Position numbers and translations under genes: made by a program
The notes under the pieces: generated by a model
Told to the model about the DNA's origin: nothing
Databases searched by the model: none
Seen by the model: the letters and a program-made list of their open reading frames with translations, nothing else
Source: a virus
Virus record (IMG/VR): IMGVR_UViG_3300037743_000151
Coordinates: 1 to 64,000 of that record
Direction: 5' to 3' (one strand)
DNA: 64,000 bases
Shown here: positions 1-64,000 of the stretch, in pieces
Layout of the letters: every line of letters begins with the position of its first letter
Position numbering within the stretch: position 1 is the stretch's first letter

Positions 1-25
1 GGCTCAGAACCGGAACGCGTTCACG

Positions 26-310
26 GTGGACTGCCTGATCGACGGCAGCAACCTGCCGGCGCCGGTGCGGATTCCGCGGGCGGAGTCGGTGCACGTGATG
101 TGCGCGGACGTCGACGACCTCGGTGAGTGGCTGCGCGCCCTCGGGGGTGAGATCCACGTGAGCCCGGAGTTCGAGGGTGTGGAGTTGTGGACGTTGCACG
201 CGTCGACGGAGCCGCGTGAGGACGGCAGCAGTACCGCGGTGTTGGTGTCGGTGCCGGTGCCGTCGGGCGAGCTGGTCATGGAGTGGATCCGTAAGGCGGT
301 CCGTCGATGA
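26..310 (+). CDS. hypothetical protein (possibly 5'-truncated at window edge)
   Basis: GTG ORF of 94 aa. The frame stays open back to nt 2, so the start may lie upstream. Stop overlaps next start (ATGA). GC-rich third codon positions. Confidence 0.5.
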   Translation: MDCLIDGSNLPAPVRIPRAESVHVMCADVDDLGEWLRALGGEIHVSPEFEGVELWTLHASTEPREDGSSTAVLVSVPVPSGELVMEWIRKAVRR

Positions 311-858
311 GCGCCCCGGTGACGCACGACCCGCTGGTCGTGAACACGCAGGACGGTAGCTGCTGGCGACGGCGTGCGGTGACGCGTGAGGGCCGCGGGC
401 TGTACGCGCTGGCGGATGTGCAGGGCGACGTGCCCGAGCTGATGCTGTCGACGCTGGCCGAGTTGGCGGAGCACGGGCTGTCGTCGATGTCGATGTACGC
501 ACTGCCGGTGCCGGCGGGTCCGGTGCTGCGGTCGGAGTTGGACCAGGCTCGCGACGATGTTGCGGGTGCCTGTCTCGCTCGGTGGGAGGAGGAGCAGGAG
601 AACGCCCGTCTGCGGTTGGCGTTGGCGTCGGCGCAGCGTGGGCGTCGGGAGCTGCGTGCTCGGGTCGCTGACCTAGAGCAGGTGATTGCGGATGCTCCTG
701 CCTCGTATGTGCTGATGGAGCGGGCCCGCGCGGCCGCAGCGGACGCGATGACTCAGCGGATTGCGCCGACGCAGGCGCTGCGCGAGGACGACGAGTTCCA
801 CCTGCATCACGACTACCGCACCCCGCACGACCTGCCCGAGCCGGGTGGTCAACGGTGA
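307..858 (+). CDS. hypothetical protein
   Basis: ATGA overlap with upstream stop; 183 aa; Ala/Arg-rich coiled-coil-like centre; no motif recognised. Confidence 0.6.
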   Translation: MSAPVTHDPLVVNTQDGSCWRRRAVTREGRGLYALADVQGDVPELMLSTLAELAEHGLSSMSMYALPVPAGPVLRSELDQARDDVAGACLARWEEEQENARLRLALASAQRGRRELRARVADLEQVIADAPASYVLMERARAAAADAMTQRIAPTQALREDDEFHLHHDYRTPHDLPEPGGQR

Positions 859-1136
859 ACGCGACGACGACGGCTGCTGAGTGGTTGCAGATGGTGTCGC
901 TGGCGGCTGGCTTGTACGCCGCGGTGAGTGCCCCGTATTTCCTGCTCGTCGACGCGGAGGTGTGGGCGTGGCCGCGTCCCCTCGTTGGCGCCGTGGACGG
1001 TGCCCGGCCCATCGTCCGGCAGGCCGCTGACCGACTGCTCGTCGAGATCTGCCGTGCCCGTCACACCCCGCGCGAGCTGGCCGTAGCCGCCGCCGCGCTC
1101 CTCATGCTCCTGACCGCCTCGGAGGCGACGTCATGA
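855..1136 (+). CDS. hypothetical membrane protein
   Basis: GTGA overlap; 93 aa; hydrophobic stretches LQMVSLAAGLYAAVSAPYFLL and AVAAAALLMLL. Confidence 0.55.
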   Translation: MNATTTAAEWLQMVSLAAGLYAAVSAPYFLLVDAEVWAWPRPLVGAVDGARPIVRQAADRLLVEICRARHTPRELAVAAAALLMLLTASEATS

Positions 1137-1501
1137 CGTACCGCGTTGAGGGCCCGTTCCCTCTGACTGTCCGTCCCACCGAGTCGGGTGCCGACCTCGA
1201 CGTCTCCCGCTTCCTGGTCCGTGCGGTGTTGGTGCAGTTGTTCGCGGATGCGGCGGAGGATCCGGCCGGGTTCGGTGAGGAGTTCGCCGACCTGCACTTC
1301 CTGTCGCAGTCGGCGCAGGTCCAGGGCCGCGACAGCCATGCCCGGCACGAGTTTGACGAGCGGGTCGACAAGATGCTGGGCGCGTTCGGCGACGGCCGCA
1401 TCGACCTGTACACGACGGGGCTCCGGCAGTTGCGGGACGCGTTGGACGAGGTGCTGAAGCCGCGCGAGATCCCAGCGCAGCGCGAAGCGGGTGCCGCATG
1501 A
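1133..1501 (+). CDS. hypothetical protein
   Basis: ATGA overlap; 122 aa; no motif. Confidence 0.55.
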   Translation: MTYRVEGPFPLTVRPTESGADLDVSRFLVRAVLVQLFADAAEDPAGFGEEFADLHFLSQSAQVQGRDSHARHEFDERVDKMLGAFGDGRIDLYTTGLRQLRDALDEVLKPREIPAQREAGAA

Positions 1502-2082
1502 GCTTCGCGACCATCACCGCCGTGTCCCTGCCGCCGCAGGTGTACGCCCACACCGCGAGCCACGACGTGGCTCTCACCGCCGACCCGACACGCTTCCGCG
1601 CCGTCACCAGCAAGAACTACGGCTGGGTCAAGCCGACGTCCTGCTGCGGCCTGTGGACCTCCCCGGTCACGGCCCGCGCCAACGACGGCCTGCCCTCGGA
1701 CAGCGCGTGGCTGGAGTGGTGTCGGTGCGAGATGGACTCGGACACCAGCGATCTGCTACTCACCGAGATCCTTCCGGTGCGGGAGGCCAGGCTGCTGCTG
1801 ATCGACTGTCAGGAGCATCTGGTGGCGATCATTGACGCCTACCCGGAGAGCGGTAGTCAGTGGCCCGGCCGCGGGCGCCTCTACCCGAACTGGTCAGGGC
1901 TGGCTGCTGATGGCTGGGACGGCGTCTACCTCACCGACCGGGGGCAGCGGGCGACGCGCCTTCCCCGGTCGGGTCCGGATCTGTACTCGTGGGATCTGGA
2001 GTCGATGCTGTGGCTCCGGCACGCGTACACGGTGGGACGGACGGTGCGCTCTGCGGTGCGCACCGAAGCAGGTGCGACGTGA
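1498..2082 (+). CDS. hypothetical protein
   Basis: ATGA overlap; 194 aa; Trp/Cys-rich; no motif recognised. Confidence 0.6.
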   Translation: MSFATITAVSLPPQVYAHTASHDVALTADPTRFRAVTSKNYGWVKPTSCCGLWTSPVTARANDGLPSDSAWLEWCRCEMDSDTSDLLLTEILPVREARLLLIDCQEHLVAIIDAYPESGSQWPGRGRLYPNWSGLAADGWDGVYLTDRGQRATRLPRSGPDLYSWDLESMLWLRHAYTVGRTVRSAVRTEAGAT

Positions 2083-2387
2083 ACGCCCGTGCCCGTATCC
2101 ACGCCATGTTTCCGCTGACCGAGTTGGCGGAGTGCGAGCTGGACGCCCGCCTGGACGACCTCGTCCGGCAAGCGTTCGCGGCGGGCCGTGAATCGGCTGG
2201 CGCGGACGGCTTCCACCTCGACGACTTCCGGGCGGTGTGGACGAGGAGCGACGGCAGCGACACGCCCGTCTCCGAACTCCGTGGGACGTGCGGCTGCCTC
2301 CTCCAACGCGTCGGCCCGACCTCGCTGCTCGACCTCCTGATCGCCGCCACCCTCCACACCTGCCCGCCCACCGGAGACACCGCATGA
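2079..2387 (+). CDS. hypothetical protein
   Basis: GTG at 2079 overlaps upstream stop (GTGA). Preferred over the longer 1989 start, which would overlap the previous gene by 90 nt. Confidence 0.5.
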   Translation: MNARARIHAMFPLTELAECELDARLDDLVRQAFAAGRESAGADGFHLDDFRAVWTRSDGSDTPVSELRGTCGCLLQRVGPTSLLDLLIAATLHTCPPTGDTA

Positions 2388-2731
2388 GCGCCGGTCAGCG
2401 GTCCGAGATCGACGTCCTCCGCACCCTCGTCCACGACATCCGCACCGCCGCCCACCGGGGCGACGTCGCTGAAGTCCGACGCCTCCTCGACGTCCACGCG
2501 ACGAAGCCCACCGCACGACGTGGCGCCCTGCTGGCTGCGATCCGTCGCAGTCCGGCCGGGCGGTGGAAGTCGGGGCGCGCGGTGACCGTGCTGCGGCCCC
2601 TCGGCTTCCACCCCATCAGCCCCGGCACTGCCGGACACGACCTCGCGGCGCTCGCCAAACAAGGCCACCTCATCCGCCATGACGAGCCCGGCTGCACCTG
2701 GTACGAGCTGCGCAAGGAGGCGACCCGATGA
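2384..2731 (+). CDS. hypothetical protein
   Basis: ATG at 2384 in the 2237..2731 ORF; ATGA overlap with upstream stop; 115 aa. Confidence 0.5.
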   Translation: MSAGQRSEIDVLRTLVHDIRTAAHRGDVAEVRRLLDVHATKPTARRGALLAAIRRSPAGRWKSGRAVTVLRPLGFHPISPGTAGHDLAALAKQGHLIRHDEPGCTWYELRKEATR

Positions 2732-2919
2732 CGTACCGCCTCCTCCTCGTCGTCTACGTCGCCGCGGTTACGGCCATCGCCTGCACGGTCACGTGGGCGG
2801 CCAGTCTCCTCCCCGTCAGCCCGACCACCGGACAAGCCGTCTGCATCGTGACGGGCGCGATCGCCGTATGGCTGGCCACCGCCTTCCTCCCCTGCCCCAC
2901 CCGAAAGGAGCGTCCGTGA
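2728..2919 (+). CDS. small membrane protein
   Basis: ATGA overlap; 63 aa with two hydrophobic helices. Confidence 0.5.
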   Translation: MTYRLLLVVYVAAVTAIACTVTWAASLLPVSPTTGQAVCIVTGAIAVWLATAFLPCPTRKERP

Positions 2920-3203
2920 CGACGACCGTGCAGGCCGAGGCTCCGACCTCGGCCGCCGGCCCGGTCCCCAAGTGGCCGACGGACTGGGACCAGGTCCTCG
3001 ACACCGCCATCCGCACCTGGCGCGGCGAGTGGACCACCAACCGGGTCCAGCAGCTCTACAAAGCCCGCTACGGCGACAGCATGCACCGCGCGGACGCCCG
3101 GGCGTTCCTGTCCCGCCGCGCCCATCAGGGCGTGCTGCGCCTCAACAACCGGGCCGACGCCCGCTACTACACACTCCGCACCACGCGAGGAAACCAGTCA
3201 TGA
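2916..3203 (+). CDS. hypothetical protein
   Basis: GTG at 2916 (GTGA overlap) in the 2679..3203 ORF; 95 aa. Confidence 0.5.
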   Translation: MTTTVQAEAPTSAAGPVPKWPTDWDQVLDTAIRTWRGEWTTNRVQQLYKARYGDSMHRADARAFLSRRAHQGVLRLNNRADARYYTLRTTRGNQS

Positions 3204-4084
3204 CAGAGCTGACCAGCAGGCTCACCGACCAGCAACTGAAGGTGCTGTACTCCGCACTCCACAACGACCGGGTGGGCCACAACCAAAAGGGGTTCGCCCA
3301 CGTCCAGCAGTGGGACGTGCGCCGCTTCCTCATCCGCGTCTTCGGGTTCGGCGGTTACGACACCGAGTTGGTATCGATCGACCTGATCCGCGAGATCGAG
3401 CACCCGCCGAGCAACCAGGGCGGCAAGCCCCGATGGACCGTCGCCTACCGCGTTCACCAGCGGCTGACCGTGAAGGACATCGCCGGGCGTCCGATCGCCA
3501 CCTTTGACGGCGTGGCCACGGGCGACGCGCAGAATCAACCGAGCCTCGGCGACGCGCACGACGGCGCCGTGAAGGAGGCCGACTCACAGTCGCTCAAGCG
3601 GGCCGCAGTCAATCTCGGCGACGCGTTCGGTTTGTCTCTCTATAACGGTGGCAAGACGGCTCCGGTCGTTCTCTGGTCGGCAGCGCACCCGCACCTCACG
3701 ATCAAGGGACCTGTCGCAGGCCAGGACGATACGAAGCCCCAGGACCCGCCAGTCGAGCCCGAGCCGGATGCGACACCGGACAGCTCAGACCCGGACCCGA
3801 CGCCCCCGGCCTCCGCTGCCGCCCTGGCGCAGCAGCCAGCGCCGTCTGCGCCCACCGCCGTCCCGGACCCGCCGCAGCAGCAGCGTCCCGGCGCGATGCC
3901 GGCCGCCGGACCGAACGAGCGGCAGGGCGCCCTTGACGCGATGTGGGGCGCCGCCCGCGCCGCCAACTTCGCCGACGGGCTGCCCGCCCAGTTCGAGTCG
4001 GCGTTCGGCCACGCCATCGAGCAGGGCACCGCCGCCGAGTTCCGGCAGGCCACCGATCTGATGCGCGGCTCCGTCGCCGCCTGA
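3200..4084 (+). CDS. Rad52/22-family single-strand annealing protein
   Basis: ATG at 3200 (ATGA overlap). The motif KEADSQSLKRAAVNLGDAFGLSLYNG matches the Rad52/22 annealase signature (A.KRA...fG..fG..LY). Pro/Ala-rich C-terminal tail. Confidence 0.75.
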   Translation: MTELTSRLTDQQLKVLYSALHNDRVGHNQKGFAHVQQWDVRRFLIRVFGFGGYDTELVSIDLIREIEHPPSNQGGKPRWTVAYRVHQRLTVKDIAGRPIATFDGVATGDAQNQPSLGDAHDGAVKEADSQSLKRAAVNLGDAFGLSLYNGGKTAPVVLWSAAHPHLTIKGPVAGQDDTKPQDPPVEPEPDATPDSSDPDPTPPASAAALAQQPAPSAPTAVPDPPQQQRPGAMPAAGPNERQGALDAMWGAARAANFADGLPAQFESAFGHAIEQGTAAEFRQATDLMRGSVAA

Positions 4085-4147
4085 CCACCGCCGCACACCA
4101 AGGGGCGCCCCGCGGCTATCGGGGCGCCCCGCCCACCAGGAGATCAC

Positions 4148-4675
4148 ATGAACGTGAAAGAAGCAGCGGCTCGGGCCGCCGTCCTCGACACCCTCCACAA
4201 GGCCATCGGCGACGAGCTGAAGGCCGCCAAGCGCGACCTGGAGGACGGACTGCGCGCAGCCAAGGCGGAGACCGGAACCCAGAAGGTCACCATCAGCCTC
4301 GACGAGCAGCAGGACATCGGCACCGCCACTCTCGTCCAGCCGGCCGCCGCGGCCGTCGTCGCCGACGTCGAGAAGTTCAAGGCGTGGGTGATGGACCACT
4401 ACACGAGCGAGATCGAGCGGAAGTTCGTCACCGAGGTCCGCGCCTCGTTCACCGCCCGCCTGCTGAAGGAGATGACCGCCGCCGGGGTAGCGCAGTGGGC
4501 CGACCCGGAGACGGGTGAGATCCACGAAGTGCCGGGTGTGGAGATGCAGGGCCGGGCTGCGTACACGCGGATGACCGTGCCGGACGAGGGCAAGCAGGCA
4601 ATCGCGCAGGCGTGGCAGTCGGGCGCGCTCTCGTATCTGGTGCTTCCCCAGCTCACCGCCGGGGGTGCCCAGTGA
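4148..4675 (+). CDS. hypothetical protein
   Basis: ATG preceded by AGGAG RBS; 175 aa; sits between annealase and exonuclease. Confidence 0.65.
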   Translation: MNVKEAAARAAVLDTLHKAIGDELKAAKRDLEDGLRAAKAETGTQKVTISLDEQQDIGTATLVQPAAAAVVADVEKFKAWVMDHYTSEIERKFVTEVRASFTARLLKEMTAAGVAQWADPETGEIHEVPGVEMQGRAAYTRMTVPDEGKQAIAQAWQSGALSYLVLPQLTAGGAQ

Positions 4676-5400
4676 AGTTCTCCAACCTCCGCCGCAGCGG
4701 CTGGGACACGGAAACGACCGGCGTTCGAGTCGACGAAGCCCGCATCGTCACCGCGGCCATCGTCGTACGCGGCGGCAACCTGCCCGACCGAACCTTCTCG
4801 CACATCATCAACCCCGGCGTGCCGATCCCCCCCGAGGCGAGCGCCGTCCACGGCGTGACCAACGAGCGGGCCCAAGCCGAAGGCGCCGAACCCAAGGAAG
4901 CGCTGGAAGACATCGCGAGCAGGCTCACCGCGGCCCTGATCCACGGCATGCCGGTCGTCGCGTTCAACCAGTCCTTCGACTGGAGTGTCCTGCACTACGA
5001 GCTCGTCCGGTACGGCCTGCCCACCATGGCCGACCGGCTCGGCCGCGAGCCGTACACGCTGCTGGACCCGCACGTCATTGATCGGCAGTGCACGCCGCGG
5101 CTGCGTGGCAGCGGGCTCCGCAAGCTGAAGCCAACGTGCGAGCGGTATGGCGTTGCTCTGGACGACTGGCACACCGCAGAGGCGGACGCGCTCGCGGCGC
5201 TGCTGCTGGCCGACGCACAGTTCGACTACCACCCGCAGCTCGCCGACATGGAGCCGCAGCAGTTGTATGCGGCTCAGAGGGTGTGGAGGGCGGAGCAGCA
5301 GGCGTCCTTGCAGGAGTACCTGCGGCAGACAAAGCCGGAGGCGTACTGCGCTCCGGAGTGGCCGCTGATCGCTGTGGACAGGCAGGGGGACGGACAGTGA
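4672..5400 (+). CDS. DnaQ-like DEDDh 3'-5' exonuclease
   Basis: GTG at 4672 (GTGA overlap). Exo motifs: I WDTETTG, II VAFNQSFDWSVL, III HTAEADA. Confidence 0.8.
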   Translation: MKFSNLRRSGWDTETTGVRVDEARIVTAAIVVRGGNLPDRTFSHIINPGVPIPPEASAVHGVTNERAQAEGAEPKEALEDIASRLTAALIHGMPVVAFNQSFDWSVLHYELVRYGLPTMADRLGREPYTLLDPHVIDRQCTPRLRGSGLRKLKPTCERYGVALDDWHTAEADALAALLLADAQFDYHPQLADMEPQQLYAAQRVWRAEQQASLQEYLRQTKPEAYCAPEWPLIAVDRQGDGQ

Positions 5401-5882
5401 AGAAGCCTCTCCTCGAAGTGCTCATGGCAAAGATCGATAAGGACGCTGAACCGCCACAGCATCGGCCAGAGCTTGGCCCCTGCTGGCTGTGGACCGGGTC
5501 TCTCGACCGGCACGGATACGGCAGGTACAACCACCGCAGGCCCGGTACCAGGTTCGTCCACCGCCTGATGTACGAGCTCTTGATCGGGCCTGTCGCCCAG
5601 GGCCTCGACATGGATCATCTGTGCCGCGTCCACGCCTGCTGTAACCCGGAGCACCTGGAGCCGGTAACGCATGCCGAGAACGTACGGCGCGGCCGGGCAG
5701 TCGACGTGGCCCGTCGCCTGGCTGCCTCGCGGACGCATTGCGCCAATGGCCACCCGTATGAGGATGACAACTTCCGGATCAACACTCGCGGCCCGAAGAA
5801 GGGGCGTCGCCGCTGCCTGGTGTGCGCACGCGCACTGAACCGGAAGTACCGGGCTGCCCAGCGCGTCGAGGGTGCGGCATGA
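5397..5882 (+). CDS. HNH endonuclease
   Basis: GTG 5397 (GTGA overlap; alternative ATG 5424). CWLWTGSLDRHGYGR ... DHLCRVHACCNPEHLEPVTHAENV is an HNH_3-type signature. Confidence 0.75.
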   Translation: MKKPLLEVLMAKIDKDAEPPQHRPELGPCWLWTGSLDRHGYGRYNHRRPGTRFVHRLMYELLIGPVAQGLDMDHLCRVHACCNPEHLEPVTHAENVRRGRAVDVARRLAASRTHCANGHPYEDDNFRINTRGPKKGRRRCLVCARALNRKYRAAQRVEGAA

Positions 5883-6208
5883 GGCTTGTCAGTGCCGCCA
5901 AGTACGCCGCCCTGCAAACCCGCTACGACCGCACCGCCGCGGCCCTGGAGAAGGCTGAGAAGCAGGCCGCGGACCGTCTGGCCACCATCACCCGGCAGGG
6001 CGCCGAACTCGACCGGCTCCGCGACACCCACCCCGACACGCCACTCCCTCAGCCGCCTACGCCGCAGGGGGATGTGGAGCTCCGCCGCCAACTGCACCTG
6101 GCCCGGCGTGCGATCCGCGAGCTGGCACAGCAGATCGACGAGTTGCAGACGTCGCACATTGCGGACACGCGGGAGCTTCACGACCTGCGGCAGGGGGTGG
6201 CGTCGTGA
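5879..6208 (+). CDS. hypothetical coiled-coil protein
   Basis: ATG 5879 (ATGA overlap); 109 aa; heptad-like Leu/Arg/Glu pattern. Confidence 0.55.
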   Translation: MRLVSAAKYAALQTRYDRTAAALEKAEKQAADRLATITRQGAELDRLRDTHPDTPLPQPPTPQGDVELRRQLHLARRAIRELAQQIDELQTSHIADTRELHDLRQGVAS

Positions 6209-6456
6209 TTCCGGAGGTCACTGTCGGTGCCGCCTCCCTGATGGGCGCCCTCGTGTTCGCGACCGGTGTTGTCCGGTGGGCGGTCACTCCGGTGGCGAAG
6301 CCCGGCCAGCACCGTGCCCGCCGCTCCCGTCCGGTCCGCCGGGTCGAGGAGTACGTGCCCGCCTACCTCCTCGTGCCCGCCCAGCAACTGTCCGCCCCGT
6401 GCCCCGACTGCGGCAGCCACGTCACCATCACCACCACCACGGGGAGCACCCTGTGA
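6205..6456 (+). CDS. hypothetical protein
   Basis: GTGA overlap; 83 aa; N-terminal hydrophobic helix; CPDCG motif. Confidence 0.45.
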   Translation: MIPEVTVGAASLMGALVFATGVVRWAVTPVAKPGQHRARRSRPVRRVEEYVPAYLLVPAQQLSAPCPDCGSHVTITTTTGSTL

Positions 6457-6965
6457 CCACACCCCGCATCCTCGCACTCGACCTGTCGATCACCGCCACC
6501 GGCTTCGCCCTCCCCGACGGACAGACCGGCACCTTCAAAGGCCCGTGGAAGGGCGACTGGCGCCTCGTCGCCATCAAGCACGCCGTCGCCGGACACGCCA
6601 CCGACGTCGACCTCGCCGTCATCGAAGACCTCCCCACCCACGCCAAGTCCGCCGGCATCACCGGCATGGTCCACGGCGCCGTCCGGGCGGTCCTCATGGA
6701 AGCCAGCGTGCCCTACGTCCTCATCACCCCGGCCACGCTGAAGGCGTACGCGACCGGCAAGGGCAACGCGGACAAGACCGGCATGGCGATCGCCGCGCTG
6801 AAGCGGGCCGGCCGGGAGTTCGCCGACGACAACCAGACGGACGCCGCGTGGCTGCGATGGGCCGGCCTCGACTGGTACGGGCACCCCGAGTTCCCCCTCC
6901 CGCAGACGCAGCGCGACCGGCTCACCAAAGTCGCGTGGCCCGACCTGAACGGGGAGCCGGCATGA
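6453..6965 (+). CDS. RuvC-like Holliday junction resolvase
   Basis: GTG 6453 (GTGA overlap). ILALDLSITATGFA ... AVIEDL ... KAYATGKGNADK ... DDNQTDAAWL resembles the RuvC/RNase H-fold acidic motifs. Confidence 0.7.
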   Translation: MTTPRILALDLSITATGFALPDGQTGTFKGPWKGDWRLVAIKHAVAGHATDVDLAVIEDLPTHAKSAGITGMVHGAVRAVLMEASVPYVLITPATLKAYATGKGNADKTGMAIAALKRAGREFADDNQTDAAWLRWAGLDWYGHPEFPLPQTQRDRLTKVAWPDLNGEPA

Positions 6966-7612
6966 ACGCCTACACGGGGTCCGTCCCCGACAGCGAGCGC
7001 CCCGCTGATTGGAGAAAGGCGGCGGCCTGCCGCGCCTATGACCCGGAGATGTGGCACCCGCTGCCCAACAACATTGCGGGCGTGAAGGCTGCGAAGGAGA
7101 TCTGTTTCGGCTGCCCGTCGATGCTGGCGTGCGCGCAGTCCGCCCTGACCCGCCGTATCCGGGACGGTGTCTGGGGCGGTCTCAGCGAGGGCCAGCGGAC
7201 GACGCTGTACAAGAAGTACCGCAGCACGGACTTCAACAACATCAACACCGTCCGTGCGGCCGTCGGCGCCGTGCTCCGCGAAGAACTCAATCCGCTGCGC
7301 AGTCTCCGCGACGTGTGGGACGACCGCACCTACCCGCTGCCCGGCGGCCACATCGGATGGCGCGGCGACTCCGGTTCGTTCTCGTTCCGCGGGCATTCCC
7401 TCACGCCGAAGCAGTTGGCGTTCCTCATCGACCGCGGCCACAAAGCGGACGGGAACGTCCGGCGGCGTACGGCGGTCTGCCCGGTCGTTGACTGCGTCCA
7501 TCCACGCCATTTGGCCGACAACACGGAGCGGGGCCAGCAGAAGAAGGCCGCCGAGGACGCCGCCGCACGGGCTGCCGCCGCAGCCCAATACGAGGCAGAG
7601 CTGGCGTCATGA
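6962..7612 (+). CDS. WhiB-like Fe-S transcription factor fused to a degenerate HNH_3-like C-terminal domain
   Basis: ATG 6962 (ATGA overlap). C-x25-CFGC-x5-C plus the GVWGG turn is the WhiB signature. The C-terminal 130 aa (CPVVDCVHPRHLADNTERG) resembles an HNH_3 DNA-binding module. Confidence 0.75.
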   Translation: MNAYTGSVPDSERPADWRKAAACRAYDPEMWHPLPNNIAGVKAAKEICFGCPSMLACAQSALTRRIRDGVWGGLSEGQRTTLYKKYRSTDFNNINTVRAAVGAVLREELNPLRSLRDVWDDRTYPLPGGHIGWRGDSGSFSFRGHSLTPKQLAFLIDRGHKADGNVRRRTAVCPVVDCVHPRHLADNTERGQQKKAAEDAAARAAAAAQYEAELAS

Positions 7613-7788
7613 CCGGCTGGCTCGGCGGTCTGCAAGTGCGTGCAGGTCAAGTCCCGGTCGCGGACTGGCTGTGCGCCGCCTGCCTTGCACACCGCCGGGC
7701 CACTGGCAAACGCCGCGTGATCGACCTCCTCACCTCCGACCCCACCACCATCCACCGGGACCAATGCCCGGCCCGCAAAACCACCTGA
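7609..7788 (+). CDS. small hypothetical protein (59 aa, below ORF-track cutoff)
   Basis: My own translation: ATG 7609 (ATGA overlap) to TGA 7786-7788. GC-rich third positions. Followed by a hairpin terminator. Confidence 0.35.
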   Translation: MTGWLGGLQVRAGQVPVADWLCAACLAHRRATGKRRVIDLLTSDPTTIHRDQCPARKTT

Positions 7789-7798
7789 CCAGCAGACA

Positions 7799-7825
7799 GC
7801 CCCGCCGATCCGAACTCGGCGGGGC
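7799..7825 (+). terminator. GC hairpin terminator
   Basis: GCCCCGCCGA (7799-7808) pairs with TCGGCGGGGC (7816-7825); 7-nt loop. Confidence 0.5.
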
Positions 7826-7843
7826 CCCAACAAGGAGACCACG

Positions 7844-8128
7844 ATGACCATCCGAATCTTCACCCCCGACCAGCTCGAAGAGTTCGACGTCCCCTACACC
7901 AACCTCCACGACGAGCAGGTCGACAGCCGCCGCTGGGCTGATACCCGCTGCTGCGTCTTCCGCGCCCCCGACGACGGCAAAACCTACGAGGTCACCTACC
8001 AGGTCCCCGCAACAGAGCACCAGGAGTGCGACCTCTGGTTCGACCAGGAGCAGGTCAAGGCGATCGAGGTCGAGCAGCAGCCGGTGACCGTCATGCAGTG
8101 GAAGCCCGTCTTCCCGGCAGCCGACTAG
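7844..8128 (+). CDS. hypothetical protein
   Basis: ATG after AAGGAGA RBS; 94 aa. Confidence 0.65.
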   Translation: MTIRIFTPDQLEEFDVPYTNLHDEQVDSRRWADTRCCVFRAPDDGKTYEVTYQVPATEHQECDLWFDQEQVKAIEVEQQPVTVMQWKPVFPAAD

Positions 8129-8165
8129 CCACCCCTCCCGGCGCCGCCCCAACAAGGAGAACGTG

Positions 8166-9638
8166 ATGAGTACGAGACTGACGGAACTGTCGCCAGACCA
8201 GGTGGCGGCTCTCGCCACTACCCGCGATAAATGGCTCGCCCACGGTCTCGCGACCGGCCCCGCCGACCGTGCGGAGGCGGAGGCGGGGGTGCGTGATGCG
8301 TATCGTGCTGCTGGTTTGGAGCCGCCGCAGACTGTGATCTGGCTTGACTCGCCGATGGCTGGCGCGATCGCTGCCTGGATGTTCACGACTGCTCGGGCTC
8401 AGGTCGGGGATCAGGTCGGGGCTCAGGTCCGGGCTCAGGTCTGGGCTCAGGTCCGGGATCAGGTCTGGGATCAGGTCTGGGATCAGGTCGGGGATCAGGT
8501 CTGGGCTCAGGTCGGGGATCAGGTCCGGGATCAGGTCTGGGATCAGGTCTGGGATCAGGTCGGGGATCAGGTCGGGGATCAGGTCGGGGCTCAGGTCCGG
8601 GCTCAGGTCCGGGCTCAGGTCGGGGATCAGGTCGGGGATCAGGTCCGGGATCAGGTCGGGGATCAGGTCTGGGCTCAGGTCCGGGATCAGGTCGGGGATC
8701 AGGTCTGGGCTCAGGTCGGGGATCAGGTCTGGGCTCAGGTCTGGGCTCAGGTCGGGGATCAGGTCCGGGATCAGGTCCGGGCTCAGGTCTGGGCTCAGGT
8801 CTGGGCTCAGGTCTGGGCTCAGGTCGGGGATCAGGTCCGGGCTCAGGTCGGGGATCAGGTCCGGGCTCAGGTCGGGGATCAGGTCGGGGATCAGGTCTGG
8901 GCTCAGGTCGGGGATCAGGTCCGGGCTCAGGTCGGGGATCAGGTCTGGGCTCAGGTCGGGGATCAGGTCGGGGATCAGGTCTACAAGGCCGTACCCGGAC
9001 AGCACGACGCCGGATGGCTCTCGTTCTACGACTACTTCCGCACCCACTGCACCATCCAAGAAGCCGACCGGCTCACCGGCATGATGCGCGTCTCCCAGTC
9101 CGCCGGCTGGTGGTGGCCCTTCCAGAACGCCGTCATCCTCACCGAACGTCCCACCAGCCTCCACCGCGACGGCCAAGGCCGCCTCCACAACGAGACCGGC
9201 CCCGCTCTCGCCTACCCCGACGGGTTCGCCATCTGGGCATGGCACGGCACCCGCGTGCCGCGCGACCTCATCGAAACCAACTGGAACCTCAAACAGATCT
9301 TCGACGAACCCAACGCGGAAATCCGCCGCTGCGCCATCGAAAAAATCGGCTGGGACCAGTTCATCCAAGAGTCCGGCCTACGCAAGGTGGCCTCCTGCCC
9401 CGACCCCGGGAACGCCCCCTACCACCTCGCCCTCTACGAGCTGCCCGAGCAGCTCGACAACCTCTACGACGAGCCAGCACGCATCCTCCTCGCCGTCAAC
9501 GGCAGCCCGGAACCCGACGGCGAACACCGCCGCTTCGGCCTGCCCGTCCCCGCACACCACACCGACCCCGTCGAAGCCGCAGCCGAAATGTACGGCTGGC
9601 CCGTGGCCGCCTACCAGCAGCTCGAACACCGCCGCTGA
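8166..9638 (+). CDS. DUF6745-like protein with central 49-unit tetrapeptide repeat
   Basis: ATG 8166 after AAGGAGA RBS (GTG 8163 also possible). Conserved N- and C-terminal domains flank ([D/A]QV[G/W/R])x49. The C-terminal WWWPF...ILTERP...HNETGPA pattern recalls DUF6745 (from memory). Confidence 0.75.
8397..8984 (+). repeat. 49 tandem 12-bp in-frame repeats, consensus G[A/C]T CAG GTC [G/T/C]GG
   Basis: Read directly from the sequence. Every unit has invariant CAGGTC and GG. Only unit positions 2 and 10 vary. The last unit ends TAC. Confidence 0.95.
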
Positions 9639-9675
9639 CCGGCCACCACAACACCCATCACAGAAAGGCACACAC

Positions 9676-10089
9676 ATGATCACCCTGTCCCAGCTCGAAA
9701 CCCTGGCCGCCACCCGCGCCCTGGACCACCTCGACCGCGACGCAGCCCTACCCGTCGTCACCCGCGCCGCCTGCCAGGGCGACGTATCCGTCCTCCGCGT
9801 CACCACCCGGCCCGCCACCACCCCCATCCCGCAGGCCGGCGTCCCCGTCGTCCGCGGCGAGGCCGGAGGCAACACCCACTCCCTGCACGCCGCCCCCGCA
9901 TCGGGCGTGTGCTGGGCCCCGGCCGACGGCCGCGAGGGGGAACTGGCCCTCGGCACGCTCACCGTCCCGGCGGGCGCGGAGGCGTACCTGCTGCACCCGG
10001 AACACGGCGGAATGGCCATCGCCCCGGGCACCTACCGGATCGGCCGGCAGCGTGAGTGGGCTGGTGAGTGGCGTGTCGTCGCGGACTGA
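9676..10089 (+). CDS. hypothetical protein
   Basis: ATG after GAAAGG RBS; 137 aa; followed by two tandem hairpins. Confidence 0.6.
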   Translation: MITLSQLETLAATRALDHLDRDAALPVVTRAACQGDVSVLRVTTRPATTPIPQAGVPVVRGEAGGNTHSLHAAPASGVCWAPADGREGELALGTLTVPAGAEAYLLHPEHGGMAIAPGTYRIGRQREWAGEWRVVAD

Positions 10090-10108
10090 CCGTGTGACCA
10101 CCTGAATC

Positions 10109-10130
10109 GGCGGCCGCCCCAACGGCCGCC
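10109..10130 (+). terminator. GC hairpin
   Basis: GGCGGCCG (10109-10116) pairs with CGGCCGCC (10123-10130). Confidence 0.45.
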
Positions 10131-10132
10131 CA

Positions 10133-10168
10133 CCCGGGAGCCCGCCACTTCCCCCGCGGGCTCCCGGG
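10133..10168 (+). terminator. GC hairpin terminator (13-bp perfect stem)
   Basis: CCCGGGAGCCCGC (10133-10145) pairs with GCGGGCTCCCGGG (10156-10168). Confidence 0.55.
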
Positions 10169-10198
10169 CCCCCAACCACCAACAGGAAGAACCCCACC

Positions 10199-10399
10199 AT
10201 GACCGGCACCACCACCCGCGGCGACGCCCGCATCCGCCTCCGCGAACACGCCGCCCACCTCTACATCGAAGGCTGCACCATCGCGAGCACCGCCCGCCAG
10301 ATCGGCCGCTCCTACGGCTGCACCCGCACCCTCCTCCTCGAAGCCGGCGTCCGGCTCCGCAAGCCCGGCGGGCACCGCGGCACCACCTTCCGCAAGTAA
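10199..10399 (+). CDS. small helix-turn-helix DNA-binding protein
   Basis: ATG after CAGGAAG RBS; 66 aa. CTIASTARQIGRSYGCTRTLLLEAG looks like an HTH. Confidence 0.55.
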   Translation: MTGTTTRGDARIRLREHAAHLYIEGCTIASTARQIGRSYGCTRTLLLEAGVRLRKPGGHRGTTFRK

Positions 10400-10416
10400 C
10401 CGCATTGGAGGCCCCG

Positions 10417-10746
10417 ATGCCCGCCCAACAACCCACCCTCGACGGCACCCTCCCCACCCCGGACGACAGCCTCAGCTACCAGGAATGGGCCGACCACATC
10501 CGGCCCGCGTTCGTCGAGGCCGCCGAAGCCGGCCGCCGCTTCACCAGCTACGAAATCGCCCGCGACCACGACCTCCCCGAACCCGCCAACCCCCGTGCCG
10601 ACTGGGGCAACTTCGTTCAGTCCCTCGTCCGCGACCACGTCATCGAGCACTGCGGCTGGGACGAAACCATCCGCCCCGGCGGAGAGCACTCCGGGGTGAA
10701 GGTTTGGCGCGGCACACGCGCCGCACAAGCCGGACACGCCGCGTAA
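10417..10746 (+). CDS. hypothetical protein
   Basis: ATG 10417 five nt after GGAGG. Preferred over the TTG 10405 given in the ORF track. Confidence 0.55.
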   Translation: MPAQQPTLDGTLPTPDDSLSYQEWADHIRPAFVEAAEAGRRFTSYEIARDHDLPEPANPRADWGNFVQSLVRDHVIEHCGWDETIRPGGEHSGVKVWRGTRAAQAGHAA

Positions 10747-10802
10747 CCGCACACGACAACGGCCCCGCACAAGGCGAGGCCGGAGAGGAGGGAGGGGACG
10801 TG

Positions 10803-11141
10803 TCAGGAGTCGACAGCCAGGGCAGCCGAGTGGATCGCCTCGCGGATGATGCGGGACGTCGCCTCGTCGTAGGACTTCGCGTCAGCCCCCGGCGTCTGGG
10901 TGCGTCGGTGCAGCTCGTCGATGATCGCCCGGTCGCGAACCGCCTGTTCGTAGAACTCGGGCGGCACCACCATCGCCACCCTCTTGCCGCGCTCCGTGAA
11001 TGCGCCCGGCCGCTGGCCCCAGCTGACCTCACGGATCAGCGAGGTCAGCGCGGCGCGGGCGTCGGTCATTGCCACGTCGGCGACGCCGTCGTCCTTGATC
11101 TCGATCTTCGGGTGCAGGGCCATGGCCAGAGTGTAAGTCAT
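10803..11141 (-). CDS. Phd/YefM-family antitoxin-like protein (orphan)
   Basis: VAMTDARAALTSLIREV...GAFTERGKRVAMVVPPEFYEQ matches the Phd/YefM N-terminal fold signature. ATG 11141 has a GGAAGGA RBS (alternative starts 11165 and 11123). No toxin ORF lies on either side. Confidence 0.6.
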   Translation of the reverse strand: MTYTLAMALHPKIEIKDDGVADVAMTDARAALTSLIREVSWGQRPGAFTERGKRVAMVVPPEFYEQAVRDRAIIDELHRRTQTPGADAKSYDEATSRIIREAIHSAALAVDS

Positions 11142-11143
11142 TG

Positions 11144-11166
11144 CCAATCCTTCCAATATCACCAAT
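11144..11166 (-). promoter_or_regulatory. three ATTGG (top-strand CCAAT) direct repeats at 9-bp spacing over the RBS/5' region of the Phd-like gene
   Basis: CCAAT at 11144, 11153 and 11162, inside a locally AT-richer divergent intergenic region. Confidence 0.3.
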
Positions 11167-11247
11167 CTTTAAAGCAGTATGGCAGTGCAAGCCCGACACC
11201 GCCAGACCGCAAAACGAGCCATGCCAGATAGACGAAAGGAGGACTGC

Positions 11248-12033
11248 GTGACCGACATCGTGCAGGCACCGAACACCGAGGAAGCCCGAGCCCGAGCCGA
11301 CCGCATCCGCTCCGGCATGCGCGTCCTCGCCGCGTGGCAGCAAGACGTAATCGCCGCCTACGCCGCCCGCGACTGGGACACCCTCGGCTACGAGACATGG
11401 GACGCGTACATCGACGGCGAGTACGGCGAGCACCGCGTACGACTCCCGCGCGAGCAGCGCCGCGAGATCGTCGCCGGGATGTCCGCCGCGGGCATGTCCA
11501 CCCGAGCTATCGGGGCCGCAGTCGGTGTCCACCACGACACCGTGAACCGCGACGTTCAGGCGACTGTCGGAAATACGACAGACGACCAGCCGCGCACGGT
11601 GCTGTCCCTCGACGGTCGCGAGCGCCCGGCCACCCGTCCTGCGGTCGACGAGAACGTATGGATCGAGCCCGGCACGGACGAGGTGGTCGACGCCGAACTC
11701 GTCGACGAGCCCGCGCGCGCCGAGCCCTCCAGGCCGAAGCGTCGCCCCTTCCCCGAGGCGTTCACTGACGCCTCCCATGACCTCGCCCGCATCGCGGAAC
11801 GCCTCGACCGCCTGCGCGACGACGACCGGTTCACCCGCAACCGGCACCAGACCCACCACAGGGCCTCCGACATCGTCCGAGCCCTGGACTCCGTCACCCA
11901 ACTCGCCGTCGACATGGACCTGTCCACGGCTGAGACAAGCGAAGAGGCCCGCCGCTGGTGGGCGACGAGCCTCCACAAAATCTCCGACGCCCTGCGCGAC
12001 GTCGCCAACTCCCTCGAACAGGAGCACTCATGA
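11248..12033 (+). CDS. helix-turn-helix DNA-binding protein
   Basis: GTG 11248 after GAAAGGAGG RBS. The segment GMSTRAIGAAVGVHHDTVNRDV is HTH-like. Confidence 0.6.
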   Translation: MTDIVQAPNTEEARARADRIRSGMRVLAAWQQDVIAAYAARDWDTLGYETWDAYIDGEYGEHRVRLPREQRREIVAGMSAAGMSTRAIGAAVGVHHDTVNRDVQATVGNTTDDQPRTVLSLDGRERPATRPAVDENVWIEPGTDEVVDAELVDEPARAEPSRPKRRPFPEAFTDASHDLARIAERLDRLRDDDRFTRNRHQTHHRASDIVRALDSVTQLAVDMDLSTAETSEEARRWWATSLHKISDALRDVANSLEQEHS

Positions 12034-12911
12034 ACAACTCCATCGTACCGAGCCCCGCCCACGACGGCCCGATCTACACCGTCGTCGACATCACCCCCGA
12101 CCTCGCCAAGAAGTGGCTCGGCCAGAACACCCACAACCGCAACCTCCGCGAGCGCGTCGTCAACGGCTACGCCGCCGACATGCGCGACGGCAACTGGGTC
12201 GAGGACGGCCAGAGCATCAAGTTCGCCAAGGGCGACATCGTCCTCCTCGACAACCCGCCCATCATCGGCGGCGCACTTCTCGACGGCCAGCACCGTCTCA
12301 GCGCCGTCGCCACCGCCGACACCACCATCCGCATGCTCGTCGTCTCCAACCTGCTCGACAGCACGCAAGAGACCATGGACACCGGCGCCAAGCGCAGCCT
12401 CGGTGACGTCCTCAAGCTCCGCGGCGAGGACCACTATGTCTCGCTGGCCGCCGCTCTTCTCCGCGTCTTCGTGTGGAAGCACGGAGCCCGCCGGAACCTC
12501 AGGCTCGCAGGCGAAGCGCGCCCCACACACCGTCAGCTCCTCAAGGTCCTCGAAGAGCACCCTGAACTGCGACGTTCCGCCGAGATCTCTGGCCGTGTCA
12601 GGAGTTCCGTGCGCCTCACATCCAGCACCGCCGGCCTGTGCCACTGGCTCTTCAACCAGATCGACCAGGGCGACTGTGCCTTCTTCTTCGCCCGCCTCTG
12701 CGACGGCGCTGGCCTGATGCCCGGTGACCCCGTCTACGCCCTGCGCCGGGTGGTGGAGAACCTCGCCAAGGGGCCTGGCCGCCCCGACGAGGCATACATG
12801 ACCGCGCTGGTGATCAAGGCGTGGAACCTCTACCGGGCTGGCCAGGAAATCCAGACGCTCGCGTTCAAGTCTGGCGGCGCCACCCCGGAGGCGTACCCCG
12901 AACCCAAGTAG
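12030..12911 (+). CDS. ParB-like nuclease domain protein
   Basis: ATG 12030 (ATGA overlap). LLDGQHRL core motif of the ParB/Srx N-terminal domain; 293 aa. Confidence 0.7.
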   Translation: MNNSIVPSPAHDGPIYTVVDITPDLAKKWLGQNTHNRNLRERVVNGYAADMRDGNWVEDGQSIKFAKGDIVLLDNPPIIGGALLDGQHRLSAVATADTTIRMLVVSNLLDSTQETMDTGAKRSLGDVLKLRGEDHYVSLAAALLRVFVWKHGARRNLRLAGEARPTHRQLLKVLEEHPELRRSAEISGRVRSSVRLTSSTAGLCHWLFNQIDQGDCAFFFARLCDGAGLMPGDPVYALRRVVENLAKGPGRPDEAYMTALVIKAWNLYRAGQEIQTLAFKSGGATPEAYPEPK

Positions 12912-12920
12912 CCCCACCGC

Positions 12921-12944
12921 GGGGCCGTCCACCGCGGCGGCCCC
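12921..12944 (+). terminator. GC hairpin
   Basis: GGGGCCG (12921-12927) pairs with CGGCCCC (12938-12944). Confidence 0.4.
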
Positions 12945-12983
12945 GCTCCTCTCCCCAATCAGCACGGACGGAAGAAGCTCTTC

Positions 12984-13925
12984 ATGGCCTGGTTCGCCCT
13001 CGATGACGGGTTCGACACGCACCCCAAGGTGCGCAAGGCGGGCAACGCCGCCGTCGGTCTCTTCGTGCGCCTCGGCGTCCACGCCACCAGGCACCTCACC
13101 GAGGGCCACCTCGACGGCGACATCGTCCGCCAGTACGGCACCGAGCCCAACGTCCGCAAGCTCATCGCCGTCGGAATGCTCCACCCGTCCGGGCACACCT
13201 GCCCGCGGTGCGAGCAGCCGGCCGACGGCGACTACGTCATCCACGACTACCTCGACTACAACAAGTCCCGCGCGCAGATCGAAGCCGCCCGCGAGGCGGC
13301 CCGGAAGCGGCAGCAGAAAGGCCGCGACAACGCCCGCTCGAACCGGAATCGCGCTGGAAACGGCTCGGATTCGGGCTCGATTCGGAGCGGAAACGGATCC
13401 GAATCGGAGCGGAATCGGACCCGAAAAGACCCCCTGTTTGAGGACTCCACCGCAGGTCAGGAAGACCTGTCACGGCGTGACACCCATGAGGGTGCAACGG
13501 TTGTCCCCTCCCCTCCCCTCCCCTCCCATAACTACGACGGGGCTGAGGTAGATGGGGGATCTACCGGTAGTAGGGCCGCTGATCTTGACGCTTACGCGCC
13601 CACACCCATCGAGGTCGACGGCTTCCAACTGACCGACTCAATGCGCCGCTGGTCCGCCGCCACCTACCCCGGACTCGACATCGACCACGCCACCGCCCAG
13701 TTCATCTCCCACTACCGCTCCACCGGCGCCCGCCGGAAGTCGTGGCCCGACGCCTGGCAGAAGTGGATCCGCGACGACGCCAAAAAGGCCGCCGAGCGCC
13801 GCCCATACGGCACGTCGAACGTCATCGCCCTCCCCGGCCAGCACCAGCCCCTCACCGGCACCGACGCGAAAGTCGCCGGCTGGGCAGCCATCGCCGACCA
13901 ACTCCGCGAGCAGGGCTCAGCATGA
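12984..13925 (+). CDS. putative replication organiser / DNA-binding protein
   Basis: The N-terminus MAWFALDDGFDTHPKV... is typical of actinophage replisome-organiser-like proteins (from memory). Low-complexity linker, then a conserved C-terminal domain. Function uncertain. Confidence 0.45.
   Translation: MAWFALDDGFDTHPKVRKAGNAAVGLFVRLGVHATRHLTEGHLDGDIVRQYGTEPNVRKLIAVGMLHPSGHTCPRCEQPADGDYVIHDYLDYNKSRAQIEAAREAARKRQQKGRDNARSNRNRAGNGSDSGSIRSGNGSESERNRTRKDPLFEDSTAGQEDLSRRDTHEGATVVPSPPLPSHNYDGAEVDGGSTGSRAADLDAYAPTPIEVDGFQLTDSMRRWSAATYPGLDIDHATAQFISHYRSTGARRKSWPDAWQKWIRDDAKKAAERRPYGTSNVIALPGQHQPLTGTDAKVAGWAAIADQLREQGSA
13344..13418. repeat. five iteron-like CGGAWTCG motifs inside the linker-coding part of the putative replication gene
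   Basis: CGGAATCG 13344, CGGATTCG 13366, CGATTCG 13378, CCGAATCGG 13399, CGGAATCGG 13410. Confidence 0.5.
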
Positions 13926-14080
13926 CCGGCCGCCAGCTCCCCGACGACTGCCCCTGCCCATGGGTGCGACACCCCGACGGCAACCCCTGGATCCGCTGGC
14001 CCCACCCCAACTGCCCGCACCACAGCCCGCCCTTCCGGGCCGGCCCGCCCACCACCTCGATCCGAAAGGCCGAGCGATGA
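13922..14080 (+). CDS. small hypothetical protein (52 aa)
   Basis: ATG 13922 (ATGA overlap) in the 13742..14080 ORF; Cys/His/Pro-rich. Confidence 0.35.
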   Translation: MTGRQLPDDCPCPWVRHPDGNPWIRWPHPNCPHHSPPFRAGPPTTSIRKAER

Positions 14081-14814
14081 ACCCCACCGAAGCGGCCGAA
14101 CTCCTCGGCCACTGCTCCTCCTTCGACAACCGCAAGCCGTCCCTTGCCGCCGCCGTCGCGTGGGCATCCGCCCTGCACGACATCCCGCTGGATGCCGACG
14201 CCAAGGCCGCCGTCGCCAGCTACTACACGACGCCGCCGAGGGATCCGGACGCCAAGTTGTGGATCATGCCGCACCACGTCCGCACCCTCCGCTCGAAGCT
14301 TCGGTCCGTGCGGCTGGAGAACTTCCGGTACGAGCCCATCGCGGGCGAGACCGTCGGCGAGTTCATGGCCCGTTACCGCGGCCAGGTCCAAGCCATCGCT
14401 TCCGGCCGCATCCCGGCCCCGTCCGGCCGGCTCGCGCTGGAGGGCGGACCGACGCGGGAGTTCATGCAGGAGCTGGAGGCCCGCGGCTGGGACGGCCTCC
14501 GCACGGTCCCCGACTCCGACGAGGAAGCCGCCGCCAACACCGTGCGCCGGGCCGGTCCGCTCGGCGTGATCTGCCCCGCCTGCTCCGCGGCCATAGGACG
14601 CCCGTGCAAGACGCCGGGGGGCAACGACCGTCAGCCGCTCGGCAAGCCGCGCCTCAAGCCCCACAGCGCCCGCCTGAGAGCCGCTCAGGGCGTCCCGGAG
14701 GCCACGGAGGCGGAACGGGCCGCACGCGAGCAGCGGATCCGCGAGAGAGCCGCACAGCACCTCGCCCAACACGACGACGACATCCCCGACGCCGAGATCG
14801 TCGAGACCCCGTGA
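14077..14814 (+). CDS. hypothetical protein with C-terminal zinc-ribbon-like motif
   Basis: ATG 14077 (ATGA overlap); 245 aa; motif CPACSAAIGRPCKTPGG...KPHSAR. Confidence 0.6.
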   Translation: MNPTEAAELLGHCSSFDNRKPSLAAAVAWASALHDIPLDADAKAAVASYYTTPPRDPDAKLWIMPHHVRTLRSKLRSVRLENFRYEPIAGETVGEFMARYRGQVQAIASGRIPAPSGRLALEGGPTREFMQELEARGWDGLRTVPDSDEEAAANTVRRAGPLGVICPACSAAIGRPCKTPGGNDRQPLGKPRLKPHSARLRAAQGVPEATEAERAAREQRIRERAAQHLAQHDDDIPDAEIVETP

Positions 14815-14966
14815 CCCGCCACCCGCCCGCCTGGCAGATCCGCTGCCCCTGGTGCCACGCCCCACCCGGTACCCGCTGCACCAGCCCCCGCGGCCGACGA
14901 CTCGCCATCGACACCCACGACGCACGCACCACCGCATGGACCCGACGACCCCAGGAGACCAAGTGA
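14811..14966 (+). CDS. small zinc-ribbon-like protein (51 aa)
   Basis: GTG 14811 (GTGA overlap). CPWCHAPPGTRCTSPRG...THDAR repeats the motif of the upstream gene. Confidence 0.4.
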   Translation: MTRHPPAWQIRCPWCHAPPGTRCTSPRGRRLAIDTHDARTTAWTRRPQETK

Positions 14967-15301
14967 CCGCCACGCCCGAGCCCGTCGTCCGCGCCACGCA
15001 GTACGCCGTCAACTGCCTCCCCGAAGACGGCATCGACAGCCACGTCTTCGAGATCACCGTCGAATACCGCGGCAACGACCGGTGGGCCGTCAAACGCCAC
15101 TCCCAATGCCTCGACATCAACGGCGTCTGGGACTGGGAGATGCGCCCCTCCGAACGCGAAGACGACTGGCTCGACACCCACCGCTTCGACCTCGACACGG
15201 CGCTGCGGCTCGCGAAGGAACAGGCGCCGCTCGTCACCGTGAACGGGCACACCGTCACCGACGCCCTCCGTCTGGCACAGCAACGACGGGAAGCCCAGTG
15301 A
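14963..15301 (+). CDS. hypothetical protein
   Basis: GTG 14963 (GTGA overlap); 112 aa. Confidence 0.55.
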   Translation: MTATPEPVVRATQYAVNCLPEDGIDSHVFEITVEYRGNDRWAVKRHSQCLDINGVWDWEMRPSEREDDWLDTHRFDLDTALRLAKEQAPLVTVNGHTVTDALRLAQQRREAQ

Positions 15302-15525
15302 CCGCGCCCGTGGTCCTGTGTCGCTGCGGTCGCCGTCTTCGTACGCCGGAGTCCCGCGCCGTCGGCATCGGCCCCGTATGCGCCAGGAAGCTAGCTGGAT
15401 TGCCCGCAGACGGCCGCGCAGCCTCTCAGGGCACCCGACTGCCACCCGGACTCTCGCAACGCCCCACGCGCCTTCCTACGCCCCCACAGCCCGGACAGAC
15501 CGAACTCCCCCTGGAGGACACGTGA
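15298..15525 (+). CDS. DUF6011-like protein
   Basis: GTG 15298 (GTGA overlap). CRCGRRLRTPESRAVGIGPVC matches the DUF6011 pattern (from memory). Confidence 0.5.
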   Translation: MTAPVVLCRCGRRLRTPESRAVGIGPVCARKLAGLPADGRAASQGTRLPPGLSQRPTRLPTPPQPGQTELPLEDT

Positions 15526-15725
15526 CCCCGCTGGAGCGCCTCATGCAGGAAGCCATCCCGGTACGCCCCCCAGCCAAGCCCGCCTACGAGCCCTGGACCC
15601 CCGAGGAACAAGCCCAACACCGCGCCGACCTCGCCGCCGCCGTAGCCGACTGGCACTCCAACGACCACCGCGACATCCGCAAACGCACCCGCCACCACCG
15701 CCTCACCACCCGCACCGCCGCCTGA
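15522..15725 (+). CDS. hypothetical protein
   Basis: GTG 15522 (GTGA overlap); 67 aa. Confidence 0.45.
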   Translation: MTPLERLMQEAIPVRPPAKPAYEPWTPEEQAQHRADLAAAVADWHSNDHRDIRKRTRHHRLTTRTAA

Positions 15726-15750
15726 CGCCGCGACCCGAAAGGCCAACCAC

Positions 15751-16209
15751 ATGACCAGCCCCACCCGCATCCAACGCCGCACCAAGGGATGGACCCTCGG
15801 CAGGGCAGCCGACCCCATCCGAGGCGGCGTCATCGTCAGCCGCCCCTCCCGCTACGGCAACCCCTGCAAGATCGCACTGATGCAGGAGATGGGCTACGAA
15901 GACCCGCACGCCGCAGCCGCCGACAACTTCCGCATCTGGCTCGCCGGATCCCGCTCCGACGCACCCACCGACGAAGCCGACCGCCGCCGCGAACGCATCC
16001 TCGCCGGACTCCACCTGCTGCGCGGCAAAGACCTCGCCTGCACCTGCGCCTACGGCAAGGCATGCCACGCCGACGAGTTGCTGCGCCGCGCCAACATGCC
16101 CGCCGCCGAACTCGCCGCCTGGATCAACGTCGTCCGCGCCCGCGTCGACCGCCAGCGGATCGCCTGGGGCGAACAGCCCATGTACAGCCCCACCCCCGCC
16201 CGCCCGTGA
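15751..16209 (+). CDS. DUF4326-like protein
   Basis: RRTKGW...VSRPSRYGNP...LRGKDLACTC...CHADELL matches the DUF4326 pattern (from memory). Confidence 0.65.
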   Translation: MTSPTRIQRRTKGWTLGRAADPIRGGVIVSRPSRYGNPCKIALMQEMGYEDPHAAAADNFRIWLAGSRSDAPTDEADRRRERILAGLHLLRGKDLACTCAYGKACHADELLRRANMPAAELAAWINVVRARVDRQRIAWGEQPMYSPTPARP

Positions 16210-16297
16210 TCACTACCGCGAACCCGCCGACACCCAGACGCCCATCACAACACGCAGCGTCTCGCCACCCGCCCGCCACACACAGCTTGGAGACGAC

Positions 16298-16597
16298 ATG
16301 ACCACACCCGCCGACGAACTCCGCACCGCCGCCCAGGCGCTGCGTCCATCCTCGCCCGCAGTCGCCGCTCACACCGTGGCGGTACGGATCACACCCGCTG
16401 TCGCGGAGGCCTTCGCCGACTGGCTGGCCGAGACCGCCGAGCACCACGACGCCTCTGTGGTCGCCGCTCGGCAGGTGTGGGGCAGCGAGGCTGAGGACGA
16501 GGCGCATGAGTGGCTCACCACCGGCTACGGCCGCGTGGCCCCGCAGGCGCTTGCCGTCGCTCGCGCGATCAACGCTGCCGCTTCTCCCGCCCCGTGA
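16298..16597 (+). CDS. hypothetical protein
   Basis: ATG after GGAGA RBS; 99 aa; followed by a hairpin. Confidence 0.55.
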   Translation: MTTPADELRTAAQALRPSSPAVAAHTVAVRITPAVAEAFADWLAETAEHHDASVVAARQVWGSEAEDEAHEWLTTGYGRVAPQALAVARAINAAASPAP

Positions 16598-16608
16598 CCG
16601 CAGAAGGC

Positions 16609-16633
16609 CGCCCGCTGATCGAAGCAGCGGGCG
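16609..16633 (+). terminator. GC hairpin terminator
   Basis: CGCCCGCTG (16609-16617) pairs with CAGCGGGCG (16625-16633). Confidence 0.5.
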
Positions 16634-16670
16634 CCCGGCCCAACCATCCCACACACACCGGAGGACACCC

Positions 16671-16940
16671 GTGCCCACCCCTGACGACGCCACCGTCGCC
16701 CGCATGTACGACGCCATCGAGTACGCCCGGTGGCAGGACCTAGCCGACGCCCTCAACGCGCTCACCGAATGGGGCGCCAACCCCCTATTGGCCCTCGCCG
16801 ACCGTCTCGGCGTGAACGGCATCACTGAGCTGGACCCGGCCGAGGACCACCACACGTACCGGCTGCGGTACCGGGCGCCATTCAGCGACGAGCGATCCGA
16901 CGGCCGTGGTGGCTGGGCTGTCGAGTCCCGCACCCCCTGA
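16671..16940 (+). CDS. hypothetical protein
   Basis: GTG 16671 after GGAGGA RBS in the 16506..16940 ORF; 89 aa. Confidence 0.5.
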   Translation: MPTPDDATVARMYDAIEYARWQDLADALNALTEWGANPLLALADRLGVNGITELDPAEDHHTYRLRYRAPFSDERSDGRGGWAVESRTP

Positions 16941-16995
16941 CCACCCGCCCCCTTGCCGGCCGTCTCGTGCGGCCGGCCCTACCCCTGGAGACCCC

Positions 16996-17973
16996 ATGAC
17001 CGACCAGACCCGGCACACCCCCGCCGAGGCCGTGCAGTACTGGTACGACGCCGCCGTCGAGCGGCTTGAGGAGCGCGACCGGCTGCGTGCCGTCGTCGCG
17101 CGGATCCGACAGATGGCCGACTACTGGGAGCAGCAACTCCCGGAGGTGATCCGGACTCCGGCTGTCGTGTCCGCGCTCCGTGCCGCGATGGAGCCTGTCG
17201 TCTCGTCTGTCGGGCAGGCGCCCGCCCCCGACCGCACGGCGCTTGTTGCCCTTGGCGCCGAAGCAATCCGTGCCGCCGCATGCCCTGGCTCAGACTGCCC
17301 TCACACGGAGGAGGAGTGCGCCGAGCAACGGATCCAGCCTGCGGCTTGGGAGCGGGGCGTGCTTTCCGAGGTGTACGGCCGCCCGGAGTGGTTTGCTGAC
17401 GCGGTGCTTGCGGTGCTGCCAGCACCCGCCGACCGGACGGCCGTGCTGCGGGAAGCCGCCGACGCTCTGGACGCGTACATCGACCGCTACCGCAGCCCCA
17501 GCATCGCCAACTGGACCGGCGCTGTGGCATTCCTGCGCCGCCTGGCCGACGCTGCCGTCGTGTCGGGTCGGACGGCCGACGAGACGGGGGACGACCTGAC
17601 GCCCGTCGGCGGCGCGAAGGGCAACCCGTTCGACTACCACCCCGAGGACGAGGCCGCAGTGCCGGACCAGACCAGCGAGGCGCCCCGTCGCGGCGACCAG
17701 TTCGAGGCGTGGCTGACGATGCAGCGCGACGAACACCGCGACGACGACCGCGGCCAGTGGACCACCCTCGACAACCTCCTCAACCTGTACCGCCTCCACG
17801 CCGACGCGTCTGCCGGTGGCGGGGCGCAGCAGCCGACCGAGGCCCGGACCGTCCTCCCCTGCAACTGGGCCCACACCCGGACCGAGCACAACTCGCACGA
17901 CTGGGCGCCGCAGCCCGGCATAGACCCGGTGCACTGCCCCGGGTTCGAGCAGCCGACCGAGGCCCGGCCGTGA
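16996..17973 (+). CDS. hypothetical protein
   Basis: ATG 16996 after GGAGA; 325 aa; no motif recognised. Confidence 0.6.
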   Translation: MTDQTRHTPAEAVQYWYDAAVERLEERDRLRAVVARIRQMADYWEQQLPEVIRTPAVVSALRAAMEPVVSSVGQAPAPDRTALVALGAEAIRAAACPGSDCPHTEEECAEQRIQPAAWERGVLSEVYGRPEWFADAVLAVLPAPADRTAVLREAADALDAYIDRYRSPSIANWTGAVAFLRRLADAAVVSGRTADETGDDLTPVGGAKGNPFDYHPEDEAAVPDQTSEAPRRGDQFEAWLTMQRDEHRDDDRGQWTTLDNLLNLYRLHADASAGGGAQQPTEARTVLPCNWAHTRTEHNSHDWAPQPGIDPVHCPGFEQPTEARP

Positions 17974-18860
17974 CGGAGGCGTGGGAGACCGGCGACCTCG
18001 TCATCACCGCGCTCCTCCTGTGGCTGGCCGCGGGCGCGTTCCTCGCCGGGATGCTGTGTGCGGCTGTCGGGAGCGGGGTGGTGTGGGCGTGGAGGCGGCT
18101 GTACGGCCGCTGGAGGCACGCGCAGGCGCGGGACGCACCGCCGGAGCCCCAGCCCCCTGACAGCCCCTCACAGGCCCGCCTAAGCCACTCGCCGGGGCTC
18201 GTACCACCCGAGCCCCGGACTTGGCACCACAAGCCGCCACACGGGTCGCCAGACCCCACGAAGGAGCAACACATGACCATCGCCATCGACTTCGACGGCG
18301 TCATCCACACCTACGACAAGGGCTGGCACGACGGCACCATCTACGGCGACTTCCTGCCCGACGCGATGCCCGCCATCGAGACGCTCATGGACCGCGATGC
18401 CGTGTTCATCCACACCACCCGCAACCCCCGCCAAGTCGCCCGCTGGATCGAGCGCACCTCCGGCCACAACATCGACTGCACCACCCACCTGCCCCGCACC
18501 TGGTACGGCCGCCGCAAACCGTTCTGGAACACGCGCGGCCTGCTCCTCGTCACCGACCGGAAACTGCCCGCGACCGTGTACATCGACGACCGGGCGCACC
18601 ACTTCGAGTCCTGGGCACAGACGTTGCCCGCGCTCGGCGTCCCGGACTACCGCAGCGAGCAGGGCGCCCCCGTCGACTGGCAGGCCATAGCAGGCGAGCG
18701 GGAGCAGCAGTTGAAGGCGGCGCTCACCGCCCAGCAGCGGGTGAAAGACGCTCTCAAAGTCATCCACGAGTGGCAGCGGGACGGCGAGTCGAACGACTAC
18801 ATGACCCGCGTGCACAAGGCCCTCAACCCGCCCGTGTCCGGCACCTCGCAGTCCGCCTGA
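17970..18860 (+). CDS. HAD-superfamily phosphatase/nucleotidase-like protein, possibly with N-terminal membrane anchor
   Basis: GTG 17970 (GTGA overlap) gives a TM helix plus Pro-rich linker. A strong internal start at ATG 18273 (GAAGGAG RBS) begins MTIAIDFDGVIH, which is the HAD DxDG motif. Confidence 0.55.
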   Translation: MTEAWETGDLVITALLLWLAAGAFLAGMLCAAVGSGVVWAWRRLYGRWRHAQARDAPPEPQPPDSPSQARLSHSPGLVPPEPRTWHHKPPHGSPDPTKEQHMTIAIDFDGVIHTYDKGWHDGTIYGDFLPDAMPAIETLMDRDAVFIHTTRNPRQVARWIERTSGHNIDCTTHLPRTWYGRRKPFWNTRGLLLVTDRKLPATVYIDDRAHHFESWAQTLPALGVPDYRSEQGAPVDWQAIAGEREQQLKAALTAQQRVKDALKVIHEWQRDGESNDYMTRVHKALNPPVSGTSQSA

Positions 18861-18872
18861 CCCCGCCGCGTC

Positions 18873-18896
18873 GGCCGCCCCCACCCCGGGGCGGCC
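18873..18896 (+). terminator. GC hairpin terminator
   Basis: GGCCGCCCC (18873-18881) pairs with GGGGCGGCC (18888-18896). Confidence 0.5.
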
Positions 18897-18916
18897 ACCA
18901 CCCCAAAGGACCCCAC

Positions 18917-19147
18917 GTGACCGACACCCCGACCCCCGCCATCGGCCAGATCTGGCAGGACAACGACCCCCGCGCCTACGGCCGCAAGCTCCGCATCATC
19001 GAAATCACCGACACCCACGCCCTCGTCGAACTCCACCAGCCGAGACTGCCCATCAGCAACGCCAAGCCCGGGCGCCGCACCCGCATCCGCCTCGACCGCT
19101 TCCGCCCCACCAGCACCGGCTACCGCTACATCGGGACCACCCCATGA
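18917..19147 (+). CDS. hypothetical protein
   Basis: GTG 18917 after AAAGGA; 76 aa. Confidence 0.5.
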   Translation: MTDTPTPAIGQIWQDNDPRAYGRKLRIIEITDTHALVELHQPRLPISNAKPGRRTRIRLDRFRPTSTGYRYIGTTP

Positions 19148-19245
19148 CCCTCGCCACCGCGCTCGGCCTCGCCTGCCCCGGCATCAGCCTTCTCGCCGCA
19201 CTCGCACTCGCCATACACGCCATCCGCAACCGGAGGAAACCATGA
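19144..19245 (+). CDS. tiny membrane protein (33 aa, below ORF-track cutoff)
   Basis: My own translation: MTLATALGLACPGISLLAALALAIHAIRNRRKP. ATGA overlaps at both ends. Confidence 0.3.
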   Translation: MTLATALGLACPGISLLAALALAIHAIRNRRKP

Positions 19246-19607
19246 CCGAACAGCCCTGCCCCTTCTGCGAGATCGTCGCCAGCCGCGCACCCGCCACCGT
19301 CGTGCACGAGTGGTCCGACGTCATCGCCATCGTCCCGCTCAACCCCGTCGTCGACGGCCACACCCTCATCATCCCGAAGCGCCACGTCCGCGACTTCGCC
19401 ACCGACCCCGAGGTGTCCGCCGACGCCATGCTGCACGCCGCCCAGCTCATGCGGTGGACCGACCGCCCCATGAACCTGATCACCAGTCGGGGGCGCGAGG
19501 CGACGCAGTCCGTGATGCATCTTCATCTGCACCTAGTTCCCCGCGCGGCCAACGACGGCCTGGCGCTGCCCTGGCACAGCGGCCGATCCAAGGCAGGCAC
19601 CCCGTGA
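19242..19607 (+). CDS. HIT-family (histidine triad) nucleotide hydrolase/transferase
   Basis: The N-terminal CPFC and the HLHLHLVPR histidine triad are unmistakable. Confidence 0.8.
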   Translation: MTEQPCPFCEIVASRAPATVVHEWSDVIAIVPLNPVVDGHTLIIPKRHVRDFATDPEVSADAMLHAAQLMRWTDRPMNLITSRGREATQSVMHLHLHLVPRAANDGLALPWHSGRSKAGTP

Positions 19608-19825
19608 CCGCCGCCCTGCTCGCCGTCCTCGCCCTGGCCGCCAGCTGGTACATCTGCCACCGCATCGGACGCCACCTCCAGCGTGCAGCCGTAACCGCCG
19701 AACGCCTGACCCGCCCAAGTTCCGACCCCGCACCCATACCCGACCGGGAGCAACTGGACGAGCAGGCCGCCATCGACGAGACGTTCGACGACATGATCAG
19801 CCGCTGGAACGAGGACGCCACATGA
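19604..19825 (+). CDS. small membrane protein
   Basis: GTG 19604 (GTGA overlap); N-terminal TM helix. Confidence 0.5.
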   Translation: MTAALLAVLALAASWYICHRIGRHLQRAAVTAERLTRPSSDPAPIPDREQLDEQAAIDETFDDMISRWNEDAT

Positions 19826-20025
19826 CCGACCTGTCGTCGTCTCCCCGCGGCGAGCACACGCCTTGGCCGGGCGTCACCTGGGACACCCGCATTGTTCGCA
19901 CCGAGCTGACGGTGGATGACGCGGAGGACACCTCCGGCCCCGACATGAATCAGCCACTCCCGCCCCGACCCAACCGGGCCACCCGCCGCGCACAAGCTCG
20001 CGCCAAACGGAAGAAGAACCGTTGA
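19822..20025 (+). CDS. hypothetical protein
   Basis: ATGA overlap; 67 aa; basic C-terminus. Confidence 0.45.
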   Translation: MTDLSSSPRGEHTPWPGVTWDTRIVRTELTVDDAEDTSGPDMNQPLPPRPNRATRRAQARAKRKKNR

Positions 20026-20150
20026 CCGACCGCACCCGCGAGCAGCCCGCGCCCGGCCCGGCTTGACGCCCATGCCACCATGGTCCTGCTGTCCGAGTCG
20101 CACAAGCTGGCGCGGCCCGGGGACGAATGCGGTACCGGTGATGCAACAGC

Positions 20151-20186
20151 GCGAAGGCCCCGTCGACTTTTCGGCGGGGCCTTCGC
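20151..20186. terminator. bidirectional hairpin terminator between convergent genes
   Basis: GCGAAGGCCCCG (20151-20162) pairs with CGGGGCCTTCGC (20175-20186); 12-nt loop. Confidence 0.6.
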
Positions 20187-20198
20187 TGCATTCCGGGG

Positions 20199-20645
20199 TC
20201 AGGGCCGCCACGACTCCAGGTAGCCGGGCCGGTCCGCGTAGGGCAGCGCGAGCAGGCGCAGCACGTAGTCGCCGTGGAACCGGCGCTTGTTTGCCTCCAG
20301 GTGCCGCGAGCACGAGTCGTACTCGTCGAAATCCTCGGGGCGTGCGCCCTCGTAATTGATGCAGGGCAGGCCGGGGTGCGGGTCAGCACCGGGCGGGAGG
20401 TAGGCGTCGAGCATCTGCCGTTTCGCGTCGATCTCCCGCAGCACCCGCGCCGGATCATGGCGGACGATGTGCTCAGCGACGCCAGCCCAGTTCGCGGAGG
20501 CACACTCCTCTGCGCGGTCACCTTCGGTAGCCACGATGACGCCGGTCTCGCCGATCTGCCGGAAGCTGTCGCCTGCTCTCCGCGCGATCCGCTCATCCTC
20601 ATCGAGGCAGGCCGTCAGCCACTGCACCAGATCCACGCCGCTCAC
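20199..20645 (-). CDS. DUF6221-like protein
   Basis: LDEDERIAR...HIVRHDPARVLREIDAKRQML...LALPYADRPGY matches the DUF6221 pattern common in Streptomyces (from memory). Confidence 0.65.
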   Translation of the reverse strand: MSGVDLVQWLTACLDEDERIARRAGDSFRQIGETGVIVATEGDRAEECASANWAGVAEHIVRHDPARVLREIDAKRQMLDAYLPPGADPHPGLPCINYEGARPEDFDEYDSCSRHLEANKRRFHGDYVLRLLALPYADRPGYLESWRP

Positions 20646-21187
20646 TCCTCAGCCTCCTCCCGGTCCGCCCACGCCAGCAGCACCGCCGCCAGATCGCGGG
20701 CGTACTGCGGGTCATCCACGACCCGGAGTCGGTTGAACCGGATCGACTGGCCGCGCCCCTGAACGATCACGTAGGCGTCGCCGCCGCTCGGGTAGTCGGC
20801 GATGCTCATGCGGGCGTACTGCCCCGCTTCGGTGCTCGCCAGAAGTGCGGCGAAATCCTGCCGGGTGTACTTCAACGGCACCCGCCAGTCGGCGTCGTTG
20901 ACGGACTCGTTCTCGTCTTGGGCGACGGCAGCCATGGACTCTCCTTGATCGGCTTCCGGGGTGAGGTCGGTCCGCTTGCCCTGCCGCTTCGGGTTGGCCT
21001 CGAACCACGCGGCCACCTCGTCGGCGCGGTAGCGGATTCTCGTGGAGCCCTCCGCCGGAACGGGCTGAGGGAAGGTGGCGCTGCGCCGGTACGTGTGCAC
21101 CGACGACCGGCTGACGCCGTGCTCCTCCGCGATCTGCCCGATGGTGATCAAGCGCGGACTCCCCTCGTGTTCAGGGCTTTTGGGCAC
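20642..21187 (-). CDS. HTH (excisionase/AlpA/MerR-like) DNA-binding protein
   Basis: ITIGQIAEEHGVSRSSVHTYRR...RYRADEVAAWFE is an HTH_17-like motif. GTG 21187 has a GGGAGG RBS 8 nt upstream; the ORF-track start at 21235 has no RBS. ATGA overlap with the downstream gene. Confidence 0.6.
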   Translation of the reverse strand: MPKSPEHEGSPRLITIGQIAEEHGVSRSSVHTYRRSATFPQPVPAEGSTRIRYRADEVAAWFEANPKRQGKRTDLTPEADQGESMAAVAQDENESVNDADWRVPLKYTRQDFAALLASTEAGQYARMSIADYPSGGDAYVIVQGRGQSIRFNRLRVVDDPQYARDLAAVLLAWADREEAEE

Positions 21188-21208
21188 GGCTACATCCTCC
21201 CTGAACAT

Positions 21209-21223
21209 CTGGACAATGTCCAG
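21209..21223. promoter_or_regulatory. 15-bp palindrome CTGGACAATGTCCAG
   Basis: Perfect 7+1+7 inverted repeat just upstream of the preferred start of the reverse HTH gene. Confidence 0.45.
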
Positions 21224-21258
21224 AAGTTCTGCCACTGTGGAACAGCACCAACGAGTAA

Positions 21259-21301
21259 GCCCCTCGGCCCACTACGGAGCAGCAACTCCGGGCCGAGGGG
21301 C
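21259..21301. other. 12-bp perfect inverted repeat with 19-nt spacer
   Basis: GCCCCTCGGCCC (21259-21270) and GGGCCGAGGGGC (21290-21301), in a roughly 300-bp divergent non-coding region. Confidence 0.5.
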
Positions 21302-21485
21302 GGACCCACCTCAACCTCTACGAAAAGGCAGGCCCTGACGTGGATCGTATCCACCAGCCCCAAGCCGAACCCACCCCCACGCACGAGCGTGCCGGGCACG
21401 ACCTTCCCCAACGCCTCCCCGTCCCCGCCCCCCGCCCGCACCCCGAGCCCGCCCAGCTCCCCCGCCGCGCCCCCGGGGACTCCCT

Positions 21486-21611
21486 GTGAGCGACATCGAC
21501 GCCGACATCGACGCCGCCTGGGCCCTCACCCAGCAACGCATCGCCGCAGCCGCAGCCGCCGCCGAGGCAGCCGCCCAGGCCGCACGCGCCGCCGAGGAGG
21601 CCACCCGATGA
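21486..21611 (+). CDS. small Ala-rich protein (41 aa)
   Basis: My own translation from GTG 21486. GC-rich third positions. Stop overlaps the next ATG (ATGA). Confidence 0.3.
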   Translation: MSDIDADIDAAWALTQQRIAAAAAAAEAAAQAARAAEEATR

Positions 21612-21712
21612 CCTGCTGCGGACGCCCCATGCAACAAGACGGCAACCAGTACGTCTGCCGCAAATGCGGCGCCTGGACCGACCCCGGCACACAAGCCGGA
21701 GGGCAGCACTGA
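21608..21712 (+). CDS. small zinc-ribbon protein (34 aa)
   Basis: MTCCGRPMQQDGNQYVCRKCGAW has paired Cys-Cys motifs. ATGA overlap. Confidence 0.35.
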   Translation: MTCCGRPMQQDGNQYVCRKCGAWTDPGTQAGGQH

Positions 21713-21903
21713 TGGGCTGGTTCAACCGCCGCGACCAAACAACCCGCGCCTACCCCGCCGCCGGCACCTCCGTCACCGGCGACAGCCGCCGCTTCCTTCG
21801 GGCCAAGACCGGCGGAGCCCGCCAAGCCGGACGGGGCGCCCAGGCATGGGAGGACGCCGACCGAGCCGACGAGCGCGCCCGCCGCGGCCGCTGGTCCCGC
21901 TAA
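21712..21903 (+). CDS. hypothetical protein
   Basis: ATG 21712 overlaps the upstream stop by 1 nt; 63 aa, basic. Confidence 0.4.
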   Translation: MGWFNRRDQTTRAYPAAGTSVTGDSRRFLRAKTGGARQAGRGAQAWEDADRADERARRGRWSR

Positions 21904-21914
21904 CCCACCAGACC

Positions 21915-21954
21915 GCCGGCCCAGCGCCTACAACCCCCAGAGCGCTGGGCCGGC
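21915..21954 (+). terminator. GC hairpin terminator (13-bp stem)
   Basis: GCCGGCCCAGCGC (21915-21927) pairs with GCGCTGGGCCGGC (21942-21954). Confidence 0.55.
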
Positions 21955-21982
21955 TTCCGCTCCAGAACAGGACCACACCGCC

Positions 21983-22141
21983 GTGACCCGCCGCCGCACC
22001 ACCACCCACCGCATCGGCCTACACAACCCGCTCGGACGCTTGGGCTTCACCGTGCTGGCGGCATTCGCACTCCTCAACGGACTCCTACTGCCCGGCCTCA
22101 TCTGCACCGCCATCGCCATCTACGCCTGGAGGAACCGGTGA
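21983..22141 (+). CDS. small membrane protein (52 aa)
   Basis: My own translation from GTG 21983. Basic N-terminus followed by two hydrophobic helices. GTGA overlap with the next gene. Confidence 0.35.
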   Translation: MTRRRTTTHRIGLHNPLGRLGFTVLAAFALLNGLLLPGLICTAIAIYAWRNR

Positions 22142-23205
22142 AGAAACTCACCGGAGGACAGCGCACCGTCCTCGCCCTCACCACGATCCCCATGATCGCG
22201 GTCGGGATCGGCGGGGCCATCGGCACCTACGCCAACGCCGCCTCCGTCCTCCACCGCAAAGAGACCGCCCTCGGCGTCGTCGCGGCCGGCGAAGGCGCCA
22301 CCCTCGTCGCCGCACTCGTCATGATCGTCGTGACGATGCTCGGGCAGAGCGCACCGGCCGTCGTGCGCGCAGCACTCTGGCTCCTCCCCGCCACCGCCTC
22401 CGTCATGGGCCTCGCCATCGCCCCCACCCTCCGCGAGGCCGTCGTCTTCGCCCTCACCCCCCTCGCCATGACCGCCAGCGCCGAGGGCGTTTCCTTCCTC
22501 GCCCGCCGGATCGTCGTGCACCGCACCGGCGTCGACATCGAGGCGCAGCAGCGGAACGCCTCCACGTTGCGGCAGATCGCCTACCACCGGGCGCGCGCCG
22601 AACGGCACCCGTGGAAGTGGGTACGCAGGCGGTCAACGCTGAAGGTGTGGCGGCTCCTCGGCCACGCGGGCGACGGTGACGCGCAGCTGGGCGCCGGGCT
22701 CATGGTGGTGCAGCGAGCCCGACTCACCGAGGGCGCCAGCGATGCGCTTGGTGAGCTCCTCAGCGGCAGCCCGGCTCAGCTTGAGCTCACCGCGGCTCAG
22801 CCCCCTGTGAGCCCTGAGCCTGAGCCCACCGACTTCAACGAAGTCGCCGAGACCGCGATCCACGTCGCCACGCCCGAGCCCCTCAGGGATCCGACACCGG
22901 TACCAGTCCTTGACACGGACGTCCTCCGCACCATCTCTGACCTGCCCGTCTCACGTGAGCCCGGCTTGAGCCAGGCTGAGCCAACCACCGTGAGCCGCGC
23001 TGAGCCGAGCCCCGAGCCCGCGCCTGAGCCAGAGATCAACGAGCAGGAACGCCAAGTCCTCGAACTCGCCAACCGGCTCAGAAACGGTGAGCCGCTCACC
23101 AAGACCACCGCCGCCCAGATCCTCGCCGTGAGCCCGGCCACCGCCGGCCGACGACTCAAGGAAGCCCGCGGCCGAATCAACGACGGAACGGGGCTGTACC
23201 TATGA
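22138..23205 (+). CDS. polytopic membrane protein with C-terminal HTH (DUF2637-like N-terminal domain)
   Basis: Four hydrophobic helices in the first 130 aa, a Pro/Glu-rich linker, and a C-terminal HTH-like segment (LTKTTAAQILAVSPATAGRRLKEAR). Confidence 0.65.
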   Translation: MKKLTGGQRTVLALTTIPMIAVGIGGAIGTYANAASVLHRKETALGVVAAGEGATLVAALVMIVVTMLGQSAPAVVRAALWLLPATASVMGLAIAPTLREAVVFALTPLAMTASAEGVSFLARRIVVHRTGVDIEAQQRNASTLRQIAYHRARAERHPWKWVRRRSTLKVWRLLGHAGDGDAQLGAGLMVVQRARLTEGASDALGELLSGSPAQLELTAAQPPVSPEPEPTDFNEVAETAIHVATPEPLRDPTPVPVLDTDVLRTISDLPVSREPGLSQAEPTTVSRAEPSPEPAPEPEINEQERQVLELANRLRNGEPLTKTTAAQILAVSPATAGRRLKEARGRINDGTGLYL

Positions 23206-23822
23206 GCCGCATCCCAGGCGCCGACGAGCTACGTGTGCGCGCCCTCCTCATCGCCCGCCAGGTCGGACCCGACGCCATCCCGCCGAAGCCCACGACGAGG
23301 CCGAAGGACTGGCTCGACGACATCATCACCACCGACATGGCACCCGCCGCCGAGAAGCCGGCGGAGCCCGAGCCGAAGGAGAAGCCCGCGCCGGCCGCGC
23401 CCGCGAAGGCAACCAAGCCGCGCCCCGCCAAGACCGCTACGAAGAAGAAGCCGAAGAAGGCCAAACGGCCCAAGCCCGGCACCCCCCGCGCGGCGTTCGA
23501 CGGCCGTCCGCCCGCACCCCGCCAGTCCCTCGCCGACGCCTGGGACCGGGTCCCGTACCGGCTGAAGTGGCTGGCCTACCACGCCTCCGCCGCCTATCTC
23601 GGCTGGTCAATAGGCCTGGTCGACTGGGCCACCTACGTCACCGCGTGGATCGCCACCACCGGGCTCGTTGGCCCGCAAGCCCTGTTCTGGTACTGCGCGG
23701 CCGGCGGGACCGTCCTCGTCTACCGGCGTACTCGCGGCTGGTGGACGCCCGCCGCGTGGCTTGCTGCCGTCCCTGTTACGTCCACTGTCGTCGGCGTGCT
23801 CCTGTACGCCCCGCACCCATAA
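23202..23822 (+). CDS. membrane protein with Lys/Pro/Ala-rich (histone-H1-like) cytoplasmic region
   Basis: ATGA overlap. KPAPAAPAKATKPRPAKTATKKKPKKAKRPKP is followed by 3-4 TM helices. Confidence 0.6.
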   Translation: MSRIPGADELRVRALLIARQVGPDAIPPKPTTRPKDWLDDIITTDMAPAAEKPAEPEPKEKPAPAAPAKATKPRPAKTATKKKPKKAKRPKPGTPRAAFDGRPPAPRQSLADAWDRVPYRLKWLAYHASAAYLGWSIGLVDWATYVTAWIATTGLVGPQALFWYCAAGGTVLVYRRTRGWWTPAAWLAAVPVTSTVVGVLLYAPHP

Positions 23823-23833
23823 AGGAACCTGTC

Positions 23834-24238
23834 GTGAACAGCGTGTTCGGCAACCTCGGCCCGGTCGGTCTCGCCCTCGTCCTGACGGTGCTGCTGGTGT
23901 TCGGCATCCCCGGCGGCGGGCAGTTGAAGCCGCTCGGCTGGTGGCCGACGCTGCTCCTGTCGATGCTCGCCGGGTCGGCGTACAAGGCGGCAGGCGGCCT
24001 ATTCAAGATCGTTCCGGATCTGGTTGGCAGCCTGATCGGCACCGTCAACAGTGTTCTGCCCGGCGCCACGATGCCCGCACTCGCCCTCGCGTTGGCGATC
24101 TTCATCCTGTTCAAGAAGCTGACCACCAAGCAGGTCGGCCTCCTCGGCATCGCCTTCTGGTACGTCGCTGCAGGCGCGGGCGGCACGTGGTCGTACCTGT
24201 CCGACTCGATCGCTCACCTCGGAACGAGCCTCGCGTGA
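23834..24238 (+). CDS. polytopic membrane protein
   Basis: GTG 23834 after AAAGGAA; 134 aa, almost entirely hydrophobic helices. Confidence 0.55.
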   Translation: MNSVFGNLGPVGLALVLTVLLVFGIPGGGQLKPLGWWPTLLLSMLAGSAYKAAGGLFKIVPDLVGSLIGTVNSVLPGATMPALALALAIFILFKKLTTKQVGLLGIAFWYVAAGAGGTWSYLSDSIAHLGTSLA

Positions 24239-24954
24239 GCTACTTCAACCTGCGCAAACGCGACACCGAGGCCGAGGTCGAGCCCGGCGGAGCCGAGGCG
24301 GAGGAGCCCGCGGAGACGCCGGAAGAGACCGCCGAGGAGCCGGAAGGGGAACCGGAAGGGGAGCAGCCCGCCAAGCAACACGGGCCGCTCCTCACCGGCA
24401 TCCTCGGCCCCGGACGGTGGATCGCCGCCCGCCTCGGATCTAGCTGGGCCCTCGGCGTGCACGTCGTGGCCGTGTGGGCGATCGGCTTCTACGGCGGGTG
24501 GATTGCGGCCGGCGTCATCCTCGGATGGCTGGCCGCGGTCCTCGTCTTCGTCCCGCGCGAGTTCAAGGATCGGGTCTCCGGGTGGATCGAACGGTGGATC
24601 AGCGGCCGCTCAGAGCCCGATGAGCAGCCCGAAGAGGAGCGCCCCGCAAGCGCCCCCGAAGAGGTCTACGCCGCCACCCTCCAATGGGTGCGCGGCCAGG
24701 TCGGCGACAGCAACGGAATCCACCTCTCCGACCTCCTGGCCCACGCCCACGCCCACAACCTGCACACCGACCTCGATGTGACCGCCTTCCGGGCAGTGCT
24801 GGAGAGGTGGGGATTCCCCATCCGCCAGCAGCTCAAAGTGGGTGGCAAAAACCGGCCCGGAATCCACCGCGACGACCTTCCGAAACAGCCCCTTCCGACC
24901 CCCTCCCCCGAGGAGACTGGTTCCGCAACTACCACCGCCGTCTACCCGATCTGA
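24235..24954 (+). CDS. membrane protein with acidic N-terminus and winged-helix-like C-terminus
   Basis: GTG 24235 (GTGA overlap). Glu/Pro-rich N-terminus, two TM helices, then a globular C-terminal domain. Confidence 0.6.
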   Translation: MSYFNLRKRDTEAEVEPGGAEAEEPAETPEETAEEPEGEPEGEQPAKQHGPLLTGILGPGRWIAARLGSSWALGVHVVAVWAIGFYGGWIAAGVILGWLAAVLVFVPREFKDRVSGWIERWISGRSEPDEQPEEERPASAPEEVYAATLQWVRGQVGDSNGIHLSDLLAHAHAHNLHTDLDVTAFRAVLERWGFPIRQQLKVGGKNRPGIHRDDLPKQPLPTPSPEETGSATTTAVYPI

Positions 24955-25001
24955 TCTGCGCAAATACCTTGTCGACTACCTGACTTACCTGGACGGTAAC
25001 C

Positions 25002-25838
25002 GTGCCTACCAAGGGCTCCATCTACACCCTCACCGATCCGCGCGACGGCACCATCAGGTACGTCGGCAAGACCACGAAAACCCTGCCAGAACGTCTCGCT
25101 GGCCATCTCGCGTCGCCGACCAACCCAGCCATGCGGCTGTGGATCAACACGTTGGCATCGCAGCGGATGCTTCCCCTCATCACCCTCGTGACGACCGCGG
25201 CGCAAGAGCGGCTCGGAGCCGAAGAAGAGCGACAGATCAGGAGGCACGCCGGGCGAGGGCATCGACTCTTCAACGCGCCGTACTACCACCAGCATCTGAA
25301 CGATCTCACCGCCCCGTCCGCAACCCGTAAGCCGAACGTCGCCCTTCTGTCTTCCGAGTTTCCGACCTCGCTGCCCGCCTTCTATGAGAAGCAGTACGGG
25401 GCGCTCGCCCGAGTGCGGATCACGGAGAAGCGGACTGCTGTACTCGTGGCCGCCATCGTCGCTCTCCTGGCCGTCGGAGTGGTCGCTTACATGCTCCTGA
25501 GGCTCCGGCTCGTTCGTTTCGTTGCAGCCGCCAGCATGGTCGGGTTGTACCTCTCCGGCGTCGGTTTCGATCGGCTCGTGCGGGAACAGTTGCTGCCCCG
25601 TCTGCCGGTCGAGCGGATCGTGGCCCTCTGGGACGCATACCTGGCACATCCGCTGATGCTGGTTGCGCTGCACGTTCTGGCGGCGATGTACTTCCACGCG
25701 CTGAGCGTGTACGTCGACATGCGGCGGAGCCTCCCGAAGGCGGTCGATGTGGGCCCCCCGCGCGAGTTTGGCGCCGTGGAAATTGCTGCGGCAGCGGCCC
25801 GTGACCTAGATCTGGCGGTTTTGGAAGCGAGGCCCTGA
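25002..25838 (+). CDS. GIY-YIG nuclease domain fused to three transmembrane helices
   Basis: GSIYTLTDPRDGTIRYVGKTTKTLPERLAGH ... EEERQIRRH ... LFN is a GIY-YIG signature. Residues about 150-250 form three hydrophobic helices. Codon third positions are less GC-rich than in neighbouring genes. Confidence 0.65.
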   Translation: MPTKGSIYTLTDPRDGTIRYVGKTTKTLPERLAGHLASPTNPAMRLWINTLASQRMLPLITLVTTAAQERLGAEEERQIRRHAGRGHRLFNAPYYHQHLNDLTAPSATRKPNVALLSSEFPTSLPAFYEKQYGALARVRITEKRTAVLVAAIVALLAVGVVAYMLLRLRLVRFVAAASMVGLYLSGVGFDRLVREQLLPRLPVERIVALWDAYLAHPLMLVALHVLAAMYFHALSVYVDMRRSLPKAVDVGPPREFGAVEIAAAAARDLDLAVLEARP

Positions 25839-26086
25839 TGCCGTGGATCTACGAATGCCGCGCCTGCGACGCCGTGTCACCGGACCAGCACGACCGCAGC
25901 GAGGACGCCGAAGCGGAGCAGGAACAGCACCGCACGGACGCGCACGGCGAGCTTGCGCCGGCCGCGGGGGACGGGGTACGGCGGGTGCACGCGGAGGCCC
26001 GCGGTGACGGCTGTCTACCGGCCGGATCGTGGTGGGCTGTGCTGTTCCTGCTGGCGTTGTTCCTGTCGAACTGCTGGGGCCGCTGA
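25838..26086 (+). CDS. small protein with C-terminal membrane helix
   Basis: ATG overlaps the upstream stop by 1 nt; 82 aa. N-terminal CRAC motif; C-terminal WWAVLFLLALFL. Confidence 0.45.
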   Translation: MPWIYECRACDAVSPDQHDRSEDAEAEQEQHRTDAHGELAPAAGDGVRRVHAEARGDGCLPAGSWWAVLFLLALFLSNCWGR

Positions 26087-26139
26087 CCTGTTTGACAGTG
26101 CTGGCAGACTGGGTTCACGCGCCGGGACCGCTCGGCAAA

Positions 26140-26181
26140 ACGAAGGCCGCCAGACTTTCCCCCCCATCTGGTGGCCTTCGT
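26140..26181. terminator. hairpin terminator (13-14 bp stem) between convergent operons
   Basis: ACGAAGGCCGCCAG pairs with CTGGTGGCCTTCGT (one G-U pair). Confidence 0.55.
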
Positions 26182-26188
26182 CATTCCC

Positions 26189-26212
26189 GCCCCGCTCGAT
26201 TCCGGGCGGGGC
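26189..26212. terminator. second GC hairpin
   Basis: GCCCCGC (26189-26195) pairs with GCGGGGC (26206-26212). Lies 6 nt beyond the stop of the reverse operon. Confidence 0.45.
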
Positions 26213-26217
26213 CTTCG

Positions 26218-26676
26218 TCATGCGGTGGGCTCCTCGTCCAGGTTGAGCGACACCTCTGGCCACGCCTTCCCGCCCGAGGGCATCAGCGTCGCGGCCGCGA
26301 CCCGCCAGCCGCGCATCACCACGGTCATATCGCTGGGGTCATCAGCGAGCGCGGCCAGCTCGGGCTCGAAGGCTGCGCGCCCGCGATGCTGGTAATCCAT
26401 GTCTGCCACGTCTGCGTCGAGCATGCCGACGAGGCGCCCCGTCCGAATCTCGGCCGCGATGCTCTCGGCGTCCGGGTGGTCGTCGTCCATGATTCCGGCG
26501 TAGCGGATCAGGTCGCCGTCGAGCCATACGCGGTCGATGCGGCCGATGCCGGGTTCGCCGGGGCGGATGAGCGGGAGTGGCAGGGGTCGATGGAGTGCGG
26601 GATGTGGGTCGTCAAGTCGGCGCCCGTCGGCCGTGCGGGTGTGGAGGACGGCGAGGACGCCGGTGAAGGTGGTCAT
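26218..26676 (-). CDS. prohead-protease-like (S78-like) domain protein, probably inactive paralogue
   Basis: ATG 26676 (AAGGAG RBS, ATGA overlap). GIGRIDRVWLDGDLIRYAGIMDD...GRLVGMLDADV aligns with residues about 570-700 of the 45652..49023 polyprotein (NVGRIDKIWRDGSLIMGEGVLD...KFLRGVSIDAD). The Ser of GVSID is replaced by Leu. Confidence 0.5.
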   Translation of the reverse strand: MTTFTGVLAVLHTRTADGRRLDDPHPALHRPLPLPLIRPGEPGIGRIDRVWLDGDLIRYAGIMDDDHPDAESIAAEIRTGRLVGMLDADVADMDYQHRGRAAFEPELAALADDPSDMTVVMRGWRVAAATLMPSGGKAWPEVSLNLDEEPTA

Positions 26677-27200
26677 GCGGTGGGCTCCTTGCTGGCCTTC
26701 GGGTCGATCAGGTCGGCGACGCCGCCGTGTTCCCCGCAACAGCCGATGCCGGTGCAATAGTCGTCGCGGCCGGACGCCCGCTGCTTCTCGGCCAGCTCGT
26801 GCGCGTAGTCGTCGAGCGCGTCACCGAACGCCGACGCTGTGTCGGGGTGCTGGTACAGATGCCACAGCCTGTCACGCGCGCTCATCCGCTCATGCTCCTC
26901 GCTACTCACCGGGCGCTCGCGCAGTGCGGCCACCTCAACCCGCAGGTCGTGGATCACCGTGACGAACTGCTCGGTCGTGTGCGTGGCCAAGTGCTCTCGC
27001 GCTGCGGCATCCGTCTGCCGCGCCTCCGTGAGGTAAGCCTGGCGAGCAAACGAGGTCACGTCGTTGACGTCCAGGGCAGCCGGGTCGATGGCGGCGCCCA
27101 GCTCGGCGAGCCGCTCAAGGCTGACTGGTGGGACGTCGTGGTGCCAGCAGCATTCGAGGGGGCACAGGTAGCGGGTCGTACCCGGGACGGTCTCGCTCAT
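26673..27200 (-). CDS. hypothetical Cys-rich protein
   Basis: ATG 27200 (AAGGAG RBS, ATGA overlap); 175 aa; CPLECCWHH and CTGIGCCGEHGG motifs. Confidence 0.55.
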   Translation of the reverse strand: MSETVPGTTRYLCPLECCWHHDVPPVSLERLAELGAAIDPAALDVNDVTSFARQAYLTEARQTDAAAREHLATHTTEQFVTVIHDLRVEVAALRERPVSSEEHERMSARDRLWHLYQHPDTASAFGDALDDYAHELAEKQRASGRDDYCTGIGCCGEHGGVADLIDPKASKEPTA

Positions 27201-27487
27201 CGGGTCTCCTTCTCGCCCGGACGCGCCGCACCCGCGCCGACGGTCGGGTACAGGTCGGGGAAGGCGAAGCACGCGTCGGCCACCAGAGCCATGACCGCCG
27301 AGTCCTTCGGGCATCCCTCCTCCCGGTCACGCATGAGGCCCTGGACGTAGCCCATGACGGCCGCGTCGTGGAAGAGGCCGCGTTCCCGGTCGGTGAGGCT
27401 GGTTAGGAAGGCGTCGACAGCGGTGGCTCGTTCGGCGTCCCGCGCTGCCAGGTAGGTGATCAGGGGGCCGAGCACGGTCTCGCTCAT
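27197..27487 (-). CDS. hypothetical protein
   Basis: ATG 27487 (AAGGAGA RBS, ATGA overlap); 96 aa. Confidence 0.55.
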   Translation of the reverse strand: MSETVLGPLITYLAARDAERATAVDAFLTSLTDRERGLFHDAAVMGYVQGLMRDREEGCPKDSAVMALVADACFAFPDLYPTVGAGAARPGEKETR

Positions 27488-27672
27488 GGGGTGTTCTCCT
27501 TGCTGCTTACCTCCCACGAGAAGCGGATCACGACCGCGCCGTCCGATCGTCGTTCCATTCGGGTTTCAAGTCTTCCGATAGTGAAGGCGTCGTGCTCTTC
27601 CGCCAGGGTGAGCGCCTCGCCGTGGGCGTGGTCCAGGTCTTCCCGCAGCTTCTTCTGTGCTCTCGCGCTCAT
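27484..27672 (-). CDS. hypothetical protein
   Basis: ATG 27672 (GAGGGG RBS, ATGA overlap); 62 aa. Confidence 0.5.
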   Translation of the reverse strand: MSARAQKKLREDLDHAHGEALTLAEEHDAFTIGRLETRMERRSDGAVVIRFSWEVSSKENTP

Positions 27673-27926
27673 GCGGTCTGCCCCTCGCTGCCCACCGGGG
27701 GCTGGTGGGCAAGCACCGCACTCAGGACCGCATCGGCCAACTCGTAGATGCTCACCTGGCCGTCATACTCCGGCTCGCTCGCCCAGGGCTGCGGCGGCAT
27801 CACGCCAGGCATCTGCGCACCCCAGTCCGCTGCGTCCAGTCGTGTGCGGATGGCGTCGGCGATGTCCTGGCGCAGGCGCTCGTGGGGGTCGATCGTGCCG
27901 TCGGCGCGTCGTACTGGCTCGATCAT
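27669..27926 (-). CDS. hypothetical protein
   Basis: ATG 27926 (GAGGAG RBS, ATGA overlap); 85 aa. Confidence 0.5.
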   Translation of the reverse strand: MIEPVRRADGTIDPHERLRQDIADAIRTRLDAADWGAQMPGVMPPQPWASEPEYDGQVSIYELADAVLSAVLAHQPPVGSEGQTA

Positions 27927-28381
27927 CCGCTCGTCTCCTCGCTGCCCACCGGGCGCTCCTCGGGGGACAGGTCGAACCCCGTCGCCTCCCTCAGCCGCGC
28001 CTGCTCCTTCTCCAGCCACGCGTCCATACGCTCGGGCGCCACGTCGTCCCTGACGCTGAAGTCCCCGGCAGGCTCGGTGAACACCGGGCTGGCCGGGCGC
28101 CTGAACTCCGACGGGTCCATGTCGGCGAGGAGCAGCAGGCGTTCCCGGCTCCGCTTGTCCCGCTCCCACCCGTCGAGACCCGCGCTCACGATCTCGTTCA
28201 GCACCCGCTCCGCCGAGTCGTACGGGATGCCCTCGCGCTGCATGGCGGCCTCCATCGCGGCGAGCATGCCGCGCGTCCGCTCGATGTCGTTGTGCATGGT
28301 CGGGTCGTGGTGGTAGGCGTGACGTGCGCCGGGGCGACGCCTGATCTGATCGTCGATGATCCGGTCCGTGAACTCGCTCAT
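27923..28381 (-). CDS. hypothetical protein
   Basis: ATG 28381 (GAGGAG RBS, ATGA overlap); 152 aa. Confidence 0.55.
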   Translation of the reverse strand: MSEFTDRIIDDQIRRRPGARHAYHHDPTMHNDIERTRGMLAAMEAAMQREGIPYDSAERVLNEIVSAGLDGWERDKRSRERLLLLADMDPSEFRRPASPVFTEPAGDFSVRDDVAPERMDAWLEKEQARLREATGFDLSPEERPVGSEETSG

Positions 28382-28968
28382 GCGGTCTGCTCCTCGCTGG
28401 CGGCCGGGCGCTCCGGGGCGGTCGTCTTGCGAAGCCGATCGGCGCGGTCCTTGTAACGCGCGTCCGGCTCGATGCGCTGGGCGGGGACCAGGATCCGATG
28501 GGGTCCGAAGCGACGGTTCAGCTCCCCCCACCGCAGATCGGCGCTGCGGTACCCCGCCATGTGCCGCCACTTCTCACCTTCCCGACGCCAGCGCCGACGG
28601 TTCGGCATGACGGTCACCTCGGTCCCGACGGGAGGCTCAGGCTTGATCTCTGGGCTCAGCCCCTGCTCCGCGAGCGACCTGCGCCACCAGGGGTCACTCA
28701 TGTACGCATCGAACTCCGGGCTGAAAGACGGCGACACCGTGATGTTGGTGTTGCACGGGGTACAGAGCAAGCCACGCACCGCCCACTGCCCCACCGTCGC
28801 GTCGTGGTCAACCACCAAGAAGCCGTGCTTCGTGTCTTGCGGAACCGCGCGACAGATCTGGCATCGGCCTTCGGCATGGGCCAGGAGGCGGTCGTACTCT
28901 GCGCAGTCCATCTGGTACACGCGATGGCTGCATGGGCTCTTGGGCGGCTTGATGTGGTTCATCGTCAT
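28378..28968 (-). CDS. endonuclease VII-family (HNH-type) nuclease
   Basis: GRCQICRAVPQDTKHGFLVVDHDATVGQWAVRGLLCTPCNTNI matches the Endonuclease_7 signature (C.IC...L.VDHDH.TG.VRGLLC..CN). ATGA overlap. Confidence 0.7.
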   Translation of the reverse strand: MTMNHIKPPKSPCSHRVYQMDCAEYDRLLAHAEGRCQICRAVPQDTKHGFLVVDHDATVGQWAVRGLLCTPCNTNITVSPSFSPEFDAYMSDPWWRRSLAEQGLSPEIKPEPPVGTEVTVMPNRRRWRREGEKWRHMAGYRSADLRWGELNRRFGPHRILVPAQRIEPDARYKDRADRLRKTTAPERPAASEEQTA

Positions 28969-29225
28969 CCCAATTCCTGCTCGGCGCGGACTTTGCGTGC
29001 GGCCTCGACGACTTCTCGGTCCGGCCTGTCCGGCAGCTTGGCGCCGGGCTCGCGGATGTACCAGTCGATCAGCTGCCGGATCACGGCGGCGCGCTCGGTG
29101 CCCATGGCCTTGGCGGCGGCGTCGAAGTCGTACCAGGTGTCGCCAATGCGGATCTGGCGGGCGGGGGTCTTCGGCACGTTGGGCGACATGCGCCGACTGT
29201 ATTCGGGTGTAGCTACCTGCGTCAT
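28965..29225 (-). CDS. ribbon-helix-helix (CopG/Arc-like) transcriptional regulator
   Basis: RQIRIGDTWYDFDAAAKAMGTERAAVIRQLIDWYI fits a beta-strand/helix/helix RHH pattern. It is the first gene of the reverse operon. Its 5' end overlaps operator copy 1 (alternative start 29189). Confidence 0.6.
   Translation of the reverse strand: MTQVATPEYSRRMSPNVPKTPARQIRIGDTWYDFDAAAKAMGTERAAVIRQLIDWYIREPGAKLPDRPDREVVEAARKVRAEQELG
29206..29219. promoter_or_regulatory. operator copy 1 (GGTGTAGCTACCTG, 12/14)
   Basis: Imperfect copy of the palindrome GGTGTAGCTACACC. Confidence 0.6.
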
Positions 29226-29239
29226 CTCTGGGCCTCTCT

Positions 29240-29253
29240 GGTGTAGCTACAGA
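29240..29253. promoter_or_regulatory. operator copy 2 (GGTGTAGCTACAGA, 12/14)
   Basis: Lies 34 bp from copy 1. Confidence 0.6.
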
Positions 29254-29273
29254 ATCTCGGTCGAAGTGCTTGC

Positions 29274-29287
29274 GGTGTAGCTACACC
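29274..29287. promoter_or_regulatory. operator copy 3 (GGTGTAGCTACACC, perfect 14-bp palindrome)
   Basis: Lies 34 bp from copy 2. Confidence 0.7.
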
Positions 29288-29296
29288 CAACTGTAC

Positions 29297-29310
29297 GGTG
29301 TAGCTACACC
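29297..29310. promoter_or_regulatory. operator copy 4 (GGTGTAGCTACACC, perfect 14-bp palindrome)
   Basis: Lies 23 bp from copy 3 and 35 nt upstream of ATG 29345. Confidence 0.7.
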
Positions 29311-29344
29311 CCAAGCAAGGGGTCGAACCACCGAGGGGACCCCG

Positions 29345-29728
29345 ATGACTGCCGCCACCCGCACCCGCCGCAACACCCTCCGCACCGCCACCCGCACCAA
29401 CCGCGCCCTCGGCTACCGCACCCTCTCCGGCCACATCGCCGCGCTCGTCGACCAGGGCAAGCTGATTCGCACCAGCACCTTCCTCGACCGCATCGGCGGT
29501 GGCGACCTCCCCGACGGCCAGCAGTCCTGGTACGGCCGCCACGCCAAGAAGGCCTACAAGGCACAGCACGGCGCCGACCCCGTCCGCGTCTGGGCGCAGC
29601 ACCGCACCACCGGACGCTGGATCCACGTCCACGTCTACGGCCCCATCGACGAAGCCCTGTACGCCGGCCTCCGCTCCTACAAGGCCACCCGCCACCTCCT
29701 CGCCTCCTCGTACACGGAGGCCGCCTAG
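29345..29728 (+). CDS. hypothetical basic protein
   Basis: ATG 29345 after GAGGGGA RBS; 127 aa. First gene transcribed rightward from the operator region. Confidence 0.55.
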   Translation: MTAATRTRRNTLRTATRTNRALGYRTLSGHIAALVDQGKLIRTSTFLDRIGGGDLPDGQQSWYGRHAKKAYKAQHGADPVRVWAQHRTTGRWIHVHVYGPIDEALYAGLRSYKATRHLLASSYTEAA

Positions 29729-29782
29729 ACCAACTCCACGACGCAGCAGACGACTCAGATCGCCCCCTCCGAAAGGCCCGCC

Positions 29783-30226
29783 ATGCGCTTCCAGACCTGC
29801 CGCCGCCACCCCAAGTCTGCCCCCTTCATGGCCACCTGCTCCGGCTGCGCCCAGGAGCTGTACGACATCGAGCAGGCCAACCGCGCCCGCGCCGAAGCCG
29901 GACGCATCGCCAAGGTCGCCCATGCCCTGGGGTTCCGCAACGGCTGGAAGCCGGACCCCCGCCTCGGCGAGACCGCCACCAGCCTCACCACGTGGTCCCA
30001 GCACGAGCTGAACGACCTGTACGAGCACGTCGGCGGCACGGTCACCGCCCGCGTCGTGCAGCGCACCGGCTCCGACTCGACCTGGCAGGCCACCGAGATC
30101 ACCCTCACCGTCGACGTGCCCGGCGTCGGCCCGGTGACGGTCTCCACCGACTGGTACGAGGAGTACGGCGGCCGCGACCTGCCGCTGATGCAGGCCATCC
30201 CCGACGTCGAGCTGATCGCCGCCTGA
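29783..30226 (+). CDS. hypothetical protein
   Basis: ATG after GAAAGG; 147 aa. The start context GAAAGGCCCGCCATGC is repeated at 30353. Confidence 0.55.
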   Translation: MRFQTCRRHPKSAPFMATCSGCAQELYDIEQANRARAEAGRIAKVAHALGFRNGWKPDPRLGETATSLTTWSQHELNDLYEHVGGTVTARVVQRTGSDSTWQATEITLTVDVPGVGPVTVSTDWYEEYGGRDLPLMQAIPDVELIAA

Positions 30227-30239
30227 TCCATGCAGCAGA

Positions 30240-30266
30240 AGGCCCCGGTCCACCGAGCCGGGGCCT
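30240..30266 (+). terminator. GC hairpin terminator
   Basis: AGGCCCCGG (30240-30248) pairs with CCGGGGCCT (30258-30266). Confidence 0.5.
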
Positions 30267-30352
30267 CACCACCGTCCTCTACCCCGTCGATCTCCCCATC
30301 GCCGCCCGCGTCCAGCTCCTCGCCGACGCGCTCGCTGCTTGAAAGGCCCGCC

Positions 30353-30541
30353 ATGCTCACCCAGACCACCGCGCTGCCCACCGCTCCCGCCAAGCTGGCC
30401 GACCTGCTCCTCGCCCCCACCGCCGACACCAACGCCCTTCACCGGCAGCTTGCCGACCAGATCGGCGGCCGGCCCGCCCGCCAGATCCTGGCCGCCGCCC
30501 ACCAAATCGCAGCCGACCGACTGTGGAACGCAACCGCCTGA
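30353..30541 (+). CDS. hypothetical protein (62 aa)
   Basis: ATG 30353 in the 30230..30541 ORF after GAAAGG. Confidence 0.45.
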   Translation: MLTQTTALPTAPAKLADLLLAPTADTNALHRQLADQIGGRPARQILAAAHQIAADRLWNATA

Positions 30542-30551
30542 CCCCGCTCTA

Positions 30552-30580
30552 CTGGGGCCGTCGACCCGTCGCGGCCCCAG
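30552..30580 (+). terminator. GC hairpin terminator
   Basis: CTGGGGCCG (30552-30560) pairs with CGGCCCCAG (30572-30580). Confidence 0.5.
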
Positions 30581-30601
30581 CCTCGAACAAGGGAGAAACC
30601 C

Positions 30602-30874
30602 ATGTACCGCATCGCCATCGTCCGCAAAGGCCAGGCCGCAGACCGCCGCACCTGCGACGGCCGCGGCGAACTCCGCGACATCGTCTGGGAAGTCATCCGC
30701 GCCGAAGGCAGCACCATCACCGACGCCGACCATGGTCCGCTCATGCAGCTCATCGGCAACGCCCGCAACCTCGCGGACAACGAGGGGTTCGCCGCACTGG
30801 AGTTCGGGACCACCGGGATTACCATCCGTCCCGGCCCGATTCCCGCGCCGACGGTCCCCGGCGGCGGATTCTAA
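30602..30874 (+). CDS. hypothetical protein
   Basis: ATG after AGGGAGA RBS; 90 aa. Confidence 0.55.
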   Translation: MYRIAIVRKGQAADRRTCDGRGELRDIVWEVIRAEGSTITDADHGPLMQLIGNARNLADNEGFAALEFGTTGITIRPGPIPAPTVPGGGF

Positions 30875-30917
30875 CCAGCCGCACCCACCACCCGCCCGAC
30901 CACCAAGGAGAACCCGT

Positions 30918-31808
30918 ATGGGACGCGAAATCCGCCGAGTACCCCTCACCTTCGATTGGCCCCTCAACAAGGTCTGGGAGGGCTTCCTCAGCCCCGCCTC
31001 CCTCGACGGGGAAAAGTGCCCCGACTGCGAGGACGGCTACTCACCCCAAGCCGACAACCTGCACGCCCTCTGGTACGGACACATTCCCTTCGACCCCACC
31101 AGCACCGGATCCACCCCGTGGCGCGCCGACACCCCGGCAATCCGGGCCCGAGCCGAACGCAACGTGGCCGACGCCCCGGACTACTACGGAAGCGGAGAGG
31201 GTGCCATCGCCCGCGAGGCGCAGCGGCTGGCCGACCACTTCAACAGCGGATGGCTACACCACATCTCTCAAGACGACGTTGACGCGCTCATCGCGGCCGG
31301 GCGACTCCACGACTTCACCCACACGTGGACCCGCGAGGACGGCTGGCAGCCCGAGGACCCGCCCGTCACGCCCACCGCCGCCCAGGTCAACGAATGGTCC
31401 CTGTCCGGCTTCGGCCACGACGCCATCAACGCGAGCGTTGCGGTCAGCGCCCGCTGCGAGCGTGAGGGCGTCAACCCGACCTGCCAGACCTGCGACGGCC
31501 ACGCCACAATCGAGGCTTACCCCGGCCAGCGCGCCGACGCCGAAGCATGGGAGCCCACCGACCCGCCCGCAGGTGACGGCTGGCAGCTGTGGGAGACCGT
31601 GTCCGAGGGCTCCCCGGTCAGCCCCGTGTTCGCCACCGCCGACGAGCTGGCCGCGTGGATGTCCGACCCGGAGCGCGGCGACCGCTGGGTCCCGGCTGCC
31701 GTGGCCGCGAATTTCATCGCCGACGGCTGGGCGCCAAGCTTTGTAGGAACCGCCAGTGCAGGTTTCGTGTCGGGTGTCGAGTGGGTCGGCACCCAAGACG
31801 ACGCCTGA
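30918..31808 (+). CDS. hypothetical protein
   Basis: ATG 30918 after AAGGAGA RBS; 296 aa; CPDCEDG and CQTCDGH zinc-like motifs. Confidence 0.6.
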   Translation: MGREIRRVPLTFDWPLNKVWEGFLSPASLDGEKCPDCEDGYSPQADNLHALWYGHIPFDPTSTGSTPWRADTPAIRARAERNVADAPDYYGSGEGAIAREAQRLADHFNSGWLHHISQDDVDALIAAGRLHDFTHTWTREDGWQPEDPPVTPTAAQVNEWSLSGFGHDAINASVAVSARCEREGVNPTCQTCDGHATIEAYPGQRADAEAWEPTDPPAGDGWQLWETVSEGSPVSPVFATADELAAWMSDPERGDRWVPAAVAANFIADGWAPSFVGTASAGFVSGVEWVGTQDDA

Positions 31809-31854
31809 CCCCGCCGTACGCTCGAACCGCCACCACGCAACCAGGAGAACCCGC

Positions 31855-32244
31855 ATGACCGACACCCGCTCATTCGCCCTCGCCGACGTCCTCTCCATCA
31901 CCACCCCCGCCCTACTCTCCCGCCGCGGCATGGACGGACTCGGCGACCTCCTCAACTACATGACCGGCGACACCCTCAAGACATGGCAGTTCCTCCGCGC
32001 CGCCGACGAATGCACCGCCGCCCTCTGCGCCCAACACCCCTTCCTCGCCGACCTCCAGCCCCCGCAGGGCCTCGACAAGCCGGACCTCTACGCGTGGCTC
32101 GTCGAAGCCGAACGCACCCACGGCGGCCTGATCCGGGTGACGCCACTCGCCGACTGGCAGCACCAGGACCCGAGCACCGAGCTCCTCGACCGGATCCACC
32201 TCGCGCGACTGCGCACCACCGAGTCCGAGCCGCCGCAGGACTGA
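31855..32244 (+). CDS. hypothetical protein
   Basis: ATG 31855 after CAGGAGA RBS; 129 aa. Confidence 0.55.
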   Translation: MTDTRSFALADVLSITTPALLSRRGMDGLGDLLNYMTGDTLKTWQFLRAADECTAALCAQHPFLADLQPPQGLDKPDLYAWLVEAERTHGGLIRVTPLADWQHQDPSTELLDRIHLARLRTTESEPPQD

Positions 32245-39918: not shown

Positions 39919-41331
39919 ATGGGCACCAACGACAGGGCGACAGTAGCGGCACGCGCCGCCGCCCTCCTCGGCGCCCAACTCACCCCACGCTGGACACCAC
40001 TACCCCACCAAGTACCGCCCCCCGGCAACTGGTATGGCTGGCTCCTCCTCGCCGGCCGCGGCGCCGGCAAGACCGACGCCTGCGCCGAATACATCGCCCG
40101 CCACATCGCCGGACCACCCTGCCTCCCGGGCCCGGTACCCCACTGGGTCGGCATCATTGCGCCCACCCAGGGCGACGCCGTCACCGCCTGCGTGTCCGGG
40201 CCGTCCGGTATCAAAGCCCATGACCCCACCGCCGTCGGCCCGATCACCACGGCAGGCGGCACCGTCGTCCGCTGGCCCAACGGGAGTCAGGCCAAGCTGT
40301 ACGGGGCGAATAGTCCGGAAGATGTGGAAAGGCTCCGCGCTGGGGGCAATACCTGCGTGGCCTGGTTGGAGGAATTTGCCGCGTGGCGGCACATGCAGGA
40401 CGCCTTCGACCAACTCCGCTTCGGCCTCCGCTCCGGTCCGCGCCCACACTGGGTCGCCTCCACCACCCCGAAGCCCAAACCCCTACTGAAGCGCCTCATG
40501 CAAGGCGAGATCCCGAACGTCGTCACCACCACGGCGACCATGTACGACAACCCACATCTCCCGCAGCACATCCGCGACATGCTCGAAGACGCCTACGCGG
40601 GAACCGACCTCGGCGAGCAGGAGCTGTACGGCCGACTCCTCGACGAGATCAAGAACGCCCTATGGCGAAGGAAGTTCCTCGCCGCCGGCCGCATGCGCCT
40701 CGACGACCTGCCGGACCTCATCCGCCGAACGGTCGGCGTCGACCCTTCCGGCGGCGCAGGGGAGCAGGGCATCGTCGTCACCGCGAAGTCGGGGCTTCTG
40801 CTACCCGGACTGCTGCCCGGCCCCGAGCTGGACCCCGACGAACCGGCCCCGGTCGGTGCACCACGCCCGCAGCCGCACGGCTTTGTCCTGGACGACCGGT
40901 CGTGCCAGCTCCCGCCGGAGGGCTGGGGGCAGCGCGCGGTACAGGCCGCGATCGACTGGGAGGCCGAGGACGTGGCGGTAGAGGTCAACTACGGGGGGGA
41001 CCAAGCGATCGCCGTGATCCGCACAGCGATGGAGAAACTCGGGGTGGATATCCCGATCCGGAAGGTGCGCGCGTCGCAGGGCAAGGCGATCCGTGCACAG
41101 CCAGTGGCCGCGCTCAGCGCTCAGGGCCGGTGGCATCACGCGGGCACATTCCCGGAATTGGAGGACCAGCTAGCCACGTGGTACCCGGAGTTGGGCTGGT
41201 CGCCCGATCGCCTCGACGCACTCGTATGGGGACCATGGCATATGAAACTCGTGGGCACGATGACGCACGGCCAGGGTTCGTTGGGCGGGGATCTGGCCAG
41301 AAAGCAGATTGTCGGGGGGCGGCTACGGTGA
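39919..41331 (+). CDS. terminase large subunit
   Basis: ATG 39919. Walker A LLLAGRGAGKTD, WLEEFA (Walker B-like), and a C-terminal RNase H-like nuclease region with acidic residues; 470 aa. Positioned ahead of the portal. Confidence 0.8.
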   Translation: MGTNDRATVAARAAALLGAQLTPRWTPLPHQVPPPGNWYGWLLLAGRGAGKTDACAEYIARHIAGPPCLPGPVPHWVGIIAPTQGDAVTACVSGPSGIKAHDPTAVGPITTAGGTVVRWPNGSQAKLYGANSPEDVERLRAGGNTCVAWLEEFAAWRHMQDAFDQLRFGLRSGPRPHWVASTTPKPKPLLKRLMQGEIPNVVTTTATMYDNPHLPQHIRDMLEDAYAGTDLGEQELYGRLLDEIKNALWRRKFLAAGRMRLDDLPDLIRRTVGVDPSGGAGEQGIVVTAKSGLLLPGLLPGPELDPDEPAPVGAPRPQPHGFVLDDRSCQLPPEGWGQRAVQAAIDWEAEDVAVEVNYGGDQAIAVIRTAMEKLGVDIPIRKVRASQGKAIRAQPVAALSAQGRWHHAGTFPELEDQLATWYPELGWSPDRLDALVWGPWHMKLVGTMTHGQGSLGGDLARKQIVGGRLR

Positions 41332-41336
41332 CGGGC

Positions 41337-41585
41337 ATGAGCATCTGGAGAACGGTCGGCCACGACGGGCCGGAGGTCGTTGGGATCCCAGACGAGACGG
41401 ACGCCGTGCACTATCGAGGCGGCGGGGAGGCCACCGCCACCGTCGACGTCGCCGTGACCAGCATGCACGGCGGGGTGCGCCTCGGTATCGAGTTCGATGG
41501 CTCGACGAAGGATGTCCTCCTCGACCGGGAGAACGTGGCGCTGTTGCGTGACCGGCTGACGGTCGTACTGGAGGGTGAGTCGTGA
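41337..41585 (+). CDS. hypothetical protein
   Basis: ATG 41337 (GTG 41328 would give a GTGA overlap with the terminase stop); 82 aa. Confidence 0.5.
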   Translation: MSIWRTVGHDGPEVVGIPDETDAVHYRGGGEATATVDVAVTSMHGGVRLGIEFDGSTKDVLLDRENVALLRDRLTVVLEGES

Positions 41586-42016
41586 GTCTGTGGTTGCTGC
41601 TGCTCGTGATGGCGCTCGCGGTGTACCGGCTTACCCGCTTGGTCGTGGCTGACACGTTCCCGCCGGTGCTGTGGCTGCGTGACCGGCTTGTCGGTGGGTG
41701 GCGTGAGCCGACGATGAAGGAGCAGCATCACGATGCGTTCCCGACCGGGGAGGTCGAGGAGGGCTGCTTCAAGAGCATTCCAAACCTGGGCATGTTCGGG
41801 CTGCTCGACGGTGAGTTGCAGATTTACGGCCGCCGGTGGAAGTGGTCGCCGTTCTGGTTGGCTGATCTGTTGTCGTGTCCGTTTTGCGCGTCGGGGTGGA
41901 TTGCTGTCGGGGTGACGGCGGGTGTGTGGGCCACGGTCGGTCTGCCGGTGCCGCTGCTGGTGTGGCTGGCGGTGTGGGCGGTGGGCGGCCTGTTGGCGTC
42001 GCAGGAGTGGGCGTGA
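41582..42016 (+). CDS. DUF1360-like membrane protein
   Basis: GTGA overlap. VYRLTRLVVADTFPP ... LLSCPFCASGWIAV matches the DUF1360 pattern (from memory). Four hydrophobic helices. Confidence 0.6.
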   Translation: MSLWLLLLVMALAVYRLTRLVVADTFPPVLWLRDRLVGGWREPTMKEQHHDAFPTGEVEEGCFKSIPNLGMFGLLDGELQIYGRRWKWSPFWLADLLSCPFCASGWIAVGVTAGVWATVGLPVPLLVWLAVWAVGGLLASQEWA

Positions 42017-42099
42017 CGCCGGAACGCGGGCCGGAGACGGGCCCGTAGCATTCAGGGTGTAGGAGCCGGGCCTTCGGGTTCCGGGGTGGTGGCGCACAG

Positions 42100-42130
42100 G
42101 GGCCGTCCGCAGTGGGCATGCGGACGGCCC
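42100..42130. terminator. hairpin terminator (11-bp stem)
   Basis: GGGCCGTCCGC (42100-42110) pairs with GCGGACGGCCC (42120-42130). Confidence 0.6.
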
Positions 42131-42154
42131 TCGCTGCTGCTCGGGGTGTGGGAA

Positions 42155-42180
42155 GGGGCCGCCTCCGTAGAGACGGCCCC
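42155..42180 (-). other. hairpin of module A1
   Basis: GGGGCCG (42155-42161) pairs with CGGCCCC (42174-42180). It directly abuts the ACCAAGAAGAGCC box. Confidence 0.5.
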
Positions 42181-42233
42181 ACCAAGAAGAGCCACGCCAC
42201 GCCCTGCCTTGCCTCGCCCTGCCGAGCCATGCG
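42181..42233 (-). repeat. module A1: box ACCAAGAAGAGCC followed by GCC every 5 nt (G-rich sense on the minus strand)
   Basis: GCC at 42191, 196, 201, 206, 211, 216, 221 and 226 (8 of 8), then GCG at 42231. Confidence 0.85.
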
Positions 42234-42253
42234 CTGGTCAGCTTAACGGCGAA

Positions 42254-42275
42254 GGGCTCCACCGAAGTGGAGCCC
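42254..42275 (-). other. hairpin of module A2 (UUCG loop in minus-strand sense)
   Basis: GGGCTCCAC (42254-42262), loop CGAA, GTGGAGCCC (42267-42275). Confidence 0.6.
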
Positions 42276-42358
42276 ACCAAGAAGAGCCTTGCCATACCAC
42301 GCAATGCCGAGCCGAGCGCTGCCCAACCGAGCGCTGCCTTGCCATGACCAGCCAAGCG
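42276..42358 (-). repeat. module A2: box ACCAAGAAGAGCC followed by 15 phase-locked NNGCC units
   Basis: Phased triplets from 42286 to 42356: 8 are exact GCC and the rest differ at one base. Confidence 0.8.
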
Positions 42359-42394
42359 GAGGCTAGCCCGAGGGCTTCACAGTACCGCCAGAGC

Positions 42395-42450
42395 CGTCAT
42401 TCTGAATACATCTCTTCTTTCGGAGTGACACATGACGGTATATATTCGCG
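42395..42450. promoter_or_regulatory. AT-rich core between inverted arrays (candidate divergent promoters)
   Basis: CATTCTGAATACATCTCTTCTTTCGGAGTGACACATGACGGTATATATTCGCG is the most AT-rich stretch I noticed in the window. Possible leftward promoter: -35 TTCAGA (42406-42401) and -10 TACTGT (42384-42379). Confidence 0.35.
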
Positions 42451-42469
42451 TGGTGCCACCGGCACGCTC

Positions 42470-42582
42470 GGCGTGGCACTGCCCGGCAAGCTGAGGCATG
42501 GCATGGCCTGGCGGGGCACGGCGGGTCATGGCTAGTCAAGGCCAGGCGGGGTAAGGCACGGCGCGGCTCTTCTTGGCTTGGT
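42470..42582 (+). repeat. module A3: (GGCNN) array plus box GGCTCTTCTTGG (42565-42576), immediately upstream of the RBS of gene 42614
   Basis: Exact GGC at 16 of 23 positions spaced exactly 5 nt apart (42470...42580). Confidence 0.85.
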
Positions 42583-42613
42583 TCCCACCACCACACGGCA
42601 CGGAGGACACCGA

Positions 42614-43186
42614 ATGCAGTTCCGCATCACCATCACTGGCACCGCCGAACTCCTCATGCACAACGCCCGCTTGTCCAACCCCATTGACCCCGCAGCCAAA
42701 GCGATGAAGGCCGTCACCTCCAAGCGCGTCAAGACCGACGACGACCACGAGGAGTTGGCCCGCCTCGAACACCTCGGCTCGCTTTACTACGACCCCGAGA
42801 TCGGACCGTTCGTCCCCGGCCAGAACATCGAACGCGCTCTCGTCGACGCCGCCAAGGTCACCAAGTCCGGCGTCAAGGTCACACGCGGCGTGTTCATCTC
42901 CACCAACGTCAACCCCCTCGCCTACAAGGGGCCGCGCGACATCGACGGCCTGTGGGCAGACGAGAACTTCCGGCACATGGCATCCGTCAAGGTCCAGCAG
43001 AACCGCGTGATGCGCTGCCGCCCCATGTTCCGGACCTGGCGCACCGAGGCGGAAGGCACACTGGACACCCGAGTTCTGTCCCTCGAAGAACTCCAGGGCA
43101 TCGCGGACACGGCAGGAGCGATGATCGGTCTCGGTGACTACCGCCCCCGCTACGGCCGCTTCACTGCGGAGGTAACCAAGCTGTGA
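42614..43186 (+). CDS. hypothetical protein (190 aa) of the array-flanked cassette
   Basis: ATG 42614 after GGAGGA RBS. Native-looking GC-rich codon usage. The N-terminal beta-strand-like MQFRITITG and the C-terminal glycine-rich IGLGDYRPRYGRF weakly recall RAMP/RRM-fold proteins. No firm family. Confidence 0.6.
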   Translation: MQFRITITGTAELLMHNARLSNPIDPAAKAMKAVTSKRVKTDDDHEELARLEHLGSLYYDPEIGPFVPGQNIERALVDAAKVTKSGVKVTRGVFISTNVNPLAYKGPRDIDGLWADENFRHMASVKVQQNRVMRCRPMFRTWRTEAEGTLDTRVLSLEELQGIADTAGAMIGLGDYRPRYGRFTAEVTKL

Positions 43187-43695
43187 ACGGCGTCAAGACC
43201 CGCGTGGACGTCCTGTACGAGCTGTTCCAGCGTGCAGACCTAGTCACTTACGAGCAGGCCGCAGAAGCCCTTGGGCTCGACCCGATACAGGACCGGAAAG
43301 CCATCCGGGACACCATGGGACGCGTCAGAAGGAAGCTGCTCGCCAGGGATGGGCGGGCGCTCCGTTCCGTCCCAGACGTCGGCTACCGGATCGCTGAACC
43401 GAACGAGCACATCACCCTGTACCGCGAGCGTAAGAAGCGTGGGACAAATCAGCTCGTGACGGGTCGCGACGAGCTGAAAGGCACTGACCTTTCGAGCCTG
43501 ACGCAGGAGGGCCGGGATGCTGTCCTGGCGGAGAGTGTCGCGGCATCTCGGATCATCGACTTCATCGTGTCGACGGATCGTCGCTTGCGGAAGCAGGAGG
43601 CGAAGATCGATGAGATCAAGGGTGAAGTGACCCGCAACGCCGAGGAGTCTGCGGAGATCAAGAAACGCCTCACCCAGTTGGAACAGCCTGGGTAG
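43183..43695 (+). CDS. winged-helix (OmpR/PhoB-type-like) DNA-binding protein with C-terminal coiled coil
   Basis: GTG 43183 (GTGA overlap). VRRKLLARDGRALRSVPDVGYRIAEP resembles the OmpR-type wing. The C-terminal 60 aa are heptad-like. It uses codons rare in high-GC actinomycetes (CTA, ATA, AGA, AGG, AAT, AGT). Confidence 0.6.
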   Translation: MNGVKTRVDVLYELFQRADLVTYEQAAEALGLDPIQDRKAIRDTMGRVRRKLLARDGRALRSVPDVGYRIAEPNEHITLYRERKKRGTNQLVTGRDELKGTDLSSLTQEGRDAVLAESVAASRIIDFIVSTDRRLRKQEAKIDEIKGEVTRNAEESAEIKKRLTQLEQPG

Positions 43696-43702
43696 AGGTT
43701 GC

Positions 43703-43794
43703 GGCCGGACATGGCGTGACGTGTCCTGGCACGGTGCGGCCGGACATGGCGGGGCAAGGCCGGGCGGGGCGCGGCGCGGCGGGGCTTCTCTGGG
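43703..43794 (+). repeat. module A4: (GGCNN) array plus box GGCTTCTCTGGG (43783-43794)
   Basis: Exact GGC at 12 of 17 phased positions (43703...43783). Internal 16-nt direct repeat GCGGCCGGACATGGCG at 43701 and 43736. Confidence 0.85.
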
Positions 43795-43795
43795 T

Positions 43796-43821
43796 GGGCC
43801 CCCACCTTCGGGTGGGGGCCC
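43796..43821 (+). terminator. 11-bp GC hairpin with UUCG tetraloop following array A4, 75 nt upstream of the portal start
   Basis: GGGCCCCCACC (43796-43806), loop TTCG, GGTGGGGGCCC (43811-43821), then CCCTTCGCC as in module A2. Confidence 0.65.
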
Positions 43822-43895
43822 TTCGCCATGCCCGGAATGATCTTCTCGGCCGCGCTCTTACCCTCCCCTCGCAGACCGCGAACAGGGAGACCCGG

Positions 43896-45677
43896 ATGGC
43901 CTGGTGGCACACCTTCACCCGACGCGGCACACCCACGCCCACACCCCTCCCCACCCACACCGAACAGCAACCCAACGCAATCACCGCCGCCGCAGCACCC
44001 GTCTCCAGCCCCCGCACCGACCTCATCCGCAACACCGACGGCTGGCAAGAAGAAGTCTGGGGATTCCACGACACCCTCGGCGAATTCCGGTACGCCACCG
44101 ACTGGGAAGCCAAACGCTTCTCCCGCGTCCGCCTCTACGCCGCCAAGCTGGAGCCAGGGGCCGACGAGCCCGTACGCGCCAAGGCCGGAACCGCCGTCGA
44201 CCTCATGACGGCGTTCGCTGGTGGCCCCGCCGGACAAGCGCAGATCATGGGCGGCCTCGCCACGCAACTACGGGTCCCCGGCGAGGGCTACCTCATCGTC
44301 GAGAGCGTGAGCGGTATCGAGCAGTGGTCGGTGCGCTCCATCGACGAAGTCCGTGCCGCACGCCAGCGGTACGAGGTCATCGACGAGAACAGCCCGCAGT
44401 CCGGCAACAACTGGCGCCCCCTCGCCCCCGACTCGATGGCACCGATCCGGGTATGGCGGCCGAACAAGCGCTGGCACCACATCGCCGACAGCCCCACCCG
44501 CGCCGCGCGTTCCACGATGCGGGAACTGGAGTTGGTGAACCGGCACATCGTTGCCCAGTACCTGTCGCGGCTCGCGTCCGCCGGTGTCGTCATGTTCCCG
44601 TCGGAGGTCACCTTCCCGCAGAAGGAGGAGTTCGCCGACGCGCCGGACCCGTTTGTCGCCGAGTGGATCGAGAACGCGAGGGTCGCGATCGATCAGCCGG
44701 GCACCGCCAGTGCCGTGATCCCGATGCCGATCAAGGTGCCTTCCGAGCTCGTCGAAAAGATCAAGCATCTCGACTTCACCCTGAAGATCGACGAGAAGAT
44801 CATCGAGAAGCGGGACAGCGCCATCAAGCGCCTCGCCTCCCAGCTCAACGTGCCCGCCGAAGTCCTACTCGGCATGGGCGATTTGAACCACTGGAACGCC
44901 TGGAGCAGCGACGAAACCAGCCTCAAAGTCGACGTCGCCCCCGACGCCGAACTCATCTGCCAGGCCATGACCACCGGCTACCTCCAGCCCCGCCTCAAAG
45001 CATCCGGCGTCGAAGACTGGGCGAACTGGGTCATCTGGTACGACATGTCAGAACTGACCCTGCGCCCCGACCGGTCAGACGACGCCATCGCCCTGTACGA
45101 CCGCCTGGAACTCAACGGCGCAGCCCTCCGCCGCGAAACCGGATTCAACGAAGCCGACAAGCCGACCAACGAGGAACTCAAAGAGCAGGCCCTCAAGGTC
45201 ATCATCCACACCCTGCCGTCCGGCGCCGGTAGCGCGCTCACCGAACTCATCGGCGAGCAGGTCACCATCGCCGCGACCGCACCCATCGCCCCCGGCGAAC
45301 AACCCGAGCCGGAGCCCCCGCCGGAAGACCGCACACCACCCGACCCCGACATTGCACGCGAGGCGACCGCGCAAGCCCGCGAGGACCGCATGGTTGCGCA
45401 GGCCCGCGAGCTGCACGCCGTCCGGTTCACGGTCGGCCGGCCTACGGAGCTGCTGCACCCGGCGGCGTGTTCGCAGCACGCCTACTCCTGCCCGTTCACG
45501 CACGCCGCATTGAAGCTCGCCGACCTGCCGAGGCCCGGGACGTCGGGTGTGTATGAGGCGCGCCTGGATCCGTTCGGCCGGTTCACGATCGGCCGGCATG
45601 CGCCGCTGATGGACACGTCCGGCTTCTTCTCGACGATGACTCGGAGCAGTAATGGATTCGCTCGCAGCCGCGGCTGA
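43896..45677 (+). CDS. portal protein
   Basis: ATG 43896 after AGGGAGA RBS; 593 aa. Assigned from position (after terminase, before the MuF/protease gene), size and acidic/helical composition typical of actinophage portals. Confidence 0.7.
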   Translation: MAWWHTFTRRGTPTPTPLPTHTEQQPNAITAAAAPVSSPRTDLIRNTDGWQEEVWGFHDTLGEFRYATDWEAKRFSRVRLYAAKLEPGADEPVRAKAGTAVDLMTAFAGGPAGQAQIMGGLATQLRVPGEGYLIVESVSGIEQWSVRSIDEVRAARQRYEVIDENSPQSGNNWRPLAPDSMAPIRVWRPNKRWHHIADSPTRAARSTMRELELVNRHIVAQYLSRLASAGVVMFPSEVTFPQKEEFADAPDPFVAEWIENARVAIDQPGTASAVIPMPIKVPSELVEKIKHLDFTLKIDEKIIEKRDSAIKRLASQLNVPAEVLLGMGDLNHWNAWSSDETSLKVDVAPDAELICQAMTTGYLQPRLKASGVEDWANWVIWYDMSELTLRPDRSDDAIALYDRLELNGAALRRETGFNEADKPTNEELKEQALKVIIHTLPSGAGSALTELIGEQVTIAATAPIAPGEQPEPEPPPEDRTPPDPDIAREATAQAREDRMVAQARELHAVRFTVGRPTELLHPAACSQHAYSCPFTHAALKLADLPRPGTSGVYEARLDPFGRFTIGRHAPLMDTSGFFSTMTRSSNGFARSRG

Positions 45678-48600
45678 CGGCTCGCACATGTCGGGCGCGA
45701 TGGTGGCGCTGATGCCGACGCCGGAGGATGCGGCCCGGCTGGCGATCGAGGGCGGCGAGGACGCGGAGCAACTGCACCTGACGCTGTACTTCCTCGGCGA
45801 CGACGGCGACGCGTGGACCGAGGACCAGCAAGCAGAGCTGATCGGCAGCCTGCGAGCGCTCGCCGCCTCCCAACTATCCGGGCCCATCACCGGGTTCGCG
45901 TTCGGTGCGAACCACTGGAACGCAGGCAGCGACTCCCCGTCGTGGGTGTGGGCCGTCGGCGACGACCGCGACCGGGAGGCCGACGCACCCTCACTGGCCG
46001 CCGCGCGCACGGTCACCACGATGGCGCTGGAGGACATCCACGAGCGGCCGTATCTCCCTGTGCAGCACTCGCCTTGGGTGCCGCATATCTGTGCCGCGTA
46101 CTCCGATGAGCTGGACCTCATCATCGCCCTGGAGGAGCGCCTCGGACCGGTCGTCTTCGACCGGATCCGGGTGGCGTTCGCCGGGGACTACACCGACATC
46201 CCCCTCGGCGGCGCGGTGACTGCGGCGGCCGAGTGCACTTGCCCTCCGCAGGCTGCAGCCGAATCGGACAGCGATCCGGACTGTCGGCACCATGCGTACA
46301 ACATCCTGATCGCCGCCGGGGCGTCACTGCGTCGTCAGCCCACCGAGTTGGAGCTCGCCTCCCGCGTCGACTTCGCCGCCATGGACAAGGCCTGGCACGA
46401 AGCCGTCGACAGCACCGTCGAAGCCTGGGCCGACATCCAGACCGCGATGCGAGCCGAGGTCACCGCCAGCATCCAGGCCGCAGCCGAAGCCGACGACTTG
46501 GACAGCCTCGACGGCCTCACCATCGACACCGCTGACGGCGCCGCCCTCCTGATCGCCCGCATGATCGCCTACGCGCGGGAGGCAGGCGAGCAGCAGCAGG
46601 CCGAGGCCGAAGCGCAGGGCGTCAGCGTCCCGGAGTGGTCGCTGGACGATGAGGCGATCACCGCAGCTGCGATCCGGGACCGGCTGCGGCAGATCGGCCG
46701 GACGGCCGCGCGGGTGCTGGGTGTCGGGCTGGTGCAGTCCGCGGTCCGGCAGGCGATGCGCGTATGGGGCTCCGGGTCGGCGCAGCAGGTGGCGGCGCAG
46801 GTCGACGAGCACCTTGCCGGGCTGTCGGGTGCGGCTGTCGAGGAGCAGGTTGGCGGGGCGATGTCGGCGGCCCAGAACGAGGGGCGCCTCGCGGTGCTCG
46901 CGGTCGCGCCGGCCGCCCTGCACGTGGCCACGGAGGCGCTCGACCTCAACTCATGTAAGCCCTGCCGCGACATCGACGGCACCGAGTACGACACCCTCAC
47001 CGCGGCCCGTACCGCTTACCCGTCCGGCGGCTACACGGGCTGTCTCGGCGGCGCGCGCTGTCGGGGCACGCTCGTCACCGTGTGGCCTCAGGACAGCGAG
47101 CAGGCCGCCGCCGGAATGATCTTGGCTGCGAGCGCGGCCACAATACCGCCGACCGACCACGAGCAAGGAGGCGGCAGCGTGCCGTACAGCATCGTGCAAG
47201 ACCACCCGGACTGCGGTGCCGACAAGCCGTGGGCCGTCACCAAGGACGCCGACAACAGCCTGATGGGCTGCCACGACAGCGAGGCCGCAGCCGAGGAGCA
47301 GCGCGCCGCCCTGTATGCCGAAGAGGGCGGCATGCCCAACGACATGGACAAGCCCGACGACGAGGACATGGACTACGCAGGCAAGACCGCCCCCTGGCGT
47401 GGCCCCCTCGCCATCGAAGGACAGGTCACCGGCGACGGCCGCGAATTCGCCCCCGAAGCCCTCACCTGGGCCGAACTCCCCGTACCACTCCGGTGGAACA
47501 AGGAAGACTCCCACGGCGGAGAAGCCCGCACCATCGCAGTCAACGTGGGCCGCATCGACAAGATCTGGCGCGACGGCAGCCTCATCATGGGCGAAGGCGT
47601 TCTCGACCTCTCCGACGACGACGGCCGCCGCGTCCACGCCAAGATCGAAGGCAAGTTCCTCCGCGGCGTGTCCATCGACGCCGACTCCATCGCCGACGCC
47701 GACGTCGAGTTCGTGTGGCCCGAAGACGCCAACGCCGGAACCGAAGAAGGCGAAGAGGGCGACCTGCTGGAGATGCTGTTCGCCCAGCCGGAGAAAATGA
47801 TTTTCCACGGCGGACGCATCCGCGCCGCGACCCTCGTCGACATCCCCGCCTTCGCCGAGGCGTACATCGCACTCCTCGACGAGGCCGGCGCGGTCGTGGC
47901 CGGAGGGCAGCCCATTGGCGAGGCCGCGCTTCAGCTGGCGTTGCAGGAGATGGGTGCGGTAGGCACCCACACCACCGCCACCTCCGATGGGCCCTGGGAC
48001 GCAGGCGTGAACGAGAAGCGCATCGACGGCCCGCTGACGGTCGCGAAGGCGCGGGCGGCGTACGGCTGGTACGACGGCGCCGCAGTCTCCGACGGCGAAC
48101 TGCCGAAGTCCGCGGCAAAGTTCCTGCACCACGAGATCAACGCCGACGGAACCGCGGGCGCGGCGAACCTTGCCGCCTGCTCGGCATCCATCGGCGCCTT
48201 GCACGGCGCCCGCGGCGGCACGAGCATCCCGGACGCGGACCGGCGCGGCGTGTACGACCACGTTGCCGGGCACCTGCGGGACGCGGGGCAGGAGCCGGAG
48301 CCGTTCCGTTCCCTGCGTTCCGTCACCGCCAGCGCTCCGGCCTCGCATCCGGCGATGACCGGCATGTGGAAGCCTCCCGCCGAGTGGTTCAGTGATCCGG
48401 ATCTGCCGTTCCACTGCGGGATCGTCGTCACCGACCAGGGGCGCCTGTACGGGCATGCGGCGCCGTGGGGCGCCTGCCATATCGGGTTCGACGGCGAGTG
48501 CGTCACCGTCCCGAGGGAGAGTGAGCACTCGCACTACATGACCGGTGAGACGGTCTGTGACGACGGGTCGCGGGTGGCGGTCGGTCAGATCACTGTGGGG

Positions 48601-49023
48601 ACGGGGCATGCGCCGCTGCATTTCGGGGCGCAGCCTGCGGCGGAGCACTACGACAACACGGGCACCGCGGTGGCGGATGTCGCGGTCGGCAACGACAAGC
48701 ACGGCATTTGGGTCGCGGGTGCGATCCGTCCGAACGCCGACCCTCTGAGTGTGTACGAGCTGCGGGCATCCGGGCGGGTGTCGGGTGACTGGCGGCGTAT
48801 CGGCGGCCAGCTGCGCATGGTCGGACTGCTCGGGGTCAACGTCGCCGGGTTCCTGGAGGAGGCGAAGATGCGGACGTTGGTTTCCGCTGGGCGGCCTCAG
48901 GCGTTGGTGGCGGCGGGTGTTCCGAAGCAGCGGTGGGCCATGTCGAAGGACGAGATGGAGCGTCAGGCCGTGCGGGTCGTGATGCGGATGCTCAGCCGTC
49001 GCGTGCACCCGGGAAGGGGGTGA
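45652..49023 (+). CDS. polyprotein: 2H-phosphoesterase-like domain + MuF-like head morphogenesis domain + prohead protease-like domains
   Basis: 1123 aa. The N-terminus has HLTL (H42) and PHICAAY, which are 2H HxT/S-type motifs. CKPCRDIDGTEYD...GCLGGARCRGTLV is MuF-like. ELPVPLRWNKEDSHGG...VGRIDKIW...RGVSIDAD is S78-like. The C-terminal YGHAAPWGACHIGF...GIWVAGAIRP...SGDWRRIGG resembles actinophage capsid maturation proteases. Confidence 0.7.
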   Translation: MDSLAAAADGSHMSGAMVALMPTPEDAARLAIEGGEDAEQLHLTLYFLGDDGDAWTEDQQAELIGSLRALAASQLSGPITGFAFGANHWNAGSDSPSWVWAVGDDRDREADAPSLAAARTVTTMALEDIHERPYLPVQHSPWVPHICAAYSDELDLIIALEERLGPVVFDRIRVAFAGDYTDIPLGGAVTAAAECTCPPQAAAESDSDPDCRHHAYNILIAAGASLRRQPTELELASRVDFAAMDKAWHEAVDSTVEAWADIQTAMRAEVTASIQAAAEADDLDSLDGLTIDTADGAALLIARMIAYAREAGEQQQAEAEAQGVSVPEWSLDDEAITAAAIRDRLRQIGRTAARVLGVGLVQSAVRQAMRVWGSGSAQQVAAQVDEHLAGLSGAAVEEQVGGAMSAAQNEGRLAVLAVAPAALHVATEALDLNSCKPCRDIDGTEYDTLTAARTAYPSGGYTGCLGGARCRGTLVTVWPQDSEQAAAGMILAASAATIPPTDHEQGGGSVPYSIVQDHPDCGADKPWAVTKDADNSLMGCHDSEAAAEEQRAALYAEEGGMPNDMDKPDDEDMDYAGKTAPWRGPLAIEGQVTGDGREFAPEALTWAELPVPLRWNKEDSHGGEARTIAVNVGRIDKIWRDGSLIMGEGVLDLSDDDGRRVHAKIEGKFLRGVSIDADSIADADVEFVWPEDANAGTEEGEEGDLLEMLFAQPEKMIFHGGRIRAATLVDIPAFAEAYIALLDEAGAVVAGGQPIGEAALQLALQEMGAVGTHTTATSDGPWDAGVNEKRIDGPLTVAKARAAYGWYDGAAVSDGELPKSAAKFLHHEINADGTAGAANLAACSASIGALHGARGGTSIPDADRRGVYDHVAGHLRDAGQEPEPFRSLRSVTASAPASHPAMTGMWKPPAEWFSDPDLPFHCGIVVTDQGRLYGHAAPWGACHIGFDGECVTVPRESEHSHYMTGETVCDDGSRVAVGQITVGTGHAPLHFGAQPAAEHYDNTGTAVADVAVGNDKHGIWVAGAIRPNADPLSVYELRASGRVSGDWRRIGGQLRMVGLLGVNVAGFLEEAKMRTLVSAGRPQALVAAGVPKQRWAMSKDEMERQAVRVVMRMLSRRVHPGRG

Positions 49024-49106
49024 ATGGATCGTGTGCAGTTGCAACAAGAGGCGTCGCCCGACACCTCCTCCGCCACCTCCTCCGAGCGTCTGACCTTTAC
49101 AAATGC

Positions 49107-49141
49107 CGGTCCGGCCAACCTAATTGACGTTGGCCGGATCG
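49107..49141 (+). other. hairpin in the 193-nt capsid-gene leader
   Basis: CCGGCCAAC (49111-49119) pairs with GTTGGCCGG (49129-49137), extendable to 49107/49141. The 11-nt direct repeat GGATCGTGTGC occurs at 49026 and 49136. Confidence 0.45.
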
Positions 49142-49216
49142 TGTGCTATGCGCTAACCTCGGCGATCAAAGGGCGCCAACACCGCAGGCGCACACCCCTT
49201 CACGCCGGAGGACAAC

Positions 49217-50977
49217 GTGCCAGCCGAGGAACTCTTCAGCGCCCCCACCGACCTCACCCTCGTCGGCGACGACGAACTCGCCGCCCTCGAAACACAGGGC
49301 ATCGCCGAGTTCGAGCGCGTCGAAGTCCTTCAGGACGTCGACCCCGAGACCGTCGGCTACGCGCTGCGCCTCGCCAACGACCTCGACCGCGTCCGCGCCG
49401 AACTCCGAGTCCGCGAGGTCCGCGCCCAGGCCAACGCCGAACTCCAGAGCACCCGCGTCGGCGAACAGCTCGCCGCACTCAAGGCCCGCGTCCACGGCGA
49501 ACCCGCAACCCCCGCCGCCGCCGGCGCAGCCGCCGCGGCCATCGACCCCGAAGCGATCGCCGCCGCCGCCGCACGGGGCGTCACCGCAGGCATGATCGCC
49601 ATGATGGGCGAACGCCGCGGCAACCTCGACCCCGAGGCCCTCGCACGGCGGGCCACCGCGTCCCTCGCCGAGACTGCCCGGCACGCCCCCGCGCCGAAGG
49701 TCCCCGCCGCGAAGCTCGCGGTCACCGCATCGGTGGACATCCCCGGCGTCGCCCACGGCGGTGAACTCCCCACCCTGCGCAGCCTGGCCGAGGTCGTGTC
49801 GCGCAAGGCCAAGTCGATGCCGGTCACGCAGGACAACCCGAACCACCAGCTCGTCGCGTCGATCCGCAACGACTTCTCGCACACCATCGACGACCGCACC
49901 AGCCCCGGACAGGTCAAGGACCTCATCGAGTTCCTCACCGGCCCCGACAAGCAGCAGGCGTTGGTGGCCGGCGGCGGATGGTGCGCCCCGTCCGAGATCC
50001 GCTACGACTTCTTCAACATCGCCTGCGAAGACGGCATGATCGACCTGCCCACCTTCGGCGTCAGCCGCGGCGGCATCCAGTTCCCCGTCTCCCCGAGCCT
50101 CGCCGACGCACTCGGCGGCGGCACCGCCTTCGCCGGATTCGCCGCCACCCTCTCCAACACGTCGACGCCGTTCCTGTGGACCGAGGCCGACGACATCGCC
50201 GCCGCCACCGGCTCCCCGACGAAGCCGTGCATCCGCGTTCCCTGCCCGGACTTCGACGAAGCGCGCCTTGAGTGCTACGGCTACTGCCTCACCGCAGGCA
50301 ACCTCACCGACGACGCCTACCCCGAGGCGACGCAGCACATGCTGCAACTCCTCATGTCCGCGCACGCGCACGTCATCAACGCCCAACTGATCGCCCAGAT
50401 GCTCCTCGCGTCCAGCGCGACCACCACCATCACCGGCGGCGCAGTCACCGACGCAGCAGCCCCCAAGATTTACAACGCGGTCGGACTGGCCGCCACCGAC
50501 TACCGTGCCCGCTACGGCATGTGCATCGACGACGTCCTCGAAGTCGTCCTCCCGTACTGGGTCCGCGAAGTCATTCGCGGCGACCTCGCCTGGAAGGCAG
50601 GCGTTGAACTCCAGGCCGTCACCAACGCGGAGGTCGACTCCTACTTCGTCGCCCGCAACGTCCGCCCGCAGTGGGTCAACGACTGGCAGGTCCGCGGCGC
50701 CTCGCAGTTCGGCAACGCCACCGCGATGACGGCTTGGCCGACGACCGTGGACTTCCTCATCTACGCGGCCGGCACGTTCATCCACGGCAACGGCCTGTCC
50801 CTGGACCTCGGTGTGATCCGCGACTCGGTTCTCAACGAGACCAACGACCACACCGCGGCCTGGTCCGAGGAGTGCCACCTTGTGGCCCGGGTCGGCCACG
50901 AGTCCCGCCGCTACACGGTCGGCTTCAACGTCAACGGCTCCACGTCGGCGCTCCTCACCGGCACTGTCCGCGTCTGA
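49217..50977 (+). CDS. major capsid protein with N-terminal scaffold-like (delta) domain
   Basis: GTG after GGAGGA RBS; 586 aa. The first roughly 200 aa are coiled-coil/Ala-rich, followed by a capsid-like body (GGGWCAPSEIRYDF...). Positioned after the protease. Confidence 0.7.
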   Translation: MPAEELFSAPTDLTLVGDDELAALETQGIAEFERVEVLQDVDPETVGYALRLANDLDRVRAELRVREVRAQANAELQSTRVGEQLAALKARVHGEPATPAAAGAAAAAIDPEAIAAAAARGVTAGMIAMMGERRGNLDPEALARRATASLAETARHAPAPKVPAAKLAVTASVDIPGVAHGGELPTLRSLAEVVSRKAKSMPVTQDNPNHQLVASIRNDFSHTIDDRTSPGQVKDLIEFLTGPDKQQALVAGGGWCAPSEIRYDFFNIACEDGMIDLPTFGVSRGGIQFPVSPSLADALGGGTAFAGFAATLSNTSTPFLWTEADDIAAATGSPTKPCIRVPCPDFDEARLECYGYCLTAGNLTDDAYPEATQHMLQLLMSAHAHVINAQLIAQMLLASSATTTITGGAVTDAAAPKIYNAVGLAATDYRARYGMCIDDVLEVVLPYWVREVIRGDLAWKAGVELQAVTNAEVDSYFVARNVRPQWVNDWQVRGASQFGNATAMTAWPTTVDFLIYAAGTFIHGNGLSLDLGVIRDSVLNETNDHTAAWSEECHLVARVGHESRRYTVGFNVNGSTSALLTGTVRV

Positions 50978-51018
50978 CCATCTCAGTGGAACAAGTAGCA
51001 GAAGGGTGGTGAGCGCCG

Positions 51019-51900
51019 GTGGCCGGAGCACGCCAGATCATCGCGCCGCCGACGTTCACCGCCCTGTCGTACGGGCTGTGGGACACCATCCAGCACCCCG
51101 CCCCGCCGCCGCACTGGCAGCAGGGCGTCACCTGGATCGAGCACTGCCCCACCGCGGACACGACGTACGACGAATGCCTCGCCGTCACCGGCACCGGGGG
51201 CGCACCGCCCGAACCGCCCGCCAAGACCAGCAACGTCGAGCAGACGTTCCGGGGTGCTACCCCGTTCACGGTGTCCGCCGAGTTCGAATGCTCTCCGGTG
51301 GGTGTGGGCGAGGCAGGGTCGGTTGCCGCTGATGCGCTGGCCCGGGTGGAGCAGCAGCAGGTAGAGGCGGCGTTCTGGACGGGCACGGCCGGCGGGCAGC
51401 CGGTGGTGTTCCCGCATCTTGCGGCGGACGCCGAGGTGCTGGACTCGCAGGACATTGTGCTTCAGCCCGTCGCCTCCCCAGTTGTGACGGGCGCTGATGT
51501 GGCGCATGCGCTTGGTGAGCTGGAGCAGGATCTCGCCGCCTGCTACGCCGGGCAGGGCCTTATTCACGTCCCGCGTCTGGCGCTGCCCACCCTCGCTGCC
51601 GCCTATCTGGTTGTCGAGCGGGACGGGCTGCTGTACACCCCGGCCGGGAACCGGATCGTGGTCGGCGGCGGCTACACCGGCACCGGCCCCGACGGCGCCG
51701 CGCCAGCCGCCGGAACGGCGTGGATCTATGCGACCGGGAGCGCGTTCGGTTACCGCAGTGACGTGTTCTTCACCGAGGTCCGCGACTCCCTGGACCGGTC
51801 CGCGAACACCATCCGCATGATCGCCGAGCGCACCTACGTACTCGGCTTCGAGTGCTGCTTGCTGGCGGCGCACATCGTCCTGGGCGTGCCCACCGAGTAG
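51019..51900 (+). CDS. structural protein of uncertain role (HK97-capsid-like C-terminal pattern)
   Basis: 293 aa. LIHVPRLALPTL...LYTPAGNRIVVGGGY...AWIYATGSAFGYRS recalls the C-terminal part of HK97-type capsid proteins. Role unresolved. Confidence 0.4.
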   Translation: MAGARQIIAPPTFTALSYGLWDTIQHPAPPPHWQQGVTWIEHCPTADTTYDECLAVTGTGGAPPEPPAKTSNVEQTFRGATPFTVSAEFECSPVGVGEAGSVAADALARVEQQQVEAAFWTGTAGGQPVVFPHLAADAEVLDSQDIVLQPVASPVVTGADVAHALGELEQDLAACYAGQGLIHVPRLALPTLAAAYLVVERDGLLYTPAGNRIVVGGGYTGTGPDGAAPAAGTAWIYATGSAFGYRSDVFFTEVRDSLDRSANTIRMIAERTYVLGFECCLLAAHIVLGVPTE

Positions 51901-51912
51901 GAGTAGATCACC

Positions 51913-52590
51913 ATGGCAGCTACGTCGACGTGTGCAACTCCCATCAAGGGCACGCACATGCGGATCATCGAACTCGACGCGTGCGGGGTGCCGGTCACCG
52001 GCACTGACGGGATGGTCGGTGTCTCGTCCGGTTTCGTGCAGGTCGAGATGGAACCCGACTACGAGGACGGCGAAGAGTTCTTCGAGCGGACCGCCTCCGG
52101 GCAGCCGTGCGTAAACCAGAAGGACGACCCCACGTTGAAGCGGATGGGGCTGACGGTGCAGATGTGTGAGGTCAACGTCTCCCTCATCTCGTACATCATC
52201 AGCGCCCGCGAACTGGTCACCGGGACACCGACGACGGGCACCGGCTTCGCTGTGGCGGAGGGCAACTCGACAAACCGGTTCAGCCTGGAGGTGTGGCAGG
52301 AAGTCGCAGGGTCCGGGGCGTGTGACGCGTCGGGGAACCAGCGGTACATCTACCACGCGTGGCCCAACGTCGGCGCCACCCAGATCGGCTCCTACACCAT
52401 CGAGAACGGGCGTAGCACGTTCGAGTTCACCTCCGAAACCAGGGGTGCGGGCGCAACGTGGGACACGCTCGTCGGGGAGGACTTCCTCCCTGCCGGTGAG
52501 TCGGTGGACACCGACGAGCATTGGGTGTGGAACGTGACCACGACCGCACCGCCGACCGTGGCGTGCGACCCGACGACGCTCGCCGCATAG
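51913..52590 (+). CDS. putative major tail (tube) protein
   Basis: ATG after TAGGAG RBS; 225 aa; beta-rich; Thr/Pro-rich C-terminal tail (NVTTTAPPTVACDPTTLAA). It is the only tube-sized candidate, because no gene lies between the gp10-like gene and the chaperones. Confidence 0.35.
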   Translation: MAATSTCATPIKGTHMRIIELDACGVPVTGTDGMVGVSSGFVQVEMEPDYEDGEEFFERTASGQPCVNQKDDPTLKRMGLTVQMCEVNVSLISYIISARELVTGTPTTGTGFAVAEGNSTNRFSLEVWQEVAGSGACDASGNQRYIYHAWPNVGATQIGSYTIENGRSTFEFTSETRGAGATWDTLVGEDFLPAGESVDTDEHWVWNVTTTAPPTVACDPTTLAA

Positions 52591-52600
52591 GCCGCACGCC

Positions 52601-53134
52601 GTGGCAATGACCCTGCTCCAGGCACACAGCGCGGTCCCCGATGCCCACGGAGACCGCGCTTACGCCGACGCGAAATTCGTACCCCTCGAAGGGGACGTCA
52701 TCAGCAAGACACGCACCGTGGACAAGCCCACAGACGAACCCAGAACATCGACCACCCTGGAAGACGACACCAGCCTGACAGTTGAGGTCGCCGCAAATGC
52801 CAGGTACGCCGTGGACGCCTTCCTCATCGTCGACGGTGACCCCGAGGCGGCCATGAGTCTGACGTTCACGGCCCCGTCCGACGCCTCGGGTTCGTGGACC
52901 CCTATGGCACCGACAACGGCCGGGGGGGCGGAAATCCAACTGAAGCCCCTCTCCTTCGGTGAGGGCGCCACCGTCGGCGTCACCACCGAAGGCGTGATCA
53001 TTCCCCCGCGGGGCTCCCTCGCCACCGGTGCCACCGCAGGAGCGTTCACACTCCGATGGGCGCCGGCCACCACACCCGCCGGGCCGCTTACCTTGCAGGC
53101 CGGGTCCTGGCTGCTGCTGACACGTACGGGGTGA
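52601..53134 (+). CDS. beta-sandwich structural protein (fibre/decoration-like)
   Basis: GTG 52601 or ATG 52607; 177 aa. Its composition and ending (LQAGSWLLLTRTG) resemble the minor tail protein gene at 62243. Confidence 0.45.
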   Translation: MAMTLLQAHSAVPDAHGDRAYADAKFVPLEGDVISKTRTVDKPTDEPRTSTTLEDDTSLTVEVAANARYAVDAFLIVDGDPEAAMSLTFTAPSDASGSWTPMAPTTAGGAEIQLKPLSFGEGATVGVTTEGVIIPPRGSLATGATAGAFTLRWAPATTPAGPLTLQAGSWLLLTRTG

Positions 53135-53140
53135 GGCGGC

Positions 53141-54319
53141 ATGCCTCTGGCGCAGTACACCGACACCTTCTGGTTCCCCAACGGCAGTCCTGCGGTGAAC
53201 ATTGCTGTCCAGGTGTTTCCGCGCAACTCCAGCATCCCGGCCACTTTGTACACCGACGCCACCGGTACCACCCAGATTGTCAGCCCTGCCACCTCCGGCA
53301 CTGGCGGGCTGTCGTTCTGGGCCGAGTCGGGCGACTACTGGGTGCACCTGGACACCGAAACTTTCGATGTCACGGTGGGTATGTCGCAGGAGCAGGCCGA
53401 CCTGTCCACTGGTGTTGCGTCCGGCGGTGAGATCTCCGTCAATGCCCTGAACCCGTCTGCGGTGGACATCACTGAGATGGATGGCTACATCGTCGACTAC
53501 ATCGCAGGCAACCAGGCAGAACCGGTGATCACGCGGGTGAAGACGCCTGCGCAGACGATCCCGATGGATGCTGCCGCACTGGCGAGGGCGGTGACGTGGT
53601 GGGTTGCCGACAGTGGCGGGAACATCATCCAGCAGGCAGGCAAGCCCGATCCGGTGCAGCGCCGCACGCACATCATGCTGGGTGTGACCGCGCATACCGG
53701 TGGTGTGATCGGTGTGGATCAGACGCTGCCGGTGATCCTGCCGTGGGTGGGTAATCAGCTCGTCGACTTGATGGAGGCGTTGGGGCCGTTCAGCGTTTCC
53801 GGGAACGTGATCACCGCGAACGGTGCGAACCTGATGCTGAACCACAGTGCGGGCACGATGTTCGCCCGTGCTTTCAACCACTACTCCAGCGGTGTCCTCA
53901 CCCGCAACCCGCATATTTCGACGACGCAGGCGCAGACGCCGGCCACTTTCATTCAGATCACCGGTTCGGCGACCACCGCGCCAGCGTTGACGCAGACGGT
54001 CGATGTCGCGAACTGGGACAACGCTGGGGTGATCACTCCAGTGGGTGGGGGTACCAACGCTTCAACCATCCTGCGCGTTTTCCTGTTCGCCAACAACAAC
54101 ATCAACTTTCAGTTGATCATCCAGTACGGGCAGGCCACCTACAGCAGCCTCTCTGCTGCGGTGAACGCGATCGGCGCGGCGCCGTTCGTGGTCAACCCGA
54201 CTTTCAACCCGGGCACCGGCACTTTGATCGCGTGGATTGCCGTGACCCGCACGGCAACCAACCTGTCCGACATCACGCAGGCCGTGATTGTGACGGCCCC
54301 CAAATTCGCGACACCCTAG
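53141..54319 (+). CDS. structural protein, possible head or tail fibre
   Basis: 392 aa. N-terminal prealbumin/Ig-like segment; Thr/Gly/Asn-rich beta-rich remainder. Confidence 0.45.
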   Translation: MPLAQYTDTFWFPNGSPAVNIAVQVFPRNSSIPATLYTDATGTTQIVSPATSGTGGLSFWAESGDYWVHLDTETFDVTVGMSQEQADLSTGVASGGEISVNALNPSAVDITEMDGYIVDYIAGNQAEPVITRVKTPAQTIPMDAAALARAVTWWVADSGGNIIQQAGKPDPVQRRTHIMLGVTAHTGGVIGVDQTLPVILPWVGNQLVDLMEALGPFSVSGNVITANGANLMLNHSAGTMFARAFNHYSSGVLTRNPHISTTQAQTPATFIQITGSATTAPALTQTVDVANWDNAGVITPVGGGTNASTILRVFLFANNNINFQLIIQYGQATYSSLSAAVNAIGAAPFVVNPTFNPGTGTLIAWIAVTRTATNLSDITQAVIVTAPKFATP

Positions 54320-54328
54320 GAGGCTGCG

Positions 54329-55168
54329 ATGCCGGTCATCAACCCGACGCCGCAGGCCACCCCTAGCGGCAGTGGCGGCACTACCGGGCCGTGCGCGGAC
54401 TGGCCGGTGACGTGGACCTGCGACGTGACCACCCTGAATCCGGCCGTGACCGGGCTCGCCGTGTCGATGGCGACGGAAACCCTGTGGGCGCTGACCGGAA
54501 TGCGGTTCGGAACCTGCGAAATCACACTCCGGCCGTGCGCCCGCTCATGCGACGACGGCCGCTTCTATGACGACTTCGGGCCCCCGTGGGAAGGCGGCCG
54601 CTCCTACCCCCAGCCCGCCCTCATCGGCGGCCTCTGGTTCAACCTCACCTGCGGCTCCTGCGGCGGGAACTGCTCCTGCTCCACCGTGTCCGAGGTGCTG
54701 CTGCCGGCGCCGGTCCACACGATCGTGGAAGTGCTGATCGATGGGACGCCGATGGCGAGCGGCGCCTACCGGGTGGACAACCACCGGCTGCTGGTGCGCA
54801 CGGACGGCGGTGTGTGGCCGCGCTGCAACGACCTGTCGAAGGAGGACACGGAGGAAGGGACTTGGAGCGTCACAGCAACGTACGGTGAGGCACTACCGGA
54901 CGGGGCGTCCCTGGCTGTGGGCCAGTTGGCGTGTGAGATCGCGAAGGCTGCGGCGGGTGGGGACTGCAAGCTGCCTGCCGGTCTTCAGCAGTTGGTGCGG
55001 CAGGGTGTGACGATCTCCTATCCGGATGTGGGGGAGTTGTTCCGGCAGGGCCGCACGGGCTTGTATCTGGTGGACATGCTCGTGTCGACGTGGAATCCGT
55101 ATGGGTTGCGGCAACGCTCGCGGGTGTACTCCGTGGACCGGCCGTCGGTGCGTAGGGCGGGGACCTGA
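54329..55168 (+). CDS. head-to-tail adaptor
   Basis: ATG after TAGGAGG RBS; 279 aa. The ending LAVGQLACEIAKAAAGGDCKLPAGLQQLVRQGV is typical of actinophage adaptors (from memory). Confidence 0.55.
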   Translation: MPVINPTPQATPSGSGGTTGPCADWPVTWTCDVTTLNPAVTGLAVSMATETLWALTGMRFGTCEITLRPCARSCDDGRFYDDFGPPWEGGRSYPQPALIGGLWFNLTCGSCGGNCSCSTVSEVLLPAPVHTIVEVLIDGTPMASGAYRVDNHRLLVRTDGGVWPRCNDLSKEDTEEGTWSVTATYGEALPDGASLAVGQLACEIAKAAAGGDCKLPAGLQQLVRQGVTISYPDVGELFRQGRTGLYLVDMLVSTWNPYGLRQRSRVYSVDRPSVRRAGT

Positions 55169-55170
55169 CC

Positions 55171-55677
55171 ATGCCGATGATCTCCGGCCCGTTGAAGTGG
55201 TACACCGTCGCCTCCATCATCGAGCAGGCCGTATACGCCAAACTCACCACCAAGCCCGACCGCCACAGCGTGGTGCCGGGTGCGATCGCCTGGGATGAGT
55301 GCGACTGCGGACTCCTCGCCGTCAGCGCGGCCCGGATCTTCCTCAGCGAGACGTTCCCCGACGAACTGTCGCGCCGTATCGGCAACGCCTGCGACGCACC
55401 CTACGAGGTCGCTGAGGTCGTCATCCAAGTCGTGCGGTGCGCGCCGAACCCGGACGACCCGCTGACCGCTCCCACGACAGCCGAACTGGACGCCTCCGCA
55501 CAAGAGGTGCTGCGGGACGCGGACGAGATGCTGAAGGGCACCTCGGTGAATCTGTGCGAGATGAACCGGGACCGGGACATCGCCGACTTCATGGTGCGCC
55601 CGCTGACCGCGCAGGGCCCGTCGGGTGGCTGCGTCGGCAACGAGCTGCGGGCGTACGTCGCCCTCGGCCGGAACTGA
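55171..55677 (+). CDS. head-to-tail connector (stopper-like) protein
   Basis: 168 aa. VVPGAIAWDECDCGLLAVS...FP...VVRCAP pattern seen in actinophage connector proteins. Confidence 0.5.
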   Translation: MPMISGPLKWYTVASIIEQAVYAKLTTKPDRHSVVPGAIAWDECDCGLLAVSAARIFLSETFPDELSRRIGNACDAPYEVAEVVIQVVRCAPNPDDPLTAPTTAELDASAQEVLRDADEMLKGTSVNLCEMNRDRDIADFMVRPLTAQGPSGGCVGNELRAYVALGRN

Positions 55678-55691
55678 CCGGGAGGCCGCCC

Positions 55692-56084
55692 ATGTTCACG
55701 GTGTCCACGAGCTTCAATCTCGACCGCACCCGCATACAGCGGATGCTGCGTCTGCCGGGCGGCATCGTCTACCGCGACATGGAACGCAGGCTGCGCCGTG
55801 TCGAAACCGAAGCGATCCGCCGCGCGCCCGGAAGCATGGGCTCCACCATCCGGGCGCAGATCCGCCGCGGTCCGGGCGGCGACTTCCAGGGCGTCATCCG
55901 GGTGAACCACCCAGCCGCCATCTTCGTTACTGGAGGAACTCGCCCTCACCGCATCACTCCCCGCAGGCAGGGCGGTGTGCTGCGGTTCACGGTAAACGGG
56001 CAGGTCGTGTACGCGAGGTACGTCAACCACCCTGGTACAAAACCGAACGATTTTTTGAGGCAGGCGCTGAGGGCGGCTCTCTAA
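55692..56084 (+). CDS. HK97 gp10-like head-tail joining protein
   Basis: ATG 55692 after GGAGG; 130 aa. The C-terminal VNHPGTKPNDFLRQAL matches the gp10 family signature. Confidence 0.6.
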   Translation: MFTVSTSFNLDRTRIQRMLRLPGGIVYRDMERRLRRVETEAIRRAPGSMGSTIRAQIRRGPGGDFQGVIRVNHPAAIFVTGGTRPHRITPRRQGGVLRFTVNGQVVYARYVNHPGTKPNDFLRQALRAAL

Positions 56085-56127
56085 CCGCCCGGAATGATCA
56101 TGCCCGGGGGCGACCTACCGTCCCACC

Positions 56128-56577
56128 ATGACCGAGCCCACCACCAGCGAGCCGCCCGTCAAGGACTTCAGCCGCCAACGCAAGCGGCTCCAGTTCCGCA
56201 TCGACGACGACCTGTTCGAAGCCGCCCGCGCACTGCCCGGCAAAACCCTCGCACGATTCGCCGCCCGCTTCGCCGACATCGAGAACACCCCCGTCACGCA
56301 GCAGCTCGACATCTTCGCCGAAGCCCTCAGCATGGTCCTCCTCCCCGAGTCCAACGCCCGCTTCCAAAAGCGACTGGACGACCTGGAACAGCCCATCGAA
56401 CTGGAGCAGGCCAGCGACGTCATCACCTGGCTCCTGGAGGAGTACGGCCTGCGCCCTACCGAGCCGTCCTCGGAATCGTCCAGTGGGCCGTCCAGCCCGG
56501 CATCTGGCACGAACTCGACGGGCGTGCAGCAGCCGCAGGCTTCGATCCCGGCGACCTTCCAGCCGACCGCTTCCTGA
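56128..56577 (+). CDS. tail assembly chaperone (G-like)
   Basis: 149 aa, acidic, immediately upstream of the tape measure. Low-complexity tail after about residue 110. Confidence 0.6.
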   Translation: MTEPTTSEPPVKDFSRQRKRLQFRIDDDLFEAARALPGKTLARFAARFADIENTPVTQQLDIFAEALSMVLLPESNARFQKRLDDLEQPIELEQASDVITWLLEEYGLRPTEPSSESSSGPSSPASGTNSTGVQQPQASIPATFQPTAS

Positions 56578-56804
56578 ACTGGATTTACGCCGAAATGGTC
56601 CAGCGCCTCAGCGTCCGCGAGAACGAAAAGCCCGAGACCGCCCGCCGGCGGTTCGACGGGCAACTCAGCGTGCGCGCATGGACCACCCCCGGCACAGAAG
56701 ACAAGACGCCTGAGCCGCGTGATTCCAGGGCCCCGTATTGGTGGGACGGCGACGAGGACGCCAGCCAGTCCTTCCTCACCGCAATGGGGGTGACCCTCAC
56801 GTGA
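56128..56804 (+). CDS. tail assembly chaperone, putative -1 frameshift product (G-T-like)
   Basis: The -1 frame (ORF 56094..56804) is open across the whole G gene and continues to 56804, where its stop overlaps the tape measure GTG (GTGA). I did not identify a slip site. Confidence 0.4.
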
Positions 56805-59581
56805 GCACCCCCGCAGGCGGCGGCCTCCTCGGCGATGCGACTATCCGCGTCGACGCCAACACCGACCCCGCGATCCTCGCCCTCAACGGTTTCTCCCGCG
56901 ACGCACAGGGCCGCATCCGAGACGTCCGCGGCCGGTTCGTTGCCGACGGCACCGTCATCACCCGCTCCCTCACCACCGCGGCCGGAGGCGGCAACCGCTT
57001 CAGCGCCAGCCTGCGCGGCCTGACCAGCATCGCCGGGAGCGCCGGCGCGGTCCTCGGCAGGGTGGGTCTCGGTCTTGGGGCCGTGGGCGCGGCGGCCGGA
57101 ACAGCGGCGCCCCTGCTCGCCGGGATCGTCACCACCTTGCAGAACGTTGCCCCCGCCGGCGCGGTCGCGGTCACCGGAATGCTGGCCGTGACGCAGGCCT
57201 CTGCCGCCATCAAGCTGGGCATGGTCGGCGTGCAGGACGCTGTCACCGCCGCGTTCGACACGTCGGAGGACGGGGCGAAAAAGTTCGACGAGGCTTTGAA
57301 GAAGCTCGCGCCCAACGCGCGCGCGTTCGCCGTCCAGGTCCGAGAGTTGCAGCCCGCGTTCCAAAAGTTGCAGCAGGGCGTTCAGAACCGGCTGTTCGCC
57401 GGGTTCGCCACCGAACTTGAGCGACTGTCCACCAGCGCCCTGCCAGTGTTCCGCGCCAACCTCAACAACACCGCCACCATCCTCAACAGGATGGCCCTCG
57501 GCGCAGGCAGCGCGGCCCGCACGCTGGCCACGAACGGCACCCTCGGCAAAGCCATGGCCGGAGCCAACACCGGTCTGTCGAACCTGCGGACGATCCCCGG
57601 GCAGGTCGTCACCGCGCTCGGCCAGCTCGCTGCGGCGGGCTCTCCGGCATTCGACAGGCTGACTGCCAGGGCTGCGTCGGCGGCTACGACGATCACCGAG
57701 AAGCTGTCGACGGCGTTCAAATCCGGGGCGCTACAGAACGCTGTCGATACGGCGATCGGCCTGCTGAAAGATTTGGGCACCGTAGCCGCGAACGTGTTCT
57801 CCGCTCTCGGCAACATCATGGCGCCGGTCCAGGCAGCGGGCGGCGGCCTGATCGGCACGCTGGTGCAGATCACGGGCGCCCTCAAGTCGGCGACGGGCAC
57901 TGAGCAGTTCCAGGCTGCGATCAGTTCGCTGGCCAACGTCATGGGTACTTTGGCCCGCACCGTGGGTCCGCTACTCGGGCAGGCGCTGGCCAGCGTCGCC
58001 CCGATCTTTATCGCACTCGGTCCACCCGTTCAGCGCTTGATCGAAAACTTGGGGGCCGGGCTTTCACCAATCATCGTCGGGCTCGGTCCCGTCCTGGCGG
58101 CTGCGGCGGATGCCTTCGGGATCCTCATCGACGCCGTGTCACCTTTGCTGCCGATCGCCGGGGATCTGATTGCGTCACTGCTGCCCCCCCTGGTGCCGCT
58201 TCTGACTGCCGTCGGCGACGCCTTCGCCCAGGCCGGGCCTGTCGTTCAAATCCTCGGCAACGCCTTGCAGTCCGCCCTTCAGCCCGTCCTGGCGAAACTG
58301 CCTTCCCTGGTCGCGCCGTTGGCTGAGCACTTCTCGACAATGGCGTCGGAGGTCTTCCCGGTCCTCGCCGAGACCGCTATCGCCCTGGCCCCCTCCCTCC
58401 TCCAAATAGGGCAGGCGTTCGGGGATGTCCTGGTGGCGTCCGGTCCCCTCATCGCCGCCCTGTCCCAACTCACCGTGCAACTCCTGCCCGCGCTCCTGCC
58501 GCTGCTCACCCCGCTGATCAACACCGTCGTTGCCCTGGCGTCCGCACTCGCGGGCCAGCTTGCCTCCACCATGACCAACCTGGTAGTGCCCGCCCTCCAG
58601 CTCGTCACCAATCTCCTGCGCGGCGACTTCTCCGCAGCCTGGACTTCCCTGAAAACGCTGGTCGCCGGCGTCGCGGCACACTTCACTGGCACCCTGTCGA
58701 GGATCGCCGGCGTGGTCGGGTCCATCCTGCGCGGCATCGTCGACCGCTTCACGTGGCTGTACAACGTCCTCATCGGGAACAGCATCATCCCCGACCTGGT
58801 GCGCGGCATCGTGTCCTGGTTCGGCCGTCTGGCCAGCATGATCCTGGCCCCTCTGGAGCGTTTCCGGTCCTTCGTCGTCGCCAGGTTCACCGCAGTTGTG
58901 AACTGGGCTCGCGGGTTCCCCGGCCGCATGGTGTCCGCTCTGGCCGCGCTCGGTGGCCAACTCGCGTCGCTCGCCGGCAGCGCCCTGTCCCGTTTCCGTA
59001 ACGCCGTCGTCTCGGGCGGCAACTCGGCAGTCTCGTGGATACGCGGCCTGCCCGGCCGTGCGCTGAGCGCGCTCGGCAACCTCAGCGGCTACTTGGTCAG
59101 CTCCGGACGTTCACTGATCAGTGGTTTCGTCCAGGGCATCCTGAGCAAGATCGGGGATGTGACGAGCGCGGTCGGCAGCGTCGTCAGCAAGGCCCGCGAT
59201 CTTCTTCCCTTCAGCCCCGCGAAGGAAGGCCCCTTCTCGGGACGCGGATGGACGCTCTACTCCGGGCGTGCGATCAGTGAGTCCATCGCAGAAGGCTTGG
59301 TGCAGCGGGCGGCTTTGGTGCAGCGGGCTGCGGCTGCGGTGGCACAGTCGGCGCGGGATGCGGTCGCATTGCCGATGGCGGGCAGTTCGGCGTTGTCGGG
59401 GCGCTCGGCCGGGGCGTCTCTCGGCGTGAACACCGTGCGGACTGCGGCGGGCGGCGCGCCCACAACAGTGATCCTGAACGTGAACCTGACCAATGCCGGA
59501 CTGATCGGTTCGCAGCGGGACCTGAAGAACTGGCTCGTCACCTCAATGGATGAACTGCGCCTGCAAGGACGCCTCCCATGA
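56801..59581 (+). CDS. tape measure protein
   Basis: GTG 56801; 926 aa. Ala/Gly/Leu-rich with long hydrophobic helical repeats. Positioned after the chaperones. Confidence 0.8.
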   Translation: MSTPAGGGLLGDATIRVDANTDPAILALNGFSRDAQGRIRDVRGRFVADGTVITRSLTTAAGGGNRFSASLRGLTSIAGSAGAVLGRVGLGLGAVGAAAGTAAPLLAGIVTTLQNVAPAGAVAVTGMLAVTQASAAIKLGMVGVQDAVTAAFDTSEDGAKKFDEALKKLAPNARAFAVQVRELQPAFQKLQQGVQNRLFAGFATELERLSTSALPVFRANLNNTATILNRMALGAGSAARTLATNGTLGKAMAGANTGLSNLRTIPGQVVTALGQLAAAGSPAFDRLTARAASAATTITEKLSTAFKSGALQNAVDTAIGLLKDLGTVAANVFSALGNIMAPVQAAGGGLIGTLVQITGALKSATGTEQFQAAISSLANVMGTLARTVGPLLGQALASVAPIFIALGPPVQRLIENLGAGLSPIIVGLGPVLAAAADAFGILIDAVSPLLPIAGDLIASLLPPLVPLLTAVGDAFAQAGPVVQILGNALQSALQPVLAKLPSLVAPLAEHFSTMASEVFPVLAETAIALAPSLLQIGQAFGDVLVASGPLIAALSQLTVQLLPALLPLLTPLINTVVALASALAGQLASTMTNLVVPALQLVTNLLRGDFSAAWTSLKTLVAGVAAHFTGTLSRIAGVVGSILRGIVDRFTWLYNVLIGNSIIPDLVRGIVSWFGRLASMILAPLERFRSFVVARFTAVVNWARGFPGRMVSALAALGGQLASLAGSALSRFRNAVVSGGNSAVSWIRGLPGRALSALGNLSGYLVSSGRSLISGFVQGILSKIGDVTSAVGSVVSKARDLLPFSPAKEGPFSGRGWTLYSGRAISESIAEGLVQRAALVQRAAAAVAQSARDAVALPMAGSSALSGRSAGASLGVNTVRTAAGGAPTTVILNVNLTNAGLIGSQRDLKNWLVTSMDELRLQGRLP

Positions 59582-60360
59582 CCTGGTCCCCGTGCGTCAC
59601 CGGCACCGCCTACCAGATCGCCGTCGACTGGGCCGCCGACGATGACTTCATCGACCCCTTCGACGACATCACCGCAGACATCCTCGACCGCACCATCAGC
59701 ATCGCCTACGGCCGCGACCAAAACCGGCAGCTGTCACCCGGCCGCGTCGGTAACGCCGCGTTCGCCCTGTGCAACGTGGATCGCCTGTACTCGCCCGAAA
59801 ACCAGGACAGCAGCCTGTACGGCGACCTCGAACCCGGCCGGGAAACTCGCATCCAGGCCACCTACCAGGGCACCGTCTACCCGCTGTTCTACGGGCGCCT
59901 CAACGATTTCACCGTCCACCCCGACCGCTCCGACCGCTCCGTTGATTTCACCGCCCTCGACGGCCTGTCCACCCTCCAGGGCGTCAAAATTTCCACCGCC
60001 CTCTACCAGGCCTTGCGCACCGGGGAGATCGTCAACATCATCCTCGACCACGTCGGATGGCCTGCCGGGCGCCGTGACATCGACGCCGGCGCCACCTTCA
60101 CCCACTACTGGTGGGAGGAAGGCACGACCGCCTTCGACGCCATCCAGAACGTGGTCGGCGCCGAGGGGCCGCCGTCGATCGCCTACATCGCATCTGACGG
60201 CACGTTCACTTTCCGCGACCGGCATCACCGGCTGCTGCGCCCCGCATCGGTGACGTCGCAGGCCACCTTCGCCCAGACACCCAGCGCAGCCCAGTGCTGC
60301 GACATCACCGGTTACGGCGACGCCGGATACGGCGACTGCGCTTACGGAGGAGGAGCCTGA
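59578..60360 (+). CDS. minor tail protein (distal tail protein-like)
   Basis: ATGA overlap with the tape measure; 260 aa. Confidence 0.55.
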   Translation: MTWSPCVTGTAYQIAVDWAADDDFIDPFDDITADILDRTISIAYGRDQNRQLSPGRVGNAAFALCNVDRLYSPENQDSSLYGDLEPGRETRIQATYQGTVYPLFYGRLNDFTVHPDRSDRSVDFTALDGLSTLQGVKISTALYQALRTGEIVNIILDHVGWPAGRRDIDAGATFTHYWWEEGTTAFDAIQNVVGAEGPPSIAYIASDGTFTFRDRHHRLLRPASVTSQATFAQTPSAAQCCDITGYGDAGYGDCAYGGGA

Positions 60361-60974
60361 TGATTACGGTGCCCACGATTGGGCAATCCGGCTGGGGGCC
60401 CGTACTGAACACGGCCCTGACGGACCTGGACACTGCCGCTACGAGCGCGCGTGCCGGATCCAACCCAGCCGATCAGCTGTTTATCGCCTGGGGCTACGAC
60501 TCCGAGCACGCCAGTTCCACCAACATCCTCACCTCCGGCACCGTGTACCTGCACAAGCTGTGGCTCCCCGCCGGGTCGACGGTGTCCAGCCTCGGCTGGA
60601 CCATTACTACTGCCGGCGCCACCCTGACCGCCGGGCAGTCGCTGATGGGCCTCTACGACGCTGCCGGAACCCTGCTTGCGGTCACCGCCGACCAGTCGGG
60701 CAGCTGGACTTCCACCGGTTTCAAGAACCCCGCCGTCACTGCTCCACTCGGCATCACCACGTCCGCCTACTACTACGTTGCGATCCTCTCGGTCGGTACC
60801 ACGCCACCCACCGGGGCGTCCTCCCCCGGGTTGCAGACCACTTACAACGCGGGCGTGACCGGGGCGGACCTGCGTCACGCGGTCGGGGCCACCGCGCAGA
60901 CCACACTGCCCGCGTCGATCACCATGTCAGGCAACACGTCCACCAACGTGTCCACCTGGGCCGTAGCGGTGTAG
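60360..60974 (+). CDS. minor tail protein
   Basis: ATG overlaps the upstream stop by 1 nt. The N-terminus MITVPTIGQSGWGPVLNTALTDLD is typical of actinophage tail proteins. Confidence 0.5.
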   Translation: MITVPTIGQSGWGPVLNTALTDLDTAATSARAGSNPADQLFIAWGYDSEHASSTNILTSGTVYLHKLWLPAGSTVSSLGWTITTAGATLTAGQSLMGLYDAAGTLLAVTADQSGSWTSTGFKNPAVTAPLGITTSAYYYVAILSVGTTPPTGASSPGLQTTYNAGVTGADLRHAVGATAQTTLPASITMSGNTSTNVSTWAVAV

Positions 60975-60986
60975 GGGAGGCGCCTT

Positions 60987-61862
60987 GTGACGTTCGACTT
61001 CACCGCCCCGTTCGAGTACCAGCACGGCTGGCGCGACATCGTCAACGACGTCCTCCAGGACGTCGACCAGCGCGCACAGAACGCGGACCTGACGTCGGTG
61101 TGGAGCACGGAGTCACCGTTCTCGATCCTCACCGGGCAGACGGTGGAGATCAAGGCTGTCGCCTCTGACCCGTTCCTCAACGCGGTCGCTCCGACAGCGT
61201 CCGGCGACGACCCGGACATCGTGTACACCGGCACCGGAACCGTATCGACCACCCTCACCCGGGACTCGGGGCAGTCGACCATCATCCGCATCACCTCTGC
61301 GGGCGGACCCGCGACGGTGCTGTCGATGCGGCTGCGTGCCCGCGCGGTGCCGGTCGGACACACCATCCAGATCCGCGAGCAGGACCCCGGATCAATCACC
61401 GTCCACGGGCTGCGCACATATCCGCAGGACATTCCCCTCGCCACCGCCAACGATGTGGAGGCGGTCGCGGAGGTGATCGTCGCGCAGTACGCGACCCGCC
61501 GCCCGATCGTGTCGATGCGGATCGTGGCGCAAGATCCGGCGCACCTGGTGGAAATCTTCACCCGGACTCTGTCGGACCGAATCCACATCCGTAACACGGA
61601 ACTCGGTATGGACGCGGACTTCTTCATCGAGCAGCTTGAGCACACCATCACCCGCATCGATCCGGACCGGCCGCCGATCCACGCCCTTGTCCTGGGCTGC
61701 GAGAAAGATCGTGACGCCCCGAACAAGAACCCCTTCACGTTCGACAAGACGGGCGCCGGATTCGACGACGGGTTTTTCGACCCGATCGCCGCAGACGACC
61801 CGGACACCGTATGGATCTGGGACACCCAGTCGGAGTTCGACACCCACGAGTTCGGAACCTGA
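60987..61862 (+). CDS. minor tail protein
   Basis: GTG after GGGGAGG RBS; 291 aa. Confidence 0.5.
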   Translation: MTFDFTAPFEYQHGWRDIVNDVLQDVDQRAQNADLTSVWSTESPFSILTGQTVEIKAVASDPFLNAVAPTASGDDPDIVYTGTGTVSTTLTRDSGQSTIIRITSAGGPATVLSMRLRARAVPVGHTIQIREQDPGSITVHGLRTYPQDIPLATANDVEAVAEVIVAQYATRRPIVSMRIVAQDPAHLVEIFTRTLSDRIHIRNTELGMDADFFIEQLEHTITRIDPDRPPIHALVLGCEKDRDAPNKNPFTFDKTGAGFDDGFFDPIAADDPDTVWIWDTQSEFDTHEFGT

Positions 61863-61871
61863 GGAGGCGTG

Positions 61872-62243
61872 ATGCAACTGTTGACGGCCACCGCGCGCGC
61901 GTATGTCTACAACGGCATGTGGGTGGCGGACTGCCCGCAGGACTGCGGCGGCGTGGAGCCCCTGTTCGAGGCGAAACGACGGGGCGGCCCGCGGGTGATC
62001 CGCTGCACGCTGTTCCACTGCTCGTACTGCAAGTTCGCGACGAGCCGCATCGACTGGCCGGACAGCGAGCAGGAGATCACGGCCGTCCTCGATTTGCGGC
62101 CGATCCCTCACAACCGGAACTGGTATCCGGCCGGTCATCCGACGGCGCTCCGGTTCGGAATCCCGCACGGCCAATCCGTGAGAGACCTACAGGACGAGAA
62201 CGCCGAGCACGGCGTGCCCGCATCCCCGAGCGAGGTGGCCTGA
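61872..62243 (+). CDS. hypothetical Cys-rich protein in tail module
   Basis: ATG 61872 (GTG 61869 possible) after GAGGAGG; CPQDCGG and CSYC motifs. Confidence 0.5.
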   Translation: MQLLTATARAYVYNGMWVADCPQDCGGVEPLFEAKRRGGPRVIRCTLFHCSYCKFATSRIDWPDSEQEITAVLDLRPIPHNRNWYPAGHPTALRFGIPHGQSVRDLQDENAEHGVPASPSEVA

Positions 62244-62779
62244 TGGCTTGGACAGCGCCAATGACGGCGGTCGCAAATACCGTATTCACGGCGGCACAGT
62301 TCAATACGCATGTTCGAGACAACCTGAACGAAACCGCTCCCGCGAAGGCCACCGCGGCGGGCAGGATCTTCGTCACCACCGGCGCCAACTCGATCGCAGA
62401 ACGGCCGCTCGAAACCGCTGCGATCTCCACACCACAGACCACGACATCCGTCACCTACGCCGACCTAGGCACGATCGGCCCGTCGGTGACCATCACCACC
62501 GGGCCAGCCGCGATCGTGTGGGTCTCCTCGTTCCTACAGAACGACACGTCGGGTGCTTCGAGTCACGTCAGCTTCGCGGTCACGGGGGCGACGGCGATCG
62601 CCGCCTCCGATGTGGAAGCGATCCGCTTCAACGCGTCTACCGTGAGCGACTTCATGCGGGCCGGGATCACGTCGAAGGTGGTTCTGACCCCGGGTTCCAA
62701 CACGTTCACGATGAAGTACCGGGTGTCTGGCGGTACGGGGACGTTCGCAAACCGGTCCATCACCGTCATGTCCCTGTGA
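62243..62779 (+). CDS. minor tail protein
   Basis: ATG overlaps the upstream stop by 1 nt. MAWTAPMTAVANTVFTAAQFNTHVRDNLNE is a common actinophage minor tail N-terminus. Confidence 0.55.
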   Translation: MAWTAPMTAVANTVFTAAQFNTHVRDNLNETAPAKATAAGRIFVTTGANSIAERPLETAAISTPQTTTSVTYADLGTIGPSVTITTGPAAIVWVSSFLQNDTSGASSHVSFAVTGATAIAASDVEAIRFNASTVSDFMRAGITSKVVLTPGSNTFTMKYRVSGGTGTFANRSITVMSL

Positions 62780-62785
62780 GGAAGC

Positions 62786-63289
62786 ATGTATCCCGCCAAG
62801 ACGATCTACAACATCGAGTGCCCGACGATCCTCGGCCTGTACACCACGGACGAGGTCACCGCGTCGAAGCTGAACGTCAACGGCGGTGACCCCGACCTGT
62901 ACGCCACCATGCTCCGCGTCGTTGTCCCCGTCGCGGCCGGCGACTTCATACGCGCCGAGGGCTGGGCGCGCGTCACCAACGACCTGGGCTACAACGTCGG
63001 TGTCGGCTGGCACCTGTGGATGTACGACGCCGACAACGGCCTCGGCGCGTCCGGGGTGTGGGCGCAGATCTCCCCGCTGTGTGGGGAGAACGTCACCCCG
63101 AACATGCACCACATGCCACTCGCGATCAAGGCCACCTACCAGGTTCCCGACGCGTGGCCCGAAGACCACCGCGCCGTCGTCGTGCTCCGTGCCAGCGCGC
63201 ACTCCACCGCCTGGCAGCCCGGCCACCAGATCACCGTCGACAAGCCTTACGGCTACCTCGAAGCCGAACGCCTGAGGGAAGGAGTCTGA
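62786..63289 (+). CDS. hypothetical protein (tail/lysis boundary)
   Basis: ATG after GAGGAAG RBS; 167 aa. Confidence 0.5.
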   Translation: MYPAKTIYNIECPTILGLYTTDEVTASKLNVNGGDPDLYATMLRVVVPVAAGDFIRAEGWARVTNDLGYNVGVGWHLWMYDADNGLGASGVWAQISPLCGENVTPNMHHMPLAIKATYQVPDAWPEDHRAVVVLRASAHSTAWQPGHQITVDKPYGYLEAERLREGV

Positions 63290-63293
63290 CGCC

Positions 63294-64000
63294 ATGGCCG
63301 CACCACTCTCCCCAGACAGACTGATCGCGATCCTCAAGGCCGAGGGCGTGAAGGTCTCCGAGTACTCGGGCTGGCGGACGCGCGAGCGTGACGACGAGAC
63401 CGGCAAAACGTTCGGCCCCGTCCACATGATCCTCAACCACCACACCGCGGGCCGCGACGACCTGCACGTGGTGGCTCGCAACGGCTACAGCGGACTGCCC
63501 GCCCCCCTCGCGCACATCTGGCTCGGCCGAACCGGCGTGGCCTGGCTGTGCAGCGCTGGCCGCGCCAACCACGCCGGCCTCATGGCGCAGAATGCGTACA
63601 ACGCGTTCCTCAACGAGGCGACCACGCACCCGGCCCCGGCCAAGTCGTCCGGCACGGTCGACGGCAACGACGTCGCCTACGGCATCGAGACGGAAAACCG
63701 CGGCGACGACAAGGACATCTACCCGCGCGTCCAGTACGACGCCTGGGTACGGATCAACGCCGCGTTCTGCCGCGAGTACGAGTGGACGGCCGAGTCGTGC
63801 GGCGCCCACAAGGAAACCTCGATCGAGGGCAAGCCGGACCCGCGCGGCCCGGTCGAGGGCTACGGCACCCGCAGCAAGTTCGACTTCACCCCGGGCCAGT
63901 TCCGCAAGGACGTGGCCGAGCGGCTGAAGCACGCCGCCTCGTGGTCGCCCGGCACCGCGCCGCCGGCGCCGAAGGCGCCGACCGTTGAGGAGCGGCTGGC
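63294..64000 (+). CDS. N-acetylmuramoyl-L-alanine amidase endolysin (3'-truncated by window end)
   Basis: My own translation from ATG 63294 (GGGAAGGAG RBS). HHTAG, AYGIETEN and HKETSIEGKPDP are amidase_2/PGRP zinc-site motifs. The frame is open to nt 64000. Confidence 0.75.
   Translation, partial: MAAPLSPDRLIAILKAEGVKVSEYSGWRTRERDDETGKTFGPVHMILNHHTAGRDDLHVVARNGYSGLPAPLAHIWLGRTGVAWLCSAGRANHAGLMAQNAYNAFLNEATTHPAPAKSSGTVDGNDVAYGIETENRGDDKDIYPRVQYDAWVRINAAFCREYEWTAESCGAHKETSIEGKPDPRGPVEGYGTRSKFDFTPGQFRKDVAERLKHAASWSPGTAPPAPKAPTVEERL

What the first reader, a model, noticed from the sequence alone, without database searches (positions are those of the whole stretch)
21983..26086. Terminator-bounded operon of seven membrane proteins carrying DNA-binding and nuclease appendages
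Between hairpin 21915-21954 and the double hairpin 26140-26212 lie seven co-directional genes, mostly overlapping. All are predicted membrane proteins:
- a 52-aa two-helix peptide
- a four-helix protein with a C-terminal HTH (DUF2637-like)
- a protein whose cytoplasmic part is a Lys/Pro/Ala-rich histone-H1-like tract (KPAPAAPAKATKPRPAKTATKKKPKKAKRPKP)
- a purely hydrophobic 134-aa protein
- a protein with an acidic N-terminus, two helices and a winged-helix-like C-terminus
- a GIY-YIG nuclease with three TM helices
- an 82-aa Cys-motif protein with a C-terminal helix

A phage has no obvious need for a membrane-embedded complex that can both bind and cut DNA. The architecture (small overlapping hydrophobic genes, DNA-binding membrane proteins) resembles the spd intramycelial-spread operons of Streptomyces conjugative plasmids and AICEs (established: Spd proteins are membrane proteins, and SpdB2 binds DNA). 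I cannot show sequence homology.

Candidate roles are superinfection exclusion at the DNA-entry step, a membrane-sited defence system expressed from a prophage, or phage DNA spread between hyphal compartments.
Basis: partly seen in the sequence, partly recalled or inferred. Interest (0 to 1): 0.68.

Follow-up and report, generated by a model that had tools for sequence, protein, structure and literature searches.

The report
Phage-borne Spd-like membrane DNA-handling gene module
A Streptomyces phage carries a tightly packed set of small membrane-protein genes built around a relative of the plasmid "spread" protein SpdB2, which suggests that phages of filamentous bacteria borrowed plasmid machinery to handle DNA at the cell membrane, a function that has not been tested.

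Summary
Window 21983-26086 carries seven co-directional, mostly overlapping genes for predicted membrane proteins, bounded by strong GC-rich hairpins, inside a siphovirus-type Streptomyces phage genome.

g2 (four TM helices plus a C-terminal HTH) is 55% identical to the "conjugal transfer protein" that sits beside TraB-like genes on 15-kb Streptomyces conjugative plasmids. It also has relatives in pZL12/pSLE1-type phage-plasmids and in virulent Woodruffvirus phages, next to a pIJ101-Tra homologue. Its family grades into Pfam DUF2637, and from there to pJV1 SpdB2, phiC31 gp25 and VWB gp24.

- **Conserved block:** g3, g4, g5 and g7 travel together in at least 25 Streptomyces prophage, phage-plasmid and phage loci, and have no detectable relatives among known Spd proteins.
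- **Swappable slot:** the g2 position is filled by any of four SpdB-class TM domain types.
- **No motor:** no TraB/FtsK-type ATPase is present in the window.
- **Optional nuclease:** g6, a catalytically intact GIY-YIG nuclease with a hydrophobic tail, is not core. NERD and T5orf172 nucleases are attached to the module elsewhere.

Best reading: a phage version of the plasmid spread apparatus. Its role (DNA spread between hyphal compartments versus exclusion at DNA entry) is unresolved. It is a new variant of a known kind.

The parts
21486..21611 (+). u1, 41-aa Ala-rich small ORF upstream of the module
   Evidence: ORF and overlap with u2. No homologue was detected in related loci, so this gene call is weak.
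21608..21712 (+). u2, 34-aa Cys-rich (CC...CxxC) zinc-ribbon-like peptide
   Evidence: Sequence. Homologues lie upstream of the module in L022 and L029.
21712..21903 (+). u3, 63-aa basic protein conserved upstream of the module
   Evidence: 55-70% identical copies sit at the same position in L009/L030, L021, L026, L032/33, L050, L052, L057 and L058.
21915..21954 (+). GC-rich hairpin between u3 and g1, a terminator or attenuator candidate
   Evidence: -32.7 kcal/mol, z = -6.1. Hairpins of different sequence occupy the same place in L014, L016, L024, L026, L027 and L030. It lies only 29 nt before the g1 start.
21983..22141 (+). g1, 52-aa basic-N-terminus hydrophobic peptide whose stop overlaps the g2 start
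   Evidence: Frame plot. Hydrophobic stretch at residues 17-49. 48-88% identical in L009/30, L026, L027, L031, L035, L049, L053 and L058. Woodruffvirus phages have positional analogues (Xkcd426 gp75, TP1604 gp68).
22138..23205 (+). g2, SpdB-class protein with four TM helices, three further helices, a Pro/Glu-rich disordered linker and a C-terminal HTH
   Evidence: AF2 model. phrog_16651 at 1e-58. 55% identical to the plasmid 'conjugal transfer protein' beside a TraB-like gene. 15/83 family members hit DUF2637. hhalign to DUF2637-type proteins gives E 2.4e-4 over 119 collinear columns. Weak Sigma70_r4 match at residues 300-346.
23202..23822 (+). g3, with a conserved N-terminal motif, acidic linker, polybasic Lys/Pro/Ala tract and a C-terminal domain of about 3 TM helices
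   Evidence: Sequence. TM segments at 121-139, 145-163 and 186-204. The C-terminal domain is conserved in more than 25 loci and the polybasic patch is conserved in position.
23834..24238 (+). g4, 134-aa protein with four predicted TM helices
   Evidence: phrog_38677 at 5e-32. 60-85% identical in 25 loci. TM segments.
24235..24954 (+). g5, with an acidic disordered N-terminus, two TM helices and a cytoplasmic winged-helix domain
   Evidence: AF2 places a winged helix at residues 141-214 with pLDDT 88-96. Foldseek returns only generic winged-helix hits with E above 0.3. The family has 117 members, all Streptomyces-type and without a Pfam domain. The family HMM also hits the ORF after VWB gp24 and ORFs in L005, L016, L037 and TurkishDelight.
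25002..25838 (+). g6, an optional member with an N-terminal GIY-YIG nuclease domain (about residues 1-95) and a C-terminal hydrophobic domain (about 3 segments)
   Evidence: Pfam GIY-YIG at E 9e-4, below the curated cut-off. Y8, Y20, R31, H35, E75 and N91 are invariant in 57 homologues. PDB profile hit to a GIY-YIG protein at E 0.014. Hydrophobic regions at 147-190 and 207-241 are conserved across the family. It sits next to a g5 homologue in L005, L037 and about 18 contigs, and is absent from about 25 loci where g7 follows g5 directly.
25838..26086 (+). g7, a tail-anchored 82-aa protein with a C-x2-C...H-x4-H motif and a C-terminal TM helix ending in NCWGR
   Evidence: Alignment of 18 homologues. 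Always follows g5 in related loci. TurkishDelight gp101 is a distant member.
26140..26212 (.). Two tandem GC-rich hairpins (26140-26181, 26189-26212) between convergent genes, a bidirectional terminator candidate
   Evidence: Fold at -71.6 kcal/mol, z = -4.5 on the + strand. Hairpins are present after g7 in all relatives examined.

Best explanation
The cluster is a phage-borne derivative of the Streptomyces plasmid 'spread' (Spd) apparatus.

Proposed parts:
- g2 is an SpdB2/DUF2637-class protein: a four-helix membrane domain with a cytoplasmic HTH. The characterised plasmid member, SpdB2 of pSVH1, is an oligomeric, pore-forming, dsDNA-binding membrane protein.
- g2 is co-translated with g1 and with four phage-specific partners. 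Each partner anchors a nucleic-acid-binding-type module on the cytoplasmic face.
  - g3: a juxtamembrane polybasic tract.
  - g4: membrane core only.
  - g5: a winged helix.
  - g7: a Cys2His2-type knuckle.

Proposed mechanism (inferred, not shown): these proteins assemble into a DNA-binding membrane complex at hyphal membranes or cross-walls. The complex passes phage DNA from an infected or induced compartment into neighbouring compartments of the mycelium, enlarging the infection or lysogenisation unit. Because the module has no ATPase, it would need a resident TraB/FtsK-type pump from an AICE, a plasmid or the host, or it would act passively.

g6 is a lineage-specific add-on that places a GIY-YIG nuclease at the same membrane site.

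What is shown here: gene structure, conservation, homology of g2, predicted folds, and absence of a motor in the window. What is inferred: complex formation, DNA binding, localisation and direction of transfer.
For: 1. g2 is homologous to the plasmid 'conjugal transfer protein', encoded one gene upstream of an 815-aa weak-FtsK_SpoIIIE (TraB-like) protein. Those 15-kb plasmids also carry a GntR regulator, and one of them a kilB gene.
2. In pSLE1, a pZL12-like plasmid-phage (PMC4487206), the g2 homologue lies 3.5 kb upstream of a 774-aa TraB-like gene next to the terminase.
3. In Woodruffvirus phages, a g1-like peptide and a g2 homologue lie one gene from a protein 39% identical to pIJ101 Tra. 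One of these phages, Geonosis, is strictly virulent (bioRxiv 10.1101/2024.02.26.582091). There the protein must act during lytic growth, not from a prophage.
4. Family-level links to DUF2637, and from there to pJV1 SpdB2, phiC31 gp25 and VWB gp24.
5. The same slot is filled by four SpdB-class TM domain types, while the C-terminal linker and HTH are shared between the g2-type and DUF2637-type proteins (L027/L028).
6. The operon style, with small translationally coupled membrane genes, matches the published description of spd operons. Thoma et al. 2015 proposed that phage SpdB2 homologues assist phage DNA spreading (PMC4447253).
7. g3-g4-g5-g7 are conserved together in at least 25 loci. The SpdB-class plus g5-class pair extends to VWB and TurkishDelight.
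8. Predicted DNA-binding folds in g2 and g5.
Against: - No TraB/FtsK-type gene was found in the 64-kb window. The only Walker A motifs are in the terminase and one 149-aa ORF. None was found within 8-10 kb of the module in about 25 related phage loci. In plasmids, spreading depends on TraB (PMC4447253).
- About 8 kb of the source contig lies outside the window and could not be read.
- g1, g3, g4, g5 and g7 have no detectable similarity to any plasmid Spd protein.
- Pfam describes DUF2637 as a family found across Actinobacteria (recalled from my own knowledge, not tested here). A weak Foldseek hit to a Gordonia phage DUF2637 protein hints that non-mycelial hosts have it too, which would argue against a role specific to mycelia.
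- Membrane-tethered nucleases were recruited to the module repeatedly: g6, NERD and T5orf172. That fits DNA destruction better than DNA delivery.
- There is no experimental evidence for any phage SpdB homologue.
Confidence: 0.4

Rival explanations
1. Superinfection exclusion or membrane-sited defence. The complex sits at the cytoplasmic membrane of the lysogen or infected hypha and captures incoming foreign DNA from phages or conjugative elements at the entry site. In nuclease-bearing variants (g6, NERD) it cuts that DNA, as the E. coli membrane nuclease SNIPE does during injection.
For: [quoted passage not shown]
- g6 is a catalytically intact GIY-YIG domain with a conserved hydrophobic tail.
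- A second, unrelated TM-anchored nuclease-like protein (NERD) is inserted in the module in L022, L027 and L050. T5orf172 domains occur in 2 of 83 g2-family proteins.
- The unit is insulated by hairpins on both sides, like a moron.
- Most relatives are integrated prophages.
- The high diversity of the slot-2 TM domain and of the g5 C-terminus would fit an arms race.
- A distant g6 homologue lies beside DUF4365 and SLFN_AlbA_2 genes.
Against: - No PADLOC model matches g1-g7, so g6 matches no model in the library. g6 also lacks DUF4041, the middle domain of SNIPE, and has the reverse domain order.
- About 85% of related loci have no nuclease at all.
- g2 homologues occur with a TraB pump in strictly virulent phages (bioRxiv 10.1101/2024.02.26.582091).
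- The only characterised relatives promote DNA passage rather than block it (PMC4447253).
Confidence: 0.27
2. Conjugation-like horizontal transfer of the phage or prophage genome as dsDNA. The module serves as the membrane part of a transfer apparatus, and a TraB pump supplied in trans by a resident AICE or plasmid drives transfer between mycelia. pZL12-type plasmid-phages do this with their own tra locus.
For: - g2 homologues lie in the transfer regions of conjugative plasmids and of pSLE1/pZL12-type plasmid-phages (PMC4487206).
- pZL12 transfer needs a tra gene plus two adjacent genes (PMC3583192).
Against: - In plasmids, Spd proteins are largely dispensable for primary transfer and TraB alone suffices (PMC4447253).
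- No TraB gene is present in the window, and no clt-like repeat was sought.
- The g3-g5 and g7 partners are absent from the plasmids examined, apart from prophage-like regions.
Confidence: 0.1
3. Membrane tethering of the phage genome for replication, segregation or packaging. This would be analogous to the membrane-anchored DNA-binding protein p16.7 of phage phi29 (named from my own knowledge), with no DNA passage across membranes.
For: - Several membrane-anchored putative DNA-binding modules: the g2 HTH, the g3 basic tract, the g5 winged helix and the g7 zinc knuckle.
- The module lies between the replication and packaging modules.
Against: - There is no homology to any such system.
- It does not explain the specific kinship of g2 with conjugal-transfer proteins.
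- It does not explain the co-occurrence with TraB in other elements.
Confidence: 0.1
4. For g6 only: a free-standing homing-endonuclease-like selfish gene that has inserted between g5 and g7 and has no role in the module.
For: - Its distribution is patchy, and it sits exactly where relatives have only a short g5-g7 spacer.
- The GIY-YIG domain is N-terminal, as in I-TevI-type homing endonucleases (from my own knowledge).
- It is always found at the same locus, which is what homing would produce.
Against: - The C-terminal half is a conserved hydrophobic domain rather than a DNA-binding domain.
- The g6 stop overlaps the g7 start by one base.
- Family members are only 40-66% identical, implying long residence at the site.
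- An unrelated TM-anchored NERD protein was recruited independently.
Confidence: 0.3
5. A holin or lysis-timing cassette.
For: It consists of small hydrophobic proteins in a phage.
Against: - No endolysin is adjacent.
- The unit lies between early and replication genes and the terminase, not after the tail genes.
- There are no holin PHROG or Pfam hits.
- Cytoplasmic DNA-binding-type domains are not holin features.
Confidence: 0.03

Closest known systems
SpdB2 and the spd spread operons of Streptomyces conjugative plasmids and AICEs (pSVH1, pJV1, pIJ101)
   Same: - A four-TM protein with a cytoplasmic DNA-binding part.
- Small, translationally coupled membrane-protein genes.
- Sequence kinship of g2 with plasmid transfer-region proteins and, through DUF2637-type intermediates, with pJV1 SpdB2.
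   Different: - No TraB translocase and no GntR-type TraR next to the operon.
- g2 has no direct BLAST similarity to pJV1 SpdB2 or pIJ101 SpdB.
- The partners g1, g3, g4, g5 and g7 are unrelated to SpdA, SpdB1, SpdB3, KilB or Orf66.
- The host element is a siphovirus-type phage.
SpdB2 homologues already noted on actinophages: phiC31 gp25 and VWB gp24 (Thoma et al. 2015, PMC4447253)
   Same: - Phage-encoded SpdB2-class proteins. phiC31 gp25 matches pJV1 SpdB2 (E 3e-10).
- VWB gp24 is 67% identical to the DUF2637-type protein that occupies the g2 slot in related modules.
- VWB also has a g5-family ORF directly downstream.
   Different: - phiC31 has no g3, g4, g5 or g7 homologues beside gp25.
- The window's g2 belongs to a different sub-family (phrog_16651).
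- The full g1-g5 plus g7 block has not been described, to my knowledge.
Transfer loci of pZL12/pSLE1 plasmid-phages, and the g2-plus-TraB pair of Woodruffvirus (cluster BG) phages
   Same: g2 homologues at 44-58% identity. Woodruffvirus phages also have a small hydrophobic peptide just upstream.
   Different: - Those elements carry their own TraB-like pump.
- They lack g3, g4, g5 and g7.
SNIPE (PD-lambda-1), a membrane-bound GIY-YIG nuclease that cuts phage DNA during injection (PMC13190303)
   Same: g6 combines a GIY-YIG nuclease domain with predicted membrane anchoring.
   Different: - SNIPE has an N-terminal TM helix, then DUF4041, then a C-terminal GIY-YIG domain. g6 has an N-terminal GIY-YIG domain, then about three hydrophobic segments, and no DUF4041.
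- g6 has no PADLOC hit.
- g6 is embedded in a multi-gene module rather than acting as a single-gene system.

Membership tests
SpdB2 / DUF2637 (PF10935) class of Streptomyces spread proteins (g2) | Integral membrane protein with four N-terminal TM helices | tested here: met
   The AF2 model has helices at 6-38, 44-67, 74-94 and 98-130. Hydropathy scans agree.
SpdB2 / DUF2637 (PF10935) class of Streptomyces spread proteins (g2) | Direct match of the protein itself to the Pfam DUF2637 model, or BLAST similarity to SpdB2 or SpdB | tested here: not met
   No DUF2637 hit at E <= 1. BLASTP against pJV1 SpdB2 and pIJ101 SpdB gives E > 0.6. hhalign of the g2 family against single SpdB2 or SpdB sequences is not significant.
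SpdB2 / DUF2637 (PF10935) class of Streptomyces spread proteins (g2) | Family-level (transitive) homology to DUF2637 and SpdB2 | tested here: met
   15 of 83 g2-family members hit PF10935, best E 2.8e-6. hhalign of the g2 N-domain against DUF2637-type proteins gives E 2.4e-4 over 119 collinear columns, with probability only 44%. DUF2637-type proteins against pJV1 SpdB2 give probability 83%, E 8.6e-6.
SpdB2 / DUF2637 (PF10935) class of Streptomyces spread proteins (g2) | Oligomeric pore formation, non-specific dsDNA binding, and requirement for pock formation or spreading | not testable with these tools
   These properties are defined experimentally for pSVH1 SpdB2 (PMC4447253). Here there is only a predicted HTH.
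Spd/Tra spread-and-transfer system as a whole | An FtsK/SpoIIIE-like TraB translocase encoded with the spd genes | tested here: not met
   tblastn with five TraB/FtsK-like queries finds nothing in the window. Walker A motifs occur only in the terminase and one 149-aa ORF. About 8 kb of the source contig is unseen.
Spd/Tra spread-and-transfer system as a whole | Operon of 3-7 small, often overlapping genes for membrane proteins | tested here: met
   Seven genes with four overlapping junctions, all with hydrophobic segments.
Spd/Tra spread-and-transfer system as a whole | Divergent GntR-type TraR/KorA repressor | tested here: not met
   The divergent neighbours are an HTH_17 protein and a DUF6221 protein, not a GntR-type protein.
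GIY-YIG nuclease superfamily (g6) | GIY...YIG motifs plus catalytic Arg, His/Tyr, Glu and Asn residues | tested here: met
   Y8, Y20, G22, R31, H35, E75 and N91 are invariant in 57 homologues. Pfam GIY-YIG scores E 9e-4 at 19.9 bits, below the 22.6-bit cut-off. A PDB GIY-YIG protein is hit at E 0.014.
SNIPE / PD-lambda-1 defence system (g6) | N-terminal TM helix, DUF4041 and C-terminal GIY-YIG domain, with a match to the defence-system model | tested here: not met
   No PADLOC hit, no DUF4041 in Pfam, and the domain order is reversed.
Winged-helix DNA-binding domains (g5 C-terminus) | H-beta-H-H-beta-beta topology | tested here: met
   AF2 predicts this topology at residues 141-214 with pLDDT 88-96. 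Foldseek hits are all winged-helix proteins, but with E >= 0.38. There is no sequence-level PDB hit and no relation to the TraB C-terminus.
Holin / lysis cassette | Adjacency to an endolysin after the tail genes, and a match to a holin family | tested here: not met
   The unit lies 13.7 kb upstream of the terminase. It has no holin or endolysin hits.

The most novel reading that the evidence does not exclude
Temperate Streptomyces phages carry a motor-less, Spd-derived membrane conduit made of an SpdB-class pore plus g3, g4, g5 and g7. It would let the phage genome move between hyphal compartments without virions. Interchangeable membrane-tethered nucleases (GIY-YIG, NERD) would turn the same gate into a one-way filter against competing DNA. 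That would be a combined spread-and-exclusion organelle specific to phages of multicellular bacteria.
Probability: 0.2. Interest if true: 0.85.

Novelty: new variant of a known kind. Interest (0 to 1): 0.58.

Why it matters
How phages cope with a multicellular, compartmented host is an open question in Streptomyces biology. The 2015 suggestion that phage SpdB2 homologues spread phage DNA has never been tested.

This analysis defines a discrete, conserved and widespread gene block:
- an SpdB-class protein with a swappable membrane domain;
- four fixed phage-specific partners;
- optional membrane-tethered nucleases.

The block can be deleted, transplanted and imaged, which makes the idea directly testable.

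It also shows that plasmid transfer and spread parts (SpdB, and in some phages TraB itself) circulate among virulent phages, temperate phages, phage-plasmids and plasmids. This blurs the line between conjugation and infection in actinomycetes.

If the exclusion reading is right instead, the module would be a multi-protein Gram-positive counterpart of SNIPE-type defence at the DNA-entry site.

Tried and rejected
- **Nucleotide search:** megablast of the region and of the structural half against INPHARED phages found no match.
- **Single-sequence family scans of g1-g7:**
  - Pfam gave only two sub-threshold hits: Sigma70_r4 for g2 and GIY-YIG for g6.
  - NCBIfam gave nothing useful.
  - PADLOC gave nothing for g1-g7.
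- **Direct comparison of g2 with classical Spd proteins:** BLASTP against pJV1 SpdB2 and pIJ101 SpdB was negative. Those two proteins have no Pfam hit either.
- **Exhaustive search with the g2 N-domain:** phmmer against 1.84 billion representatives found only 117 clusters and did not reach SpdB2.
- **Profile comparisons of the partner families (g1, g3, g4, g5, g7):** all were below 5% hhalign probability. Targets tested:
  - KilB/SpdB3, SpdB1, SpdA and Orf66;
  - the genes downstream of the pSLE1 g2 homologue;
  - phiC31 gp23, gp26, gp27 and gp28;
  - Mischief19 gp78.
- **g5 winged helix:** unrelated to the TraB C-terminal domain and to the g2 HTH. Foldseek against PDB gave only generic winged-helix hits.
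- **The 8 kb of the source contig outside the window:** five encoding-contig look-ups failed because the contig is not on record.
- **Alignment-based scans:** The narrower TraB scan found only Woodruffvirus-like contigs, none of which carries the module.
- **g6 in viral contigs:** no hit.
- **Promoter and terminator consensus scan:** no sigma-70-like promoter and no T-tailed terminator. This is uninformative for Streptomyces.
- **tRNA scan:** none found.
- **Holin/lysis reading:** rejected on genomic context.

Full report
**1. What the window is**

The window is about 69% G+C. It encodes a siphovirus-type phage:
- large terminase at 39778;
- portal at 43716;
- a MuF/protease-like fusion at 45652;
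- major head protein at 49217;
- tape measure protein at 56738.

Early and replication-type genes occupy the first 20 kb on the + strand. The closest relatives of the region lie in Streptomyces chromosomes and in 50-80 kb IMG/VR prophage contigs. There they sit between replication genes (DnaB, Ku, ligase, DUF6221) and the terminase and portal genes. The element therefore belongs to a family of temperate Streptomyces phages. No close nucleotide relative exists among deposited phage genomes.

**2.

- **Coding.** Four junctions overlap.
- **Flanks.** Minus-strand genes lie on both sides. On the left are a DUF6221 protein and an HTH_17 protein. On the right are two unknown proteins and an endonuclease VII.
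- **Hairpins.** The hairpin at 21915-21954 folds at -32.7 kcal/mol (z = -6.1). The tandem hairpins at 26140-26212 are also genuine. Relatives carry equally strong hairpins of different sequence at both positions, which argues for a conserved RNA-level element.

Two qualifications apply.
- Three small co-directional ORFs (u1-u3, 21486-21903) precede the first hairpin. u2 and u3 are conserved with the module.
- Only 29 nt separate the hairpin from g1. Transcription probably enters from upstream by read-through. This is an inference.

**3. The individual products match their descriptions**

| Gene | Features |
|---|---|
| g2 | Four TM helices, three further helices, a disordered Pro/Glu linker, a three-helix HTH (pLDDT above 90) |
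| g3 | Conserved N-terminal motif, acidic linker, polybasic patch conserved in position just before about three TM segments |
| g4 | Four hydrophobic segments |
| g5 | Acidic disordered N-terminus, two TM helices, winged helix at residues 141-214 (pLDDT 88-96) |
| g6 | Every GIY-YIG catalytic residue invariant across 57 homologues; two family-conserved hydrophobic regions |
| g7 | Conserved C-x2-C...H-x4-H motif and a C-terminal TM helix |

For g5, Foldseek returns only generic winged-helix proteins at non-significant E-values. Membrane insertion and DNA binding are predictions for all seven products.

**4. g2 links the cluster to conjugative spread machinery**

g2 has no Pfam hit of its own except a weak Sigma70_r4 match in the HTH. 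Its homologues appear in four settings.
- **Woodruffvirus (cluster BG) phages.** The homologue sits one gene away from an "FtsK-like" protein and just after a small hydrophobic peptide. That FtsK-like protein is 39% identical over about 620 residues to pIJ101 Tra.
- **85-91 kb plasmids.** These include pSLE1, which is a pZL12-like plasmid-phage (PMC4487206). There a 774-aa weak-FtsK_SpoIIIE protein lies 3.5 kb downstream, beside the terminase.
- **15-kb Streptomyces plasmids.** These carry a GntR regulator (one also kilB) and an 815-aa TraB-like gene adjacent to the g2 homologue, which NCBI names "conjugal transfer protein".
- **Many prophages**.

At the family level:
- 15 of 83 representatives hit PF10935 DUF2637, and most carry a C-terminal HTH.
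- hhalign aligns the g2 N-domain collinearly with DUF2637-type proteins (E 2.4e-4, probability 44%).
- DUF2637-type proteins align with pJV1 SpdB2 (probability 83%, E 8.6e-6).
- pJV1 SpdB2 finds phiC31 gp25, phiBT1 gp25 and TG1.
- The DUF2637-type domain is 67% identical to VWB gp24.

The link is transitive rather than direct.

**5. The module and its variable slot**

tblastn and HMM searches over 60 fetched loci show g3-g4-g5-g7 contiguous, in that order, in at least 25 distinct loci. These include Streptomyces prophages and phages, phage TurkishDelight (gp98-gp101), plasmid pSITFR-21c and a prophage-like region of a 320-kb linear plasmid.

The gene in front of g3 is modular. Its N-terminal TM domain can be:
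- g2-type;
- DUF2637/VWB-type;
- pIJ101-SpdB-like (E 1e-4);
- TurkishDelight-gp97-type.

The linker-plus-HTH tail of g2 is shared with DUF2637-type proteins at 46-56% identity. Interchange of SpdB-class domains in one slot is strong evidence that the slot needs an SpdB-type function.

The minimal recurring pair is an SpdB-class protein plus a g5-class protein. It is also seen in VWB, L005, L016 and L037.

None of the g1, g3, g4, g5 or g7 families shows profile similarity to known Spd, KilB or SpdA proteins. The same holds for the genes that follow the g2 homologues in pSLE1 and for the genes around gp25 in phiC31. They are a phage-specific set with no functional annotation: PHROGs lists them as unknown, and no Pfam family matches.

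**6. There is no motor**

No TraB/FtsK homologue was found in the window or within 8-10 kb of the module in the related phage loci. The window's only Walker A motifs are in the terminase and in a 149-aa ORF. About 8 kb of the 71,979-bp source contig could not be retrieved. A distal TraB gene therefore cannot be excluded.

**7. The nuclease is optional**

g6 is missing from about 25 loci in which g7 follows g5 directly. It is present right after g5 in L005 and L037. By shared contigs and adjacent locus tags, it is also next to a g5 homologue in about 18 further contigs. It associates with one sub-type of the g5 winged-helix domain.

The g6 stop overlaps the g7 start by one base. Two readings remain open:
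- an integrated membrane-tethered nuclease;
- a homing-endonuclease-like insert with an unusual C-terminal domain.

Two other nuclease types attach to the module.
- NERD-domain proteins with an N-terminal TM helix sit between the SpdB-class gene and g3 in L022, L027 and L050.
- T5orf172/MUG113 domains occur in two g2-family proteins.

This convergent recruitment suggests that cutting DNA at this membrane site is sometimes useful. SNIPE, a membrane-bound GIY-YIG nuclease that cleaves phage DNA during injection (PMC13190303), is a functional precedent. g6 is not a SNIPE homologue: it has no PADLOC hit, no DUF4041 domain and the reverse domain order.

**8. Most likely mechanism**

I commit to a phage-borne Spd-derived membrane complex that binds DNA on the cytoplasmic face and passes phage DNA between hyphal compartments (confidence about 0.4).

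The main support:
- g2 is kin to transfer and spread proteins.
- g2 homologues co-occur with a genuine Tra pump in strictly virulent phages such as Geonosis (bioRxiv 10.1101/2024.02.26.582091), which places at least that sub-family in lytic growth.
- The operon style matches spd operons (PMC4447253).

The main weaknesses:
- The motor is missing.
- The partner proteins are novel.
- DUF2637 is described by Pfam as a family found across Actinobacteria (my recollection, not tested). That could include non-mycelial hosts, as a weak Foldseek hit to a Gordonia phage protein hints.
- Nucleases are recruited to the module.

The strongest rival is exclusion or defence at the DNA-entry step (about 0.27). 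It is favoured by the nucleases, by the insulated moron-like layout and by prophage residence. It is disfavoured by the nuclease-free majority of loci, by the virulent-phage homologues and by the absence of any known defence signature. Trans-mobilisation by a resident TraB and membrane tethering for replication are minor rivals. A lysis role is rejected on context.

**9. Novelty and score**

SpdB2 homologues on actinophages are in the literature as a one-line remark, so the kind is known. The new points are:
- the delineation of a conserved multi-gene block with a swappable SpdB-class slot;
- four fixed, previously uncharacterised partners;
- the absence of TraB;
- recurrent membrane-tethered nucleases.

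I rate it a new variant of a known kind, with interest 0.58. A Streptomyces phage or plasmid specialist would find it noteworthy rather than astonishing. It turns a long-standing speculation into concrete experiments.

Noticed in passing
L002 7760-9808 (TP1604), L003 7719-9737 (Xkcd426), L001 8030-9925 (Mischief19), compared with L018 3897-5843 (pIJ101): The 'FtsK-like DNA translocase' of Woodruffvirus (cluster BG) phages is a close homologue of the pIJ101 conjugation protein Tra: 39% identity over about 620 aa, E 1e-129. It sits with a g1-like peptide and a g2 homologue, so these largely virulent phages carry a plasmid-type tra/spd pair at the genome end.
   Followed up: partly
L022 7707-8372, L027 6523-7215, L050 about 8549-9031: A NERD (nuclease-related domain) protein with an N-terminal TM helix is inserted between the SpdB-class gene and the g3 homologue in three related modules. 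It is a second membrane-tethered nuclease type, unrelated to g6.
   Followed up: partly
Alignment A1 (g2 family): Two of 83 g2-family proteins also match T5orf172/MUG113, which are GIY-YIG-like domains.
   Followed up: no
L061 6468-8168 (phage VWB, annotated gp25/gp26 region): The reading frame directly after the VWB SpdB2-like gp24 matches the g5-family HMM (E 2.5e-15). The 2005 annotation, with overlapping gp25 and gp26, may not reflect the real genes.
   Followed up: partly
L038 9001-10041 (Kitasatospora purpeofusca contig): A distant g6 homologue (33% identity, 346 aa, named GIY-YIG nuclease family protein) lies outside any phage context, beside DUF4365 and SLFN_AlbA_2 genes. The neighbourhood resembles a defence island.
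   Followed up: partly
L019 1778-2221 (pJV1 SpdB3 position) and L013 878-1330 (pSLE1): NCBI names these KilB/SpdB3-type small membrane proteins of Streptomyces plasmids 'Pycsar system effector family protein'. That hints at kinship between plasmid kil/spread proteins and membrane-disrupting defence effectors.
   Followed up: no
window 21915-21954 and the equivalent sites in L014, L016, L024, L026, L027 and L030: A strong hairpin is conserved in position but not in sequence, about 30 nt upstream of g1 or of the gene occupying the g2 position. This leaves no room for a promoter, so expression of the module may depend on regulated read-through (antitermination).
   Followed up: partly
window 8163-9638: A 491-aa protein whose central 200 residues or so are tetrapeptide repeats of the form (D/A)QV(W/G/R), followed by a DUF6745 domain (E 7e-44).
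   Followed up: no
window 33973-38682; L014 16359-18815: A cluster of epimerase-like, glycosyltransferase and methyltransferase genes lies immediately upstream of the terminase. Relative L014 has a 2OG-Fe(II) oxygenase, glycosyltransferases and a methyltransferase at the same place. This could be a DNA or virion modification module.
   Followed up: no
window 45652-49023: A 1123-aa ORF combines an N-terminal RNA-ligase-like region (phrog_2659, residues 4-187) with families that PHROGs labels portal protein, head maturation protease and virion structural protein. It sits directly after the portal gene.
   Followed up: no
window 20642-21235 (minus strand): The divergent HTH_17 protein next to the module gives weak PADLOC hits to PDC-M06B and mad1 (E about 5e-6). 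This is probably only HTH similarity.
   Followed up: no

Follow-up and report, generated by a model that had tools for sequence, protein, structure and literature searches.

Ribbon-helix-helix proteins have a strand-helix-helix fold, form intertwined dimers with a two-stranded antiparallel sheet and bind short inverted or tandem repeats close to their own promoters. Plasmid repressors of this class, such as CopG of pMV158, omega of pSM19035 and ParG of TP228, act at several sites and regulate their own synthesis; some members bind centromeres (ParG, omega) and others are antitoxins. Among phages, the closest described system is the immI region of P22, where two repressors, Arc for lytic shut-off and Mnt for maintenance, act through separate operators on the divergent ant and mnt promoters and control an antirepressor gene. 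The make-up of the P22 'ant moron' is mosaic and differs from one related phage to another (PMC2629481). A further plasmid repressor of the ribbon-helix-helix class, Reg576 of pLS20, also acts at multiple sites (PMC6294495). In bacterial bidirectional promoters the -10 elements overlap on opposite strands, each has its own -35 at 16-19 nt, and the start points are typically 10, 18 or 23 bp apart, 23 bp being one of the common classes (PMC12825309).

The locus described here lies in a stretch of 64,000 nucleotides (the window) taken from the start of an IMG/VR virus record of 71,979 bp. The ends of this record share an overlap of 127 bp, which indicates a circular assembly. The G+C content of the window is ~69%, and siphovirus-type terminase, portal, capsid and tape-measure genes are found at 39.7-59.6 kb. 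The presence of a tyrosine integrase (Table 1), together with the finding that homologues of the small gene discussed below sit in prophages of many Streptomyces genomes, marks this as a temperate Streptomyces phage. A megablast of positions 27000-33000 found nothing similar among 50,697 GenBank phage records, and relatives were drawn from IMG/VR and GTDB genomes.

A sequence-only reading of the window had proposed four copies of a palindromic motif at 29206-29310, in the divergent control region next to a ribbon-helix-helix gene. All four are present (O1 to O4, Table 1) and have in common an exact 11-mer, GGTGTAGCTAC, found in four copies on the plus strand within this interval. The centre-to-centre spacings (34, 34 and 23 bp) and the gap of 119 bp that separates the reverse start codon (ATG at 29225) from the forward one (ATG at 29345) came out the same on recomputation, but the leftmost copy, O4, which had been given as a 12/14 match, agrees at 11 of the 14 positions. 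As claimed, it overlaps the first codons of the reverse gene, namely codons 3-7 (Q V A T P), and is centred at +13; O3 lies in the leader of the predicted repressor mRNA, with its centre 21 bp before the start codon. The motif is real and clustered: its 8-mer core, GTAGCTAC, occurs four times in the window against 0.08 expected, a count that none of 100 shuffles reached, and the 11-mer gives six strand-matches against 0.27 expected. Both are absent from the rest of the 71,979-bp genome, which extends to the whole genome the earlier remark that the motif was not seen in other intergenic regions; dispersal in coding DNA was searched for and not found. In five whole Streptomyces genomes (7.4-9.3 Mb) the 12-mer GTGTAGCTACAC is confined to the cassette, so it is not a host regulon motif. 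A literature search on the motif gave no relevant paper, the one match to the 12-mer being an unrelated paper on condensin.

Table 1. Features of the cassette, its operons and related genes; positions are those of the record, of which the window is the first 64 kb.
Feature	Position	Strand	Description
86-aa ribbon-helix-helix-like protein gene	28965-29225	-	first gene of leftward operon; probable repressor
RBS of 86-aa gene	29233-29238		GAGAGG
O1	29297-29310		perfect 14-bp palindrome GGTGTAGCTACACC; perfect in nearly all related loci
O2	29274-29287		perfect 14-bp palindrome GGTGTAGCTACACC
O3	29240-29253		12/14 copy GGTGTAGCTACAGA; reads TCTGTAGCTACACC in gene direction
O4	29206-29219		11/14 copy GGTGTAGCTACCTG; reads CAGGTAGCTACACC in gene direction
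P_L, predicted leftward promoter	29290-29318	-	-35 TTGCTT (29318-29313), 17 nt, -10 TACAGT (29295-29290), start ~29283
P_R, predicted rightward promoter	29270-29299	+	-35 TTGCGG (29270-29275), 18 nt, -10 TACGGT (29294-29299), start ~29306
Leftward operon	29225 to 26218	-	eight genes: repressor, endonuclease VII/HNH, six small genes without annotated function (boundaries partly checked)
Endonuclease VII/HNH gene	28378-28968	-	
GC-rich hairpins after leftward operon	26140-26212		
First rightward gene	29345-29728	+	127 aa, arginine-rich N-terminus
RBS of 127-aa gene	29333-29339		GAGGGGA
Rest of rightward operon	29783-32288	+	about five genes (rightward genes 29345-32244), the last with DUF7736
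Rightward operon end	32259-32288		11-bp perfect GC-rich hairpin
Second, distant family member	66970-67161		38 kb away, own different sites
Tyrosine integrase	68424-69335	-	

Scans of IMG/VR and GTDB genomes with the protein and the 14-mer as queries gave 30 distinct loci, including that of the window, which belong to Streptomyces prophages and viral contigs. Their homologues of the 86-aa protein are 36-93% identical, and the array lies beside the gene in every one, at positions -78/-55/-21/+13 relative to the start codon or close variants of these. The same association was seen from the side of the motif, as all loci from the motif scan with at least three copies within ~110 bp encode an adjoining homologue. 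Each locus has two perfect or near-perfect palindromes, O1 and O2, usually 23 bp apart (range 18-24). About two thirds of the loci have a third site, which is centred near -21 or -33 and mostly shows the same imperfect 'TC' flank; O3 is absent in a short-leader subgroup (L131, L132, L079, L106, L103, L019). The site at +13, in codons 3-7, is present in all 28 loci with a readable gene and start. The gradation from perfect to imperfect copies, to which the earlier reading had drawn attention, is itself conserved across related loci.

The surroundings of the array change from locus to locus. The first rightward gene belongs to at least eight unrelated families, the gene that follows the repressor differs (an endonuclease VII is found there only in the window and in L126), and five relatives lack a homologous portal protein. 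The small gene is the sole constant partner of the sites while the flanks vary, which excludes the neighbours as binders. On this comparative evidence the 86-aa protein is the likely binder, and the sites look like operators of the small gene next to them, with gene and array travelling together through some 30 loci.

Diverged members of the family have diverged sites. Altered sites lie beside the diverged family genes of L135 (GGTGTATTACACC), L136 (TGTAGCCACA) and L154 (GTATTAC). The phage itself encodes a second, distant member (Table 1), which aligns with the family at E 8e-4 (hhalign), matches phrog_6506 at E 3.6e-15 and also touches three further Arc-like PHROGs. Its 122-bp divergent gap contains two copies of TGTAGGTACA, a sequence found nowhere else in the genome. 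These variant sites share TGTA..TACA half-sites and vary in the centre. A residue-to-base code relating strand position 24 to the operator centre was tried and rejected: L059, L093 and L032 differ in the residues of the predicted strand and have the same standard site.

The family itself has received little annotation. The 86-aa protein has 96 homologues, all from Streptomyces or metagenomes, and their database names are 'hypothetical protein' except for one UniRef label, 'CopG family'. The profile of phrog_6506, 'Arc-like repressor', is matched by the window protein at E 7.7e-6 and by all 28 aligned family members (best E 1.7e-7); the putative ribbon-helix-helix fold rests on this match. The AF2 monomer (pLDDT 66) has a strand at residues 24-27, helical segments at 34-39 and 44-58 and an extra C-terminal helix at 70-85; the order of elements in this moderate-confidence model would fit the strand-helix-helix arrangement of the fold. 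An N-terminal arm of 22 residues precedes this region of the protein, and its conserved tail, WY-x-x-EPGAKLPDRP, is missing from the second family member. Scans of the 28 members gave no significant match in Pfam (one member is weakly similar to ParG, E 0.18) and none in NCBIfam. A PDB sequence and profile search with the 86-aa protein, a Foldseek search with the moderate-confidence monomer model and an hhalign comparison of the family with an Arc sequence were also without match, as was a tblastn search of the 50,697 GenBank phage records for a relative of the protein. No paper on the family was found in the literature. The putative ribbon-helix-helix identity of the neighbouring gene thus depends on the PHROG profile, Pfam, NCBIfam, PDB and Foldseek having yielded nothing.

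Many database entries begin the protein at an invariant Met13. We favour the upstream start because a ribosome-binding site 6-8 nt before it is kept whether the codon is ATG, GTG or TTG, and because the upstream stretch is open and in frame in all loci, the sole indel there being a whole codon. O4 falls within this stretch and is coded by CAG GTA GCT ACA CC. In the phage, the shares of GTA, GCT and ACA within their own codon families are 4.3%, 8.7% and 4.8% (joint chance 1.8e-4), and across loci they are nearly invariant, with GTA at codon 4 and GCT at codon 5 in 27/27 and ACA at codon 6 in 25/27. The residues around them change: residues 2-3 take 13 different forms in the 27 loci, and residues 8-12 are also variable. 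Rare, near-invariant codons amid variable residues mean that it is the DNA and not the peptide that is conserved, and the aligned loci place codons 4-6 under selection as DNA.

The gap also carries the signature of a bidirectional promoter. It was recognized by comparative footprinting, with the predicted starts placed 7 nt after each -10; a scan of the gap with the E. coli consensus called neither P_L nor P_R and found no promoter. In an alignment of nine gaps the operators are invariant, and the invariant bases outside them are TTG at 29270-29272, A...TA at 29290-29295 and a minus-strand TTG at 29318-29316. At the P_L position, 25 of the 30 loci have TTGnnn-N17/18(19)-TAnnnT, in which the inner three bases of the -10 vary freely (TACAGT, TAGACT, TAGAGT, TAAACT, TAGCGT and others). 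P_R (TTGCGG-N18-TAnGGT) is found in 28/30 loci, 26 of them with the 18-nt spacer. The P_R hexamers overlap the operators (GG of the -35, GGT of the -10), and their conservation is partly forced by this overlap. Where the operator spacing is 18-21 bp (L129, L131, L132, L059, L139), compensating indels keep the P_R spacer at 18 nt, which argues for selection on the promoter itself.

The two predicted promoters, both of host type, are tightly interlocked. Their -10 hexamers, TACAGT on the minus strand and TACGGT on the plus strand, overlap and share TA on opposite strands, the -35 elements stand at 17 and 18 nt, and 23 bp separate the predicted starts, a distance equal to the O1-O2 spacing. O1 covers -9 to +5 of P_R and lies in the P_L spacer (-14 to -27), while O2 covers -4 to +10 of P_L and lies in the P_R spacer (-32 to -19).

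Each promoter heads an operon of ~3 kb in which every product but one is without an assigned function. The 127-aa product of the first rightward gene has 729 homologues; among the matches listed nearly all are 127 aa long, and any name given is 'hypothetical'. Searches of Pfam and PHROG with this protein gave no match, and its AF2 model (pLDDT 71) gave no significant fold match. Other phages carry different repressor/operator cassettes ahead of the same 127-aa gene, an exchange that resembles the swapping of immunity specificities. The operon ends were located by a direct hairpin search; terminator calls from a scan with the E. coli consensus were uninformative. We also considered P_R as the head of the whole late region, with its terminase and structural genes. 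The terminase is co-directional with P_R in the window and in G003 (~2.6 kb downstream, same strand) and convergent in G004; this, together with the hairpin at 32259-32288, which probably ends the operon after ~3 kb, weakens such a reading.

Taken together, we consider it probable that the 86-aa protein is an auto-repressor that shuts off both arms of a bidirectional promoter by way of two identical, symmetrically placed operators, with two weaker sites adding to the repression of its own operon, and that the whole is a portable cassette. The four sites would be operators of the protein encoded at 28965-29225, with O1 and O2 each lying over a predicted start point and, in the opposing promoter, over the spacer between -35 and -10, a placement by which bound protein should exclude RNA polymerase from both promoters together. 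The bound repressor would thereby limit both its own synthesis and the rightward operon. O3 and O4 probably contribute either cooperativity of binding or a roadblock, and the repressor's own operon may thereby be damped further as protein accumulates. Gene, sites and promoter would move as one unit among unrelated Streptomyces prophages. The protein may act in the lysogen, in Mnt-like maintenance or immunity, or in lytic growth, as an Arc-like shut-off. The binding by the 86-aa protein, the start points, repression as the direction of regulation and the number of dimers at each site are the steps that we infer.

The sequence-only reading had instead likened the arrangement to P22 immI and suggested a central bidirectional switch with graded operator affinity. 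In a toggle of this kind, graded occupancy would flip the direction of transcription and the locus would be the central point of the lysis-lysogeny decision. The divergent, overlapping promoters do admit one RNA polymerase at a time, giving competition of the kind described in PMC12825309, sites that differ in quality occur on the repressor side alone, and different cassettes stand before the same 127-aa gene, as would be expected of immunity-type determinants. We nevertheless find such a toggle improbable. The locus holds a single regulator, with one family member and one kind of site where P22 has two repressors, and the two strongest sites are identical and symmetrical over both promoters, which predicts joint repression. 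No antirepressor was recognized among the operon products searched against Pfam and the PHROGs, most of which have no annotated function and might include a novel antirepressor. Against a central position in the phage, the integrase lies at 65.8-71 kb, 36-41 kb from the cassette, together with the other Arc-like gene and genes for WhiB-like and helix-turn-helix proteins, and the two operons at the cassette are short and end in hairpins.

The sites could also belong to another binder (a host regulator, the 127-aa product or the endonuclease VII/HNH protein) or form an origin, a centromere or a toxin-antitoxin operator. The roles of ribbon-helix-helix proteins in centromere binding and as antitoxins, the weak ParG hit of one family member and a weak match of the second member to the PHROG 'partition protein ATPase' lend this some colour. 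It seems very improbable when set against the distribution of the motif, which is missing from the rest of the five host genomes, and against the independence of the 127-aa gene, which occurs without the motif in L136, L150, L152 and L154, as the motif does without it in most loci. The endonuclease gene, for its part, follows the repressor in two loci only. As to partition or replication, no ParA-type or Rep gene was recognized next to the cassette in this phage and no ParA/ParF-type ATPase, as expected of type Ib partition, among the operon products searched; the relatives of the cassette are integrated prophages in large chromosomal contigs. A toxin would be co-inherited directly downstream, but the gene after the 86-aa gene differs by locus. 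Control of translation by a self-complementary O3/O4 pair around the ribosome-binding site and start codon is hardly credible: the minimum-energy fold of the leader does pair O3 with O4 around the start codon, yet 95/200 shuffles fold at least as well (z = -0.05), the predicted transcript contains nothing of O1 and little of O2, and the six short-leader loci have no O3.

A further step would be to see in the auto-repressor cassette an immunity determinant that a large group of temperate phages of Streptomyces can swap, which is possible but in our view rather unlikely. If it were so, the protein would be made in the lysogen and silence the hairpin-insulated 6-kb operon pair, superinfecting relatives with the same sites would be blocked, and at least four other repressor/operator specificities would have been exchanged before the same 127-aa gene. 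The operator in codons 3-7 and the EPGAKLPDRP tail would then serve purposes that studied ribbon-helix-helix repressors do not explain; the tail might act in docking or as a signal for degradation.

Under the auto-repressor reading, ~100 small, mostly 'hypothetical' Streptomyces prophage proteins, a family that Pfam and NCBIfam miss, gain a likely function together with a site and a promoter logic. With ~120 bp of control DNA, a 261-bp gene and a site absent elsewhere in five Streptomyces genomes, the cassette may offer an orthogonal two-way part, and the related loci several ready alternative specificities, for Streptomyces engineering. It also marks a 6-kb unit of ~14 genes, mostly without annotated function, as one putatively co-regulated block, and thus an entry point to the effects of prophages on their hosts.

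A ribbon-helix-helix auto-repressor acting on palindromic operators is a textbook mechanism, and its kind is well known. Like P22 immI, the cassette combines a small phage repressor of an Arc-like PHROG with palindromes lying over divergent, overlapping promoters, and the repressor gene heads one operon of the pair and is probably autorepressed; like the 'ant moron', the region is mosaic between related phages (PMC2629481). It differs in having one regulator and not two, and four sites in place of one per protein. Neither an antirepressor gene nor a sar-like antisense RNA was recognized at the cassette, and the 86-aa protein has no sequence similarity to Arc detectable by hhalign. The setting is also unlike that of P22: the host is a high-GC actinobacterium, the promoters are of the form TTGnnn/TAnnnT, and one operator lies within codons 3-7 of the repressor gene.

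Within phrog_6506, which includes gp32 of Gordonia phage BritBrat, the window protein and its 28 aligned relatives match the profile, but the window protein is a distant member and carries the N-terminal arm and tail. Relatives of the second family member occur in the Gordonia phages GMA1 and BritBrat, close to the integrase gene. With CopG, omega, ParG and Reg576 the cassette shares a small repressor, several short repeats in and around its own promoter, and probable autoregulation. Those systems use contiguous repeats of 7-13 bp or a looped pair, in contrast to the 14-bp palindromes 23 and 34 bp apart found here; the cassette also has no linked replication or partition genes, and its protein no similarity to theirs that passed thresholds.

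The promoter architecture is close to that of E. coli acrA/acrR (PMC12825309), a compact, pseudo-symmetrical two-way promoter at which a locally encoded repressor lowers expression of its own gene as well as of the divergent operon. The 23-bp start separation predicted here would put the cassette in one of the common classes of such promoters (PMC12825309). AcrR, however, is a helix-turn-helix protein of the TetR family, and the cassette differs further in its two symmetric, identical operators and two more sites downstream. Two details of the cassette are uncommon: an operator built into codons 3-7 of the repressor gene, and an operator spacing that equals the 23-bp geometry of the bidirectional promoter.

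The 127-aa arginine-rich protein that opens the rightward operon belongs to a family with 729 homologues, almost all of those listed being exactly 127 aa long. In several phages (the window and the loci L136, L150, L152, and L154 from prophages or viral contigs), its gene comes first behind a promoter predicted to be repressed. The putative repressor and operator ahead of it vary between phages. Besides the RHH-like type of the window and an RHH-like variant, the cassettes comprise the second Arc-like type and two others, one with a 72-aa protein and GAGTAGGCCTACTC and one with a 206-aa protein.

GC-rich hairpins without T-tracts flank both operons and, since they bracket them, the 26.1-32.3 kb segment would constitute a self-contained, insulated operon pair in mid-genome. 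The C-terminal sequence ...ERP-x-SSEE-x-T-x recurs in several small, otherwise unrelated proteins encoded there. The ribosome-binding site of the next gene, GGAGGA, seems to lie within the DNA coding for this tail, and that gene overlaps by ATGA; thus, translational coupling seems to shape the protein ends.

The best-conserved part of the family of the 86-aa probable repressor is WY-x-x-EPGAKLPDRP, directly after the second helix (residues 55-68). It is retained in the relatives at L135 and L136 despite their different operators, is missing from the second family member, and could act as a signal for protein contact or for turnover.

That second, distantly related Arc-like gene is housed in the integrase neighbourhood and has its own divergent gap of 122 bp. 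The gap contains two copies of TGTAGGTACA, found nowhere else in the genome, one of which overlaps a consensus-like promoter, TTGACA-N17-CATTCT, pointing toward a 295-aa gene at 67284.

Two loci of Streptomyces sp. SID8352 (L134 and L147) seem to carry in-frame fusions in which the RHH-like domain follows the C-terminal end of a GIY-YIG-like domain. The RHH-like domain there is 63% identical over residues 23-84, and the operator array is absent from both loci. In the viral contig L091, the motif scan revealed two separate pairs of GTAGCTAC cores, the cores of a pair being 22 bp apart and the two pairs 1.3 kb apart; no repressor homologue was detected in the examined stretch of this contig.

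Locations of the features discussed
Feature	Location	Strand	Remarks
WY-x-x-EPGAKLPDRP	window 28965-29060		
127-aa gene	window 29345-29728		
Hairpins	window 26140-26212; 32259-32288		
...ERP-x-SSEE-x-T-x tails	window 28378-28968; L152; L154		in window, also C-termini of neighbouring leftward genes
O3 flank	window 29254-29260		
Second Arc-like gene	genome 66970-67161	-	63 aa; outside window; phrog_6506, E 3.6e-15
Its divergent gap	genome 67162-67283		
L138 locus	3971-4284		grouped with genome 66970-67283 (second Arc-like gene and gap)
Apparent GIY-YIG/RHH-like fusions	L134 2741-3190; L147 3741-4190		
GIY-YIG and helix-turn-helix protein	69314-69949		window's own genome
GTAGCTAC pairs	L091 10219-10241; 11562-11584		

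The imperfect flank of O3, a 12/14 operator copy, is also conserved, both in the window and at the equivalent position in relatives; on the strand of the gene, nAnTCT stands immediately 5' of GTAGC. There may also be a second, weaker leftward promoter here, with the perfect operator O2 serving as its -35 region. The ATTCT-GTAG arrangement seen at O3 is likewise the -10 of the promoter beside the second Arc-like gene.

What the first reader, a model, noticed from the sequence alone, without database searches (positions are those of the whole stretch)
42100..42460. AT-rich core with a probable leftward non-coding transcript built from two array-box-hairpin modules
Arrays A1/A2 and A3 are inverted relative to each other around 42395-42450, the most AT-rich stretch I noticed in the window (it includes TATATATT). 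Read on the minus strand from this core, the sequence runs as follows:
- a plausible promoter (-35 TTCAGA 42406-42401, 16-nt spacer, -10 TACTGT 42384-42379)
- (GGCNN)15, the GGCTCTTCTTGG box, and a UUCG hairpin
- (GGCNN)9, the box again, and a hairpin
- an 11-bp terminator hairpin (42130-42100)

This roughly 280-nt region has no RBS-preceded ORF. That layout is what a decoy or sponge RNA for an array-binding factor would look like. It would compete with the mRNA-borne arrays A3 (leader of the cassette) and A4 (leader of the portal).
Basis: inference. Interest (0 to 1): 0.7.

Follow-up and report, generated by a model that had tools for sequence, protein, structure and literature searches.

The report
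Phage VIPR guide-RNA array, self-regulated
The GGCNN arrays are almost certainly guide RNAs (vrRNAs) of a phage VIPR system, an RNA-guided DNA-silencing system first described in 2026, and the AT-rich core between them holds a site that one of these guides appears to use to switch off its own operon.

Summary
Within 64 kb, 5-nt-periodic GGC arrays occur only at four places. Each ends in a GGCTCTTCTTGG-type box. A1 and A2 lie on the minus strand at 42194-42368, and each is followed by a UNCG hairpin.

The sponge/decoy interpretation is not supported. The gene just right of the core (42614-43186) is a Vipr protein: E 3.4e-34 to PDB 36pp "SUSP1 Vipr protein", with the RNA-contact residues conserved. 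The next gene is a Vap1 homologue (hhalign 96.5%). The arrays meet the published definition of vrRNAs: GGY/NN repeats plus an invariant 3' tail, flanking vipr. In relatives the GGY positions are 87% identical and the NN positions 32%.

A1 and A2 are therefore most likely two divergently transcribed guide-RNA minigenes, each with a promoter, repeats, box and terminator. The same layout recurs in four Streptomyces-type relatives.

No foreign target was found with the exact-match scans available.

One result appears to be new. The core site 42415-42429, next to the vipr promoter -10, pairs with units 2-6 of A3 under the VIPR 1-nt-skip rule. In six loci all 60 cells pair and 5 of 10 pairs show compensatory changes, which suggests autorepression.

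Verdict: a new member of a known kind.

The parts
42100..42130 (.). 12-bp GC-rich hairpin between the convergent DUF1360 gene (+) and the minus-strand vrRNA array; probable bidirectional or back-up terminator
   Evidence: Fold -28.5 kcal/mol, z = -4.9. Conserved in L137.
42155..42180 (-). Tail hairpin of vrRNA A1 (11 bp, UACG loop)
   Evidence: Same hairpin in L137 and L169. Covariation in the tail-hairpin family.
42182..42193 (-). Tail box GGCTCTTCTTGG of vrRNA A1 (clade consensus GGC-NN-YTC-WK-GG)
42194..42238 (-). vrRNA A1 repeat tract: 9 GGYNN units with NN = AG AT TC AG GA AA AG GT GT
42240..42245 (-). -10-like hexamer TAAGCT, putative own promoter of vrRNA A1
   Evidence: A TANNNT hexamer follows internal tail hairpins in 11-12 of 12 modules in relatives, against a 1.4% background. 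L169 has TACGCT at the same place.
42254..42275 (-). Tail hairpin of vrRNA A2 (9 bp, UUCG loop)
   Evidence: Identical in L169.
42277..42288 (-). Tail box GGCTCTTCTTGG of vrRNA A2
42289..42368 (-). vrRNA A2 repeat tract: 16 units, 10 of them GGY, the rest matching GGC at 2 of 3 positions
42379..42406 (-). Putative promoter of vrRNA A2: -35 TTCAGA at 42401-42406 and -10 TACTGT at 42379-42384
   Evidence: The hexamer positions hold TANNNT in L137 (TAGTGT) and L169 (TAAGGT) while the spacer varies. Inference only; not called by the sigma-70 consensus scan.
42415..42429 (.). Self-target site TTCTTTCGGAGTGAC in the AT-rich core. It is gapped-complementary, under the 1-nt-skip rule, to NN of A3 units 2-6 and lies 11 nt upstream of the + strand -10.
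   Evidence: Best match in the whole window. 60 of 60 cells paired and 5 of 10 pairs with compensatory changes in six loci; 0 of 500 shuffles reach this.
42441..42446 (+). -10 TATATT of the vipr operon / vrRNA A3 promoter
   Evidence: TATATTC is conserved in L137, L138 and L169. Inference.
42465..42576 (+). vrRNA A3: 20 units plus the box at 42565-42576, forming the 5' leader of vipr. Units 2-6 (42470-42494) are the self-guide segment.
42614..43186 (+). vipr gene (190 aa), a minimal RAMP-type RNA-binding protein
   Evidence: phmmer E 3.4e-34 to PDB 36pp_D 'SUSP1 Vipr protein'. 37% identity to SUSP1 agp039. Contact residues conserved.
43183..43695 (+). vap1-like accessory gene (170 aa, winged-helix-like)
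   Evidence: hhalign 96.5%, E 8.4e-10 against SUSP1 agp038. Shared VGYR motif. Weak Trans_reg_C hit.
43698..43821 (+). vrRNA A4: 17 units, box GGCTTCTCTGGG at 43783-43794, and an 11-bp UUCG hairpin at 43796-43821. It lies between vap and the portal gene (ATG at 43896).

Best explanation
The region 42100-42460 is the left arm and the control region of a type II-like VIPR (Viral Interference Programmable Repeat) locus. The locus is inserted between the terminase/DUF1360 genes and the portal gene of a Streptomyces-type phage.

A2 (42289-42368) and A1 (42194-42238) are two guide-RNA (vrRNA) minigenes transcribed leftward. Each is made of a -10-type promoter, GGYNN repeats, a conserved box (GGC-NN-YTC-WK-GG) and a UNCG terminator hairpin.

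By homology with the SUSP1 system, one Vipr protomer (gene at 42614-43186) binds each GGY. The resulting filament presents the NN dinucleotides, which pair with double-stranded DNA while skipping every third base. Binding silences transcription of the target, most likely a competing phage or prophage.

Shown here: homology of Vipr and Vap, the repeat anatomy, conservation of the scaffold against turnover of NN, covariation in the tail hairpin, and recurrence of the divergent layout.

Inferred: transcription start sites, one versus two transcripts, and the identity of the targets.

The AT-rich core carries the divergent promoters. It also carries, at 42415-42429, a 15-bp site matching units 2-6 of vrRNA A3 under the same code. 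This most likely lets Vipr-A3 repress the vipr promoter (negative autoregulation).
For: Vipr:
- E 3.4e-34 to the PDB chain 'SUSP1 Vipr protein'.
- 37% identity over 186 aa to SUSP1 agp039.
- H16, K32, R136, D175, Y176 and R177 align with the SUSP1 contact residues H17, K33, R138, D177, W178 and R179.

Vap1:
- hhalign 96.5%, E 8.4e-10.

Arrays:
- The four arrays are unique in the window and flank vipr as in SUSP1.
- Across relatives, GGY positions are 87% identical and NN positions 32% (alignment).

Tail:
- The box recurs in 12 loci.
- In the tail hairpin, 7 of 10 pairs show compensatory changes.

Layout:
- Divergent minus-strand modules upstream of vipr occur in L137, L144, L169 and L170.
- A TANNNT hexamer follows internal hairpins.

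Association of arrays with Vipr:
- 82 of 120 IMG/VR contigs retrieved by the pattern (GGCNN)7GGC alone encode a Vipr homologue.

Self-targeting:
- No full-length self-target, as the preprint reports for other VIPR systems.
- The short self-site shows perfect covariation.

Mechanism of the family: bioRxiv 10.64898/2026.04.26.720920 and 10.64898/2026.04.26.720927.
Against: - There are no expression data. Promoters and RNA ends are inferred, and the generic sigma-70 scan finds no promoter.
- No plausible foreign target was found for A1-A4. Only exact-match scans were possible. Hits for A1 fell in low-GC contigs or in a proteobacterial TonB-receptor gene and are judged to be chance.
- A2 is fairly degenerate (10 of 16 GGY).
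- The tail is a box plus a simple hairpin, not the pseudoknot described for SUSP1.
- Divergent orientation of vrRNAs is not mentioned in the text of the preprint that I could read.
Confidence: 0.87

Rival explanations
1. Decoy or sponge RNA. The minus-strand arrays have no DNA target. They only titrate the array-binding protein away from the A3 and A4 leaders, tuning expression of the cassette and the portal gene.
For: No foreign target was found for A1 or A2. A3 does sit in the vipr leader and A4 sits just before the portal gene. Any extra vrRNA will compete for Vipr.
Against: NN positions turn over freely between close relatives while the scaffold is conserved. This is the signature of programmable guides. 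A sponge needs only the GGY positions and would tolerate, but not drive, such a pattern. A1, A2 and A4 have the same build, and the homologous SUSP1 RNAs have been shown to be DNA guides.
Confidence: 0.05
2. Decayed or relic guides. A1 and A2 are leftovers of a rearranged vrRNA array and are no longer expressed or functional.
For: A2 has only 10 of 16 clean GGY units. The closest relative, L137, lacks the A2-tail / A1-head junction.
Against: Tails, hairpins and -10-like hexamers are intact and conserved in L169, which has different NN. The preprint describes internal degeneracy as common in functional vrRNAs.
Confidence: 0.05
3. A DNA-level element. The inverted arrays around an AT-rich core could be protein-binding repeats on DNA, such as a packaging (pac/cos) site or a replication origin next to the terminase gene.
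For: The position between terminase and portal, the inverted symmetry around an AT-rich core, and the 5-bp periodicity.
Against: The same arrays travel with vipr-vap into unrelated genomic contexts: next to a DNA polymerase gene, among tail genes, and in prophages. Every array is co-oriented with a tail hairpin that shows RNA-type compensatory changes. The repeat phase carries hypervariable NN.
Confidence: 0.02

Closest known systems
Type II VIPR system of Escherichia phage SUSP1 (Vipr, Vap1, vrRNAs); bioRxiv 10.64898/2026.04.26.720920 and 10.64898/2026.04.26.720927
   Same: Homologous Vipr (37% identity, contact residues kept) and Vap1. A vipr-vap two-gene operon flanked by long intergenic regions. 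vrRNAs built of GGY/NN pentamers with an invariant 3' tail. One vrRNA upstream and at least one downstream of the genes. Phage-encoded. No full-length self-target.
   Different: Y is almost always C (GGC) rather than T. The tail is a YTC-containing box plus a UNCG terminator hairpin instead of a pseudoknot. Two extra vrRNAs are transcribed divergently as separate promoter-guide-terminator units. Arrays reach 16-20 units. Units 2-6 of the vipr-proximal guide match the operon's own promoter region. The host is a high-GC actinobacterium.
Class 1 CRISPR-Cas crRNA-Cas7 (RAMP) filaments
   Same: A RAMP-fold protein polymerises along a guide RNA and periodically flips out bases with a thumb. Recognition of DNA is RNA-guided (as described in the preprints).
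   Different: There is no CRISPR repeat-spacer array, no cas1/cas2 and no adaptation module. The guide is non-contiguous: 2 of every 5 RNA bases pair with 2 of every 3 DNA bases. The outcome is silencing rather than cleavage.
Autoregulatory guides of CRISPR systems: the long tracrRNA (tracr-L) of Cas9, and Cas-regulating CreR RNAs of type I/V systems
   Same: A natural guide with only partial complementarity directs the effector to the promoter of its own operon, giving negative feedback without destroying the target.
   Different: Here the putative self-guide is the 5' five units of an otherwise ordinary vrRNA, and pairing follows the gapped 1-nt-skip code. No experiment exists.
TRAP (trp RNA-binding attenuation protein) binding sites in Bacillus (from my own knowledge)
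   Same: Trinucleotide repeats with 2-nt spacers in an RNA leader, followed by a terminator hairpin, each triplet bound by one protein subunit.
   Different: TRAP sites are (G/U)AG repeats bound by an 11-mer ring and regulate attenuation. Here the repeats are GGC, no TRAP homologue is present, and the neighbouring protein is a Vipr.

Membership tests
VIPR system | A Vipr protein (about 20 kDa, minimal RAMP homologue) is encoded at the locus | tested here: met
   gp190 (42614-43186): E 3.4e-34 over 184 aa to PDB 36pp_D 'SUSP1 Vipr protein'. 37% identity to SUSP1 agp039.
VIPR system | Residues that read GGY and the skipped base are present (SUSP1 H17, K33, R138, D177, W178, R179) | tested here: met
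   H16, K32, R136, D175 and R177 are invariant in the alignment, and Y176 replaces W178, aromatic for aromatic (residue roles).
VIPR system | An adjacent vap accessory gene (a DNA-binding type in type II) | tested here: met
   gp170 overlaps the vipr stop codon. hhalign of 15 actinobacterial homologues against SUSP1 Vap1 gives 96.5%, E 8.4e-10. Weak winged-helix hit.
VIPR system | vrRNAs: at least 4 (typically 9-16) YNNGG / GGYNN tandem repeats in the intergenic regions flanking vipr | tested here: met
   Four arrays of 9, 16, 20 and 17 units. These are the only such arrays in 64 kb.
VIPR system | GGY conserved and NN hypervariable among close relatives | tested here: met
   Pairwise identity is 0.87 at GGY positions and 0.32 at NN positions, in positionally equivalent arrays of loci whose Vipr proteins are 82-93% identical to gp190.
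VIPR system | An invariant, structured 3' tail after the repeats | tested here: met
   The conserved box GGC-NN-YTC-WK-GG is followed by a hairpin in which 7 of 10 pairs show compensatory changes. The structure differs from the SUSP1 pseudoknot.
VIPR system | vrRNAs are expressed as small RNAs of about 100 nt that co-purify with Vipr | not testable with these tools
   No transcriptome or biochemistry is available. Promoters and terminators are only inferred.
VIPR system | NN dinucleotides match DNA targets under the 1-nt-skip rule | tested here: inconclusive
   Met for a short self-site: 10 of 10 NN bases, with covariation in six loci. No foreign target was found for any guide, but only exact-match scans were possible.
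VIPR system | Encoded by a phage or provirus | tested here: met
   Terminase, portal, major head protein, replication initiator and recombinase genes surround the locus.
CRISPR-Cas | A repeat-spacer array with an adaptation module (cas1/cas2) | tested here: not met
   No such repeats appear in the tandem-repeat output. The neighbouring genes are vipr, vap and phage structural genes.
Protein-sponge sRNA (CsrB/RsmZ type) | Multiple GGA motifs in hairpin loops that titrate a CsrA-family protein | tested here: not met
   No Rfam family matches 40000-46000 at E <= 1. The motif is GGC in unstructured 5-nt register, and the partner protein is a Vipr.

The most novel reading that the evidence does not exclude
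Units 2-6 of the vipr-proximal vrRNA (A3, 42470-42494) form a dedicated self-guide. Through only five repeat units (10 bp of gapped pairing) this segment directs Vipr to 42415-42429, over the -35/spacer region of the vipr promoter in the AT-rich core. The VIPR locus would then be negatively autoregulated, and the divergent vrRNA promoter 9 bp away might be co-regulated. Neither VIPR preprint mentions this. If true, it would also be an independent, purely comparative confirmation of the 1-nt-skip code in a distant clade, and it would set an upper bound on the minimal functional guide length.
Probability: 0.6. Interest if true: 0.7.

Novelty: new member of a known kind. Interest (0 to 1): 0.55.

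Why it matters
VIPR was described only in 2026 and studied in two gamma-proteobacterial systems. This locus shows the same machinery in a high-GC Streptomyces-type phage, with a different guide architecture: separate promoter-guide-terminator minigenes, some of them transcribed divergently, each closed by a simple box-plus-hairpin tail.

The guide-to-promoter covariation gives a directly testable autoregulatory circuit. It also offers a natural example of how few repeat units may be enough for binding, which is relevant to understanding and engineering this small RNA-guided DNA binder.

Tried and rejected
- **Rfam.** Nothing at E <= 1 in 40000-46000.
- **Megablast of the region against phages.** No match.
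- **Box-plus-array pattern.** No hit in IMG/VR or in GTDB genomes, so the exact tail is specific to this clade.
- **TRAP-like attenuation, G-quadruplex, nut/boxA-like antitermination and pac-site ideas.** I considered these from memory. I dropped them once the neighbouring protein proved to be a Vipr and the literature search found the VIPR preprints.
- **Foreign-target search under the 1-nt-skip rule.**
  - Self-scan of the window at all skip lengths gave only background.
  - A1 patterns hit low-GC contigs and a proteobacterial TonB-dependent receptor gene, judged to be chance.
  - A2, A3 and A4 patterns gave no exact hit in IMG/VR. A2 also gave none in GTDB genomes or JGI metagenomes.
  - A pseudo-peptide tblastn for A2 found nothing.
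  - All these scans required exact matches, so targets with mismatches would have been missed.
- **Is promoter self-targeting general?** A scan of 146 VIPR-type loci showed no significant excess of perfect 5-unit hits overall. L144 and L170 lack the site. An extra IMG/VR scan added no new haplotype.
- **Box and ribosome-binding site.** Pairing of the box CUCUUC with the vipr Shine-Dalgarno sequence in the A3 leader is no better than in shuffled sequence.

Full report
**1. The observation**

GGC triplets at a strict 5-nt period are concentrated at only four places in the 64-kb window:
- A1, 42194-42238 (-)
- A2, 42289-42368 (-)
- A3, 42465-42564 (+)
- A4, 43698-43782 (+)

A1, A2 and A3 end in an exact GGCTCTTCTTGG box. 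A4 ends in GGCTTCTCTGGG. After A1, A2 and A4 comes a strong UNCG-loop hairpin, and a further 12-bp hairpin lies at 42100-42130.

The stretch 42390-42445 is the second most AT-rich 56-nt window of the whole sequence. Minus-strand ORFs across the region lack the GC3 > GC1 > GC2 pattern of real genes here. No Rfam family matches.

**2. What it is**

*Context.* The surrounding genes are a large terminase (39778-41331), a DUF1360 membrane protein (41582-42016), two small genes (42614-43186 and 43183-43695), then portal, head-maturation and major capsid genes. The rest of the window is also phage.

*The pattern is widespread.* A DNA pattern of eight GGCNN units retrieved at least 120 IMG/VR contigs of 39-76% GC, with similar non-coding arrays.

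*Literature.* A full-text search then found two 2026 preprints describing VIPR systems. According to these:
- A small RAMP-like protein, Vipr, polymerises on vrRNAs made of alternating GGY/NN pentamers followed by an invariant structured tail.
- The NN dinucleotides pair with double-stranded DNA while every third target base is skipped.
- Binding silences transcription of competing phages, satellites and prophages.

*Evidence that this locus is a VIPR system.*
- gp190 matches the PDB chain 'SUSP1 Vipr protein' with E 3.4e-34 over 184 residues.
- gp190 is 37% identical to the SUSP1 gene product flanked by that phage's GGTNN arrays.
- gp190 keeps the residues reported to contact G1, G2, Y3 and the skipped base.
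- gp170 belongs to the same family as SUSP1 Vap1 (hhalign 96.5%, E 8.4e-10).
- 82 of the 120 contigs found by the array pattern alone encode a Vipr homologue.

The four arrays are therefore vrRNAs of a type II-like VIPR locus. The 'box plus hairpin' is this clade's 3' tail.

**3. Comparative anatomy**

Close Vipr homologues (82-93% identity) occur in Streptomyces genomes and soil metagenomes.

- L137 (Streptomyces sp. ME08-AFT2) is syntenic with the window.
- Divergent, minus-strand array-box-hairpin modules upstream of vipr recur in L137, L144 (four modules), L169 (two modules with the same tails as the window) and L170 (four modules).
- Across positionally equivalent arrays, the GGY positions are 87% identical and the NN positions 32%. 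This is scaffold conservation with guide turnover (also visible).
- In the tail hairpin, 7 of 10 pairs show compensatory changes.
- Within about 6-30 nt after internal tail hairpins there is a TANNNT hexamer in 11-12 of 12 modules, against 1.4% of random 25-nt windows. In the window this is TAAGCT at 42240-42245. TANNNT is the actinobacterial -10 consensus (my own knowledge).

I conclude that A2 and A1 are probably two separate promoter-guide-terminator minigenes rather than one 280-nt RNA. This step is inference.

**4. Mechanism and rivals**

*Most likely mechanism (confidence 0.87).* Leftward transcription yields two vrRNAs. These are coated by Vipr, one protomer per GGY, and guide it to foreign DNA through their NN dinucleotides.

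*Sponge hypothesis.* It is not excluded, but it is disfavoured. NN hypervariability with scaffold conservation is what programmable guides show, and all four RNAs have the same build.

*DNA-level roles (pac site or origin).* These are unlikely. The arrays travel with vipr-vap into many unrelated contexts, and the hairpins show RNA-type covariation.

*Targets.* I could not identify natural targets.
- No self-match reaches beyond background for full-length guides. This is consistent with the preprint's report of no self-targets at 80% or more NN match.
- Exact-pattern scans of IMG/VR, GTDB genomes and JGI metagenomes gave nothing, or only implausible chance hits.

**5. A feature that appears to be new**

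The first units of A3 are conserved between the window and L137. This is unusual, because NN is otherwise hypervariable.

[quoted passage not shown] The site is 42415-42429 (TTCTTTCGGAGTGAC), 11 nt upstream of the conserved plus-strand -10 TATATT (42441-42446). It pairs with the NN of units 2-6 (GGCGT GGCAC TGCCC GGCAA GCTGA, 42470-42494).

*Covariation in six loci (window, L137, L138, L169, L168, L140).*
- All 60 guide-site cells are Watson-Crick.
- 5 of the 10 pairs show compensatory double changes, and none shows a one-sided change.
- 0 of 500 shuffles reach these values.
- Sliding the partner columns drops pairing to 30-62%.

*Interpretation.* A relation between a 3-nt-periodic DNA site and a 5-nt-periodic RNA cannot be an ordinary hairpin. 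The VIPR code is the only known mechanism that explains it. Because the site overlaps the -35/spacer region of the vipr promoter, the simplest reading is negative autoregulation. This would be analogous to autoregulatory guides in CRISPR systems (my own knowledge). Neither preprint mentions autoregulation.

*Limits.*
- The feature is restricted to a subclade. L144 and L170 lack it.
- A scan of 146 loci gives no general excess, although L069 has a 12/12 six-unit hit in the same geometry.
- There is no experiment.

**6. Novelty and verdict**

The family is known, from the 2026 preprints. This locus is a new member with its own architecture: GGC repeats, a box-plus-terminator tail, divergent minigenes and arrays of 16-20 units. 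The reading as a non-coding RNA bound by a factor is right, and the sponge mechanism is not supported. The putative promoter self-target is the most novel element and is directly testable.

Noticed in passing
L138 2700-2900; L139 2690-2880; L140 2815-2870; L168 540-600; L169 545-600; L122-L125 (Gordonia and Mycobacterium phages MakoManhole, LittleE, Trine, prophiBWHA-1): In many actinobacterial VIPR loci, successive same-strand vrRNAs are separated by a tRNA-like element instead of a hairpin. The element has an acceptor-like stem plus a T-arm (GGTTCGAnTCC). ARAGORN does not call it a tRNA, and it scores only sub-threshold against the tRNA-like mascRNA model. This suggests release of guides by RNase P or RNase Z. 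The shared motif GGGTGGATGGT also opens the SUSP1 tail. The main text of the preprint does not mention tRNA.
   Followed up: partly
window 8163-9638 (tandem repeat 8395-8981): An ORF holds 49 tandem copies of a 12-nt unit encoding the tetrapeptide (G/W/R)(D/A)QV, followed by a globular C-terminal domain. Only weak PHROG hits of unknown function.
   Followed up: no
window 13344-13426, inside ORF 12984-13925: Iteron-like 11/22/33-nt repeats (CGGAATCGGAGCGGAAACGGA...) lie inside the gene for a replication-initiation protein (phrog_2447). This is possibly the phage origin.
   Followed up: no
window 11126-11181: The most AT-rich stretch of the window (39% GC) lies between divergent genes 10803-11165 (-) and 11179-12033 (+). 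It is probably an early or immunity control region.
   Followed up: no
window 45652-49023: A 1123-aa protein downstream of portal combines N-terminal hits to RNA-ligase-type PHROGs with MuF/portal-associated and head-maturation-protease families. This is an unusual fusion.
   Followed up: no
L069 (reverse strand) about 2177-2300: In an unrelated IMG/VR VIPR locus, six consecutive vrRNA units (NN GC AG TT GG GT AG) match 12 of 12 bases of a site 72 nt upstream, in the same inverted geometry as the window's self-site and upstream of a TATGAT -10-like element. Promoter self-targeting may therefore occur in other clades.
   Followed up: partly
L141-L143: Some close relatives (Vipr 87% identical to gp190) have no upstream vrRNA at all, only a TATATTC promoter and a short leader. 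Their guides all lie downstream as tandem promoter-guide-terminator units.
   Followed up: partly
window 22808-23030: A cluster of TGAGCC-containing 6- to 12-nt repeats lies inside ORF 22138-23205 (phrog_16651, unknown function).
   Followed up: no
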